Assembly (NCBI RefSeq): GCF_035594765.1
Contig: NC_085846.1
Span: forward strand, 14,929,190-14,993,189
DNA: 64,000 nucleotides
Direction: 5' to 3'
Source of the DNA: Anolis carolinensis
Lineage: Eukaryota
Shown: positions 1 through 64,000 of the stretch, piece by piece
Layout: each line of letters starts with the position of its first letter
How positions within the stretch are numbered: position 1 is the stretch's first letter
Notes under the pieces: generated by a model
The model's input: the letters and a program-made list of their open reading frames with translations, nothing else
The model's database searches: none
What the model was told of the DNA's origin: nothing
Program-made: the position numbers and the translations under genes

Positions 1-589
1 CCAGCAACAATATTTGCTGTGACCTATCTGCTGTTGTAGCCCAAGATATTTTGGAAATGAGCAATTAAGACTTATTAGCTTTACAAAAGACCTGCTTTCT
101 GTGAATATGCAGAGAGCCAGATTTCATTTTCTAATGTGAGTCAAGAGAGATGCCTACATCTTTTTTAGACTCGCCAGGCCTGAATTTCCAAAATGCCTGT
201 TCCCTCATCAGCCCTCAATTCACTTCCCTATACATTTATATTGTTTGAACTGGAGTAAGGTTTTGATAAGTTGTCCGCCTGACTGGACAGGGTTAGAAAT
301 CAGATTCTGTATTTTTTAAATATTTTATTTTTGGTGAAGGGGATTACATTGGCACAGTACATAAACTGAAGTTTGAAAGGCTTGACTGAAATCCTGTATC
401 AGTTATACTTAGCTTCATACTTAACTAAAGAATATCTCCTGGCTCGACCCGCCCAAACCAGATGGAAACATCATTCAACCATGCTCTGATTGTTGGCAGA
501 ATAGCCTTCCTTCTCACCATGCAGCTGATGCCCTATAAAGTAGGTTGGGAGATCATGGCAATAGTATCAAAATCATGATTAAGTATCAA

Positions 590-800
590 GGCAGTATAGT
601 GTAACGGTTTGAGCACTGAATTACGACTCTTGTGACCAGGTTCAAATAATTGCTTGCGTGTAACCTTGGATAAGTCACAATTTCTCAGCCTCCGAGGAAG
701 ACAAAGGCAAACTCTCTCTGAATAAATACCACCAAAACACGCCCATTAGAGTCACTTTAGTGTTGAAATCAATCAGAAATGTCTTGGTGTAACAAAATAA
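590..800 (+). mobile_element. Degenerate tRNA-derived squamate SINE
   Basis: Motifs accttggataagtcaca...ctcagcctc...ggcaaac...ctctgaataaat. Related copies at about 1910-2130(-), 9580-9700(-), 29930-30056, 30810-30970, 39695-39840(-), 46935-47090(-), 63450-63610. Confidence 0.6.
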
Positions 801-3800
801 GCAAATGTGAATACAAAAGTTATAGTTGGAGATGTTTAATTATGGAATAAACTGCCTTAGAAGGTTGTGGCCATCTTCCAGGAGTGTTCTAGATGTGTAT
901 TTCTGTGGCAGAAATGCCTTTATAGTCCTTAACCTTATATGACTCTAACAGAACACCCAATAAATATTAACATTTGCTATCCTGAGCTAGCCATATTGCT
1001 GGGGGAGTCTCCAAAGGGGTTGTACATGTATTCAGGAGATAGGAAACCATACCTTACAAAAGTTTGTGATCCCAATGGAATACTGCAACTGCAGGGATTA
1101 TTCCGCTGATAGCATTTAAGCCAAAAGCCATTGGATTTCCATTTCAGAAGTTAGGGCTTCACTTCATGGCCATTACTGTACTTATCATTAGGTTTGGGAA
1201 CCAAATTGTCACTCAACTTTATCCAGAAAATGATCTTGAAAAGGCAGAATAACCTCAAAGAGGTCAAGTTCCCTTTGAAGACCAGCATGTATAGATTGGG
1301 ATAGAGTGTGCATCCCTACCTTCATCTAAGTTGCTTAGGAGAAACGTCCTGAGTAATCTCTTCTATAGCAGGGAATAGCAGCCCATGTGTTCCTTCCAGT
1401 ACTTACAGAAATGGATAGCAGTTGCATTGTGTGGAAAAGTGTAGTATCAGTGTGGGAGGATCAGAGTATTGAACTGGGACTCCGGAGGTCCATTTTCAAG
1501 TCCCCATGGAGCCAAGCGCTTCACTCGAGTCACATCTACACTGCCATATAATGCAATTTGAAATGCATTATATGGTCAGTGTAGACTCATATAATGCAGA
1601 TTGAACTGCATTGAACTGGATAATAAGGGCTACATTGCCATATAATCAAATTCAATCTGCATTATAATGGCAGTGTAGATGGGACCTCATTTACCTGTGG
1701 TTAGTCACTCTCTTGGCCTGGGATGCCTCACAAGTTCATGCCCTCTAATTGTCCTGATTTGGCAGGAACAGTACCAATTAATCCTCTGTTATTCAAGGTT
1801 TTCATCTGCTTTTACAAGGTACGGTTTCTCTCTCCACCTTCTGCTTTCCTCTTTTGTCCTGTTTCTTCTTCAGTTGCTTCAAAGGGATTTCAAAGTGCAA
1901 AAGTCATTCTTGCTGTTGTTGGGTACCTTCAAGTTGATTCTGACTTGTGGTGATTCTAAGGCAAACCCATCACAAGGTTTTCGTGACAAGATTTGTTCAG
2001 AGGAGGGTTGCCTTTGCCTGTCACCGAACTGAGAGAAGATGACTTGTCGCTCGGTGGGTTTCCATGGCCAGGAGGGGATTCAAATGTGATCTCCACAGCC
2101 ATAGCCCAATGATGAGAGCATTACACCACCATACTCAGTTAATTCAGCAGGGGGAGAGAGGAAGGGACAGAATCTTGTCCTTCCCTGTAGACTGGGGCAA
2201 AATCAGACAGATGTGGCCTATCCTAGTTTGTTAACAATTTTTGCCACACTCTGATGTAGCTTGGTCACATATGTCCCAGTTTTTATCAGTGAAATGGAGG
2301 CCATGCAAGTTCTTCTGAGGAGAGGCATGTATGTAACACTTATGAATGATAGGTATGGCCCAGTGGGTGAAAAAACCCTAAAAAGGAGTGTACTTGCTAG
2401 GTCAGTCCAGAAAGAAAAAGTGAGGGGGAGAGATCTGGGAAGAAGAGGAGCTGTGCTTGCCAGGGACTGGAATGAGGCCCTTCTCACTTTGAACTGTGAC
2501 TTTCAAGTTGTCTAAAATAACTCTGAACTGCAAGATTCCTGCAAGCAAGTCTTGCTTGGTGGAGTGTGTATAGACTGTATGTGTTCTGGATTCACTACAA
2601 AAATGCAGACTTTTTTTTTATTTGAAAACACACTCTCTCTCTATATATATATCTTAAAATTGTTTAAACTTCCGTAAATATATTTGTGATACCCATGCAT
2701 AAATGATCCAATCAGCTCATGGAAGTGGTACATACACACTGCCTTTTGCTCACTGGCAGAATGTAAATGTAACTGTCAAGAGATGTAAATAATACATTGA
2801 TGTCTTGGGGGTTTATGCCAAGAATGGGCAAAATCTGGCCACCAAATTCCAACTTTCCTCAACACTGACTAGCTTAGCTGGGTATGATGGGTGTTTTAGT
2901 TAAAAAAATCTAGACTGCCATATCTTGCCCATCCTTACTTTTCATGGATGCTATTCTGCTAAGACGAAGGGACTTGGCCAACAAAGACGGATTATTTGAC
3001 ATCCTTTGTCCGAGATGATGTCAGTCTAGGAGAGCAATATGGCACCTGAATTTCACAGATGTTGTTGGCTCCTTGCCTTGAGCTTCTAATGGACAGCTTC
3101 TGTCGCCAGAGTGGATAAGTGGGGAAGCATCTATACCTTCACAAACTGTTGTCTAGACAGTTGTCTTTGCCTAACCTCCCTCCCACTTCCTCGCACTGCC
3201 AAATCTGCCTCTTGAATATCAGCTCCGATAGTTGGCTGCCTGCACAGAAGATCCGTCAAGAGCCCCGAGGGGGCTGGGTAACCTTTGCAAACATGCTGTG
3301 ATGATCTCTCCCTGGCTGCTTCAAGCCTGCAGGGCAGCTGCAATGTTTGCGGCATCAAGAACGGATCCTGCATCTGGGGTGCCGGGGCAGGAGGACGGCA
3401 TCCCAGCAGCACTTGGCCTGCCTCTTTGGTCCCTCCAATACAACCCATGCCTCCGACCTTCCCCTCTAAGCCTCCTCAGACCCCAAGGCTCTATTTCCCT
3501 CCTTCTTGCTTCATTCAACAAGCTCCCTTTCTCTCAGTCCTGGTCCTGGACTGCAGCCATTTCTCCTAGACAAGAAAAAAAAAAACCCAGATCACATTTC
3601 AGGACACTCTCTCTGCGTACAAACAGCCGCCTCCATCCCGGAGGCAGCTATGTGGTGATGCCGGGCAAGGGATCCCTGCTTCTTCTTCCCTTATTTTATT
3701 CCTCACTCCTACCCTGAGTTTCTCTGGCCTGTGTGGAGGAGGGGGGCTGGGAATCAGCAATTTTGCTCAATTAGCTGATGTTTCCTAGTGTGTGGAATAT

Positions 3801-3806
3801 CATCCA

Positions 3807-3820
3807 GTTGCCATGACAAT
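3807..3820. promoter_or_regulatory. RFX X-box-like motif in a GC-richer, repeat-poor segment
   Basis: GTTGCCATGACAAT resembles the GTNRCCATGRYAAC consensus; a second half-site-like CCTAGGTAAC lies at about 4142-4151. Confidence 0.35.
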
Positions 3821-4740
3821 GGGAGTACCACAGTAACCCAACAGGCTCCCTTTTCTTGTTCGCTACCTACTTCTCCCCATGCCACGCTGGCACGAGGAGT
3901 TATACAGGGATAGGAGTGGGAAGGAACCCCAGGAATGGGGTTGGGCCCAGCTCTTTTTTGCCTCTACGGGGGAAACCAATTTCTCTTTTCCCCCCTCTAC
4001 CCAACTTTTCTTTTCATCTTGAGAAATTTCGGCACGTCCTCCTCGGATCCTATAGCGAGAAGTAAATTAGGCAGGCTCTTAGCAGGAAGTTCCATTGACA
4101 GGGCAATTTTCTTGCCATCATGGGCACGTGGGTGTTTGACACCTAGGTAACGCCTGCCCTGGATTTCGTGCCAGTTCTTTCTCTGGTTCCACTTCCTCCT
4201 CATATTAGCAACTTTCTGGACACCCAAGACACCAAGGCAGTTATATTCATGCTGTATTTTTGCCCTCACAAAGCCTTTTGTGGTGCCCTAATCCAAGAGA
4301 CTACAGGTAGGTTAAAGGACTTGTGGAGATGGGTAACCCAAATCCAGCGAATTCTTGAACAATCTCACATGTCATCTCAAATTTCATAGATGAAAACTGG
4401 GCTAAACAAGATCAGAGTGTGATCAAGGTCTTCATGAGGAAGACCACATAAGCTAGTCATTTGTTTTTGTCTGCATCTACAGGGAAGGGCAAACCTTCTG
4501 AGTATAGACTACTTTTGCTCTTTGCACTCAGTTTTTAGCAGGGGTCCCCAAACTAAGGTCCACAGCCCAGATATGGCCTTCCAAGGTCATCTACCCCTCC
4601 CTAAACTTTAGACTTAGGGCCGCCCTAAGCGGGAAATTACTTGCAGACACACAACAACAATCCTAATTCACTTGACTATTCCATGAGCCAAAAAACAGGA
4701 CCATACTTCCCACTGAAATATTAGTATGTTTATATTGGTT

Positions 4741-5059
4741 GGGAGCCCCCAGTGGTGCAGCAGATTAAACCTCTGAGCTGCTGAACTTGCTGACCAAAAG
4801 GATGGTGGTTCAAATCCCGGGAGCAGGTTGAGCTCCTGCTGCTAGCACCAGCTTCTGGCAACCTAGCGCTTCGAAAACATGCAAATGTGAGTAGATCAAT
4901 AGGTACCACTCCGGCGGGAAGGTAATGACGCTCTATGCCAGGGGTCCCCAAACTAAGGCCCGGGGGCCACATGTGGCCCATCGAAGCTATTTATCCGGCC
5001 CCCACAGCACTAAGGCAGAAGGAGGTTGGGCTAAATGACCCAAGGGTTTTCCTCTTCTC

Positions 5060-5107
<48 letters not shown>

Positions 5108-5673
5108 ATTGAGGCTGGGAGGCCATATGTCAGGGGTGCTTTGCTTGTGCTTTTGATGCGCAAAGGCAGAAGAGTGTTGGACTAAATGGCCCAAGGGGTC
5201 TCTTCCAACACTCTTTATTGTTGCTGTTGTTGTTGTTGTTGTTGTTGTTATTAACAACATTGAGGCTGGGAGGCCATCTGTCAGGGGTGCTTTGCTTGTG
5301 CTTTTGGTGCACAAAAGCAGAAGGGGGTTGGACTAAATGGCCCAAGGGGTCTTTTCCAACACTCTTTATTACTGTTGTTATTATTACTATTATTATTAGT
5401 AATAGTATTAACATTGAGGCTGGGAGGCCATCTGTCAGGGGTGCTTTGCTTGTGCTTTTGGTGCACAAAAGCAGAAGGGGGTTGGACTAAATGGCCCAAG
5501 GGGTCTCTTCCAACACTCTTTATTACTGTTGTTGTTATTATTACTATTATTATTAGTAATAGTATTAACATTAAGATAGGGAGGCCATCTGTCAGGGTTG
5601 CTTTGCTTGTGCTTTTGGTGCTCAAAGGCAGAAGGGGGTTGGACTCAATGGCCCAAAGGGTCTCTTCCAACCC

Positions 5674-5729
<56 letters not shown>

Positions 5730-5956
5730 GCTTGGTGGCCAACTATAGTCCGGCCGTCCAATGGTCCGAAGGATCGTGAACTGGCCCCCTGTTTAAAAAG
5801 TTTGGGGACCCCTGCTCTATGCAGTCATACCGGCAGCATGACCTTGGAGGTGTCTATGGACAATGCTGGCTCTTCAGCTTAAAATGGAGATGAGCACCAC
5901 CCTACAGAGTCTGATACGACTAGATTTAATGTCAGGGGAAAACCTTTACCTTTACC
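4741..5956 (+). mobile_element. Sauria SINE, interrupted by a hAT MITE
   Basis: gggagcccccagtggtgcag head, aaacatgcaaatgtgagtagatcaatagg core and (ACCTTT)n tail. Confidence 0.9.
4939..5814. mobile_element. Young hAT MITE with internal tandem array of CR1 3-prime ends
   Basis: Perfect TIR CAGGGGTCCCCAAACT and perfect 8-bp TSD CTCTATGC (4931-4938, 5815-5822). Internal repeat units start at 5106, 5257, 5411, 5568. Confidence 0.9.
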
Positions 5957-7499
5957 TTATGTGAGTTAAAATTGTTTTTCATGTATTGTTCTTTCATGGT
6001 TGTTTGCAGTACAAATAAGTTATGTGCAGTGTGCATAGGAATTCATTCATTGTTTTCAAACTATAGTCTGGCCCCCCAAAGGTTTGAGGGACCGCAAACC
6101 AGCCCTCTGTTTAAAAGGTTTGAATATCCCTGGTTTATAGTAATTTAATAAATAGGAACATTTGGAGTAGAAGAGAGAAACTGGGATATTTTAAAAACAG
6201 CTGAAAAAGTCAGATGGTATAGAATTAATCAGGCCCATCTCATTCAAACTGGAGCAGTTGGATGGTATGGCTTTTCAACCAGGTAGGTTGGCTGCTTACA
6301 TATTGCCTCCCTCACCAGAAAAGAGGAGCTGTATCAGGGCACAGGACTGCATCAAATTTGCATGGGCTAATTTATATGCATAGATGCCAATTTAGAAATA
6401 ATTACCATCATTTAAATAGAAATGCATGACATCATACCGCAGTAGGCAAGGCAGCCACCTGTGTGACTGCTCAGTCTGAAGTAAAGGTGCAAAAGATTGA
6501 TAATTTCCCTATCTTGTATTTATGTTTTAAAATACTGAACATAGACTGGAGAGCACATGAAAAAGTTGTCTTTTAATAATGGACTGTCTTCTGAAAGCCC
6601 TTCAAACAGAGGGATATCTACCTACATATTTGACAGTTCCTTATATCCTAACCCCAATTCCAATTTAAGGCAACCTTCTTCTAGGATTTCCTTAGCAAGA
6701 TTTACTCAGTGGAGATTTGCTATATTTGAACCTTGTTGTCTTAGGCCCCTTCTATACTGCCTTATATCCCAGGATCTGATCCCAGATTATATCATCTTCT
6801 TATCCCAGATTATATGACAGTGGGGGCTCATATAATCCAGTTCAAAGCAGATAACCTGGGATTGCTAGTACTAAAATCACTGCACCATGTTGGATAATTC
6901 CTATTTCTAGTTCAATCTTGCTACCTTTATTATTGTTGTCATTCTTAGGTTGATAATAGTTGTGTGCAAACCAGTCTTAAACTGAGAATGCAGAAGCCTT
7001 GACTGCAACAACCCTTGCTTTTCATGAATGGAGATCCATGCATCAACAGTGGGGTATTGTATGTATTGTTACCCGTTAGTCGTCCCTGAGGTTTCTGGTC
7101 CAAAATCAGAGATCTAGGGAGACTCTGGTGGTATCATTAAGCATTGCATTAAGTACCAACCACAATTGCTCACAGATTTTCATTCAAATATACACCCACA
7201 GAACATATTTTCTGCTTGGAAATTATGACAGTAGTCTTCGCTAAAGGGTGTGTTCCCATATCAAGGTGAAATGAGGGCATTATGCTTTGTCATTTACCTG
7301 GGAAGAGAGGAAACAGAGCGTATCATCTGGCCTACTTAATAGTATACAGAAAGTGGACGCAGAGCAGAGGGTGAGTCCTGGCATTACGACAATAGAGAGG
7401 GATAAAGGAAGCTTATTGAAGTAAAATACCGCTATATAAGAAGACCCCATGGAAAGTCAGTGTAAATTGCAGCAAGAAATCAATGAAGCTTTGCAAACT

Positions 7500-8680
7500 A
7501 GCATGATGGTTCCAGTCCTTCCTAATGGACCATCTCCAGAAGGTGGTGTTAGGGGAGCCTTGCTCGGCCCCATGGCCTGTAAATTGTAGGGTCCCTGATG
7601 TTATTTATTCCTGATGTTATTTAACATCTACATTAAACTGCTGTGAGAGATCATCCAGAGTTTTGGAGTTCGGTACCATCTCTACCCGGATGATGCCCAG
7701 CTCTATTACTCATTTCCATCAGATGCCAAGGAAGCAGTTCCACACCTAAAACAGTGTCTGGGGGTGATAATGGACTGGATGAGGGCAAACAAATTGAAGC
7801 TTAATCCAGATAAGACGGAAGTAATGCTGGTCTCGCGTAAGATCGATCCGAGAATAGGGTCACAACTTGAGCAAGATGGGGTTACACTCCCCCTGAAATC
7901 TCAGTTGATTCTGGACTCCGACTTAAACTTGGAAGCTCAGGTGACGGTGGTGACCAGGACTGCCTTTGTACAATTAAAACTGGTGTGCCAACTGCGCCAG
8001 TTCCTGGAGAAATCTGACTTGGCTACGGTGGTACATGCACTGGTTTGGACTACTGCAATGCATTCTAGGTGTGAAGGTGTCTGGAACCTTCAATTTGTTC
8101 AAAGAATGGCAGCCAGGTTACTCACCGGATCTACTCCTCTGCTGAAACAATTCCACTGGATGCCAATTTGTTTCCAGGCCCAATTCAAGGTGCTGGTTTT
8201 AACCTATAAAGCCCTACACGGCTTTGGTCCAGGCTACTTGAGACACCTACGATACAGACCAGGCAGACCACTCAGATGTACGGATAATCTATGGCTAAAA
8301 ATTTCTAGAGAAGGCATATTTTCCAGAGCAACACCAAAGCTATGGAATGAGCTGCCGGAAGAAATCAGAGCAGTTCCCTCCCTGATGTCTTTCAGAAAAG
8401 CACTGAAGATTTTCCTATTTGAAAAAGCTTTTAATTGATTTTATTGAGTCCTGACTTTTGTGGATATGTGGGAATTTTTAGAGGTATTTAATTGAATTGA
8501 ATTTTATCACCTGATACACTAAAGCATCCTTGTAACTTTTATGGTTTAATAGTTTGTTTTAATGAATGTTTTAATGAATGTTTTATGTTACTTTGCTTAT
8601 TTTATTGATGTTGTGCGCTGCCTTGGGTCCATTTGGAGAAAGGCAGCATAGAAATTCCTAAAATAATAATAAATAATACT
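7500..8680 (+). mobile_element. L2-clade LINE, 3-prime fragment (degenerate RT ORF)
   Basis: LFNIY...YPDDAQLY (YADD variant), WMRANKLKLNPDKTEV, QAQFKVLVLTYKALHG; frameshifted, with an (AAT) tail. Confidence 0.85.
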
Positions 8681-8815
8681 AAAGCCATATTCTGGATCCT
8701 GGATGTCTCCGAGTGTACTTGCCCCCCTCTGAATATCCTTGTAATTTCAGCTGCCTTATACTGAACAGACAGATGCTACAGTTGTGTTGTAAACTGAATG
8801 AAAGAGGACAACAAA

Positions 8816-9204
8816 GGCCCTTTCCACACTGCCCCTATATCCCAGAATCTGATCCCAGATTATCAGGCAGTGGAGACTTATACAATCCAGTTTTTTTTCT
8901 GTGTCAGGAGTGAACTGAGTTGCAAGTCGCTTCTGATGTGAGAGAATTGGCTGTCTGCAAGGACATTGCCCAGGGGACGCCCAGATCTTTTGATGTTTTA
9001 CCATCCTTATGGAAGATTTCTCTCATATCTCCATATGGGGAACTGGAGCTGACAGAGGGAGCTCACCCACTCTCCCCGGATTCAGTAAGCAGTCTTACCG
9101 GCACAAGGGTTTACCCCACTGCGCCATCGGGAGCTCCACAATCCAGTTTAAAGCAGATAATCTTGGATCAAATCCTAGGATATTGGGGCAATGTAGAAGG
9201 AGCC
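8816..9204. mobile_element. Harbinger-type palindromic MITE with an inserted SINE
   Basis: Termini ggccctttccacactgcccc...ggggcaatgtagaaggagcc; same family as 47761-47914. Confidence 0.7.
8894..9137 (-). mobile_element. SINE with Sauria-like head and Vingi-like 3-prime end
   Basis: 12-bp TSD ACAATCCAGTTT (8882-8893, 9138-9149) and poly(A) tail on -. Confidence 0.75.
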
Positions 9205-12200
9205 AAAGAAAACACTAGGATGCAACGGATTGGTTGAAATATTTGATTTTACTTTTAAAAACAACAAAAGGGAAGCAAATGGCAGGAATTCCAACTCAAA
9301 TGGCTGGTATAGAAGCAATCTGAGCATGGTTAAAATATACAAGGAGAGCAAGGAGGGCAATTTTTATCCATAGGTGCCAGAAAGGCTGGATCTACACTCC
9401 CATATAATCAAGTTTCTGAATCCAGCTTATCTGCTTTGAACAGGATTATATGCATCTACACTGCCAAAAACTCCAGTTCAAAGCAGATAATCTGGATTCA
9501 GAAAATGGATTAGCGTATATGACAGTGTAGATCCAACCTTGCTGGCACCTAACAATAACTTGTTTTTGAGCTGTGGTGGCCATACCACTGGGTTTTCTTA
9601 GCAAAATTTGTTCAAGAGTTTAGCCATTGCCTTCCTCTTCGGTTGAGAGAGTGTGACTTGTCCTGGTGGGTTTTACGGCTGATGGGGCATTCAAACCCTT
9701 TAATCCCTACATGTCATAAAACCACGAATGGGCTGTATAAAGAAGGGACAGAATGAAGCATGTTCTTGATTGTTTGCTTTTAACACATAGTTATTGGCAT
9801 CAGGGCAACACGGTGTTTCTTAAACACTTGGATTTCTGAGTCAAGAGAAAGGATCAAGATATAAAGAAGAAGGGGAGAATTTCCTAGGAAAGTAACATAA
9901 AGAAGGAGGGCATAGGAGACTCAAATTTCACCGAACAGGTTTTACTTGCCTTGAGGTAGTTATCCCCTTATCTTAGTGATCGTTTGATTGATGGATTGAT
10001 TGTTTGCTTACAAAAGGCACATAAAAGGAAATATAAATCTACTTGTGGAGTCTCAAATAATTTTGCATTTTACTTTCACCAGCTCCCAGATCAGATGATC
10101 AGTACCTAGTCTGTGCATTTTTTCTAGACATTGCTTTGCTGAATAGAACATATCTTTAAGACCAAGCCAAATGGTTTTCAGATTTCAGTAACATTCACAT
10201 GACCACACAATTATAATGCTAGATTCCACTTAGATGTTGTTGGACTACAACTCGCAGCATTCCTCACTACTACTGATGGTGGGCAAGGATGCTTGGATTT
10301 GCACTTCAGCAACAAGCAGAGGGCAATATTTTGCCCACTCTGGTCCATTTTATTACACAGGTCAGCAAGAACATTAAAGTACACTTTCAAGTGCAAATAG
10401 AATGTCTTAGCACCTTTCTGTCAATGTACAGAAGGCAAATTTCCATTTTAAAATAAAAGTATATACTAGCCCTTCTCAGTTACAAAGCCCAGGATTCTGT
10501 AGAATGAAGACATGGCAGTGAAGATAATCTCAAACTGCTACAATTATACGGTGTGGATGCATTGTCCTACAAAATCCAGAACAGCTGACAAATATTTCTT
10601 GGCTTCCTCTGTTTCCCAATTGGCACCAGATCATGTAGCTCCCCCATTTGGCACTGGCATCTTTGCGTGATTACAGAAATGTGTCAGAAAGTCCCCAAAA
10701 ACCCCTAGCACTAGAAAGAAAAACATCGCAGAATATTTGTGATCGGTTGATATGTCAGTCGGAGATTGTTTCAAGTCTCTTTCCCACTATACAGTTATAT
10801 AGTGCATCTACAATGTGGAATTAATGCAGTCTGACACTTTAACTGCCATGGCTCAATACTGTAGAATCCTGGAATTTGTAGTTTGTAGTTTGGCTGAGAA
10901 AGGAAAAGACCTTGCAAAACTACAATGCCTACGATTCCATTGCAGGCATGGGCAAACCTCTGCCCTCGAGGTGTTTTTGGACTTCAACTCCCAAAATTCG
11001 TAACAGCCTATTGGCTGGGAGTTGAAGTCCCAAACACCTGGTGGGTCGAAAATTGTCCATGTTTGTTGAGCCGTGGCTGTTAAAGTGATATCAGATGTCA
11101 ACAGTATAGATGCAACCATAATGTTGTGAGCCCACTTTAATTTCCAGGGCTGCATATTAATGAATTCTGGAATTTTTAGTTTCATAAGGCACTGGGGCTC
11201 CCTAACGGTGGTGTCTAACTGCCCTTCCTTAAACTGCAAATCCTAGGATTCCACAAGATGGAGCCAGGGCAGTTTAGGTGAGGTGGTAATACTATAATTA
11301 TGTACTCTGAAGGGATCCACAGGAAAACAGAGCTTGGAAACATTACTTTTTTCTGGACAATAACTCCACCAAACTACCAGTCACCATGGTTGCAGTGCTC
11401 CAAAGTACCAAGCTCTGCCAAGATGCCTTTGCACATACTGTATATTACAGAGCTACTCTGAATGATGAAGAACGGTGGGACACATTCTATTGAACGCAGC
11501 AGACATTTCACATTGTGGTTGCCAATTCCTGAAAATTGTCATCCACATCCAATTTCTGAATTCAGTACAACCTGACTTGGAGGAGCCCAAGCTGTTACTG
11601 TTTTGTGAGGGTCAGACAGTACAAAGCCCAATGCGAAAATGGCACAGCTGCCTATATTATATGCCTCTGCTTTGAATTTCTTTGGTGGCCCAAGTGAGTC
11701 TTCTTACTATCCCAAAGAAAGTGCGGTCAGGTTGACATATGTAGCAGAATGCGATGGGAGAATCTGAGCTGGCTGATATATATATATCCATATAATGCAG
11801 TATGAAACCTCTGTTTGAAATTGCATTATATGAGTCTACATTGCAGTTTAACTAAATTGAACTGGATTATATGGCAGTGTGGATGGGACCTGAATGGCTG
11901 AGGCTACTCTTACAGGGTATAGGGAGAGAGAATGCCTTTTAAAAAGACTCTCCTTTATGTATTATTTCTTTTACAATACCCTGCAAATGGAAACCAGCAC
12001 CTCAAGCAGTATGTTTATTTAGCCAGATTGGCTCTGCTGATAACAATGGTTAAACATATATACACACATGCTGTCAAAAGTGGGAAAGAACCTTGCGGTG
12101 TATTTAAAATATGTTGATTTATTTCAGCACACCTTTTGGGAAGATACAGCCCACTTCTTTAGGAACAAAGAGGTACCTCAATCTCCTGATAACTGTGGTG

Positions 12201-13156
12201 TTCCAAGGTCAAGTAACACATAGGACCTCATCTCACACTCACACACACACACCAGAATATGCTTTTTAACCAGTGCATCAAACAGCCAGTGGTGCTCCGC
12301 TTCAAAGAGGAGTGTGAGGAATCTGGCGTCCCACGCCCCATATCACCCAAATCCATGGGAAGGCAATCGCATAGGGGAGAGGTGTGAGCATGCATGGTGT
12401 GCATGGCTTCCCCCATAGATTTAATGGCAACACAGGGTTCATGGGTAACCTGAGCTAGAATCAGCGCATGCCACCAATTTTAGCCCAATATGATGAGGTT
12501 GTTGGTAAGCAACCCGTAGTTTAACAAGGCAAGATGAGGGCTGGATAAATACAGGATACATGCCCACCCAATCACACGCCGGTTCTCGCCTTCCCATATC
12601 AAATAAAATAACGAGCCTTTGACTCATCACACGGCCAACCGATGACTCTTGCCATTCCATCTGATATTCCCCAACATCACTGTCTTTTCTTTGAAAAATA
12701 TTTTTGCAAGATCTTGTGTAATTTTGTTCTTTTGTCCCAATGGAGAAACATTAAAACATTTTTGGTTCCTACCGAGTTGCGTAATTTCAATGTTAAAAAA
12801 GAAAACAAGGGAAAGTGGGAAACATTTGTGGCTGCACATGTTCTTTCTTGGGCTGCCATTGGAATTGTACTGCTGGCTACTTTGACAAAGGAGAATCGAG
12901 TGGTAGGACATGACAGCCTACAAAACATGCCTCGAAAGACACCTCACTAGCACAGAAGGTGGTCTGGGAGTATGGTCACACACACACAAATTTGATGTAT
13001 GTAGAGAAATTAGAGATGAATGAAGTCAATTCTCACCTGTTTTACAGTAGATACACATGGCAGATCCTTCGCCTATGAGTGGTTACAGGTTAGCAACAAA
13101 ACGGACAGAGCATCGCTTGATAATAACCGCAGACACAGGGCACTAGAAATGGGATA

Positions 13157-14781
13157 CAGGCAGTCCCCAAGTTACTAACATCCAACTTACAAACAACTCA
13201 TAGTTAAGAATGGGGGGGGGGGGGGGAACAATACGAAGTGAGAGAAATCTATTCCATGGAAGAGAAATTCACTCCTGAAAGAGTGATCATGGGGGAAAGG
13301 GGTCTCCACTAAAGCAATAGCACCAATTCTTGTTTCCACAACAAGCCAGTTTTTTTTTTTCAAAATCCAATTCTCACAGGGACAGAAAGTGAGGTGAAAT
13401 CTTCTGAACAGGGGCAAAAATGGCAAAATAAATGTCATAGGGGTGTTAACCCTATGCTATCTAAAGCATGTATGTATGTGTGTGTGTGTGTGTGTATAAT
13501 CTAAATCTAATCTAATCTAATCTAATCTATCTATCTAAATCTAATCTATCTAAATATAAATCTAATCTAATTTATCTAATCTAATCTAAATCTAAATCTA
13601 AATCCATAATAAAAGCCAAAACCCGTATGTGTGTATGTGGCACATGTGTCCGCTCACACAGGCAGCCTCTGGCCTCCACAAACAGGCTACACTCCGCACT
13701 GCTCAAAACCCAGCAAGTCACTACTTTGCACTGACACTGAGGTTACAGCGAACACCATCAACATATACCCCAACCCCTGCCAATGTCCTCCCCAAAGACT
13801 ACAAACCACCACCCAAGGAATACTTTCATTTGGGGACAATTTCATCCTACATTTTGCTATTTTTTCCACCACAGGCAGGCATTCCAGGGTTCTCCATTGT
13901 TGTGGAATTTCCATGACCCCGCCTACTGCCCTTCCCTTTCAAATCTGTCTGCAAAACAAACAACAGAATTGAGCTGCAACTAAACTTACTGCAGGAGTTT
14001 GGGAGATTTAAGTTGTAGTTTAGCCTGCATCAAGTCAGACCATTGTGACTCCTACTGGAGAATTTTTAGGAGTTATAGTTCACCTACACCCAGAACGCTA
14101 GAAACCCAAATAATGATGGGTTTGGACCACATTTCCCATCCATACCTGATATGACCAGATTTGACTACTGGTGGGTTTCAAGGGGAATTGACCTGGACAT
14201 TTAGGAGTAGTAGGTACTGGGATTTATAGGTTACCTCCAATGAATAAGTACTTCAAACCCCACCGATGATGGACCAGGACCAAACTTTCCACACAGAGCC
14301 CCCATAACCAATACAACCTATTGGACAAGTTGGGGGGAAAGAAAGTTATAGTTCACCTGCATCCAGAGAAACAGTGACCCCCACAGACAATGGACCACAA
14401 CCACACTTCGCACAGAGAACCCTCATGACCAACTGAACATACTGCAGGTGTTAGTGAGAAGCCAGGCAATGACCACCCAGTGACATATCTGGACCACACT
14501 TGGTACACAGATCCAAAATGCTTAACTTTTCATACTGGCAGGGTTTCGGGAGGATTGAGCCACGCTTCTACAAATTGTAGTTCACCCACTCGAAACACAA
14601 TACATAACATTGAAAGACAAATAAGGCCATTCTCAAATGACCCGGGCACCACCGGGTCCCCAAGCTAGTATATATATAAAAGCTGGATTACACTTAAAAA
14701 ATGTACCTGTTCCGACATACAAATTCAACTTCAGAAAAAAATCTACAGAACCTATCTTGTTTGTAACTTGGGGATTGCCTC
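13157..14781. mobile_element. Tc1/mariner-Tigger-type MITE with nested Helitron
   Basis: TA|CAGGCAGTCCCCAAGTTAC ... GTAACTTGGGGATTGCCTC|TA. Other copies at about 28185-28476 and 36948-37408. Confidence 0.8.
13498..14668 (+). mobile_element. Non-autonomous Helitron
   Basis: 3-prime hairpin GACCCGG-gcacca-CCGGGTC followed by CTAG|T; (TCTAA)n 5-prime region; no TSD. The 5-prime boundary is approximate. Confidence 0.7.
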
Positions 14782-15379
14782 TATATGACTGTATGATAAG
14801 GTCCACAGCCTCCAACTGTTATTTTGGCCACGGATGGTATAGCAGCTGCCTTGCTATTCCTAATTAAAAATGTAAATGTTTCTTGTTATATTATTTACAC
14901 AAAGTGAACTGTTGTGATGGATGCAACAGGAAGTATGAGGTACTTGGAAACCTGATCATGGAGGGACCAAGTTACTTGTAATTCCTTCTTTTTGAAATCA
15001 TTACATCACAACTAAGTTGCCATGTAACAAAAGATCACTGTGACTTGTTTTAGTTACATAAGCATGACTTCCCTGCTATATAGAACAGTGGCTTAAAGAC
15101 TGAAAAAAGAGAAACATTTACAATTGTAATTAGAAGAATAACTTACTGCTATTTGATTGGAGGGGGTTAGAACTATCATCATAATTAGGGACATGAGACA
15201 CAAGAATAGTCAAAACACAGCAATTCAAATTAATGTCCTTCTTTTAAAAACAAAAAATAAAACTAGCCAAAATCTTTAAACTATACAAAATGCCATTAGG
15301 CCATTTTGCAATGCAGAATTTGACCATCAGAGTTTTGAAGTAGGACAAGGAAATCTGGATTTTAATTCATAAACTATTT

Positions 15380-15652
15380 ACTGCCCTAACCCTCAGCACC
15401 TTACCCTATTCCTGAGTCTCATTGCCTTGTGTTTTTGTACATGCCTGCCTTTCCTGTAATTTCTTAATAGCCCCACCATTTAGTCCTGATGCTCTCTGAT
15501 GTATTTTATGAATGTTATTTTACTGTTATTGTTTTAATTATATATGCTGCTGTTTTATTGTTTTATCTGTTGATTGGGCTTGGTCCCCATGTGAATGGCT
15601 CCGAGTACCCTCGGAGAGATGGAAGCGGGGTTATAAATGAATAAACAAATAA

Positions 15653-15705
<53 letters not shown>
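15380..15705 (+). mobile_element. LINE (L2-like) 3-prime end with (TTA)n tail
   Basis: ccgagtaccctcggagagatggaagcggggttataaat terminal motif followed by a microsatellite. Confidence 0.55.
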
Positions 15706-15706
<1 letters not shown>

Positions 15707-16967
15707 TAGATCTGAAACTCACAGCCTTCAGCCGATTCCTTATGCATTCAATCCTATTTCTTGGGATAAAAGACGTGTGGCAGGGAGAGAGTCAATGTGC
15801 CTTTGTGGGAAGCTTGGATAAAAATAAAGCTAAAATATATTTATAAATAGAACTTAAATCAGAGTAATAATCAGGAAGTAAACAGATTTTTAATATACTT
15901 TTGATTTAAATGTCAAAACTATAATAACAAATTAACTGGGACTGGGAAAGGAAGAAGACAGAATCTAGTTTTGACAGGTGGCATAATGTTGCAAATAACC
16001 TTCGTCAGAAAAACAAACAAAAAATCAACGATAGAGGCAGCTTATCATTTTCAATGATTTTCTCAACAAGCTAGATTGGATTTAACAAAACTGCATCTGA
16101 TTTTTTGCAGCTGCCAAGGCAGAGCCACTTTGAACATTATCAAGTTCCGTTTGCTTTAATAAAAGCTGAGGGCTATTATTTATTTGAGGAATTCATCTAA
16201 GATCAATTATTTCCACAGAGAGAGAGAAGAACTAGGACATACTGTGGCTAATGATCCTTGAAAGCATAAAAACAGACTGTCTCATTTTGTCTATTGGGGC
16301 CAGGGCACTGTTTCGTCATGTCACTGAAGAAATAGAAACCTCAATGTGAGGAATTTGCTCTTGGATTGGGGAATATTGGAAGCAAGGAAGCAAGGCTGCT
16401 AGTTTCCCCCTTCCAGTCTGGCTGATTCATAACCTGGGATCCCATGGTTCCTTGCAAACCATCTAGCCCAGGCTACTGCAGTGTTTTACACCTACTTGCA
16501 GAATGGTTTCCCTTATCAGAAGTCACACAGAATGGACAAATGTAGCATCACAGCACGCAAACACAGTTTCCGCTTGGCAAAGGATTGCATGGTATAGAAA
16601 GGACTGGTGGGAGGTGGGAGAGACATGAGACATAAGAACAGTCAAAACACAGCTATTCACAGTTAATGAATTTTTGAATGGTACATTTGATTGCCAAAGA
16701 TAGGACATCTGTCTTCCGTGGCCCGAAGACAAATTCGGAAAAGCTCTATCTGTCTATAATGTGGGCATAATACTGGGAGAGACAAGTTGAATTGTCACTG
16801 CAAAAAAGACATAGAAACCTGTGGCCTTACATTTTGGACTAACTACAACAACCCTCATCAACATTGGGGTTCATGGAACTTGGAGCCCAATAAGATTTGG
16901 CATTCCATTGATTCTCCATTCTTGTTTTAATATCAGGCCAAATGTACACTCTAGCAGAATTTTAATA

Positions 16968-17275
16968 CAGTAGAGTCTCACTTATCCAAGCCTCTGGATA
17001 ATCCAAGCCATTTTTGTAGTCAATGTTTTCAATATATTGTGATATTTTGGTGCTAAATTCGGAAATACAGTAATTACAACATAACATTACTGCGCATTGA
17101 GCTACTTTTTCTGTCAAATTTGTTGTATAACATGAAGTTTTGGCGCTTAATTTGTAAAATTATAACCTAATGTGATGTTTAATAGGCTTTTCCTTAATCC
17201 CTCCTTATTATCCAAGATATTCGCTTATCCAAGCTTCTGCCGGCCCGTTTAGCTTGGATAAGTGAGAGTCTACTG
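16968..17275. mobile_element. Tc1/mariner-type MITE (308 bp)
   Basis: TIR CAGTAGAGTCTCACTTATCCAAG, TA TSD. Confidence 0.85.
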
Positions 17276-17534
17276 TACCATGATTTTACTAATTTTTTGG
17301 GGGGGTCTTTCGAATAGAACTCCAATATCTGTGGATGTAACATACTCTACTTATTCCATTCTCATCTACCATTGAATATGCTTATGAATCACTCAATTGA
17401 GTTACAAAAAAAAATCTCATAATATTTTAAGTACATTTACAATTTTGTATTGGGCTGCAACCCTTGTCCAACCCATGGACCAAGGGTTGGACAAGCCTGG
17501 TTTCAAAACTGTTCTCAGCAAAAGGTACTGGGAT

Positions 17535-17800
17535 CTAACTTTTCCTGATATTCAGGTGGAATCTCCTTTCCTGTAGTTTGAACCCATTGTTCCGCTTCCT
17601 AGTCTCCAGGGCAGCAGAAAACAAGCCTTCTCCTTCCTCCCTCTGACTTCCCCTCACATCTTTATACATGGCCCTCATCATGTCTCCTCTCAGTCTTCTC
17701 TTCTGCAAGTTAAACATGCCCAGCTCTTTAAGCCGCTCCTCACAGGGCTTGTTCTCCAAACCCTTGATCATTTTAGTCACCCTCCTCTCGACACATTCAG
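17535..17800 (-). mobile_element. CR1 LINE fragment
   Basis: TKMIKGLENKPCEERLKELGMFNLQKRRLRGD. Other CR1 fragments at about 18945-19240(-), 29454-29670(+), 41545-41770(+), 44100-44380(-), 57065-57310(+). Confidence 0.85.
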
Positions 17801-17809
17801 TGAAGTTGA

Positions 17810-18010
17810 TGGCAGAGGATCATTGCTTCAATACTGGTGGTCTTTGCTTCTTCCAGAATGTTGAAGTTTGTTTGCTTGTCTTTCCAAGAGACTTGCAGGA
17901 TTTTCCAAAGGCAACGCTGATGGAATCTTTCCAGAGGTCAAGAGTGGCATTTGTAGATGGTCTATGTTTCACAGGCATATAGCAGCACTGGAAGAACAAT
18001 AGCTTTTAAT
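17810..18010 (-). mobile_element. RTE-clade LINE fragment
   Basis: Minus-strand reading AIVLPVLLYACET...ERFHQRCLWKILQVSWKDKQTN, with stops. Confidence 0.7.
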
Positions 18011-18612
18011 AATGTGATGATGATTGCTACTGTCTTTTATGGATTTGTTTTAATTCCATGGATAGCTTATTTTCATTTTGGCAACAACTTCTTGAATGTT
18101 TTCATTATATATATGCAAATATTTTTTCTCTATTTGTTTTAATTGTTCTGAGCTGCCTAGAGTCCATCTTGGGGCAAAAGACAGGGTATAGGTGACTAAA
18201 TTGTTACTGTCATAATCTCTGATCTCCACACTTTTCCTTTTCTTACCTCCCATTTTGACTGGGTCTTTCTCAGCACATATCTTTGAACATGCATAACTAC
18301 ATCATACTAGTGCAGCAGTGAGGTGGGATGGAAACAGATTTGCTGTCCTTTGTCATTTAAAAAAAATACTGGTTGAGCATTGACCAGGAGAGAACACAGT
18401 CTCAGTCTCTTTCCATTTAATCTGTAAAATCTCTATGGGTACACAAAATATTTTCTTTGGAGGAAGGAGAGTATGTCCCTAATAACAAATGGCATCCCAG
18501 GAAGTAGTCAACAGGTACTTTTGAGAAGTAAATATACAGTTGTAATGGATACACCAGGATACCCCAAGGCAATTTGCTGCCTGAGTGAAAAGACACAATG
18601 GTGCCCACATTC

Positions 18613-18942
18613 CCATGCCCTTCAGTTGTCCCAGTTTGGCAGGAACAGTCCCAATTAACACTCTCCCATCCCAAATTTTCAGCTGCTTTTAAAATTGCCT
18701 CTTTTTATTAACTTTCTCCCCTTGTTCTTCAACTGCTGCAAACCGAGGTTAAAGTGCAGATAGTTTGCACTGAGTTCTCTCAGGAGATGAGAGGAGGAGT
18801 GAAATATTGCCCTTCTTGGTCAGCTCAGACAAACTGCTGCAGCCTCTTCTACCTTCTGTGTTACTCCTCATCATTAACTTGTGCCATCTTGACCACACTC
18901 TCATGTAGATTGGCCACACATCTCCCAGTTTTCATCTATGAA
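18613..18942 (+). repeat. Unclassified dispersed repeat
   Basis: catgccct....tgtcc..tttggcaggaacagt.ccaattaa..ctct motif. Copies at about 1738, 21185, 47640 and 62063, and reversed near 6150-6270. Confidence 0.55.
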
Positions 18943-20879
18943 GTAGAATCACAGAGTTGGAAGACACCACAGGGACCCTCCAGTCTCCCTGCCATGCAGG
19001 AACACATAATCAAAGCATTGTTGACAGATGCTCATCCAATCTCAGCTTTAAAACCTCCAGAGAAGGAAATTCTCCCACACTCCAAGGTAGCATATCCCAT
19101 TGCTGAACAGCTCTTAGCATAAGGAAGTTCTTCCTAATGTTTAGGTGGAGTCTCTTTTCCTGCAATTTGAATCCATTGTTCCGTGTCCTAGTCTCTAGAG
19201 CAGCAGAAAACAAGCTCCCCCCCCCCCACTCCTCAAAGTGACATTTTCAGAAGTTTTGGAGGATATGCATCCTGCGACATATATAGATGTCTACTGGCTT
19301 TGCACCTGAAATTGACTTCAACACTAGTAGTGGGAAAGCATCCGACACCACTTCTGGGGACAACATCAAGCTGAAGGCCACATTGCATTCACAATTCTAT
19401 TATCTGCTTTATTTCTGCTCCCTGCTTCACTCTGTCAAATGGTAGGCCTGATCCTAGAAAAACTATCAACAGAGCCAAAGTGCATTTTTCCCAGATACGC
19501 AACATTATGCTTTCAGTACAGGTACGATACAAGTTCTTTCAAACAATAGGGTAACCTTGAGGAAAACAAGCATACTTGGGGCAACAACAGATATGGGGGT
19601 AAAAAACTGTCAGCAATCCCTTCACCGAAGGAAATCTGTCTGTCACACAATATGCAGACAGAATTCCATGTGCAACTAAGAGATTTATTTTGTTGTGAAA
19701 ACAGAAAGAAGAAGAGGTGCAGTCTACAGGTTCCAATGAAGAGGTCCAACAGGTTGCTTGCTCTTTCCTATCCTACCTTTGCCCAGTATGCAATTGTCTC
19801 ATTAATTACTACTCTCCGCAGACTACAGTATTTGCTTACAGGGGAGGGTGTCCCTTGGCAGCCAAGTTTCTAACAGGTGCTTTTGCAAATAACCCATGGG
19901 CTTCCTGGATTAGCCAGTTGCACATTGCCTCTCCGCCTGGCAACAGGCACAGAAAGGGGAGCTGCTAGGGGAAAAATCCCACAAGTCTACTGGGAAAGAA
20001 AGTGAGAGCTAAGAAAAGAGGACCTTGAAATCCCTTGGTTTACTCCTGAAGCCAGCATTGGATCGTCTGCCTTCCTTCCATCAGGAAAGACAGCAGAACT
20101 GGAGAAGTGAAAGAGGATACATAGCCGGAACTTCTAAGCGAGGAGGGAGGTGTGTGGAAACAAACAAAGTAAGAATGGGAAATGCACACGGAGGAAACAG
20201 AAGCAGCAAGGGGTCTTAGAGTCTGTAGGATAAACTGTGCTAGCTCATGGTTACAGTGGGAGGGTAACAGACCCCATCAAAACAGCTTGGGGTCTGCTGT
20301 CTTCATGATGGGAAAAAAGCTTCCAAAAATGGGGTGATCAGTATGATCAGAATGGGTGGAGTAGATAGCCTGGGTTCTTTGAAATGGGAGATTAGCTAGC
20401 TATAGACCTAAAGAGTAGAATAAAGATAAGATGAATGCACACCAAGGAAGTAGAAGTGGTATGTACAAGAAAGAGAAGACTTGTTAATACAGTATATGTC
20501 TAAAAGAGAAAACCTGTGACAATGATCTGAATAACCATGAAAGACACTGTGGTGACTGCTACTTTTATTCGAGCACCCTAAGGGATCAGTAGAATCCCCC
20601 CTTTAATAAAAAGTAAGAAAATAATTGGAAATAATTTCTGTTTGTGCCTCCAATAGACAGATAGAAATTCAAGGAAGAAGTAGGCAGTTTCCTTCAGGGT
20701 AATATGTAAGGTTGCCAGAGTGAAAACTGGAAAGGTGTTCTATATCTGCAATGGTTGTTCAGAAAAATCAATTTCAGCAGATTCTGCTCATCATGTAATA
20801 GAGTAACCAGCAACACCTGTGAAATGTAAATTTCTGGATAACCATTAAAGATACAGTTTTTGGTTTAAGAGCTCTAGAT

Positions 20880-21013
20880 CAGTGGTTCTCAACCTGTGGG
20901 ACCCCAGATGTTTTGGCCTTCAACTCCCAGAAATCCTAACAGATGGTAAACTGGCTGGGATTTCTGGGAGTTGTAGGGCAAAACACCTGGGGACCCACAG
21001 GTTGAGAACCACT
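20880..21013. mobile_element. Short hAT MITE
   Basis: TIR CAGTGGTTCTCAACCT, TSD CTCTAGAT/TTCTAGAT. Related short hAT MITEs at 27600-27731, about 10943-11066 and about 62389-62523. Confidence 0.8.
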
Positions 21014-22394
21014 GTTCTAGATGAACCTTCTCCACAGTCTTGCCTGAATGGGGCTGAAAGAGGGTGGTGGAGACGACAGGAATGGAATCAATGAGGTGAA
21101 AATGTTAGATAGCAAGTGATGAGTCTGACTGAAGCTTCACAGACAGAAATGGGTTCACACATGAAAATTTGGGTGCCACTGCCTCATGCCCTCCAACTTT
21201 CCTAATTTGGCAGAGACTCTTGGGATTAATCCTCTGAAATCCCACTTCTTTTCAACTTTTTTTTTAATCTACTTCTTTCTCCTTTCCCCTTTTCCCCCTT
21301 TGTTCCCAGCATACTTCAATTATTGTAAACTGAGTTCAAAGTATAAAAGTAGATTGCAGTTAACTACTTTAGGAATCTTTACTACACTCTGATGTCACAT
21401 GTGTCTGGGTTTCCGGAAAATATCTTTATATGCTCTCTATATCTCATTTATTCATTTGCTTAATGTATGTAAAGAAAGGACTTTGCAGTTTTTGGAATTA
21501 CTGTACTCCAGAGCCCCAATCTAGCCTTGATCCTGAAAAAGTGTGGTTAGAAGAAGAATGGGATTACTTTTAAAATAAGGGTTGGTAAAATTAGAAAGAG
21601 TTGATATATTTCTGAAACCTTTACAATAGCTCAGCAAATATCGGCCCTTCCACATAGCCATATAACCCAGAATATCAAGGCAGATAATCCACAATATCAG
21701 CTTTGAACTGAATTATCTGAGTCCACACTGCCATATAATACAGTTCAATGTGGATTTCATACAGCTGTGGGGAAGGGGCATATATTTCACTCTCTTTTTT
21801 TGGCTTCTTAAACAAGGAAAATGGAGGTGAGACAAGGGAGCCTATTCACACTACACAATTAAGGTATTATTAATCCACTTTGTGCTAAAATCCCATCCTA
21901 CAGAATCCTGAGATATGTAGTTTGGTGAGGTACTATGGTTCTATGAAACGGAATTCTAAACATCCCTTCCTACTCTGCAAATTCCAGGGTTCCATGGGAT
22001 GTTGCCATGGCAGTTGGAATGGAATGCAGCACTATAATTATTATTGTGTGGTGTGAATGGGCCCTAGGAGTGGGTGTTTATATGGAAAAGCTAAGGCTAA
22101 GAGCTTAAAAATATATCCCAGTGAACATGTGCTAAAAATGCCCTTTACCTTTCTTTAATAATATGTGTACATCTTCCCCGACACAACACTATGTAAACAT
22201 CTACTTTTTTTAAAACCCACCGGTCAGGCCATCCCATCCCTTGATTGTTCCAATGCTGGTTTAAAATGAAAATCTATCTTGGTTTCAAATCCCTGATTAA
22301 TAGTGAAATGTAACAGTTGTGATTACTGAATGTTACATGGTTCTTTTGCACATTTAGACTCTCCACAACCCTTTTATAAGACATACTGTTAATT

Positions 22395-23589
22395 CAGTGG
22401 TTCTCAATCTTCATAATGCCATGACTCCTTAATACAGTTCATGTTGTGGTGACGCCCAACCATAAAATTATTTTCATTGTTACTTCAGAACTGTAATTTT
22501 GCTACGGTTAGGAATTGTAATGTAAATATCTGATATGCAGGATGTATTTTCATTCACTGGACCAAATTTGGGACAAATACCCGATATGTCCAAATTTGAA
22601 TACTGGTGGGGTTGGGGGGAGGGATCATTTTGTCATTTGGGAGTTGTAGTTGCTGAGATTTATAGTTAACCTAAAATCAAAGAGCATTCTGAACTCCACC
22701 AATGATGTAATCGAACTGAACTTGGCACACAGAACTCCCTTGACCAACAGAAAATACTGGAAGGGTTTGGTGGGCACTGACCTTGAGTTTTGGAGAGTAC
22801 TGTGTACCCAAACAATAATGGATGTGGACCAAACTTGGCATGAATAATCAATTTGCCCGAATTTGAACACTGGTGGAGTTTGGGGAAATAGACCTTGACA
22901 TTTGGGAATTGTAGGTAAAGGTAAAGGTTTCCCCTGACATTAAGTCCAGTCGTGTCCAACTCTGGGGGTTTGTGCTCATCTCCATTTCTAAGCCAAAGAG
23001 CCGGCATTGTCCATAGACACCTCCAAGGTCATGTGGCCGGCATGACTGCATGGAGCGCCGTTACCTTCCTGCCAGAGCAGTACCTATTGATCTACTCACA
23101 TTTGCATGTTTTCAAACTGCTAGGTTGGCAGGAGCTAGGGCTAACAGCGGGTGCTCATTCTGCTCTCAGAATTTGAACCTGGGGCCTTTTGGTCCGCAAG
23201 TTCAGCAGCTCAGCGCTTTAACACACCTACAATCAAAGAGCCCTCAAGCCCCACCAATGATAGAATTGGGCCAAACTTCCCACACAGCACCCCCATGACC
23301 AACAGAAAATACTGGAGGAATTTAGGAAAAATTAACAGTGATTTTGGGGAGATGTAGTTCACCTACCTCTGGAGAGCTCAGAAGCTGGCCAATCCCAGCA
23401 GGAGGAGGGCTTTTGGTGGGAGGATTCACCATCTCTTTCCAAAAAGGAAGAGAAGGACAGGCGGAGAGATCTTCAGCCTTCCCTGCCAAAGGGGTTGCTA
23501 AGACCATCAGAAATACGTGTTTTCTGATGGTTTTTGGCAACCCCTCTGACACCCCCCAGGGTTCCCGACCCCCAGGTTGAGAAACGTTG
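22395..23589. mobile_element. hAT non-autonomous element with nested Sauria SINE (about 22914-23225, -)
   Basis: CAGTGGTTCTCAA...TTGAGAAACGTTG termini; TSD TGTTAATT/TGTTCATT; SINE tail ggtaaaggtaaagg. Confidence 0.75.
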
Positions 23590-26500
23590 TGTTCATTCAA
23601 GACTGAGGGGGAAGTGGGAAGCTATGCATGAATAAAGAAAGGTCTGGGCAAAAAGGGGGGAATAGAAGGATAATGAGTTAATTTTTAATTATCTTAAGCC
23701 CACCAGTCAGTGCCCCACAGATGATAGATTCTGTGCATTTCACACATCAGAGACTCATCCTAGTTTTGCTTTAAACTTTTGTTGCGATTGAGTGCTCTGT
23801 ACTCAAAAGCCAGCACAGTATTTTGCGAGCTCTCAGTTGTCCTAATTTGAGACTCTTTATCAGAATAATAGCGTAATAATAATTAACTAATAAAACTCAT
23901 TATCTTCCTATAGGACTATCCTCCTTGTTTGCCCAGTCCTTTACTTTTCATGTCCTGCCAACCCAAGAGAGTCCCTGCTTCTCAAAGCCCTTCTCCCTCC
24001 TGATTTTTGTTCAGCCTTCTAGCCGGCAACCATAAAGGTGGAGTAGTAAACAAAGAAGCTGGGTGTGTCATCTTATCAGCAGTTTCCTGGGAAGGCAGCT
24101 AGTCTACCTGGCATGCTGGGGTTGGAGAACTGAACAGGAGTGGCTGTTTCTCAAGGAAGTAGCAAAGTTTAGCAGTCCCTATCACAATCTTGTAAAATCC
24201 TATTTTCTTAACTCTTATAGAGAAGTACTCCCATGAAAGGGAGGAATTAATCATTTTCAACCATTTCTCTTTTCCTGTGCACTTTAGGAGCTGTGATAAG
24301 AAACAAATGCTTCTGCAGCCAAGGGGTGCATTTCTAGTTGTGCAAGCTGGTCCTTTCTATACTGATGCCTCCTTGCTGAAATTATCATTCCTCAAAGAAG
24401 CTTCTCCTCCCAATTGATCTGGCAGGGGTTAGAGGAAGAGATCATCGAAGCGTGGATGTGTTCATTTCTGAAGTCAGCTCATGTTCGAACTACAAGGCTG
24501 ATGGATATGGAAAAAGAGAGAGATTTCTACCACATGTTTAAAGCTGACTAAGAAGAGTGGACAATCTTAAAATGCTACTTGGATAAAAGTGGAAAAGATT
24601 CTAGAAGGCAGATTTCTCATCAGAAAGAAAGCTCTACAGATTTTCATAGGCTAAGAAAAAAAAAGGCTCTGCTGTCATTGGCTGGGAATTACGTGAATTT
24701 ACAACTGTGCAATGACCTGTTTTCTGTGCTATCAGAAAACTGGCATACTGTTCATTCAGAGAAAGAAACTAAAATAAACTCGGAGCACTTCCCAATTGTT
24801 TCTTCACTGAACATATGAAATATTTCACGTCTTAGCTGGTCAAGGCTGCAGATAATTTAGAACTCTTGACCAATGCAGCCAAAGAATACCCCCTTCTCAA
24901 AACTAACAACTGGGACCATTGCTTCTATTTCATAAATGTGTACTTGTGATGTTCACATTTTGGAATATGCTCGGCATTCGAAGAACAGAGACTGAGTATC
25001 TAGATGAACTACTGGGAAGACCATTTTGGGTTTCTGGATCTATTTGATATTTCTTTATATATATAAACAATTATTGAACACTGGAAATATAGAGGTATAG
25101 ATGGACTGGCAAAAGACATCAAAGAAGGAACTTCTCATTATATGTCTTTATATGGAAAAATCCAGATAATATTATGTTGCTTCCTTCACTGTTTTATGAA
25201 GCCAACACAAGAAATGGGAGGATTTCTGCTTCAGGGTGCTCTCTCCTAATCACCACTCCAGAAAACTGGATTATCTTATTTTCACAGCTGTAGATCTTGT
25301 TGTCCACGGAAGTATTGAAAGAGTGCTATTTTCCATCCTTTTGATTTTCTTTAGTCTCTGCCCAATAAGTGCTCAATGAAAGACAAGTTAGGAGCTCTCC
25401 TGCTCATCCATCTCATGTGAAACTGGAGTCAATTTAGGTCTAAAAGAAGAAAACCCAAGAGATCTGTGTGATACTCTCACTCAGACTTTGGATTTCAAAT
25501 GAATGATTCCATTATTATCTCCCATTAGTGTAGATGCAGACAAGCTACAGGTAGAGGAGTTGGCTTTCCAACCTAAGTTTAAAAGGTGCTCTAACAAAGT
25601 TAATGGTTTGATTTAAATTAGGGGTTGAGAGGATATTAGAGTGACAGGCAATTAGTCCACCAGCTCTGGAACTGCTGTATTTTTTTAAAGCCTGTATTTA
25701 TTTGAGGTGTTTGTTTCATAACTTGGGGGCTCTTGCTCCCTCCATATTTTAGGAGTCTGTATGCTAGCAGCAAGTGTTAAGAGACAGGGGTAACATAGCC
25801 AGATCCCTTTGGGCATAGACTTCACACATAGGATTAAATGTGATGGATTAAGGGTGACACCGGAGTGTGAAGTATGGAATGACCTATTTAAAAAGCTGAA
25901 ATTTAGGATCTTAAGGAGGCTGGAGAATACAGGGCTGCCTATAATGATTCCTGCATTCCTGTAAGGATGAACTTCTGAAGTGTTAAGACGACTGCTATAT
26001 ATTGAGACGTCTTGTCAACATTAGGCAATTCAAAAAGAGTGGGGAGGCTGGGTGCTGGGTGCCATCCCTGTGCTCAAGATTACAGTGCTCCATAAGGGGC
26101 TCCAATGTGACATAAGACATTTGGGGAAAGGATCTAAAGGGTGCTTGTGTCAATAAGGAGAAGGCTAAACTGTAGCACATCCTTTATGGTATCTTTAAAC
26201 TGAACCCCTGTGGCTGTTCCCAGGCAAGCATTCTGATCTGCAGCAAATGAAGTGACTACCAGATGTAACTCCGTGCACTGAACAAGTTACTGGGTGATAA
26301 TTTTGCATTTTCAAAGGAGGCCCTGATAATTCATCCACTTGTTTTTTCCCCCTCTGGCCAGTTGGCATTCCTAATTGCTTCTTGGAATTAAGGTGGTAGT
26401 CTGCGAAAAGGATATAGGCTAATTTATGCAAACAGATGCCAGCGGTATTTCCCTTCTCAGGCGTTAAAAGGAAGACTCATGGGATAAATGAAATCTACAG

Positions 26501-26644
26501 TAATGACAATCTTTATTTTTGAGATGTAAGATCTCAGTAGGGTGCAGGTAACAGGTTCTTTTGGCTTTCCATTTGCTGGAGGAGGATAGAAGGAGTTTTG
26601 TTTACAGGGACAATATAAGTTTTCATGCCTTTCCCCCAAAGGCC

Positions 26645-27103
26645 ATGGCTGGGTCACAGGTACGTTGCCTGGAAAGTGAGGCGCCATATCTGAAAATAAC
26701 AGAATCAAACCCTGAATTTTATTACTGCGAGGGTCAACGGCTGGCCCTTGAAGCCTTGCTCTCTGAAGGGGAGGAGGCCTTTAAGAAGAGCCTCATTCAG
26801 GAAAAGTTGCGCCCTTTTCTGTCAGATGCAGAACTCCGGGAGCTGAAAGCAGAAGTGAAAGAAGAAGATTGGCAAACATCTGAACCTGTAGAACTGGGGA
26901 AATTGAACCATGATGGTGATGAGTCCAGTTTCACTTACTGGCCAGGACGATCAGATGAGCCCACTCCAGAGCTGGAACTGGGGTGGCCAAGCAACAATGT
27001 TTGGAAAGGGATTACAAGAGCAGAGGTTTACACACATCCACCGGGAGAAGGAGCACCGCACATCAAGGAGCTGGTCCGCAGGAGTATCCAACAGGCTGAC
27101 AAG
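26645..27103 (+). CDS. FAM83E: FAM83E coding exon 1 (DUF1669/PLD-like N-terminal domain)
   Basis: Kozak GCCATGG at 26645. Peptide MAGSQVRCL...FYYCEGQRLALEALLSEGEEAF...TYWPGRSDEPTPELELGWP...HPPGEGAPHIKELVRRSIQQADK is typical FAM83. Donor AAG|gtatta, phase 0, 459 nt. Confidence 0.93.
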
Positions 27104-27354
27104 GTATTATTGAAGGGATTATCTGGGCCATCTTTCTAGCCCTCATGATGGATTTGGAGAAAGGTCTTACATTATTTGGACCAGCTGTGTCCAACCTTTG
27201 GCCCACCAGGTGTTTTGGACTTCAACTCCCAGAAGCCTTGGCCTGCTTGTCCAATGGTCAGAAATTCTGGGAGTGAAAGTTCAAAACACCTGGAGGACCA
27301 AAGGTTGGACACCACTACATGTAGACTTAATTTAGAAAATTATCTTCTTCAACA

Positions 27355-28010
27355 TGGTTTTATTTATTTCGTGCCAAAATCATTGCATAAATAAGTATAA
27401 AACTGGTAAAATATAGGAAACACAAGTGGTTAAAGAATTTTTTTTTTTACCAAAAATGGACAATAGCAACCTCATTGTCCACAGCTTTAAATAATTCTTC
27501 CTCTGTGCATGAGGCAGGGCACTGTGGACAAGCATATGTACATATGCAGAGTTGTTTGTTCTGCTCCACAGTTGCACAAGGTTGAGGATTCTTCCAGGTC
27601 AGTGGTTCTCAACCTGGGGTCCCCAGATGTTTTTGGCCCACAACTCCCAGAAATCCCAGCCAGTTTAGCTGTTAGAATTTCTGGGAGCTGAAAGCCAAAA
27701 ACATCTGGGGACCTGAGACTGAGAACCACTGTTCTACGCAGTGGCATCTTGCCAGATTATTTTTTGATCTGCCAACTCCGCTGCTGAGTCTGTACAGGGA
27801 CTTCTAAGTTGCCCATTCTTGGTTTGTCCCTGGAGGAAGACCCTTTAGGCAGCCATCCATTTGGGATTTCCTGGTTTAGCTGTCCAGAGGGATACTCTTA
27901 CTGTTGCTGGGGAAACATTAAGAGAAGTAGTGGTTCTCATGAAGCTTTTCCTTGATTTGGGTCTACTGGGAAGAGGCTGATACATTGGACAGGCCAAGTA
28001 TGCTGAATGT
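27355..28010 (-). mobile_element. Vingi LINE 3-prime fragment interrupted by hAT MITE 27600-27731
   Basis: Minus reading STLCNCGAEQTTLH zinc-knuckle-like end, with sequence continuity across the MITE. Confidence 0.65.
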
Positions 28011-30508
28011 CAACAGCACAACACCTTCCGTCCTTGCATACCCACCTGTCTGGGGTTTATGGTCACTGTAGTCCAACACAGTTAGAGGGAGCCATGCTCA
28101 TCCCGCTGAATTGTGGCTGTTTTGTTTTGCATAATAGAGGATATCAAACAGTTGAATGATCATAAAAATATAGCTGCCCATATAGACAACCCCTAAGTTA
28201 TGAATAAGATAGGTTCTGTGGGATTGTTCTGAAGCTGAATTTGTAAGTCCAAACAGATAGCAGTGTAATTGTGATCATTAGATTTTGCAAAAATTGGCTT
28301 GTTGTGGAAACAAGGGTTGGTGAGAAAGCTTCAGTGGAGACACCTTTACCTTGTGATAACTCTTTCAGAAACGAATTTCCCTTCCTAGGGGTAGATTTCT
28401 CTCACTTCCTGTTGTCTCACCCTGTTCTTAACTATGACTCATTTGTAAGTTAGATGTTTATAACTTGGGAACTGCATGTATAGAAATGATTCCTACTGCA
28501 TTATAAGAAAACTCTCCTTTTTCAAGGGAAATAGGATACGTCTTGTCAAAACTACTTACAACTTTTGTCTTCCAAATTACTTTGGAAGCCTTGAGCTGAA
28601 GGAGAAATGCTGTCTTTCGTAACTTTACTTGATCAAGACATATTGAGTACCTGTTCAACTACAGTAGCTGCCTTTTGTTTTGTGTGTGTGTGTTTCTCAT
28701 TTGTCAAGTGGAGGAAAGCTGAGAACATTTCTGTCTAGATCAATTACCTAAGAAGGCAGTGGATTGGAGATTTATGATCCTTCCCTAAGTATTGTACTTC
28801 CTGAAGTAACATAATGAAATTTAGCATTTAGGACAGGGTGCCGTAGCAAGCATACAGGATGTCATAAACGTGCAGCATTATCAGTACTTTCTCAAATCCA
28901 GATTTCAAACTGCTGCTTTGCAGGCAACTCACCCGCCCTCTGCCCAGAGGGAGGGATGCTGAAGGATTTAGTTCTGATGGCATTTCAAAGCAAACCGCCC
29001 TGATTTTCTCCTCCCAAATTAATGTGCAGATCAAAAACGATGATCCTTCAGATATAGCACCTCTTCAAATGTTGCAGTACAGTTCTCAGCTCAAAAAGTA
29101 TCAAAAGGAATATTAAAATACACATTTCTAATCAAATACATTTACAGGTGCCTAATTTCAAAGATAATATTTTGTGCAAAAATACTTCAAAAATACTTAT
29201 CTTAATATGAATTTTCTTGCTATTTTTAAAATACGTTTTAAAAGATTAATAAAGAAATGGAATAGAGCACATCTAGGGATATACAGATATGAAACTGACT
29301 TGGGACTGGAAGCAGACTAATTTCTTCCTTCACTACCACACTCACATCATTTCTGTCACTATTCCTACATCCCAATTTGAGTGCCATTCCTGGCTGTCAG
29401 TCAACTAAAGAAATATCATTCAGTCAATCAAACAGAACTTATTTAATCTATCAATGGGTTCAAATTATAGGAAAGGAGATTCCTCCTAAACATTAGGAAG
29501 AACTTCTTGACTGTAAGAGCTATTCAACAGCAGAACTCACTGCCTTGGAATGTGATGGAGGCTCCTTCTTTGACTGGCCATCTGTCAGGGGTACTTTGTG
29601 CTTTTCCTGCATGGCAGAGCATTGGGCTGTATGGCCCGTGTGGTCTCTTTCAACTCTATATTCGATTATTCTGTCAATTAAATCTATATAGCTTTAAATC
29701 TATAATTCAGAATATCAAAGATTTCCTAGATGGTGCATCTATGGCACAGCAGTCACTGTTTTAGAAGAGGTATTCTCTTCTCTGCAAAAGTAAAGGGGAA
29801 ATGCCATTCTTAAGATAAGGTATATCATATTCTGCTTTGAAGAATGTTCACATTTGATAAATAACTTTCAGACATACAAAATTATTGAAAGGTTGATTTT
29901 TGGCTGGAATTCCTCGGTGAATTAGGCTAAAGTCATATTATCTCAGTCTCAGAGGCAGGCATTGGCAAACCCCCTCTAAATAAATCTTGCCAAGAAAACT
30001 TAGAGACAGGGCTGACTTAGGATCTCCATAAGTCAGAAACAACTTGAAAACAACACTAGGGATTATATACCATGCTTTCATGAACATTGAACAAGGAGGT
30101 GTCTAATACCGCATAATGGCTAATTGCATTAATATATATATAATTAATATATCTGAGTGCTGAGGAAACAGCCACTGATTGTGTTCAGCTGGCACAACTG
30201 CCAGGCAGTTACACGATTGTCTTAATGGTAGCTCTCACCTCTTAGACCCTCAAATAATTTAGTTTAATTTCTTACACTCCACCAACAGGATTTCAGCCGT
30301 AATTTGGATTTAAAACTTTTTTTGGTTCAACAACATGAGGAATACAACTTCAGCAAAGATATTTGCATAAACCTGATTTGCATATTTTCCCAGGCTGAAT
30401 TTGGCATGCTTTGTTGTTGATTTAGGGAAATGTAATGTTGTCAATTATTATTCTAAAACTTTTGCTTAGGCACATAGGCAATAAATCAAACTGTGTACTA
30501 TTTTCCAG

Positions 30509-30676
30509 GTTATTGCCGTAGTCATGGATGTCTTCTCGGACCCTGACATCCTCTTGGACCTATATGACGCGGCAGTCAGGCGGCGGATCCCTGTCTACAT
30601 TATTCTCAGCAGAAAGCATCTTCTCTCTTTCCTCATCATGGCTGAAAAAACCTGCCTTAATGTCCGTCACACAGAG
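30509..30676 (+). CDS. FAM83E: FAM83E coding exon 2
   Basis: Acceptor ttttccag|GTT; VIAVVMDVFSDPDILLDLYDAAVRRRIPVYIILS...RHTE; donor GAG|gtgatt; 168 nt, phase 0-0. Confidence 0.95.
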
Positions 30677-31119
30677 GTGATTTGGAGGGGCTTATACTTT
30701 TCTTAACAAATCCGTCTCTACACAAGGGACGGGGCTTCTCAAGAAAGTGTGCTTGAAACAAAAAAATTAATGGAACATTTGTGAGTTTTGTACACAAACG
30801 AGTTTAAATGTTGATGTCAACACTAGGAGACCAGGGTTCAAATCCTTGTTCAGCTATGTAAAGCTATGGGGTGATCTTCAGCATGACCCAAACATTTATT
30901 CTAAAAGGAAGGCAAACCAAGGAAACCCTATGATCGCAATTTAGAAATGGCTTAAAGACACACAACAAAAAGTGGGAGAATAGGACAGAAGAGAACCAGG
31001 TCCATATCTCCATTAAGCTGTAGAGCTCACTGATATAACCTTGGACTAGTCACAGCTTATTAGATCTAATCCACCTTCTTGAGTGGTCACGAGAATAAAA
31101 TAGAAGCATGTTAGCTATA

Positions 31120-31325
31120 TCATGAGACAGCATGACTCATTAGAAAAGATTATCCTGCTTCGATAAGCAGGAGGCAGAAAGAAAAGAGAACGACCACATT
31201 ACAGGTGGATAGATTCAATCAAGGAAGTCACGACCTCCCTGAGTCAGGCTGGGCATGACAGCGTGTCTTGGAGTTCTCTCATTTATAGGGACTCCATTAG
31301 CCAAAGCCAACTTGATGGCAATTAT
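31120..31325 (+). mobile_element. RTE LINE 3-prime fragment
   Basis: IMRQHDSLEKIIL...GRKKRERPHYRWIDSIKE. Confidence 0.7.
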
Positions 31326-31742
31326 CAAAATGGAGGAAAGTCTGGATAAAAATGGAATGTGTTAATAAAGGCTATCTGAATTAGGGTTTTATTTTTTATT
31401 TTTACTACTGTGGTGCTTTAAACAAATCCTGGTCCCATCTAATAGGAAAGATTACGATAAAAAAAAGTTTTCCACACTAAAACTGATCTAAGCAATCTCC
31501 TTTTTTACACCACATGCTAGAAAATCATTTTTGGTCATTTTGGATATATTGGAATTTGGTTTGGGACAGTAACATATCCATCAAAAACATCTGCCTGCAT
31601 GTCAAAATAGTTTAATAATGAACTAGTGCTCAAATCTTTTGCCTTGATAAATATGAGTGTATATATTTGACCTTTAGCAGAGAAGTAGGGCAGGAAAACT
31701 TCCCCAGCCTTTTCTGTTTTAACCCTTAATCCATCTTTGTAG

Positions 31743-31870
31743 AACCTGAGAGTTCGATTCATCAACGGCTGCACGTTCCAAAGCAGACATGAGAATAAAG
31801 AGGTCACAGGGATCATGAAGGAGAAATTTGTACTGGTTGATGGAGAAGTTGTGATCACTGGAAGCTACAG
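31743..31870 (+). CDS. FAM83E: FAM83E coding exon 3 (pseudo-PLD motif)
   Basis: Acceptor ctttgtag|AAC; NLRVRFINGCTFQSRHENKEVTGIMKEKFVLVDGEVVITGSY(S); donor AG|gtaagg; 128 nt, phase 0-2. Not in the ORF track; found by reading. Confidence 0.95.
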
Positions 31871-34371
31871 GTAAGGACAACCTAACATGAAGACTATTGC
31901 ATCAGACCAAAGTCCTACTTAGTACAGCTGGCTGGTTCTACTTTGGTCAACCGGCAATGTTTAATGGCCCTACCATTCGACAGATACTGGGATACTTGAA
32001 AAAGTAAGGAAACACGTTACTTCTTCATTCAAGTTCGAAATTCTCCTACAGTAGTCAACATCCCTTTCTTCTCTCTGTTCACATCTTATATGGCATTTGC
32101 TTTGAAATAGGAACCTAATTTTCTAAGGCAGTATTTACTTTCATCATATGTAGTATAAAGACGAAAGCTATCTCCAATTCTAGCTCTACTTTCCCAATAT
32201 TTCCACCTTGCACAGAGTACTTGCAAAGGACAGTGTTAGCATGCTCTGGTTCATTCAGTTTATTAGTCTTGTCCACTGTGACTTGTCCCAAAGATGCCAG
32301 ACCTCTAAATCCTGAATCAGACATACTGTGTTGGAGCATTTCCCTTATTTTCTTTGGGAGCGATTGCACTTCCTTCTGCTTCTTTCCTATACACTTTGCT
32401 CCCGATCTGCCTGCTTGCCCGCACTCTATAATTACTAGTAGTTATGGCTGCCAGGTTCGATGGAAGACTAGTCACCATCTTTTGTTGAAGCAAAATCTTG
32501 GTGTCTTTAATGAGCTGCGTGACAGGCAAAAATACAGGAAGCAATGCTTTTGACAGCACAATGCTGGGAAAGTCTGTCTCTCTGTCATTTCAGCCTGTTG
32601 TACGCATGCTAGATGTGTTAAAGAGCTTCTGTGCGTGACGAAAAAGAAAAAAAATGTAAGATAGATGTCAACCTATCCATGAGACTGGATTATGTGCTAT
32701 TAATCATGCATTCTTCCAAGGAGTTATGATTTTGGCAGAAGAAATAACTTTCACTAACAAAGCCCGAAGTCTCCCCATTACTTGAAAACATGCTCTACTA
32801 TTTACTATTTTCTTTGGTGCAGATTTAGTTTAACTGTTTGTGTAACTAGGAAGTACTTGTATAGTTTAATTCTCTGCTATCAGCAAGAAGAGCTTATGAA
32901 AGTCAATACCTCTGTCAACAGGCTTTTGGGGAAGGGGGAGGGGAAGCTCTGGGGAGGGCGGGTGGGATTGGGTGGATATGAGTTTTAAAGGCCATTTTAA
33001 TGTATTTGCTATATTTTAATTATGTTTTTACCACACTGGTATTATTTGTTTCTTTAACTTTTGTACGGCTGTTTTTAGACTGTTTAGTGTGGATAGATGT
33101 TAGCCACCTTGAGTCCCCATGGGGAGAAAGGTGGGATATAATAATAATAATAATAATGGATGGTGTTAATATATAACTTGGCAATGGGTTTAGGGACTTG
33201 ATTTGTCCCATCTTCTATTCAATTGGATCCAACATCATTATTAAATTCGGGGGGAGGGGGATAGACTAAATGTCCATGCTGTCTGGAAGATCCAGAGAGT
33301 TGTAGTCTAAAAAGGCAACTCTTTGGAAGAGTCAAACTAGAATATTAAGAAGGTAACACACGAGAAGATCAAGTCAGATTAAAATATTAAGAAGGTAATG
33401 CATGGGTGAAGTCGAAATTTACATTTCTAAGGACCGTGGATACTGAGGGCCTTGTCCAACTTTGAATTTCCCATCCCTGATTGGCTGAGTAATAACAGTC
33501 AGCCAGTGCCTCCTGCGCTCCTGATTGTTTGGGAGGTGGGCTCAGGCAGGCTCACTCTAGGATTAATGCTGGCTTTTGATGATGTGACTGGGGACTCCCT
33601 CCTACCAGGCGGGGATGCCCAGGGACTGCCAATCAACGGTTAGAAATTTCTCCTTGGGCGGAGAAGAGCTTCCAGGAAGCTTCCAGGCTTCCAGGCCCAT
33701 ATCTGGGGACTTAGGCTGGAATTTTAAGGACAATGGATGTCGGTTTGTGGAAATTATGGGATTAGGCAAATGAGGATTAGGTCCAGAATACTGGGGACAA
33801 TGGGTGGTGATCTTCTCAAGTCCATTCCAGACAGAGCAAAAATTTGGTTCCAAGATGTCTATTGAGACGTCAGAGCAATCATATTTTCTTTGTTCAGGGA
33901 CTTGTCTAGCTGATGGCCCAGGTCCCACCAGCGGGGGATCCCAGATGACAACCATCAGTTCAGTTGTTGGAAAATAATGTCCAAATGATAATTGTTCTTG
34001 TTACACCTCTGGCCTGAGGCATTGGAGGACATTCCTGATTTGCTGGCTCTGTCCAGGATCGGGCAGAGGTCAAGATAGTTCACTGTTGTTGGCCTTATTT
34101 TTAATAGATTTATAATAAAGTGGAACAAAAATATAGTTCATAGTTAGGACAGAGAAGGGAAGCAAGCGTCTAGAGATGACAAAGTGGTGGGACAATGGGC
34201 ATGCATACAGGGGTTGAGAAAATTGTTTCTTTTCCTTTTAGCAATTTAGCTCCTATGCACATGTGCATATTAGGATCAGCAAATGTGCTTATGATCGGAG
34301 TAAAATAGGGCTATAGAATAAAGCAGAGCTGGTAATAGGTGTTAGGAAGCCCACAAAAGATACATTGTAGT

Positions 34372-34557
34372 TGTTGTTTATTCGTTCAGTCGCTTCCAAC
34401 TCTTTGTGACCTCTTGGACCAGCCCACGCCAGAGCTCCCTGTCAGCCGTGGTCACCCCCAGCTCCTTCAAGGTCAAGCCAGTCACTTCAAGGATACCATC
34501 CAACCATCTTGCCCTTGGTCGGCTCCTCATCTTTTTTCCTTCCATTTTCCCCAGCAT
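34372..34557 (-). mobile_element. RTE-BovB 3-prime fragment with TSD
   Basis: MLGKMEGKKMRSRPRARWLDGI...WRGLVQEVTKS; (CAA) tail; 12-bp TSD ATACATTGTAGT (34360-34371, 34558-34569). Confidence 0.85.
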
Positions 34558-36343
34558 ATACATTGTAGTACCATAAGTATATATTTCATTTCAGTAAACT
34601 AGATCTTTAGTTGGCCCTAGCGAGACCTCCAGCTGGGGTCCATGAGAAAAGTGCTAGTTATTATTATTATTATTCATTTATTTTTCTCCCGCTTTTCTCC
34701 CACGGGTGAGAATCAAAGCGGTGAAAAGTGCTGGTTCAGACTAGCACAAATTAAAGAGCCTGGACTCCAAAAGGTAAGTATAGAATTGGAACCTGGTGCA
34801 TATTAAAGAACCCTAAACCCAACGAGGGAGGCTCTTAGTGACCCAGCTCCATGAGATAAGCACACAGACTTGGCCAACACACATTTAAGGAGACTGGGCT
34901 CCCTGCAAATATGCGCTGATCCAGACCAGCAGAAATTAAAGAACTACACCAAAAAGTGTAAAAATAGAAAAATGAACCTCCTGGGGGGAATGAGCTGTTA
35001 CTGATCCACTGTAGGGTTGGGAACACTTCATGTGTGCAGAAACTTTACTGCATTTTGGCTTCTTGTTTTTTGAAAACTATACATCTTTTGGGGTGGGCCC
35101 CCTGTGTTTGACACCACGGGGAGGGAACATAAAGACCAGTTCAGTTTCTGCAGATATTAGTTCATCTTGTTTTCATCCATACCCTACTGTTCTATTTTAT
35201 CCCTATAAACCAGGAATTGAGTCACTAAACTTTATTTTCCCAGAGACAACATTGAAAGTATTCTTCTCAGTTTCCCTAATGCTCAATATTTACCCCCTCT
35301 TTCATGCTTGGTGATGCCCTCACACTTTTATTCTTCTTCCTTCCTTCTATGACATCATTGAAATGATATCGCTCCCTGCTTTGTCTGGCAGCTTAAATTA
35401 GAAGTCCTCAGTGGACTCTGCCAATGAGCTTTTAGCATCCATTGTGATCTCACTGCAAAAGCAGATATTGTGCAGAGATTCTATGAAGCCAGAGGTTGGA
35501 GCTCATTTTATCTCCTGGGTGGACTTACAAGGTTGGAGATTGTCTATCTGTAGCACGTGCTACAAAGACACAAAAACCCAGAAACAAGAACTTTGAGAAT
35601 CTGGTACACCAAATCAACTAGCCCTTTGTAACTGGAGCCCAAGAAAACCTGGTTCTGCCAAAAGATATGTTCTGAAGCTTTGCGGTATTCAGTATCTTCC
35701 CCTGGAGGCTAGCCACATCCAAAGGCTTTTGAATTCTGAATTCATTTTTAAGAGGACTTATATTTCTACAACAGAAAAATCCAAGTTTTAAAATTTTTGT
35801 TTCTGTGAAGCCGTCTTCTTGAAGCCACTGATTAAGCTGAAGGCCTTTCTCACTTCCATAGTCAACTGTCCTCTGTCTCTCTGAAGAACTTATAACTGTA
35901 GGAGAAGATACACCTACCAAATATAATATACATTTGAATGATTAAAGCTTGGACCCTACTACAGTAACAGAAGAGTTACAGGAAACCCCAGTTCACCTAT
36001 TGAAATCTTCCTGTGAGGAAAGAGGAAATATAAATCTAATATTTTGGAAAGTAAAGTTCTAATATTAAGATTTTTTTCTGGATCAGGAAACTGAAACCAT
36101 TTATTTTAATTGAAAACTAGACCTGAAAAGGGAGCTGCTGATCTAGTTCTGAAGCCTTGGACTATATATCAATTCAAGTGAAAAGGCTGTGGAAATTGGA
36201 AGAAAATACCTCCTTCTCAAATAATAGTAATAATATATTATCAGGTGGAGAGAATTCTAGGTGGTTGCAAACACCTACATGTCCATACTATTCCTCTGTG
36301 ATTTCAGAAGAAGAAAGAACTGGCACTTTTCCTCCACCACATA

Positions 36344-36718
36344 ATGACACATTCCTGGTGCCTAGGTCTTGTATGCCTTCTGGTCTGTGTGTTGCCCTCC
36401 GTTTTTTCCAAGGACTGCTACTATTGTGATGTCAGTCCCACCACCAAATGTCCCTCTATCAAGATGAGTTGTGAAGAAGATCAAGACTGCTATGTGGGTG
36501 AAGGAGTTGCATTGGGAGTCCCAATGGTTCACAACAAGGGCTGTACCCGTGCCATCAACTGTGGGAAAGAGCAGCCTGTGACCTATAGGGGGATCACCTA
36601 CAGCTTGGTTACCATCTGCTGTAATGGACAGCTGTGCAACACAGCGGAGGCCATAGCAAAACCTTCTCTCTTTCTGCTGCTTGCCTTCACCATCATGCTT
36701 CTGCTGGGCTTCATTTGA
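36344..36718 (+). CDS. SPACA4: SPACA4/Bouncer-type Ly6/uPAR (three-finger) GPI-anchored protein, nested in FAM83E intron 3
   Basis: 124 aa. N-terminal signal peptide, 10-Cys LU domain (KDCYYC...NKGC...CG.E.PVTYRGITYSL...CCNGQLCN) and hydrophobic C-terminal GPI signal. Closely resembles mammalian SPACA4 as I recall it, and SPACA4 is known to nest in FAM83E. Confidence 0.93.
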   Translation: MTHSWCLGLVCLLVCVLPSVFSKDCYYCDVSPTTKCPSIKMSCEEDQDCYVGEGVALGVPMVHNKGCTRAINCGKEQPVTYRGITYSLVTICCNGQLCNTAEAIAKPSLFLLLAFTIMLLLGFI

Positions 36719-36748
36719 TTTAACACGAGTTACAAAACATTTTTTTTA

Positions 36749-36754
36749 AATAAA
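36749..36754 (+). terminator. Poly(A) signal of SPACA4-like gene
   Basis: AATAAA 30 nt after the TGA, followed by GU/U-rich sequence (gtctgtggcatttttc, ttgtggctgtggtgtgatgttgtg). Confidence 0.7.
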
Positions 36755-36947
36755 GTCTGTGGCATTTTTCTTTAAAAGCTGAATCCTTGTGGCTGTGGTG
36801 TGATGTTGTGCTCCACCCCACAAATCGTAGCCTTTACCATCTAGTAAAGTGGGAACAGGCAAATTCAAGTCACAGTCTGGTCCTCCAGCAATCCCCAAAT
36901 GATCATTCCTCTTTTCCATCATTTAGTGGCTCCCATGCTTCCCTATA

Positions 36948-37237
36948 CAAGCAGTCCCTGAGTTACAAACATCCAACTTACAAACTACTCATAATTAAGA
37001 ACATGAAGTGAGAGAAATCTGCCCCTAGGAAGGGGAATTCACTCCCAGAAGAGTGATCATGGGGAAAAGTTCTCAACTGAAGCTTTCTCATCAATTCTTT
37101 GTTTCCATAACAAGCCAAAATTTTCAAAATCTAATTTTCACAGGGACAGGAAGTGGGGTGAAATCTTCTGAATAGGGGCACAGACAGCAGAACAATCACT
37201 ACAGGGGTTTTAACCCTTTCCTATGCTATCCAAGGCT

Positions 37238-37306
<69 letters not shown>

Positions 37307-37408
37307 GGCTGGATTTACACTTTAAAAATGTACCTGTCCCAACTTACAAATTAATCTTAAGAAAAAAACCTACTGAACCTATCTTGTTCGTAACTTGGGT
37401 ACTGCCTG
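36948..37408. mobile_element. Tigger-type MITE containing (ATCT)n microsatellite, just 3-prime of SPACA4
   Basis: Same termini and body as 13157-14781; TA flanks. Confidence 0.75.
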
Positions 37409-38378
37409 TATATCTGTTCCCAATGCAAAAGATTTTTTTTCTCCCAGCGTTTAACTGCTGGCAATAAGAATATATTAATATGTATATTAATATATTTAGT
37501 CCCATCATTTCCCTTCGGTTGTGCCCATCTATAGCCTCTGCCCCTGAGAGCATTCCCAAAATTGACTTGTACTTTCAGGCTAAGCTTTTTTTTCCTGCAC
37601 TCTTCACATAAACAGTAACTGCATGTATTTTGTTGCTTCTATATATTAATTCACTATTGAGGAGGTTGATGAAGATGATAGTTAAATAATATTTCCATAG
37701 CACTCTTAAGGATAAAAACAACCTAGGATACTCCAGCTAACAGCACAGTTCATCCTGAACATGCCGATCCTGTGTTTATGGCTAGGTCTTCTGCATCCAT
37801 TAAGACATTACAGTTTGTTCCCTTGTGAAGGCTGCAGCAGATTGCTGTGTGGAATGATGCCACCTCTACTGTCTCCCAAGTTCAGGCACAATTTCTCCTT
37901 GTCGCTTTTGGATAGCAATGAATCATACAGCCCCACAATAATCCTAGAAAGACTTCTGAGTGTTTTGCTTATAAGTTTCTTCACTTTTCCTACCAGCTGG
38001 CCATTTACTACTTTGAATGCATATTGTTGTCTCGGCATTTTAATCCAAAGTCTGATGTTGATGATCTCACATTTGGAAAAAAAAATTGCTAAAGTTACTC
38101 ATTGCTTCTCACAAGAATAAAATTAACCAAGAATTTCATTCCTACTGTCTCTGATTCTTTACACTGAGTATGCCAGGGGTGGAACGACAACTTTCTGTAA
38201 GCCAAGCAGGTGCTATAGCACTGAGATTAGATTCTTCTCCAATATACTCATGAGTGTTGTTTGTGATGGTGAGATATGGAAGTCTGAGGAACTGTTTTTT
38301 CAAAGGCATGGAAATGTTAGATCATGGTGATGGTCTTTTAAGAGGCCTTTTGACTTAAGCAAATTATATTCATATATA

Positions 38379-39658
38379 TTAGCTTGGGGACCTGGTGATG
38401 CCCAGGTTATTTCAAAAGGGCATTTCTCGGCTGGGTTCAGTTCTCTCTGAAGAAGGGTGAATTACGATTCCCATATGCCAAGGTCAATCACTCCCAAACC
38501 AGGCCTGTATGCACAGTGGGCCATGTTGGGTCTGTGTATCAAGTTTGGTCTGGAGCTGACATTGGCTGGGTTCAGGGCTCTATGCATAAGGGTGAACTAC
38601 AACTCCCAGATCCAAGGGCAATCATCCCCAAACTCCGCCTGTATGTACAGTTGGCCATGTTGGGTCTGTGTGCTAAGTTTGGTCCAGATCTGACATCGGT
38701 TGAGTTCAGTGCTTTCTGGATAAGGATGAACTACAACTCCCAAAATCAAGGTCAATTCCCACACACTCCTGCAATATGTTTAGTTGGTCATGGGGCTTCT
38801 CTGTACCAAGTTTGGTCCCAGTCCATTGTTGATGGGGGTCACAGTTTCTCTAGATGCAGGTCAACTATAACTCCCATCAAGTCCAATGTTCCCCAAACGT
38901 CTCCTGTATGTTCTGTTGGTCATGGGGAGTCTGTGTGCCAAGTTTGGTCCAGGTCTGTCATTCGTATGGTCCGCAATGGTCTGTGGGAACTGAATAGGGT
39001 GAAGGTACTGCAAATCCCATCATCCATGGTCCATCCTCCCCCAAACCGCACCAGGTTGTAAAGTGCGTCATGGGGAGGTCTGTGTGCCAAGTCTGGTCCA
39101 GGTACATCATTTGTGGGGGTCACAACGGTCTCTGGAAGTACGTGAAGTTACTGCAAGTCCCATCATCCGTGGCAAGTTTGGTCCACATCCATTGTTGGTT
39201 GGGTTCACAGTGCTCTCTGGATGTAGGTGAACTACAACTCCTATAAAACAAGGTCAGTTCCTCCAAACCTGGTCATAGGGGTTCTGTGTGCCAAATGTGA
39301 TCAAGGTCCAATGTCGGTAGGGGTCACAGTGCTGTGTCTACAACTTCCATTATGTGGAGTCAATCCCCCAAGCCCCTCCAGTATGTTCAGTTGCTGATCA
39401 ATTCCTGCTTGCTGTGTGCCATAGGAAAGGGTTAAGGGAGAGGCAGTGGGCAAGGTCATGTAAATTCCACACCAATGAAGAAAGGAACACTGGGATGTGG
39501 TGCTCACTATAATCTGCAATGTCATTGGAGGGAATGCTTTAGGTGGCTCCTCAGCACTGTGGGTTATAGCTGTTTGTGGAGGTGGGAAGCTGTCTGTGTA
39601 GGTGGACACCCCTACCACATACACAGATAAACATTTGCACTTTTATTATGTGTACAGA
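38379..39658 (-). mobile_element. Non-autonomous Helitron (second copy)
   Basis: On -: A|TC start and ...acctgggcatcaccaggtccccaagCTAA|T end, homologous to 13498-14668. Confidence 0.7.
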
Positions 39659-40839
39659 TAGGTGTGTGTGTGTGTGTGTCACACATATTTATTGTTGTTT
39701 GCCTTCAAGGAGTTTCAACGTAGGTGACTCAAAGCTGAGCCTATCATGGAGTTTTCTTGGTGATAATTGCCTGGGACAGTGGAGGTACTTTTGCCTTCCT
39801 CTGAGGCTAAAAGTGTGACTTGTCCACATCAACCAGTGGCTATTAATTATTGTGTGCCATGGATTCTGACAATGTTCTTTGGAGTTCCTTTAACTGTACG
39901 GTTCCATGTTTAACCCAAACCTAAAATAAAAATAATTGTGTAGAACAAGGAAAATGTAGCTGAATAAAACTATCCAACCAAGCCTGCATAGCTGTTCCAG
40001 TTTGCATTGATTACATAATGATAGATTTTAATCACTGTACATTTTCCTCTTGGGGCATTTCTGAAACAAGATTTCTCTCTAGAGGTATATGAAACAATGA
40101 TTGGCACCCACTGCAGATAGGGGATACAGTGTAGGGAAAATCCAACCCAATGCAGGTAAATTTGGAAGTTAAGAAAATGAGCACGGAACTATTCAGTGCA
40201 CACTTCCCACTACCTGCTCTTCCTTGCTTATCTCTTTCAGAATGGCTGCATTTTGTTGCACTTCTAAGTGCTTTTGTAAGCCACCTTGAGTCCCTTTTGG
40301 GAGATGGTGGTGGGATACAAAGTTTTACTATTATTAGTATATACTGTAGTTCCATCCATTTGATTTGCTACAGTACCTTTGAGGAACAGTAGCAAACCAT
40401 AGTTTGCCAACTCTGGCAAGCATGACAAACCATAATCAGGCTTTGTTAATAATGACTTGATGGGAGATCTTTGTCAAATTATGGCAAAGGAGAGAGCATA
40501 AAGTATTGCAATTGGAAAATGAAAGTTTAGAGTGTGTTGTAGAATAAGTATGCAGGTATACTATCTTGAACAGCTATAACAGCTATCTTGAAACTGGCAA
40601 AACTACCTCTGGTTGTCCCTGAAAAATATCAATTTTTAAAAAGTACACCTCCTTTCCTCCTTAGAAAATGTAATTATACCAAGGAAAGTTCTGTCATTCT
40701 ACACAAACAAAGTAAGTCCTGTGAGAACAGTTAAAAGAGATGGATCTGTTCAGCCTCGGGCAGGAGGAGAACTACTCTTTGCCTCTGAATAGCTATCCTA
40801 CACAAGATGAAATAGTGCTAGTTCTTTGTTGCTTTAGGG

Positions 40840-41527
40840 CAGGGGTCCTCAAACTTTTAAAGCAAAGGGCCGGTCCACAATCCTTCAGACTGTTGAAGGG
40901 CCAAATTATCATTTGAAAAAAAAAAAAACGAACAAATTCCTGTGCACACTGCACATGTCTTATTTGTAGTGCAAAACAACAACAACAATGAAAGAACAAT
41001 ACAATATTTAAAAATAAAAACAATTTTAACCAAAATACATTTATCAGGATTTCAATGGGAAGTGTGGGCCTGCTTCTGGCCAATGAGATAGTCAGGTTAA
41101 TTAGGATTGTTGTTGTTGTTGTTGTGTGGCTTCAAGTCATTTCAGACTTTGGGCGAGCCTAAGTCTAAAATGTATTTATTTATTATTTATTTATTTACTA
41201 CATTTGTATCACACCGTTCTCACCCCAAAGGGGACTCAGAGTGGCTTACAAACTATATGTACATACAATATATTATATTATTAGCATAGCACACTATTAG
41301 CATTATATATTACTATATTGAACTATAGCACTATACTGTAATATTATTAGTAATATTATTAGTAATATATAGTTAATACTATTATATGATATTATTATTA
41401 GTGTTATATTGTATTACATTATAATATTATTATACAATATATTTTATTATAAAACTGAGGGCAGGGGCCAGGTAAATGACCTTGGAGGGCCGCATGTGGC
41501 CCCCGGGCCTTAGTTTGGGGACCCCTG
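40840..41527. mobile_element. Non-autonomous hAT element
   Basis: TIR CAGGGGTCC(T/C)CAAACT; perfect 8-bp TSD CTTTAGGG (40832-40839, 41528-41535). Confidence 0.9.
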
Positions 41528-44500
41528 CTTTAGGGGGTAGGACTAGAACTGTGAGTGGAAATGCAGGGAAACAGCTGTTAGTTAAGCATTAGGAAAACTT
41601 CCTAATGATCAGTGATGTAATATATTACGTAGCAGAATCTCCTTCTGGAAACATTTAAGCACAGGCTATCTGGCCACTGTCAGGAATAAAGTCGTTGCAT
41701 GGTACATGGATCCTGTCCTGATCAGTAAATTGGACTGGATCATCTCCAAGCCATTCAATCTGTAAATATTTTATGATTTCGACCAGAATTGCAACATTAA
41801 AAAGAGGAGAAAATCCAGTGTCTGCCCTGTTGTTTTATGGGTTGTCTACTAATGCTTCTTCTCTTAGCCAGAGCTTAGAAAAATTACATATTTGGACTCC
41901 AGCTCCCAAAGTTCCCAGACAACATAGCCACCGGCCATACTGGCTCAGAGATTCTGAGAGTTGTCTAAATAAGCAATTTTTCAAGCCGTTTTGTGATACT
42001 GCTACAGAATGGACTGCAGTTTGGAATTGCATGAGTAACCACTAAACATTTTGGAGAAATAGTGAAGTTGTTGGAGGCTAGGTGGGAAAGAGATTCAATG
42101 ACTCATAAAAGGTGCGGAGAAGCTAACAATGGGGTAGATCAACCATTAAGCCAGATGGTTGGCTCAATTAATTCTCTGTCACAAGAGAAGTCTTGACAGA
42201 TCACATTAACGTTCCAGATAACTCCACATCCTGTTTCTCAGTATCAGGCCAGATTTTCCTGGTAAGCCCACCAGCATGACATCAACAGTGACTGGGAGGA
42301 ATGTTCTTTCTGAACGTGAAGGTTCCATTTAGTTACGAGCCATGCTAGCTAAAGATTTCTGGGAGTCACAGCCAAAAATGCATTGATTCCAGACTCTTTG
42401 GGAAGGAATTGTGTAGGTCACTATATATTGTTTGATGGCATCTTACAGCAGTCTAGCTTAGCACAGCTAATAGTGAAGAATTCTAAGAGCTGTTATTCAA
42501 CAACCCATAAGGAAGCATTTTTCTGACTTCTACTTTAGAAGAGTTTGTTATGTTGGTCAAGGTCCCTTCTCTTGTTTAAAGAAAGGATGGCAAATTAACT
42601 GTACATTATTTTTTTAAATTTTGAACATATTACTACTCAGAAAGTTCATAGAGAGTTCAGGTGTTAGACAAGAGAGAGTAAAACAGCCATTGTTTCCACA
42701 CTATACATAAAATGTGCTTTGTGTGGCGTTTAGAGTCCTTCCAGATTGGTCTTAAAGAAGTGTAAGTTCTTGAGCATTGTTTGTTGTTGTCTCCACATCC
42801 ACTCATTTCATTAGTTTGTCTGTTTCTTGAAACTGTACAGATGCTTTCAGATCTTTTTAAAAGCGGGGTGTAGGTGCTTTGCTGTGGCCCTCATACGGTT
42901 TGTTTTCCTCTGATTTTTTAACAGGAGTTATAGTGCATAAATGTCACTTCACTATAGGAATATACGGTAATATAAAAAATTAACAGAAAGAAAAAAGGGA
43001 TACCTTTTTGTTCTGATAAGTCTCAGAATTTTAAAAAAATCAAAGAGAAGTGGGTTCAACCAGACTTCCTGAAAATGTCAATTATTTTATTGTACCTGCA
43101 TATTTACAGGTTTTCTTGTTCTTACATTTTTTTCCCTGTGTAATGTAACATTCCAGAAATTGATTTGCTCCTATTTCTACTCAAGCTTTTAAAATATTAT
43201 TTAAGACTAAAAAATGCTTAAGCAAAACATGCTAGCTCAGTATAAGGATCATTTTGTTTTAAGTGCTAACATTCCTCTTTTAGTTGCTTGACCTCTGTTG
43301 AATCTATACCCTAGCTGCATGTACTTGTCAGCCCTCTTTACTAGCCCTGCATCAGTAAAACACATCAACAAGCACCATTTTCATTTTGGTGTAAACTAGG
43401 TTTAAAAAATAAAGCTAATTGGAGAGTGGGAAAACGTTTTGAGTAGCATCAGGAATTCACTGGAAATACATGGAAACAAGTTTAATGTCATTGGGATATC
43501 AGAAATCAAAATCAGTTTGTACAGAAATGAAGCCTGGCATTTCCCAACACTTTGACCATCTGGAGAGTGACAGGACCACATGTGAAGCTGGTACAAGGGA
43601 TTTCCAGAAAATAATCCAGGACAACAAAAATTTTGTTTGAATTTTTAAATAAGCAAAACCAATAACTACAGTGATAAATCTCACAACCTCCCAACACATT
43701 TGTTCCTCCTGGAGGATCCTTGTATCCTTCTTTGCCTCCTCTCTCTTTTATTTTCTATATTGTTTGTTGTAGTTCTTTCTGCAAAAGCGAGTAATAATGG
43801 CTGATTGTTTGATGTAAATATAGGAAGCATCTGTTTTGAAGATTCCTTACTCAGCTCAAGGGTTTGCCTCTCAATCTCACAGGGTTGTTGTAGGGATCAA
43901 GTATGGAATTCTAGCTATATGGCCATCCGTAAAAGTCAGATAGGACATAAATCATATGAATCAGTCTTTTCCAACTTAGTGCCTTGCAGATTTATTTTAC
44001 TACAACGCCTAACAACCCACAAACCGTCATGATGCAATTTAATACTTCTCTTATAGTTTGTCTTTCTGCACTTTGACACATCTGAGATGGAATGAGAAAA
44101 TGATGAATCACAGAATCGGAAAAGACTACATGGGCCATCCAGTCTGGCCCCGCCATGCAACAAAAGCACAATCAAAGCATCCCTGAAAGACGGCCATCCA
44201 TCCTCTGCTTAAAAGCCTCCAAGGAGGAGGATTTTACTCCTAGGCAGTTCTTCCTGATGTTCAGGTGGAATGTCATTTCCTGTAATTTGAACCCATTACT
44301 CTGAGACCTAGTCTCCAGGGCAGCAGAAAACAAGCCTGCTCCCTCTTCCTTATGACAGCCTTTCAAATATTTAAACATGGCGACTTGGCCCAAATCTGTC
44401 ATGGATCGTATCACCCATTCAAATAATTCTTTGCACTGTAAACTGATTCCTACCCTGGAATAGAAATTTCAAAATTCAAACCCCTCCACTATTCAGAGAA

Positions 44501-45465
44501 ATTTCCAGCATGCAGAAAACCATGGTAAACTTAAGGTTAAGGTTAAAGAAAGGCATTCCCAACAATTAGCATTCTTCCCTCACCCCAATGAACAATGGGT
44601 TTTCCTTATAAATGCATACCTCAGTAGTCAGACTTCCAGATGAAGCCTGTGTTTACCTTCTGATGACTAATCACCAAAAGCACACTGGAATGCAAGACAT
44701 CGGGAGGTGACAGTACATTATAGGACAAACAAATATCTTTCACCACTTAAGGGAGAACAGTTTATAAATATATACTTATTGTCTAACTTGAGTGGTGAGG
44801 CAACTTTTAAAAGTGACCATGCCACTTCCAACAAGCTGCATGAAGCACTGTAGTATTGTTTACATCATACGTCTTTAAGGGACGTTTAGTAGGCTACACT
44901 ATCAAGTAACTACATCTTGCCTATTCCACTGAACTGTTTTCTTGCACACCAGATATGTGTGTGACCAACTGCTTATTACTCAATATAACTCAGCTGATTG
45001 AACTGTAGTTTCTAGGATCTCAGCAATTTCAAAACTTCAATTTCCAGAACTTCTTGAAATCCTTAATTTGGAAATGCAATGGAAAAAGTTGTTTGTATTC
45101 CAGATAGACCATTTGGCTGCTTCCAACTTGAGCTCTACATGCAAGTAAGCAGCCATTAAGTATTTATGGTAACTATGGTTTAGCTGTTATATTTCAGAAT
45201 AATGTGGTTCTTTTACCTTTGAGTATTTTCAGAAGAGGGTGAAAATGCCAAGATTAAAGGTTCATATAAGAAGAAGCAGTTTCCATTAAAGGGTCAGAAA
45301 CCAAACTGTACAAAACACACAGGTAAAATTCTGAGCCAGACTAAGGAAAAGTTCCTTATATGGACTACAGCTCTCAGAATCCCAGGGTCACCATTAAAGC
45401 TGAGATATCCTGGAGTTAAAGGGAGGTGTTAATATTTTTAAGCTGTAGAAGATAGTAATGGATGA

Positions 45466-45845
45466 TCTGCCTTTATGGAACTCCCTCCCCAGCGATATCC
45501 GGCAAACCCCATCCCTCCTGGGATTTAGAAGAAAACTAAAAACTTGGCTCTGCACCCAGGCATTCAGCGAATAAGCTCACGGGCTGATGTAATCGGGTCG
45601 CAAATCTGTAATTGTAGCAGTAGTGAATGACTGAGGATGGTGCAATATTGCTGCCTTGCAGCGTTTTAATTTTTGTATACTTTTAATCATGTTTTTATCA
45701 TGTTTTTATCATGTTTTAATTGTTTTGTTTTTATAGTATATTTGTTGCTGGCCCTCGTGGCAGAATGTAAGCCGCTCTGAGTCCCCTCGGGGAGAAGGGC
45801 GAGGTATAAATGCATGTAATAAATAAATAAATAAATAAATAATTT
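45466..45845 (+). mobile_element. L2-clade LINE 3-prime end
   Basis: LWNSLPSDIRQTPSLLGFRRKLKTWLCTQAF* followed by UTR and (AATA)n tail. Confidence 0.75.
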
Positions 45846-45962
45846 ATCTGCCATGATCAAAACTTCTTATTGCATAGCTAATGACCACACTGGAGAATTT
45901 GGGGAGTTGTACTCCAAATAAGAGACTTTTTGAAGCTCTGAATATTCTGTTCTCCTCAACAG

Positions 45963-46566
45963 CTTCACGTGGACTGATGCTCGCTTGAACCGTCAACTTG
46001 TCACACGGCTTACAGGAGAAGTGACAGAAGCTTTTGACCGGGAATTTCGAACCTTGTATGCTGCCTCCTGTCCCTTGCCAACTCTGGAGGTGTCACCTCG
46101 GTCTCAGCCCACATCCACAACTCCATTGCCAACCCCCAATGGCCCAGATGCAGCTCCATTCATCAGTGTCCTGGATGGGGTGCAGCTATCCAACCGTATT
46201 TCAGAGCGGCGTTCTGTGGCTCCTCAACCTGTGGCCAAAAGCCGTGCTGGCGAGTGGGATCTCGTATTAGCCTCACCAGCCACAGCAGAAGACCCTATGC
46301 TACCTGTCGCATCTCCTGAGGTATCAATCCGAAACCGGCTTGCAGCATGGCGTGGCAAGGATATTTCCGGAGGGGGCCAGCAGGGCACTCCTGAGGGACA
46401 CAACGCTCTAAGTGATATTCTTAGGAATGTACAACGGAATCGGCTCTCAGTAGCCAAAACTACAGGGGCCCGTCCAAGTAAGTCACTGTGGGATCTCAGC
46501 CGGCTCTCCGGATCCAGCACAACAGGATGGGGATGGAATGGGACAGATTCACCTGAGGATGCCAAG
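45963..46566 (+). CDS. FAM83E: FAM83E coding exon 4
   Basis: Acceptor tctcctcaacag|C completes AGC. FTWTDARLNRQLVTRLTGEVTEAFDREFRTLYAAS contains the FxxxF CK1-docking motif; ALSDILRNVQR...GARPSKSLWDLSRLS is FAM83E-like. Donor AAG|gtaagc; 604 nt. Confidence 0.94.
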
Positions 46567-47760
46567 GTAAGCACTGCTCACCTTGAGTTGGAACTCAAGT
46601 CAATGGTTCATTTTACAGACCCCAGCCTTCTTGTCCCCCACTATCCACTGCTCCAGTTATCAATTCCTTTTCTTCTCAGTGAATCTTTAGCTCCTGGTCC
46701 CTGCAGAGCTTAGCAATTTTCCTTTCTCAACTACAGTTCCTAGAATCCCACAATCAGAATGGCCATTGGCTCATAAATAAAAAGCTTGGTAAAGGCAGAA
46801 AATATCAGCTCATTCTCTACTAATTTTCTTCCATTGTATTTTCCCCCTACTATAGCTCTATTATTAGATTGCAACTGCTATCATTGTTGTTATAATTAAC
46901 CAAACAGTATCACTTCCTATAAAACTATATTTTTGTTATGTGCCTTCAAGCGGACTCCAACTTACAGCAACCCTATCATTGGGTTTTACCAGTAATTGAG
47001 ATTTTTCATTGTCATCATCAGAGATCAAAAGAGTATGATTTGCCCAAAGTCACCCAGTGTGTTGCCAGGGGCGAGTAGGAATTCAAACCCTAATTTTCTA
47101 TTTTAAAAAAAACTTGGAAAAAAAAGCAAACTTGTTTACTACCTCCTACACTTTTTTAAACAAAATAATGCAGATTGCTTAGAACTTAGCCTCTAACCCA
47201 GAAAGAGCATATTAACTGTAGTTTTTTCTAGACACATCCCAGTCCATGTCTGAAAGAAGCATACTTTGCACTTGATAGCAAATTAATGTTTTGATTAAGG
47301 GTTCTAGTGGGACAGTATTTCCTTGCATCTATATGATATTTTTGACTGCTGGTCATTTGTGTAGTGGGGGAAATGACAGACAGATAAAAACCATAGGAAA
47401 ACCTTGTGTCTCTGCAAATTTGGCACTTGAATCAGACAGCTGGTGTGCTTACTCATAAGTAAGGACTCCAGTCTGCAGTATGAAAAGGCAAGCTGGCATG
47501 CCTACTCAAAAGCAGACTGACTTGAGGAAATGCCTGTGTCTCACATTAGACTAAAGTTTTTCTTCCCTTGTAAACCGATCAGGTCTCAAGATAGTAGCTG
47601 AATCTGCTGTGCAAGCCATGAACTAGGGGCTAGTTTCAAACAAGTCTCAATTAATCCGTGTTGTCCCATATTTTCAGTTGGTTCTAAAATGCCTCAGATT
47701 TTCTCTTCTCCTCCCCCTGTTCTTTTTCATCCTTTGCTTACTTCAGTTGCTAGTGGCTGA

Positions 47761-47914
47761 GGCCCCTTCCACACTGCCCCTATATCCCAGGATCTGATCC
47801 TAGATAATCTGTTTATCCCAGATAATTATCTGGCCGTGGAGACACATATAATCCAGTTTAATTCAGATAATCTGGAATCAGATTTTGGGATATAGGGGCA
47901 GTGTGGAAGGGGCC
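47761..47914. mobile_element. PIF/Harbinger-type MITE
   Basis: Long TIR GGCCCCTTCCACACTGCCCCTATATCCCA, 3-bp TSD TGA. Related palindromic MITEs at about 1528-1688, 6745-6860, 9386-9540, 11788-11892, 21642-21780. Confidence 0.8.
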
Positions 47915-49739
47915 TGAGTTCAACGTGCAAAAGTAGTTTGTAATCTGGCAACTTAGAAAAGGTAAAAGGATAAGAGCAGACAAATTTCTACCCTTAGACT
48001 AAGCCAAAACCAAACTGCTGCAGCCTTTCCTAGCCTGTGAGTTCCTCATTATTGACTTTTGCCATCGTTTCCACACCTTCATATTGCTTGGCCATGTGTG
48101 TCCTGATTTTCATCTGTAAAATGTTGGGGGATATGAATCGTGACATGTTTTAGAAGTCCCATAGTATTGATTTTTAAATATTTATTATTTTAACAGTTAG
48201 GAAAACCTGAGTTTTTGTTTTAAAACATAGTACTTACAGGTCCTTCAAAATCTGGGTCACTAAACTTTAGCTTAGCTTGTGCACCAGTCCAATGCTGGGC
48301 AGCCCACAGCCTTTCAAAACTGGGACAAAAGACAATGTAACGCAAAGCAGCAATGAAGTTAGCCACAGCCCAAGTCCACTTCAACTTGCAGGCTGCTTTG
48401 CTTCAAGAGAATGTGGGCCTCATTTCCCCAGTTTCCTTATCTTTAGGATGTCAAACTGCTCCTTTCCCATAGGCAGTTTTTATGACTCCTTCAGACTCAT
48501 TTCCAAACCCAGCCCTTGGTCAGTGATACCCTCCCATCAGCAGAAGGATGTGAGGATGTACCTGCTACAGATGCCATGCCCAGTTCTAGTTCCTTCTCTA
48601 AATCAGCTTCTACTGTGCAAAGCTAACAAAAAGAGAGGGGCATGTGGTAAAGAGAAGCAGTTGGTGGGAGGGAAAGCTAACCCTCTCCTACGCAACCCCC
48701 TGCTAGTCTTTTCTTTCTGTTATTTTGCCAGCTGTGCTCAAAAACCAAAAATAAATTCAACAGGGAGGAGAGGGAGAAATTGCTGAGGGAAGGAATGGCT
48801 TCTGGAGGAAGGGTTCAGATCCTTCTTCAGAAGTCCCCCTACTCCAATCTCTCCCATCCCAGGTTTGAGTTACTTGGAAAACATGTGATTGTTGTGAGAT
48901 ATGCTACTGTTATATCCTCATTTCTTTCCTACAGAAACAGCTCTTCTCCAACATCCCACACCCCTGCTTTCCCTCTCATACACACTGCTCAATTTATAGT
49001 CACCATGAAAGGTGCACAGGCACTTTCCTCCCCCATGCTCCTTTCTGTAAGACAAACACATTTGGTTTTCAATGTGTTCCCCTTTGAGTTGCACCTTAAA
49101 CTCTGACTCCCTTGGGAATTGAAATTTCTTTAGTAATTTACGTTTCCATAGGAACACAAATTTCAATATTTTCTAATCCTGTTTGGTGCAGGAGGTCACA
49201 TTTAACATTCTGATGCATTCACTCCTGAAAGGAGCAGCAATTTTAGTTGCGCACTACCGACAGACCACAGCCAAGGCTTTTCCTAGGAGTTCTGGATGTT
49301 TTCAGAACAGGAAAACCACACATTTTGCCATAAACTTCAAATTTTGTATTTAGTATTTCAGTTCCTACAGAAACCAACCCCTGACTTTGATTTCTTATGG
49401 ATTCTGGTTACTGTGAGAACCAAATTCTCTTAATCTCAACCCCAAATAAAAACTCCCCGGGTTAGAAAGACATACATTCACTTCCTAAGATCAAGGCTCC
49501 TTAGTAATAAAGATTTGAATAGGGCCTTCTTAAAGTCCAGCTTCTTTTCTGCAAGTATAAATAGCACCAGCATCTTTTGACCAAGTGTGATGCATTGATA
49601 GACCACTTGTCAATGGGCTTACAGTTACTAAGGAAATGTAGTACATTTAAAAAAAGACTGCAATCTTAGCTGTGATTCCCATTCCCATATGTTGCTCCCT
49701 ACCCTAAAAATGAGGAACCAGTGATTTCTAGATGCCAGA

Positions 49740-50130
49740 TCCTATAATCTGAGTCCACTGACTACGCTATGTGAGGTTGACCAGAATTTCAGTACGGCAA
49801 TATCTAGAAGGCTACTAGAATTCAAAGATATGTTAATATGTGAAGAGATCATTAATGTGCCTTGGGGAAAGGAGATGCTTCTGGTATAGGAGGTAAGGAA
49901 GTGTTGTCCTAGGTCAAGCATGAAGATGCTGGCATATTGTGGTACCATGTGTGTACCCATGACAGTACCATTATGAGGGTATGTGTTATTACCAAAAGTA
50001 AAGTAGGTGTATATGCAAGAATGAAGTGGCAGACCTTAGTGTTATGGCTTCACCTGGAATGATTTTCCTGACAGCTGCCAGTTGACTATTTACAGTCTGC
50101 TCATAAAGGTCAATTCCTAAGCATCAGTTG
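49740..50130 (-). mobile_element. Penelope-like element RT fragment
   Basis: GTVMGTHMVPQYASIFMLDLGQHFL resembles the Penelope RT motif GTAMGT.MAP.YANIFM..LE..FL; degraded. Confidence 0.7.
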
Positions 50131-51642
50131 ACTCCATGTATCTCAGGAGGTAGACTAAGTCTGCAAATGGTTATGCTACAACTTCTTTCTCTCTGTTAGT
50201 CTCAAGATCCCTTTAGAAGGCCACTTGCAGGCTGCTGTGCTTCAAGAGAATATGGACTTCATTTCCCCTGCTTCCTTATCCTTAGGATAAGGATTACTCA
50301 TTCCTGCACTGCCCTCATTTGGCATAAAGGTGACTATCTCTGTTTCTCTCTATCCGTCACAGCTTCTGTAGCCCACAGAAGGCGGAATGCAGCTATGTCA
50401 GAGGGCAGGTTTGATAACATTGACAGCAGGAAAATTGACCAAATGCAAAGGGCTCGATCCCCTGAGAATTTTTCTCATATTAAATTTACTAAAATAAATG
50501 GGAGCATAGTCAAGTACGCCCCATAGGCAATGAGTGTGGCATGGAATGGAATGTCATTAATTTTCTACCTCAGGTTGGTAATAGCTAATGCTTGGCTCCT
50601 GTATACCTATTTTGTCACAGGGCAACCAGTTGCAAAAAAAACCAGGGCAACAAAACAGGGTAGAGGAGGAGAGGCAACAGGCCTCACAAAAGTGTTAGAT
50701 TTTCCTCACCAATAACCCTGGAGTTTTCTGACAAACAGAAGAGGTAGGGAAGGCTTCCTTTCTTGACTTCCCACCTTGGACCAACAGCAACAGACATCAC
50801 CTTAGGACAATATTGATAAAGGCAACACCCATGCTGGACAGGAAGAATTCTACAGCGACAAACAAGCCTTGGGCCAGGACTATCCCTTCTACTTATCAGG
50901 TAGAATTGCCACCTCTGTGGCAGGCAGCCACCTGATAAGTGTCACCCTTCCTGTCTCTCAGTGCCAGGAGCACAGCTGTTAATGCGTACAAGGGAAATGA
51001 GCAAGCTGGAGGCAATCCTACTTGGAAGCAGCTTCTCCTGTTAAATTTCACACTCTTTACCTTTTCTTCCTAATCCTCCCTTATTAATGTTCTTCCACAA
51101 TTTTCATTTGCTGCAGTTTCTAAATCAAACCATTTTAATCTGCTTTCAGGGGAGGGAGAGTAGAGGAATCCAGAAACTCATGGAACCTCAAAGACTAACA
51201 AATGTAATGTAGCTTCAGGCTTTATAGACTATGGGTCCCATTTATTACATATAGACATGAAGTGCAATCCAGAATTAAAATGTGTGGTTGTATCTCAACA
51301 GAAACACACACAGGGAATATGTAAGACTGGGTAAGAGTAAAATCAGAGGGAAGCTAAAGGAAGAAAGGGCTGACCATAACAACTGCACTATTAGTAAATG
51401 ATTGGTATAAAAATATCAGTCCTACAACTGTTATTGTAAATATTGTCTACATTTAATTTCCCTCTGAGCTCACTGTGTAGAGTCCCACCCATGAACGTGT
51501 TCATATACCACTGAAATCCTGGAAATAAAATATTTTAGGCCTCATTTCTCTTGAACACTGGATTGGGAATGGAAATTGCTTTGTGACACAACTTAATTCT
51601 ATGCCTAAACCACCTTTTGTTTGTTTTTTAATCCATCTGAAG

Positions 51643-51882
51643 AAGTGGGGCTACCAGGATACACCAGCAAAGGAGCTGATGAAACAACGTGGAACTGGCC
51701 ATACCCCAGATGAGTCGAGGACACCCATCTACCTAGCACATGGACGCATGACCACTTCCCCTGCCTACCCAGCTTTAGGAAGACTACAAGGACAGCTATA
51801 CCATCACACGGCTGGTACAGGCCTACCTCGGGCTTGGGTGCATTCAGGGAAACCTCAATATGGGCATCAGATACGGTTCTGA
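51643..51882 (+). CDS. FAM83E: FAM83E coding exon 5 (terminal)
   Basis: Pyrimidine tract then aag|AAG TGG; KWGYQDTPAKELMKQRGTG...GHQIRF*. The five exons sum to 1599 nt = 532 aa + stop. Confidence 0.88.
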   Translation, partial: KWGYQDTPAKELMKQRGTGHTPDESRTPIYLAHGRMTTSPAYPALGRLQGQLYHHTAGTGLPRAWVHSGKPQYGHQIRF

Positions 51883-53929
51883 AATCACTTTGAAGCTGTG
51901 AAGTGATGGGGGAGGAGATAACAGGAGAGTAACCTTGAAAAGACTGGAAATTATTCTACAACAGGAAATTATTCTGCAACTGGAACTGACATTCTTGTTA
52001 GAGCTGAAAGTGTATATAGGGAATGATTACAAGAATGGTTTTAGTATATTATACTATAAATTGGGAGACGTTACTGCCGAGTGACTCCCCCCTCACCAAT
52101 GAACTTCAAAATGCCGTTACGAGCTGATACCATTATATACTGTGACCAACCTGTGTCAGCAAACTAAGGAACAAATTTCTCCTAATGCAGCTACATTAGG
52201 CTTGACTTGGTTTGCATAGATGGAACTGGAAACAAGCAGCAAGTTGGAAAAGCTATACTGATGAGCTGGCTCAAGGGAACCAGGGTACAGCTAATGAGGC
52301 ACTGAGAAGCAATATAAAGCATTACAGTAAAAGAAAAATGGGATGCTAGTTTAATTCTATCTCAACAATGGTAAAAGAGAAGTCATTACTGCAGGATCTA
52401 TGATGTGAATACAGATACAATATCTTTCCTAGGTTATAGCTCATCATTATATCCATTATCAAAATACGGTATTTAAGAGGCACTGGAATAAGGCAGCCTG
52501 CAGGAAATGCTTTGACATTTAAGAGGCTAGAATAATTACACTGAGCCCTATTGGTTTCTAAGGGGTAGGATTTAGAAGAGAAGACTATTTAAAGGGAGTT
52601 AGAGATTTGTGAATCTAAGTGACTACATGTGTGCACACACCTAATCCAGCAAAACTGATAAAGAACACTAACACAATGTGTTTCTTACAAAATGGAAGGG
52701 GGGGTATCAGCTCCTTGTGGAATCATCTCCAAAATCCAAAGGACCCAGATGTTCCAAAGCAGTTTTCCAGAACACTTCAAGCAATTGCTTCTTTGCCCAG
52801 AATAGTAATCAATGCAGTATTCAATGGAGACTCATTCAATTATTCTGAGGTTTCAATCTTGAAACTGATAGTTGGCATATAGATTGTATTGCGGCTGTGT
52901 CCACCCAGCCTAATTTTTTTTTGTACTGTCTTCCCTTGACATTATCTTTCCAACATTCTCCAGAGATCTCAAAAGTGCACTTACTATTTGGGGTTGTCCA
53001 AGTAAAATGTTATTGCTCAACCCTGAATTTTGGAAGAGTTTTGTTTTCCCCCCATATTAATCACCACATTTTCCTTTCCTCTCCGTGTTTACTGAATCAA
53101 GAGGAAGCGGTTGTAATTGGCACAAGTTAAGTTATCAGATTTATAATGAACACAGAATAGTAATGATAATGCCAGGAAGTAATGCTATTTTAATCATTAA
53201 AGGACATGCATTATGTGAATTCAACATAAGGAAGCAAGAAGTGTATGTAACAAGACTGTGAAACCATACTGTAGGCCCTGCCTGAATCCACAAATAACTT
53301 CATGTGCATGTGAGTCCAGAATACTTTAAAAAGTAAGAGTGAGAAGACCCAGTTAATTAAGCAGAAGAAATATCCAGTGAATGACCCTGAGAATCTGGTC
53401 AAAGGCTCTAGTATCCTCATGCGAGTGGGAAGATGACTGACCAAGACACCTTGACAAAGAAAATGCCAAACACCTATGCATCACAGAGCAATTTTTCAGC
53501 ATGGATAAGAGGAGGTGGCATTACGGTTGCTAGGAGCTAGACTCAAGAGGTCTCCTGTCTTGGATTGTTGCGGAGAAGGGAACATTCCAGCAAGATGCAG
53601 CATCTATCATTTCTACATTGGGGTGGGCTAATTTTAGGCTACATACTCTCTTTAAAAAAAAAAAAAACTAGAACCTGAGGCCCACCAAGTGCAGAACTGG
53701 CTCAAGGTAGGTCAGCATATAATGAGACTTCATTCAAAACTGAATACTGTTGAGCACAGAATTAGCTGCAGAATTTCTTTCAGTACCAAGATATCTCTTA
53801 TATTCCTTTCCTTTACAAAGCCACTCCTGGCTTTTCCCTTACTGGAGGGTTAGGCAATTAGTGCCTCTCCAGATATGGCTGGACTACAGATCCGTGAAAC
53901 ACCATTTTTAAAAAAAAAAATGTCTCTGA

Positions 53930-53963
53930 AATAAATGTAATGCTTTGACAGCAAGGTTTTATT
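53930..53963. terminator. Back-to-back poly(A) signals: + AATAAA 53930-53935 (FAM83E) and - AATAAA 53963-53958 (LOTUS gene)
   Basis: By my scan, each is the first canonical hexamer downstream of its stop codon. An ATTAAA variant occurs earlier on +, near 53196. Confidence 0.5.
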
Positions 53964-55258
53964 CATTCAAACTATGACTTATTCTTTATGCAAGGAAGTA
54001 GTGGGTGAACTATGGCCCTGTAAAAGTTTTTGGATGGCAGTTTCCATCATTTGTGACTGCTCATCATGCTAATTGTAGCTGATGGGAGCTGCACTAAGCA
54101 GAAACATCTGGAAGACTGCAGGATCCCTAATTGTGTCCTAAATTTGTTCCATTTCAGAGTTCTAACAGGCATGGGTGGATAGTGATATTTGTTGTAAATA
54201 AACAATAGGGAATTAGAACCTTCTTGCAGAACTATTGCAAATCTTATGAAGATTCTGATCTAGTGTGTGCTCCCCAACCTTTCCCAGCATTTAAAGAATC
54301 TGCAATCCTCTCAGGACCAGGTTCTTGCATCCTGTTAGACTCCGTAGTATATCTACCAAGGTTGCAAGGAGCTGATCACAATCAAATCCACTAACTTTTT
54401 TTGGTAACTAAGTGGGCAACTCTATGCCTTCAAGGCGGAAAAGGCATCTGAACAGCAACAGAAGGCGATTAATAGGATTCCAGATGTTTTCTCTGAAATG
54501 AATGCATCCATTACAAGGAAATCATTTCCTCAACACTCACAACAGGATACCTGTAACTGAGGGAAATGAGACACCACCAGTTACTGTATGTATTATAAGG
54601 AGTGTACACAGTTCAGACCAGAATTATACAGTTCTCACACAGGTGCCTGTGAATTGGCTAGTGGCAATGACAATGTCAGTGATGAGGTGCCATTATCCTT
54701 CTAGTGGTGACCAAAGAGCTCTGAAGAAAATCCATAGGCCCCAAGACACATTTACAAAGCAGCAGTTAAATATTTTTAAAAGGAAATGCTAGAATTATGT
54801 AGGTTTCTACAATTCCTTCACTCTCATCAAATAAATGGTTAGCATGCTCCAGTGCTGAAAATCCATATGTAAAGCTCTTTTTAAATACTCTCCTGCATTA
54901 GCTATTAACACCAGGCTTATTAACATACCAAATAAATCCTTTGTGCATTGGAAAGTGGGGGGAACAAGCATACAAAAATATGGATGTTGTGCCCTCTAGA
55001 GGCTGGATTCCTAAAGGCAACCATTTTCTGCAGCATCACATCCAAGTTTGAATGAATCAGAACAGCCTACCCAGCACATCCCCAAAGTGATCTTGTTTTG
55101 GAAGGGCTTGTCTAGACTAAGCCAACTAAGTGCAAAGCCGACTGACCCCTGCAAGGCTGGAACTAACTATTTTCACAACCTTCAGGAACCTTACAATAGT
55201 GAAACAAAACCTGGGTTCCTTGAGTGCCTCTGTTCCTTCCTTCCTACGTCTGCCAGAG

Positions 55259-55272
55259 TCAACAGGAAGTAG
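55259..55272 (-). CDS. Unnamed LOTUS-domain gene, terminal coding exon
   Basis: Strong acceptor ttccttcctcttttacag| then (G)CT ACT TCC TGT TGA. The seven exons total 834 nt = 277 aa + stop. Confidence 0.6.
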
Positions 55273-55392
55273 CTGTAAAAGAGGAAGGAATATAATAGAG
55301 ATGTTTAGATCACAAGGTAGGATGCCTAGCTAGATGAGATCATGGATCAATCTCGAGAGGCAAGACAGACAAAATGGGAAAGCCACACTCAC

Positions 55393-55623
55393 CTGGGTCC
55401 CACTGCACAAGCCACCGAGAAGTTCCCTTACTCGAGAGCTTAGTCCTGATCCAAGGCATGGCCTGTAAGAACCTGAGGCTGTCTCTGTAGCCATATTCCA
55501 TGCTGATCTTGCACAGCTTGACCTCATGCTCCTTCCACAGCATCATCTCCAGTTTTTCCAAGCGCAAACCCAAAGGAAACAGAACCAAAATACTTCTTAA
55601 GAGAGAAATCACATCCAAATCAC
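55393..55623 (-). CDS. Unnamed gene, coding exon 6 encoding a LOTUS/OST-HTH-like domain
   Basis: Consensus sites tttattgctttccag| and CAG|gtgagt; 231 nt, phase 1-1. DLDVISLLRSILVLFPLGLRLEKLEMMLWKEHEVKLCKISMEYGYRDSLRFLQAMPWIRTK matches the LOTUS pattern LRS-L..G-L...LE..GY/F...(F)L..MP. Confidence 0.75.
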
Positions 55624-56152
55624 CTGGAAAGCAATAAAGGGTGATCAGAAACAAAGAAAAGGTTGATTGGAAATGACCTGGCTAATCCTTATTCTGTGTT
55701 CATGCCAAACATCATAGTTAAATTTTCAACTACTCAGTTGCACTTGTTTCCCACCCTTCCTTTACTGAGCTCTAAGTGTCATAAATGGATCTCCTCCTCT
55801 TACTTACTTTATTTTCAAAACCTCCCTTTAGGATGTGAGGCTGAAAGAGAGAGAATTGAGGCTGGTCCAAGGTCAACCAGTGAGACTCATGGTTCAGCAC
55901 AGCCAACAAGCACTGAAGCCCACAGCTTCCTACAATAAAGGTTCCCCACCCATTTTCACATAAACTAGGATCCCCCAGCAAAGAAAAGTACAACATACTG
56001 CATCTCAGCCTTTTCATGATCTCAGTAACCAAATCCAAACTATTTCCCAAAAAGTATATAATGAGTACAGCTTAGTGCCTAAGATCCCTTTGGGTCCATA
56101 TTTAGAGGGAAGTAGGATAAATACAACAGACAGACAGACAGATCCTTCCTAC

Positions 56153-56293
56153 GTTTATCAACTGAAGAAGATTTCTTTGGCCACTCATACAATGGATCCA
56201 GCTCATCGGAAGTAAAGTCATCAGGATTATAAGAAGCCTTGCATTGTCTCTGGCCAGCTTTCTTCTTGCACAGGATTGTGGACTGGGACTGGG
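56153..56293 (-). CDS. Unnamed LOTUS-domain gene, coding exon 5
   Basis: Acceptor gttgattctttag|, donor C|gtagga; 141 nt, phase 1-1 (QSQSTILCKKKAGQRQCKASYNPDDFTSDELDPLYEWPKKSSSVDK). Confidence 0.65.
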
Positions 56294-56613
56294 CTAAAGA
56301 ATCAACAGCGATGAAAATCAGCAAATGAGACCACATGTTTTATAAAGAAACTCGCCCTGCTGTTGGTTAAAGCAACCCAGAAAAGAATGATCAATTATAT
56401 CTCTGAAAATGCTCTAAATTATTGTAATATCCTCCACTCCCCAAAACAAGCAGACGGTATTCATTTGTTCTACATTATGCCTTGGAGAGGTACTTTTCAG
56501 ACTAGAACCCAAAGAATCCCACACCCAGTTTAGCCCATTACTGTGCTAATTGAGAAGTTCTGAGAACAGGTCTAGAACTTATCTTACCCAGTTCTTGTCT
56601 AAATTGACCTCAC

Positions 56614-56692
56614 CATGCTGAGTACTTTCAAACAGATAGCTTCTAGTACTACCAGTACTGTGCAGGTATTCAGTACAACAGCTCACTGTTCC
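56614..56692 (-). CDS. Unnamed LOTUS-domain gene, coding exon 4
   Basis: Acceptor tttttttatctgcaaaag|GGA, donor G|gtgagg; 79 nt, phase 0-1 (GTVSCCTEYLHSTGSTRSYLFESTQH). An alternative phase-1 acceptor exists at 56724. Confidence 0.5.
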
Positions 56693-56954
56693 CTTTTGCA
56701 GATAAAAAAAGTGCCTGGAGGAATCTGGAGAAACTACAACTACAAAAACAGCCATAAGAGGCAAAACAGACACATTTTCCTCATCCTGGCGTTAAATCTG
56801 CATGAAAGGATTTTTCCCCTTCTCAGAGCTATGCATAGATGAAACAAAGTGTCTCTCAAAGTCGCCCTTATCTTACCCACAGACTTAAGATCATCAAGAA
56901 TTTCCACCAGCACCATAAAAGTACCTCAAAGTGACTACCAGAGAGGTTTATTAC

Positions 56955-57019
56955 CTTCAACTGTTCTGAACCCTTGATATCATATTGCCTTCTCTTAGTC
57001 CTTCTACACTGAACTAGTT
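56955..57019 (-). CDS. Unnamed LOTUS-domain gene, coding exon 3
   Basis: Strong acceptor ttctttgcctcttttgtccag|, donor AAG|gtaata; 65 nt, phase 1-0. Only one frame is open (LVQCRRTKRRQYDIKGSEQLK). Confidence 0.55.
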
Positions 57020-59028
57020 CTGGACAAAAGAGGCAAAGAACACATTATAAAATAATATGTTCTAAACATTAGGAAGATTCAAATAGCAGGAAAAATATTC
57101 CAGCTAAACATTAGGAAGAACTTCCTAATGGTAAGAGCTGTCCAGCAATGGAATATATTGTCTCAGAGTGTGGTGAAGTCTCCTTCTCTGGAGCTTTTGA
57201 AGCAGAGGCTGGATGGCCATCAGTCAGATGCTCTTATTGTATTTTCCTACATGGCAGGAAGTTGAACTGCATGGCCCTTGATGTATTTTCCAACTCAATG
57301 CGATTGCCTCTATAAAATTCATCCCTAGAGAGTTCTACCTTGGAATGCTGCATAGCAATAACACATCACCCCGCTAACAGTGTAAAGTAGGGATGAACAA
57401 GGTATGGCCTGCAAGTGGTATACAATCAAGGCCATTCTTGTGACTCCACCCCCAACTCCTTGGTGTTTAAAAAAAATCTCCCTAATGTTCCCAATTGAGC
57501 TTTAAGAGAATGAGGGCACTTTTCCACAGTTTTAGCTCCCATTTAGGTTGAGAAAAAGGTATTTTTTATAAACATGGACTCCCACTCACTTTCTTGTCTG
57601 ATAAAAATGTCCACCCTAGGCTTAATTTTGGTGCAGGGGGAGACTGTAAACATGGCCAAAATAATCCCATGTTCCCTAGAGGGCATTTGGATGATGCAGC
57701 CCTCCAGGATCCTCAAGGTGGGGCAATGTAACCATCTAGCCTTCCACCGTTGCCCAGCCTTGTTGTAAAGCCAAACAAATGCACAACGTCCCATTTTACT
57801 CCTTTCACCAAATGTATGTACTCTAGCAATATATTGGATAACAAGTTGAACACTAACTGCTTGTGACACCTCAGAATGGTGGAGGTCCATTAAAAGCTTG
57901 ACAGATCAGTGCCTTGGCCTTTAAGCAATCTAAATAACTATCATCCAAATCAAGCAGCAAAAACTCATACAGGGATAGGCACTAAATGGATTTAGAACAA
58001 AAGCCAATGCTGCCATTATGTCCCATGCTTGACCAGGCACTGAAACCCGGCAAATTGATTCAGCTCCCACTGGGTTCTGCAACTTGCTTTTGGTGACCCT
58101 GGCTGGCTTAAATCATAAAATTGTGGCCACAGATTAACACTGTCACACTCTCAGACCCCCTCCATTAATCTGCCAACAAAAAGGTTTAACAGTAAGAAAA
58201 AATTATGACCCCAGCTGCACTTCTAGACATGTAATGTAATTTCTAAAAACTAGTAATTGAAAGATAGGATAATGATCCACATAAGACTAATGTTTGGTGT
58301 GATAAATTTCCCAACTCGAAACTATGGGGTGCTGAAATTAAAAAGACAAAGTTCTCTGTCTCCTGGCAGCTGTGTAAACCACCTAGAAGACAATTTTAAA
58401 AACCAAACCAAGCACTGCCCATAACTTGAAAAAAGGACTGAAGAGTGAGTCTCAGGCCACTTCCCTCTGGGAGACAATCAAAAACCCATAAAAGATCCTT
58501 TTGGACCCATTTTGGACCACTCAAACATATTGTTAAAGTACTTTCTTTAATTCACAAAATTAAAATAATCAACAGGACAGAATACTTTTAGAAAATGGTA
58601 ATAATTCTTCTAGAAATATGTCAAAAGACCTTGTTTATTACACGAGGCATGCAATTTGCAATTACAGCATGTCCACAGTGTCTTTGCCTTTGATTTGTGT
58701 GACTTTGCTCTCTTCCATTCTTTAACAAACGACAAATAATATGTTAATGACCTCCTTTTGTAAAAGAAATGCTCCCCACCCAGAGAGGAGAAAGGCTACA
58801 GTACAGAATAATCTTGTCTCATAATCATATATAATAATCAATAAATACAATTTTATTTATATCCACCCTATCTCCCCGAGGTATTATTCATATATAGGAA
58901 TATTGTACTGTTGATAAACTCTAGCTTTCTGCAGCAGGAAAAACCAACATAGTAAAAGGTTATGCCCCGAAGTGTACATTGACCCCACCGAAGTGAACCT
59001 TAAAATAGATAACGCAGATAAAACTCAC

Positions 59029-59166
59029 TCAAAGATGGAACAAACTGTGGAGATGGATCTTCCTGAGGTCTTAGCTTTAAGGTTTCTGTCTCTGGTTGTA
59101 TCCGTTCTGTTTCCAGCAAATGATGAGCTGACTCCTCGGCAGAAGTCACCGACACAACCAAACGAG
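59029..59166 (-). CDS. Unnamed LOTUS-domain gene, coding exon 2
   Basis: Acceptor gattgtttacag|, donor A|gtgagt; 138 nt, phase 1-1, open frame RLVVSVTSAEESAHHLLETERIQPETETLKLRPQEDPSPQFVPSL. Confidence 0.65.
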
Positions 59167-59470
59167 CTGTAAACAATCAAACCATGTTTGAATAACTTAA
59201 CTCCTTCTTCCTCTGGAGCTCAAGAGTAGCCCAGACACACCAAAATCAAAAATTGTGTACAAATTGTGTGGTTCCGTCCTGCTCAGTTGAAGGTAATACT
59301 GAGGAGAAAGGACACACAGCTGAGCACCTTAAAGCTCTCTTTTCCCCATTCTTCCTTCCCAACTCTCTTTTTAGATGACACTGCCAAGAAATGCTCTGCC
59401 GGCCTGTTTATGTTGGATAAGTGAGACTCGGCTATATATGTATATATAGGTGTGTGTGTGTGTGCGTATA

Positions 59471-60430
59471 CAGTAGAGTCGCTTATCCAAACTTCACTTA
59501 TCCAACGTTCTGTATTATCCAACGCAGTTTGCCTTTTAGTAGTCAATGCATTCAATACTTTGCAATGTTTTGGTGCTAAATTCGTAAATACAGTAATTAC
59601 TACATAATGTTCCAGTGAGGGAGACGTGGGTTTAAAAAAGAATTTTCAAAGATACTTGTAATGACTATAAGTCCCATATGTTTTGATTGACCTAAGTTGC
59701 AAAAGGCCTATGTTTGAGGAAGGCCTGCACTTGAGAGAAAATGCTGATGTTTGGGAAAAGAGTTGTCCCAGAGAAAAGAAGTTACTTTCAAATAATAACA
59801 ATACATCAAGTCAGAACCGGTTCCCATACGATTTTGAGCATATACTTGCAACAAGTCAGGGTCAATAACATGAAAACACCATTGTCTAAAGAATTACATG
59901 TTGTTACAGCATAGAAAACCAATGGGATTGCATGATGGTTAAGATGCTTGTGACGTAGACAACATTAGACAAATGGGGTAAATGATCTTTGTAAGCCAAT
60001 AAGGATATGCTTGCTAATTCCTGTGGAGGTGATAAAACCCTCGCAACCATTTTGGAAATTCGGACAAATCCTTTGATTGCATGTATGCATGTATTTGTCA
60101 CATTGCTATGGCCACGCAATAAATAGTTCTTTTGCAGTTTGAAGATCCAACTTTTGTGGTGTTTTTCCTCGCCCTCTTCACAGAAAAGGGGCCTCCTGCT
60201 TTTGACTTTGGATTAAGAGGAGTATTTTTACATCTTTTACATCCTTGCCCCTTCACCAGCATATTGAACTGCTTTTTCTGTCGATTTGTTGTAAAACTTG
60301 ATGTTTAGGTGCTTAATTTGTAAAATCATGATGTAATTTGACATTTAATAGGTTTTTCCTTAATTCCTCCTTATTATCCAACATTTTTGCTTATCCAGCC
60401 CGTTTATGTTGGATAAGCGAGACTCTACTG
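59471..60430. mobile_element. Tc1/mariner-type MITE interrupted by a solo LTR
   Basis: TIR CAGTAGAGTC..CTTATCCAA with TA TSD; the body resumes after 60259. Confidence 0.8.
59616..60255 (+). mobile_element. Solo LTR (640 bp)
   Basis: TG...CA ends (TGAGGG / CCCCTTCA), 4-bp TSD CCAG (59612-59615, 60256-60259), internal CCAAT and AATAAA (60118-60123). Confidence 0.75.
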
Positions 60431-60549
60431 TATATGTACATATGTGTGTGTGTATAAATATATATGGTATGTATATGTTATATATGCACACATACACACA
60501 AAACCTCAACAGCAACCTGTTTCCCCATGGTTAGAAAAGGAGCACCTAC

Positions 60550-60715
60550 TCCTGTTTGGCGATGGATATTCTTCCCACTCCTTGGAGGAAAATGGTGAAT
60601 CGCTCCGTAGTCTCTTGTAAAGATGTAGGCCTTCGTCCGAGGATGGTGCTGGGCTTTTCTGAGGAAGCCCTTCTTGACTGGAAACCACAACAACTTCCAG
60701 GGGTTGGTTCTGCAT
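60550..60715 (-). CDS. Unnamed LOTUS-domain gene, coding exon 1 (start)
   Basis: Acceptor ttctgttttccatag at 60747, 31-nt UTR with in-frame TAG, then GCCATGC. MQNQPLEVVVV...EEYPSPNR; donor A|gtaggt, phase 1. Confidence 0.6.
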
Positions 60716-61022
60716 GGCGATCTTTAACTTGGGCCTCTAGTCTCCACTATGGAAAACAGAAGTACTTTTAGCAGGCCGGCCTACACAACTGAGGGAAAAA
60801 GACCTCCCAGAGTCTCCTCTGACTTATGTGAGGCCTACACTTTGTTCCAAACAAAGACAAGACATTCATTTCAAGCTGGAGGCCTCACCAAAAAAGCTTA
60901 AGAAAGCTGTGAAGACTACTTCAATCTCCACCAAAGAAAGGTGAGTAAATAAAATAGGCGGAGCCTGTGAAAAGGGCCTTCTCTTTTGGACTTTCCCCAA
61001 TGTCAATAATAATAATAATGTA

Positions 61023-61652
61023 CAGTAGAGTCTCACTTATCCAAGCCTCTGGATAATCCAAGCCATTTTTGTCGTCAATGTTTTCAATATATCGTGATAT
61101 TTTGGTGCTAAATTTGTAAATACAGTAGAGTCTCACTTATCCAACTTAAACGGGCCGGCAGAATGTTGGATAAGCAAGTATGTTGGATATTAAGGAGGGA
61201 TTAAGGAAAAGCCTATTAAACAAGTTAGATTATGATTTTACAAATTAAGCACCAACACATCATGTTATACAACAAATTTGACAGAAAAAGTAGTTCAATA
61301 AGCATTAATGCTATGTAGTAATTACTGTATTTACAAATTTAGCACCAAAATATCACGATGTATTGAAAACATTGACTAGAAAAATGTGTTGGATAATCCA
61401 GAATGTTGGATGAGTGAATGTTGGGTAAGTGAGACTCTACTGTACAGTAATTACAACATAACATTACTGCGTATTGAACTACTTTTTCTGTCAAATATGT
61501 TGTATAACATGATGTTTTGGTGCTTAATTTGTAAAATCATAACTTAATTTGATGTTTAATAGGCTTTTCCTTAATCCCTCCTTATTATCCAAGACATTCG
61601 CTTATCCAAGCTTCTGCCGGCCCATTTAGCTTGGATAAGTGAGACTCTACTG
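61023..61652. mobile_element. Tc1/mariner-type MITE with an inverted copy of the same family nested inside (61123-61442)
   Basis: Both copies have CAGTAGAGTCTCACTTA TIRs and TA TSDs. Removing the inner copy plus one TA restores 308 bp, equal to the 16968-17275 copy. Confidence 0.9.
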
Positions 61653-62934
61653 TATTTGTTATGTTGCTCACAGCTCAAGGCAGGGTATGACACAATAAGA
61701 CCCTAATATAAAGCAGCATAGGTTAATTATTATGGCAGAAAAAAAGACATTTCAGCTGATGGTGCCGTTTATCCCACATCTGAATCTCATTTCCTCATAT
61801 TATAGCAAGAATTGTAAGGGCGTCACTTAGGAGGCTTACAAAAAAAACACAACAAAAAAACGAAGGGTAGCCATCCATGTTGCACAGAAAGAAAATGCTG
61901 ATCGTTCATATTTGATTGAATACGTCTCGTATGAAAATTGAAAAAGCACGAAAATGTGGCCAAAGCTTTACAACTTCAATGAGGCTCAGTCTAGCAGACA
62001 GTCTGATTTATTTAAATTTTTATTTTTCCGTTTCAGCTGGAACCTCACATCTTCTGACTATATATCCTCCAGCTGTTCCAATTTGGTGGGGGAAATTCCC
62101 AATTAATCCTCTGCTGTCCCTCTTTGTCAGCTGCTTTTAAAATGTTCCAGTTTCTCTCTCCTCCCCCTTTGCCTACAACGTACTCCAATTGCTGGAAATA
62201 GTTTTCAGAAGGGAGAGGAGAGGGAGCATTTCACATTTGCTAGACTCAGGCAAAAGCAAACTCATGCAACCTTTCTTTGTTTGCGTGGTTTCCCAAACAT
62301 TTGGGAAGCTGCAATTTGTTCTGTTCAGTCAGGACAGCGGGATTAGAATTTAGACACCAAGGTTGTGGATATGATGCTTGACTTTAAAGCAGGCTTGAGC
62401 AAACTTCGGCCCTCCGGGTGTTTTGGACTTCAACTCCCACAATTCCTAACAGCCTGTCGGCTGTTAGGAATTGTGGAAGTTGAAGTCCAAAACATCCGGA
62501 GGGCCAAAGTTTGCCCATGCCTGTTTTAAAATGTCCATTAACCTTTCCCCAACTCAGAGCCACAAGCACTGTTGGGTTGCAATTCCCATTATCCCCAGTT
62601 CACAGGGCAGAATAATCAAATGTGATGGGAGTTGTTGCTCAATAATATCTGGGAATCAAAATTTGGTAAAACCTAAAGGGCACCGACCACTATATAAAGA
62701 AAAAATAGAGTTGGTCCTCTGTATCCACAGATTCTTCATCCATAGATTCAACAGCCCTTTGAAGGCAACTATAAGGCTGATGTGGCCCTCTATGAAAATG
62801 AGTTTGGCACCCTGTTTAAGAAGAATGAACTGGCAAAAAACATTTCTGAGTATTCCTTGCCTTAAAAAACTCTGAAATCCATGGGATCAGCATATAATGT
62901 GAAGGCAAGGACTCACACAGAAGTCTTCCTATCT

Positions 62935-63410
62935 TTCAGGGAAGATGTTGACAAGCTGGAATGTGTCCAGAGGAGGGCAACTAAAATGATCAAGGGTCTG
63001 GAGAATAAGCCCTATGAGGAGCGGTTTAAAGAGCTGGCCATGTTTAGCCTGCAAAGGAAAAGGCTGAGTGGAGACATGATGAGTGCCATGTATAAAGATG
63101 TAAGGGGAAGTCATAGAGAGGAGGGAGCAAGCTTGTTTTTGGCTGCCCTGGAGACTAGGATGCAGAACAATGGCTTCAAACTACAGGAAAGGAGATTCCA
63201 CTTGAACATTAGGAAGAATTTCCTAACAGTGAGAGCTGTTCAGCAGGGGAACTCTCTGCTCCAGAGTATGGTGGAGGCTCCTTCTTTGGAGGCTTTTAAA
63301 CAGAGGCTGGATGGCCATCTGTTAGGGCTGCTTTGAATGCGATTTTCCTGCTTCTTGGCAGGTTGGACTGGATGGCCCATGAGGTCTCTTCCAATTCTAT
63401 GATTCTATTC
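62935..63410 (+). mobile_element. CR1 LINE 3-prime fragment
   Basis: FREDVDKLECVQRRATKMIKGLE...LEAFKQRLDGHL, then ttccaattctatgattct tail. Confidence 0.9.
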
Positions 63411-64000
63411 AATTCAAGACTAAGGTAGAAATGATGATTTTAATCTCACAATTTCCCCTTTCTATCTCATGAATGGGCGATTGGCAATGAATATCAGGTG
63501 CTGTAGATTGTATTTCAGAGGCAAAACCACCTCTCGAGTATTCCTTGCCTAAGAAAACCTGTGAAATTCATGAGGCTGCTATAGGTCAGCAGGTGATTTA
63601 AGGACACACATATACACCAGTCCTTTTGCATTTCAATTCAAGGCAGAGGCAGAGATACCGTAACTTCAATTTCAACTTTCTCTGCTCTCTATCTTTTACA
63701 ACCCTTTTAGACAATTATTATCATATTTGTTTATACCCCACTTTTTCTGTCCACAAGGAGACTCAAAGTGGCTAAGGAAATGAATATGGTTATGTAAAAA
63801 AAAACCACATTTTGGTAGGTTTAACAAAAGGTATTGCTCTCATACAAATTTTTGAATATTATTTGAAACTGGAGAAACAAGAAACTGCCGAATTTTCTAC
63901 ATTTTAAAAAACATGAGATTGACTATTATATGTCACTTTGTCCTAGACATCGCCTGACAGCTACATACACCAAAACTAGCTTACTCCCACTCTCCATCAT

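What the first reader, a model, noticed from the sequence alone, without database searches (positions are those of the whole stretch)
36308..36754. SPACA4/Bouncer nested in FAM83E intron 3 on the same strand as its host
Seen: both FAM83E and the Ly6/uPAR ORF are on +. From memory, human and mouse SPACA4 lie in the equivalent FAM83E intron but antisense. Inference: a local inversion occurred in one lineage, or this assembly is mis-oriented. Sense nesting places a terminal exon with acceptor (atttcag| 36307) and AATAAA (36749) inside the host pre-mRNA, so the two genes could compete through intronic polyadenylation. This gene family mediates sperm-egg recognition (egg Bouncer in fish, sperm SPACA4 in mammals).
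Basis: partly seen in the sequence, partly recalled or inferred. Interest (0 to 1): 0.7.

Follow-up and report, generated by a model that had tools for sequence, protein, structure and literature searches.

The report
Lizard SPACA4 nested sense in FAM83E
This is the lizard copy of the sperm-egg recognition gene SPACA4, a working single-exon gene inside an intron of FAM83E and pointing the same way as its host, as in other lizards, snakes and turtles, whereas the one placental mammal examined has it flipped; a real but modest evolutionary inversion, not an assembly error.

Summary
Observation confirmed. The intact 124-aa Ly6/uPAR ORF at 36344-36718 (+) is the squamate SPACA4 ortholog (84% identical to Anolis sagrei SPACA4). 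It lies in FAM83E coding intron 3 (31871-45962), and FAM83E is also on +.

The same sense nesting is seen in Sceloporus, Eublepharis, Thamnophis and two turtles. So it is the state in every sauropsid examined, not a mis-oriented assembly. In the eutherian Galemys, SPACA4 sits in the homologous FAM83E intron but antisense, as a published synteny table also shows. One ancient inversion of the small SPACA4 unit is the simplest reading. Its polarity is unresolved: amphibian and fish homologs lie outside FAM83E, and marsupial copies show no FAM83E within 10 kb.

Two RNA-like runs give contigs colinear from about 35560 to 36783, straight through that site. The AG is not conserved in gecko or snake. 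The 784-nt leader is the most ATG-poor stretch of the window. SPACA4 is therefore an autonomous single-exon gene with a long 5' UTR.

The AATAAA at 36749 is conserved in all sauropsids examined and fits one contig end. Competition with FAM83E by intronic polyadenylation remains untested; spliced FAM83E mRNA co-occurs in the same runs.

Modest interest.

The parts
36344..36718 (+). SPACA4 coding sequence, 124 aa including signal peptide, 10-Cys LU domain and hydrophobic C-terminal tail; stop included
35560..36783 (+). SPACA4 transcript as seen in RNA-like contigs: one exon, no joint. X10 contig covers 35560-36783; X2 contig covers 35597-36973
   Evidence: table 8 records 16 and 21; tables 2 and 5. 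The strand is inferred from the ORF, the poly(A) signal and the ATG depletion
35560..36343 (+). Long 5' leader: 3 ATG where 14.8 +/- 4.2 are expected per 784 nt, the minimum of the whole window. All three uORFs are 21 codons or shorter
   Evidence: The 784 nt upstream of the start codon in Sceloporus, Eublepharis and Thamnophis hold 4-5 ATG against 13-15 expected
36290..36307 (+).
36749..36754 (+). AATAAA poly(A) signal followed by a GU-rich element. The X10 contig ends 29 nt after the hexamer's last base
   Evidence: hexamer and TGGTGTG block conserved in four squamates and two turtles
26645..27103 (+). FAM83E coding exon 1 (SACK1 domain, N-terminal part)
30509..30676 (+). FAM83E coding exon 2
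31743..31870 (+). FAM83E coding exon 3. It is spliced on both sides in RNA-like contigs of X2 and X10
31871..45962 (+). FAM83E coding intron 3 (14.1 kb), host of SPACA4
45963..46566 (+). FAM83E coding exon 4 (end of SACK1 domain plus disordered region)
51643..51882 (+). FAM83E coding exon 5 (C-terminus, stop included). The five exon lengths sum to 1599 nt, which is 532 codons plus stop

Best explanation
The stretch is the SPACA4 gene of an anole-like iguanian lizard. It is an autonomous, intronless transcription unit of about 1.2 kb (roughly 35560-36783, + strand), with its own promoter region, a long ATG-depleted 5' UTR, a 124-aa ORF and its own AATAAA. It encodes a secreted, probably GPI-anchored three-finger (Ly6/uPAR) protein. 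By orthology to mouse SPACA4 and fish Bouncer, this protein acts on the gamete surface in sperm-egg interaction (inferred). The gene sits in coding intron 3 of FAM83E on the host's strand. That sense nesting is shared by every lizard, snake and turtle examined, while the eutherian examined carries SPACA4 in the homologous intron on the opposite strand. So the nesting predates the sauropsid-mammal split, and the small SPACA4 unit was inverted once in one of the two lineages; which one cannot be told. The host evidently tolerates the internal sense-strand poly(A) site, since fully spliced FAM83E mRNA is present in the same RNA samples. I take the two genes to be largely independent, with at most minor premature termination of FAM83E at the SPACA4 poly(A) site (inferred, not shown).
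For: Identity: UPAR_LY6 hit above its cut-off. Best hits are named SPACA4, at 84% to Anolis sagrei and 57-68% to other squamates. A profile search finds mammalian SPACA4 and fish Bouncer next. The 10 cysteines and the CN motif are invariant across 15 orthologs. The AlphaFold model (pLDDT 83) matches only three-finger proteins such as GPIHBP1, PSCA and uPAR. In the tree it is sister to A. sagrei, inside a squamate-turtle clade next to eutherian SPACA4.

Transcript: two RNA-like runs from different studies cover only FAM83E exon 3 and one colinear block, 35560-36783 or 35597-36973, at depths 214 and 509, with nothing in the rest of the intron apart from repeats. The leader is the window's unique ATG minimum, and the same depletion occurs in other squamates. 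Mouse Spaca4 is also single-exon (PMC8488580).

Orientation: sense nesting in Sceloporus, Eublepharis, Thamnophis, Gopherus and Natator. Antisense in Galemys, between the homologous exons. Published consensus '<-FAM83E, SPACA4->' (PMC5377540).

Host tolerance: the exon 3 contigs of X2 and X10 carry 1147 and 945 further letters on one side, and 1356 and 282 on the other, that do not lie on the intron. That means they are spliced.
Against: Contigs give no strand, no true ends and no rare isoforms. A minor spliced form using the 36307 AG, or FAM83E transcripts ending at 36783, cannot be excluded. The run records do not say RNA or name a tissue; RNA is inferred from the exon-only coverage. The start near 35560 could be an assembly break rather than the transcription start. 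Only one eutherian locus was read directly. Marsupial SPACA4 genes showed no FAM83E within 10 kb, so 'mammals are antisense' is shown for eutherians only. No outgroup has the nesting, so a single inversion is a parsimony argument.
Confidence: 0.82

Rival explanations
1. Functional coupling. Because SPACA4 is sense-nested, its promoter activity and conserved poly(A) site cut short FAM83E transcription in cells where both are active, as at the mouse H13/Mcts2 locus. On this reading the arrangement is kept in sauropsids for that reason.
For: AATAAA plus the GU-rich element is conserved on the host's sense strand in six sauropsids. The sense orientation is kept across squamates and turtles. Both genes are present in the same RNA-like runs. 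At H13/Mcts2, transcription of a nested gene drives intronic polyadenylation of its host (PMC13309782).
Against: Spliced FAM83E contigs cross exon 3 in the same runs. There is no RNA coverage of the intron between exon 3 and 35560 in X2 or X10. The intron holds 12 AATAAA and 10 ATTAAA on the sense strand anyway. Mammalian nested pairs show no strong orientation bias and no general expression correlation (PMC11694760). Conservation of orientation needs no selection, because inversions of 1-2 kb are rare.
Confidence: 0.1
2. The ORF is the terminal exon of a spliced transcript, entered at the AG at 36307 from an upstream SPACA4 exon or from FAM83E exon 3.
For: A good polypyrimidine tract plus AG ends at 36307 and is shared with Sceloporus.
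Against: Contigs of two runs pass through 36307 with no joint, and they start about 750 nt upstream with no foreign letters. The AG is absent in Eublepharis and Thamnophis. The upstream 784 nt is ATG-depleted like a 5' UTR. Joining exon 3 to 36308 gives a stop after 12 codons, out of frame with SPACA4 (read from the sequence).
Confidence: 0.05
3. The sense orientation is an assembly artefact of this genome. The SPACA4 block is bounded by repeats at about 34.4-34.7 kb and 36.95-37.4 kb.
For: Short-read DNA contigs break at those repeats, so none spans both junctions.
Against: Five other sauropsid assemblies have the same orientation. Intron blocks on both sides of the repeats are colinear and same-strand with Sceloporus.
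Confidence: 0.02
4. There was no inversion. SPACA4 entered the same FAM83E intron independently in the sauropsid and mammalian lineages, for example by retroposition of an intronless gene.
For: SPACA4 is intronless. Amphibian and fish homologs lie elsewhere. Marsupial copies are not within 10 kb of FAM83E exons.
Against: It requires two hits in the same 3-14 kb intron of the same gene. The amniote proteins form one clade that follows the species tree.
Confidence: 0.05

Closest known systems
Eutherian SPACA4 (SAMP14), nested in FAM83E
   Same: Orthologous protein: an LU domain with 10 Cys, 40% identity to Galemys. It is a single coding exon and sits in the same host intron, between the third and fourth coding exons of FAM83E. 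Reptile expression is reported as testis-specific, like mammals (PMC8488580; bioRxiv 10.1101/354688).
   Different: Here the gene is on the host's strand; in Galemys and in the published consensus it is on the opposite strand. The lizard host intron is 14 kb against about 3.3 kb. The lizard mRNA seems to carry a leader of about 0.8 kb.
Fish Bouncer (bncr)
   Same: Closest non-tetrapod homolog. It is a small GPI-anchored three-finger protein acting in sperm-egg binding (10.1101/354688).
   Different: Bouncer is egg-expressed. The gar gene is not near FAM83E. Identity is about 29-34%.
H13/Mcts2 host/nested pair (mouse)
   Same: An intronless protein-coding gene nested in a host intron with its own promoter and poly(A) signal, where nested transcription can end host transcripts early (PMC13309782).
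   Different: Nothing here shows host transcripts ending at or before SPACA4. There is no CpG island (CpG o/e 0.17 and 0.0) and no evidence of imprinting.

Membership tests
Ly6/uPAR (LU, three-finger) domain proteins | Profile match to the UPAR_LY6 domain at the curated threshold | tested here: met
   PF00021: 26.6 bits against a cut-off of 24.8, residues 24-100
Ly6/uPAR (LU, three-finger) domain proteins | Eight to ten cysteines in conserved spacing, ending in CCxxxxCN | tested here: met
   C25, C28, C36, C43, C49, C67, C73, C92, C93, C98 and N99 are invariant in 15 orthologs
Ly6/uPAR (LU, three-finger) domain proteins | Three-finger beta fold | tested here: met
   AlphaFold model with mean pLDDT 83 and six strands. 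All top Foldseek PDB matches are three-finger proteins (GPIHBP1, PSCA, uPAR, C4.4A, Lynx, snake toxins, TGF-beta receptor ectodomains). E-values are weak, 3e-3 and above, with TM up to 0.6 by target
Ly6/uPAR (LU, three-finger) domain proteins | N-terminal signal peptide and C-terminal GPI-attachment signal | tested here: inconclusive
   Hydrophobic helices at residues 3-15 and 109-123 flank the domain. No dedicated signal-peptide or GPI predictor was available
SPACA4/Bouncer orthogroup | Closest relatives are SPACA4 or Bouncer rather than other Ly6 genes | tested here: met
   The tree places it in the amniote SPACA4 clade (SH-aLRT 85-99)
SPACA4/Bouncer orthogroup | Conserved genomic position (amniotes: inside FAM83E) | tested here: met
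   Same homologous intron in five sauropsids and Galemys
SPACA4/Bouncer orthogroup | Germline-restricted expression and a role in fertilization | not testable with these tools
   It is abundant in two RNA-like runs whose tissue is coded. Testis expression in reptiles is stated in PMC8488580 and 10.1101/354688.
Host/nested pair with intronic polyadenylation interplay (H13/Mcts2 type) | Nested gene wholly inside a host intron, same strand, with an active promoter of its own | tested here: met
Host/nested pair with intronic polyadenylation interplay (H13/Mcts2 type) | Host transcripts that end prematurely at or before the nested gene when it is active | tested here: inconclusive
   Only contigs were available. 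They show spliced FAM83E and no intron coverage upstream of SPACA4, but they cannot show rare forms or ends

The most novel reading that the evidence does not exclude
Sense nesting is functional in sauropsids. On this reading, SPACA4 transcription and its conserved poly(A) site switch off full-length FAM83E in spermatids, or read-through from the strong SPACA4 promoter feeds FAM83E exons 4-5. The inversion between the sauropsid and eutherian arrangements then changed how the pair is coupled. That would make this locus a natural experiment on how orientation governs host/nested interference over about 300 million years.
Probability: 0.08. Interest if true: 0.55.

Novelty: new variant of a known kind. 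Interest (0 to 1): 0.3.

Why it matters
SPACA4/Bouncer is one of the few fertilization factors conserved across vertebrates, and how its expression switched from egg to sperm is an open question. This locus shows that the amniote gene has sat in one FAM83E intron since before sauropsids and mammals split, and that it was flipped once. Reptiles (sense) and mammals (antisense) are both reported to express it in testis, so the flip does not track the sex switch, and that link can be set aside. The pair offers a clean evolutionary contrast for studying sense versus antisense nesting. By itself, though, sense nesting is common, and the gene is already annotated in related species.

Tried and rejected
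1. Assembly mis-orientation was rejected by five other sauropsid assemblies and colinear flanks.

2. Use of the 36307 acceptor was rejected by the RNA contigs, the lack of conservation and the reading frame.

3. Polarising the inversion failed. Xenopus SPACA4 lies antisense inside an IMD+SH3 gene. The caecilian has three tandem copies with no host gene. Gar Bouncer lies between unrelated genes. Monodelphis and Gracilinanus SPACA4 and Dromiciops SPACA4-like show no host gene, and no FAM83E exon lies within 10 kb in Dromiciops. No bird, crocodilian or monotreme ortholog surfaced in the two word searches or among the 30 best-scoring profile hits that were named; this does not show absence.

4. 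Delimiting the inverted segment by turtle-versus-Galemys DNA alignment failed, because only the coding sequences align.

5. I first thought tetrapod SPACA4 might be a retrocopy of an intron-bearing fish gene. I dropped this because zebrafish bouncer is itself described as single-exon (10.1101/354688).

6. An Rfam scan of 35-39 kb found nothing.

7. The first structure job and the first tree run failed for technical reasons and were repeated.

8. The FAM83E exons were searched one by one.

Full report
**What is there.**
- The window holds an intact ORF at 36344-36718 on the + strand: 124 aa from ATG to TGA.
- It matches Pfam UPAR_LY6 above the curated cut-off, 26.6 against 24.8 bits.
- A profile of nine squamate sequences, searched exhaustively, next finds mammalian SPACA4, amphibian homologs and fish Bouncer.
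- Ten cysteines and the terminal CN motif are invariant across 15 orthologs from skate to mammals.
- The AlphaFold model (mean pLDDT 83) has six strands between an N-terminal and a C-terminal hydrophobic helix. Its PDB matches are all three-finger proteins, though with weak E-values.
- A quick maximum-likelihood tree puts the protein next to A. sagrei (99) inside a squamate-plus-turtle clade. That clade groups with eutherian and then marsupial SPACA4, apart from amphibian and fish sequences.
- The gene is therefore the SPACA4 ortholog of an anole-like iguanian lizard.

**The host gene.**
- Two long + strand ORFs carry the two ends of the SACK1 (FAM83) domain.
- Comparing open frames of the Sceloporus, gecko, snake, turtle and Galemys loci with the window, and reading the splice sites, gives five coding exons: 26645-27103, 30509-30676, 31743-31870, 45963-46566 and 51643-51882.
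- Their lengths sum to 1599 nt, or 532 codons plus stop. Annotated products in other squamates are 534-535 residues.
- I searched the exons separately and did not join them into a spliced protein for any search.

**Orientation in other genomes.**
- Exact-protein look-ups returned the annotated neighbourhoods.
- In Sceloporus undulatus, Eublepharis macularius, Thamnophis elegans, Gopherus flavomarginatus and Natator depressus, a SACK1 gene on the same strand spans SPACA4. tblastn places SPACA4 between the homologs of exons 3 and 4 in each.
- In the eutherian Galemys pyrenaicus the order is SULT2B1 (+), FAM83E (-), RPL18 (-). SPACA4 (+) again lies between the homologs of exons 3 and 4.
- A direct turtle-to-Galemys DNA comparison aligns the FAM83E exons in one orientation and the SPACA4 coding sequence in the other.
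- Table 1 of PMC5377540 gives the same consensus, '<-FAM83E, SPACA4->, <-RPL18'.
It is not a property of this assembly. Intron blocks on both sides of SPACA4 are also colinear and same-strand with Sceloporus.

**Polarity.**
- I could not tell which lineage carries the derived state.
- Xenopus tropicalis SPACA4 lies antisense inside an IMD+SH3 gene. The caecilian has three tandem copies with no overlapping gene. Gar Bouncer lies among unrelated genes.
- Monodelphis and Gracilinanus SPACA4, and a Dromiciops SPACA4-like gene, have no called host within 10 kb. The Dromiciops DNA shows no FAM83E exon within that distance.
- A single origin of the nesting before the sauropsid-mammal split, followed by one inversion, is the parsimonious reading. 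Two independent insertions into one small intron is the unlikely alternative.

**The transcript.**
- Of the four runs laid on 31600-37599, X1 and X6 cover everything evenly, so they are DNA.
- X2 and X10 come from different studies. Apart from repeats, they cover only FAM83E exon 3 and a block over SPACA4.
- The exon 3 pieces sit inside contigs of 2633 and 1357 letters whose other letters do not lie on the intron, so they are spliced mRNA.
- The SPACA4 contigs are colinear with the genome: 35560-36783 (depth 214) and 35597-36973 (depth 509). They have no joint and no foreign letters at their starts.
- They pass straight through the AG at 36307, so the proposed acceptor is not used in the dominant form.
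- That AG is shared with Sceloporus but absent in gecko and snake.
- Joining exon 3 to 36308 would read a stop after 12 codons, out of frame with SPACA4 (from the sequence).
- Contigs give no strand, but three things point to +: the ORF, the AATAAA at 36749-36754 with one contig ending at 36783, and the ATG count.
- The 784 nt from 35560 to the start codon hold 3 ATG, against 14.8 +/- 4.2 per 784 nt across the window. This is the only place in 64 kb that low. The three uORFs are 2, 9 and 21 codons.
- The 784 nt upstream of SPACA4 in Sceloporus, gecko and snake hold 4-5 ATG against 13-15 expected.
- I conclude that squamate SPACA4 is a single-exon gene with a long 5' UTR. Mouse Spaca4 is likewise a single exon (PMC8488580).
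- A CACGTG E-box at 35554-35559 abuts the X10 contig start. I only note it.

**Poly(A) site and the interference idea.**
- The AATAAA and a TGGTGTG-type downstream element are conserved after the stop codon in all four squamates and both turtles. A competent sense-strand poly(A) site has therefore sat inside FAM83E intron 3 throughout the sauropsids examined.
- Whether FAM83E transcription is cut short there is not shown.
- Against a strong effect:
  - Spliced FAM83E contigs co-occur with abundant SPACA4.
  - No RNA covers the intron between exon 3 and 35560.
  - Low-depth contigs continue downstream of the site in X2, as expected of read-through from the SPACA4 promoter.
  - The intron holds 22 other AATAAA or ATTAAA hexamers on the sense strand.
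- In mouse and human, nested pairs show only a slight bias to opposite orientation and no general expression relationship (PMC11694760).
- The H13/Mcts2 locus shows that nested transcription can drive host intronic polyadenylation (PMC13309782), so the idea is legitimate but untested here.

**Comparison and novelty.**
- The gene and its host are known and annotated in related species, and the eutherian nesting is in published synteny tables.
- What appears new is the contrast itself. Only four held papers mention both genes, and by their titles and abstracts none is about this gene pair. The one I read lists the two genes only in a synteny table. The contrast is same intron, opposite strand, sauropsids against eutherians.
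- Both reptiles and mammals are reported to express SPACA4 in testis (PMC8488580; 10.1101/354688). So the flip does not explain the egg-to-sperm switch.
- This is a sound but modest finding.

**Limits.**
No monotreme, crocodilian or bird could be examined.
- Run kinds and tissues are coded. RNA is inferred from the coverage pattern.

Noticed in passing
window 37749-37942 (wider block 37714-38064): A non-coding element about 1 kb downstream of SPACA4 is better conserved than the SPACA4 coding sequence: 83% to gecko over 195 bp and 79% to snake, against 73-74% for the CDS. Its indels are not multiples of three, and there is no Rfam match. It always lies downstream of SPACA4, 0.2-1.7 kb after the stop. 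It was not detected in turtles or Galemys. An X2 contig at depth 8 appears to extend over it.
   Followed up: partly
window 46567-46713 and 51643-51882: The open frame of FAM83E exon 4 runs on to a stop at 46713 if unspliced, which makes it look terminal. A GTAAGC donor at 46567 and a fifth coding exon at 51643-51882, conserved in turtles and Galemys, complete the gene.
   Followed up: yes
window 34390-34600; 32940-33170; 36950-37400: These are very high-copy repeats. Summed contig depth reaches about 248,000 in DNA run X1 at 34400-34599, against about 11 for unique sequence. A (TCTA)n microsatellite lies at about 37240-37317. These repeats bound the SPACA4 block and break short-read contigs.
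   Followed up: no
L005 (Xenopus tropicalis), the Rhinatrema place, L006 (gar): Xenopus SPACA4 is nested antisense in a different host, an IMD+SH3 gene. Rhinatrema has three tandem 123-aa copies. The gar locus has a second Ly6-like hit about 3.5 kb downstream of Bouncer (14340-14600).
   Followed up: partly
Proteins P0015-P0030: Marsupials and vespertilionid bats carry several diverged 'SPACA4-like' paralogs. The marsupial SPACA4 loci examined lie outside any called host gene.
   Followed up: partly
window 7764-8438 (+) and 62881-63336 (+): These ORFs look like C-terminal parts of LINE reverse-transcriptase/ORF2 proteins, judged by eye from the translations. A low-complexity tandem array lies at about 4990-5880.
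   Followed up: no

What the first reader, a model, noticed from the sequence alone, without database searches (positions are those of the whole stretch)
55259..60746. Unrecognised multi-exon gene encoding a disordered protein with a single C-terminal LOTUS (OST-HTH) domain: candidate new vertebrate germ-granule scaffold
Seen in sequence: seven minus-strand segments with GT-AG sites join in one open frame (phases 1,1,0,1,1,1; 834 nt, 277 aa), from a Kozak ATG preceded by an in-frame stop. The last large exon reads LLRSIL..PLGLRLEKLE....YGYRDSLRFLQAMP. As I recall it, the TDRD5 LOTUS-1 pattern is IRSLL...GLSPQELE...GYRSTMELVLDMP. Established: vertebrate LOTUS proteins are TDRD5, TDRD7 and MARF1, all large multidomain proteins. 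LOTUS + disordered-region proteins (Oskar N-terminus, nematode MIP/EGGD) organise germ granules and bind Vasa-type helicases or RNA. Inference: this is a short LOTUS-only protein with no Tudor, NYN or RRM domain, which fits none of the known vertebrate genes. I do not recall such a gene beside mammalian FAM83E, where SULT2B1 is the convergent neighbour.
Basis: partly seen in the sequence, partly recalled or inferred. Interest (0 to 1): 0.9.

Follow-up and report, generated by a model that had tools for sequence, protein, structure and literature searches.

The report
Squamate small single-LOTUS protein gene
This is a real lizard-and-snake gene, already listed in RefSeq as an uncharacterized protein. 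It encodes a short, mostly disordered protein ending in one minimal LOTUS domain, so non-mammalian tetrapods have LOTUS genes beyond TDRD5, TDRD7 and MARF1, but nothing yet shows it builds germ granules.

Summary
The window is Anolis carolinensis. The gene is real but already annotated: RefSeq LOC100556011, "uncharacterized protein", 229 aa. It has five coding exons totalling 690 nt, and all introns are phase 1. The two extra ones are not in the RefSeq protein and are not conserved, and I could not rebuild the 834-nt chain.

Orthologues with the same neighbours (Ig gene, then LOTUS gene, then convergent FAM83E) occur in iguanians, a lacertid and a gecko. Snake proteins group as orthologues too, but their neighbours were not checked. 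The LOTUS exon has dN/dS about 0.3.

The protein ends just after the last strand, so it lacks the C-terminal helix that Vasa binding requires. It is therefore a minimal LOTUS. A conserved NLS-like motif hints at nuclear import.

I read it as a fast-evolving RNA-binding adaptor that split off from an uncharacterized multi-LOTUS family of amphibians and reptiles. Expression could not be tested.

The parts
60550..60715 (-). Coding exon 1 (166 nt, residues 1-55 plus one base). Begins at the ATG, with an in-frame TAG 24 nt upstream. Donor GGA|GTAGGT.
   Evidence: 70% aa identity to Sceloporus
60602..60658 (-). NLS-like segment, residues 20-38. Fits a bipartite basic pattern in 6 of 8 orthologues. 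In Anolis only the K-R-L-R half is kept.
   Evidence: pattern match only; localisation not tested
59029..59166 (-). Coding exon 2 (138 nt, residues 57-101). Variable, P/E/Q-rich linker.
   Evidence: dN/dS above 1 over 26 codons
56153..56293 (-). Coding exon 3 (141 nt, residues 103-148).
   Evidence: 70% aa identity to Sceloporus
56178..56231 (-). Conserved acidic-aromatic short motif, Y-x-P-x-DFTSDELDP-x-YEWP (residues 123-140). Candidate partner-binding motif.
   Evidence: alignment A2; function inferred
55393..55623 (-). Coding exon 4 (231 nt, phase 1-1, residues 150-225). Encodes the whole minimal LOTUS domain.
   Evidence: dN/dS 0.27-0.35; donor CAG|GTGAGT identical in Anolis, Sceloporus and Podarcis
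55259..55272 (-). Coding exon 5 (14 nt; the last four residues, the first from a codon split with exon 4, then TGA). Not conserved in other squamates.
   Evidence: matches P0003; tails differ among orthologues
56955..57019 (-). Open frame and good splice sites, but absent from the RefSeq protein, and the segment has no similarity hit in the three squamate loci compared.
55808..55840 (-). Has two in-frame stops in the required phase, so it is not coding.

Best explanation
This is Anolis carolinensis LOC100556011, a real protein-coding gene so far found only in squamates. It encodes a 229-aa protein in two parts. The first is a roughly 150-residue low-complexity N-terminal part carrying two conserved short motifs: an NLS-like basic pair and an acidic-aromatic DFTSDELDPxYEWP motif. 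The second is a single C-terminal minimal LOTUS (OST-HTH) winged-helix domain encoded by one phase 1-1 exon. The gene is an offshoot of an uncharacterized family of multi-LOTUS repeat proteins found in amphibians, turtles, crocodilians and lizards. It sits between an Ig-domain gene and FAM83E in the four squamate genomes whose neighbours I checked. Most likely mechanism (inferred): the LOTUS domain binds RNA, probably G-rich or G-quadruplex RNA as other minimal LOTUS domains do. The disordered arm would then bring in a partner through its short motif and direct nuclear import or shuttling. On this reading it is a small, fast-evolving RNA adaptor, not a Vasa-activating scaffold.
Against: There is no expression data of any kind. 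Tissue, splice junctions and protein existence are all untested here. Alone, the Anolis domain is below Pfam's cut-off (14.1 versus 23.8 bits). RNA binding, nuclear import and partner recruitment are inferred from family behaviour and motif patterns only. In Anolis the first basic pair of the NLS-like motif is degenerate. Overall dN/dS of 0.5, with a linker above 1, shows weak constraint outside the domain.
Confidence: 0.6

Rival explanations
1. One reading: a germ-granule scaffold whose LOTUS domain recruits and activates the Vasa/DDX4 helicase, as Oskar, Tejas/TDRD5 and Tapas/TDRD7 do.
For: The fold is closest to the first LOTUS domains of TDRD7, TDRD5 and Tejas. The LOTUS-plus-disordered-region layout resembles Oskar and nematode MIP-1/2 (PMC8331183, listed).
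Against: Vasa binding needs the C-terminal alpha5 extension of extended LOTUS domains, and minimal LOTUS domains do not bind Vasa (PMC5458760; PMC7498356). This protein stops before that helix, and no conserved tail exists in the orthologues. By sequence its nearest relatives are multi-repeat proteins, not TDRD5/7. The NLS-like motif does not fit a cytoplasmic granule protein.
Confidence: 0.1
2. A protein-binding adaptor in which the minimal LOTUS domain docks an effector complex instead of RNA, as reported for Drosophila MARF1 LOTUS and CCR4-NOT.
For: PMC6168497 (title and abstract listed) reports MARF1 binding CCR4-NOT. The conserved W/Y-containing acidic motif would suit a second protein contact.
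Against: I made no test here. All individual minimal LOTUS domains tested in PMC7498356 bound G4 RNA, so RNA binding is the default expectation.
Confidence: 0.15
3. A decaying remnant or annotation artefact: a stray LOTUS exon left by rearrangement of a multi-LOTUS gene and stitched into a model by the annotation pipeline.
For: No RNA evidence was obtained here. Constraint outside the domain is weak. The terminal exon and tails vary between species. Introns align to Sceloporus at 70-78%, only slightly below the exons at about 81-82%.
Against: The frame is intact, with the same exon set and the same neighbours, in lineages separated since the gecko-iguanian split. The LOTUS exon has dN/dS about 0.3. 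N-terminal motifs are conserved. The donor site is perfectly conserved.
Confidence: 0.05

Closest known systems
Uncharacterized multi-LOTUS repeat proteins of amphibians and non-avian reptiles (e.g. Carettochelys LOC142024733, Tiliqua XP_066486183, Alligator LOC102569560, Geotrypetes LOC117367388); Pfam DUF7515 / OST-HTH
   Same: They are the nearest sequence relatives of the domain (30-37% identity per repeat, summed E down to 1e-57). They share the one-exon, phase 1-1 encoding of the domain. The squamate repeats are the sister clade in the tree. None has a Tudor, NYN or RRM domain.
   Different: They carry 3 to 9 repeats in 700-2000 aa and lie in tandem gene clusters. The Anolis gene has one domain. 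Its N-terminal 149 residues have no match in these proteins.
TDRD5 and TDRD7 (Tejas / Tapas) first LOTUS domains
   Different: Those are extended LOTUS domains with a Vasa-binding C-terminal helix, followed by Tudor domains. Here there is no extension and no Tudor domain. Sequence similarity is not significant (best PDB profile hit TDRD7, E 0.31).
MARF1 (Limkain b1)
   Same: It has minimal LOTUS domains without the C-terminal extension. Each tested one binds G4 RNA (PMC7498356).
   Different: MARF1 has NYN and RRM domains and eight LOTUS repeats. No MARF1 protein appeared among the 30 hits whose names I looked up, of 56 with E up to 1e-3.
Oskar N-terminal LOTUS; C. elegans MIP-1/MIP-2 (EGGD)
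   Different: These are extended, Vasa/GLH-binding domains in germ-plasm organisers. Oskar LOTUS also dimerises. Neither property was tested here, and the required extension is missing.

Membership tests
LOTUS / OST-HTH domain (PF12872) | Score at or above Pfam's gathering cut-off (23.8 bits) | tested here: not met
   14.1 bits, E 0.044. It is the only family hit and the register is correct. Homologues of the same domain do pass: P0029 33.4 bits, P0004 133.6 bits, and 11 of 69 aligned domains hit OST-HTH.
LOTUS / OST-HTH domain (PF12872) | Winged-helix fold superimposable on solved LOTUS domains and standing above generic winged helices | tested here: met
Extended LOTUS (Vasa-binding subclass) | Conserved C-terminal alpha5 helix after the beta-hairpin (PMC5458760) | tested here: not met
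   The protein ends 4 residues after the LOTUS exon's last full codon. The alignment to Oskar stops at residue 225, before L228. Orthologue tails are unrelated to one another.
Extended LOTUS (Vasa-binding subclass) | Binds and stimulates Vasa/DDX4 | not testable with these tools
TDRD5 / TDRD7 | Tudor domains C-terminal to the LOTUS domains | tested here: not met
   The full protein P0003 has no Pfam family at E up to 0.1, and at 229 aa there is no room for them.
MARF1 | NYN nuclease plus RRM plus tandem LOTUS repeats | tested here: not met
   One domain only, with no NYN or RRM hit.
Amphibian/reptile multi-LOTUS (DUF7515-type) family | Significant sequence homology of the domain and shared exon structure | tested here: met
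   E 1e-57 to 1e-10 against 36 proteins. 42 of 69 aligned domains hit DUF7515. Phase 1-1 single-exon repeats. Sister position in the tree.
Amphibian/reptile multi-LOTUS (DUF7515-type) family | Tandem array of several repeats | tested here: not met
   A single domain in all squamate orthologues.

The most novel reading that the evidence does not exclude
Amphibians and non-avian reptiles carry a fourth, lineage-restricted vertebrate LOTUS gene family. It comprises large tandem multi-LOTUS genes and, in squamates, this single-LOTUS offshoot beside FAM83E. Under this reading the family acts in germline or early-embryo RNA control independently of TDRD5/7 and MARF1. The small protein would be a nuclear or shuttling RNA adaptor, or a regulator of the large ones.
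Probability: 0.2. Interest if true: 0.7.

Novelty: new variant of a known kind. Interest (0 to 1): 0.45.

Why it matters
Work on LOTUS proteins in vertebrates centres on three genes: TDRD5, TDRD7 and MARF1. PMC7498356 states that these are the only three in mammals. This gene and its multi-repeat relatives show that other tetrapods have additional LOTUS genes. These are uncharacterized and fast-evolving, and standard domain annotation largely misses them: the precomputed Pfam entry for this protein is empty. A 229-aa protein with a lone minimal LOTUS domain is a simple natural test case for what a minimal LOTUS domain does on its own. Gene editing in Anolis would, to my knowledge (not checked here), make a knockout feasible.

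Tried and rejected
1. Single-sequence AF2 of the exon gave pLDDT 53 and was unusable. I repeated it with an alignment.
2. phmmer of the exon against PDB found nothing. The profile search gave TDRD7 first, but at E 0.31.
3. The word-indexed protein search with the 76-aa exon found nothing. That result is a length-band limit, not absence.
4. RNA evidence was not obtainable. The look-up of sequencing runs listed no run on record as RNA. The only Logan contig for a relative (L008) is unspliced. No transcript contig encodes the exact 229-aa protein.
5. Two brute-force scripts timed out, and targeted enumeration found no chain of that size.
6. The caecilian 280-aa single-LOTUS protein P0054 is not an orthologue. 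Its N-terminus does not match, and its domain groups with amphibian repeats.
7. Whether the turtle FAM83 gene next to the big LOTUS gene is FAM83E remains inconclusive: 55% identity over one exon, on the same strand, with no paralogues to compare.
8. Literature searches for the LOC identifiers, for DUF7515, and for LOTUS with Xenopus found nothing on this family.
9. Earlier scan notes: none nearby and none under the word LOTUS.
Searches used single exons by reference, or the database protein P0003 that a search had returned.

Full report
**What is there.** The window is green anole (Anolis carolinensis). The peptide of the large minus-strand exon (full codons 55621-55394, 76 aa) hits a 229-aa database protein at 100% identity over its residues 150-225 (P0003). 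The sources name it "uncharacterized protein LOC100556011", XP_003225078.1 / XP_008115427.1.

I checked the model exon by exon without building a joined sequence. Five coding exons reproduce all 229 residues, including the four split codons: 60715-60550, 59166-59029, 56293-56153, 55623-55393 and 55272-55259. Every internal boundary has AG and GT, and every intron is in phase 1. The ATG has a purine at -3 and an in-frame TAG 24 nt upstream.

The gene is therefore real as a model, but it is not unrecognised.
- A 65-nt segment (57019-56955) is open and has good splice sites, but it is absent from the RefSeq protein and the segment itself has no similarity hit in the other squamates.
- A 33-nt candidate (55840-55808) has two in-frame stops.
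- No open 84-nt AG..GT segment exists in intron 3.

**Is the domain a LOTUS domain?** Alone, the exon gives only a sub-threshold Pfam hit to OST-HTH: 14.1 bits against a cut-off of 23.8, E 0.044. It is the only family hit and the register is right.

A full HMMER scan of 1.84 billion representatives gave 56 hits. Beyond the orthologues, these are long proteins in which the domain recurs up to eight times (summed E 1e-57 to 1e-30). Several of them pass the OST-HTH cut-off clearly, for example 133.6 bits for P0004 and 33.4 bits for P0029. They also match Pfam DUF7515 over the same residues.

A language-model atlas search also returns only OST-HTH clusters, though at scores that count only as leads. 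I take the LOTUS assignment as established.

**Which kind of LOTUS?** Jeske et al. (PMC5458760) divide LOTUS domains into two classes. Extended domains have a C-terminal helix that is required for binding and stimulating Vasa. Minimal domains lack that helix and do not bind Vasa.

Here the protein ends four residues after the LOTUS exon's last full codon. The structural alignment to Oskar ends at Oskar residue 225, ahead of the interface residue L228. In eight orthologues the sequence after the domain is unrelated from species to species. The donor site CAG|GTGAGT right after the domain is identical in Anolis, Sceloporus and Podarcis, so the domain ends at that exon boundary in all three, and what follows comes from downstream exons that differ between species. 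This is a minimal LOTUS domain.

**Rest of the protein.** Residues 1-149 are rich in disorder-promoting residues (fraction 0.66; S 15%, P 10%, E 10%). They are homologous only to the other squamate small proteins. Two short stretches are conserved:
- Residues 20-38 fit a bipartite nuclear-localisation pattern in 6 of 8 species, and the K-[KR]-x-[KR] half is present in all 8.
- Residues 123-140 form an acidic-aromatic motif, Y-x-P-x-DFTSDELDP-x-YEWP.

**Conservation and origin.** Orthologues exist in iguanians (Sceloporus, Phrynosoma), lacertids (Lacerta, Podarcis), snakes (Crotalus, Naja) and a gecko (Paroedura). The gene order is the same in Anolis, Paroedura, Sceloporus and Podarcis: an Ig-domain gene (C19orf38-like), then the LOTUS gene, then a convergent FAM83E with a nested Ly6/uPAR gene.

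dN/dS is 0.27-0.35 for the LOTUS exon, 0.56-0.66 for exons 1 and 3, and 0.52 overall between Anolis and Sceloporus. The domain is under purifying selection and the rest evolves quickly.

In a tree of 69 domains, the squamate small-protein domains form one clade (97/97) whose branching follows the species tree. Its sister group, with moderate support (92/70), is the repeats of squamate large proteins, followed by one class of turtle repeats. The caecilian single-LOTUS protein groups with amphibian repeats and is an independent case.

In the turtle gene, each repeat is one phase 1-1 exon of 225-240 nt, as is the 231-nt Anolis exon. The large genes lie in tandem clusters in Alligator and Tiliqua. 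In the turtle Carettochelys the large gene is next to a FAM83 gene, but whether that gene is FAM83E is unresolved.

**How it most likely works.** Shown: the gene model, the fold, the minimal class, the conservation and the family relationship.

Inferred: the domain binds RNA. Every minimal LOTUS domain tested by Ding et al. bound G-rich or G-quadruplex RNA (PMC7498356). The disordered arm would carry a nuclear-import signal and a partner-binding motif, making the protein a small RNA adaptor. A Vasa-recruiting granule scaffold is unlikely on present evidence but is not excluded.

Tissue of expression is unknown. No run on record as RNA holds the locus. No transcript contig encodes the protein.

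**Known or new.** I found no paper that mentions this gene, its orthologues' identifiers or DUF7515. The gene is in RefSeq without a domain or a name. Three points appear to be new: the LOTUS assignment, the squamate-wide conservation, and the link to an uncharacterized multi-LOTUS family in amphibians and reptiles. The kind (LOTUS protein) is known, while the architecture and lineage are new, so I file it as a new variant of a known kind.

Noticed in passing
window 26561-27139 (+), 45985-46713 (+), 36344-36718 (+): FAM83E (SACK1 domain exon, E 7.5e-43, and the last exon) lies on the plus strand, convergent with the LOTUS gene. A 124-aa Ly6/uPAR ORF (SPACA4-like) lies between its exons. Podarcis has the same nested arrangement.
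   Followed up: partly
L003 10001-37865 (Carettochelys), L004 (Alligator), L005 (Tiliqua): Large uncharacterized multi-LOTUS genes (1400-1850 aa, up to nine repeats). In the turtle a three-exon unit (240 nt, 225-231 nt and about 141-144 nt) is repeated. In Alligator and Tiliqua a second LOTUS gene follows in tandem. In the turtle a FAM83 gene follows on the same strand.
   Followed up: partly
L006 20059-31377 (Sceloporus undulatus): A second, more diverged copy of the small LOTUS gene (exon 1 42% and LOTUS exon 35% aa identity to Anolis) lies upstream of the main copy. The annotated 364-aa Sceloporus protein carries a 98-residue N-terminal extension that the other orthologues lack, probably because the gene model spans both copies.
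   Followed up: no
window 54829-55059: A non-coding block about 200-430 nt downstream of the stop codon aligns to Podarcis (72% over 237 nt). Parts of it align to the gecko (83-84%), although introns no longer align at that distance. No frame is open. It may be a 3'UTR element or a shared repeat.
   Followed up: partly
window about 59400-59530 and 60390-60480 (intron 1): Intron 1 holds copies, in both orientations, of a roughly 30-40-nt motif next to CA/TA microsatellites, which looks like a repeat element.
   Followed up: no
L007 14006-14038, 17430-17528, 22866-22979 (Podarcis raffonei): Seven annotated isoforms use different exons after the LOTUS exon. Some of these lie inside the range of the convergent FAM83E gene. 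The C-terminal tail is therefore variable within a species as well as between species.
   Followed up: partly
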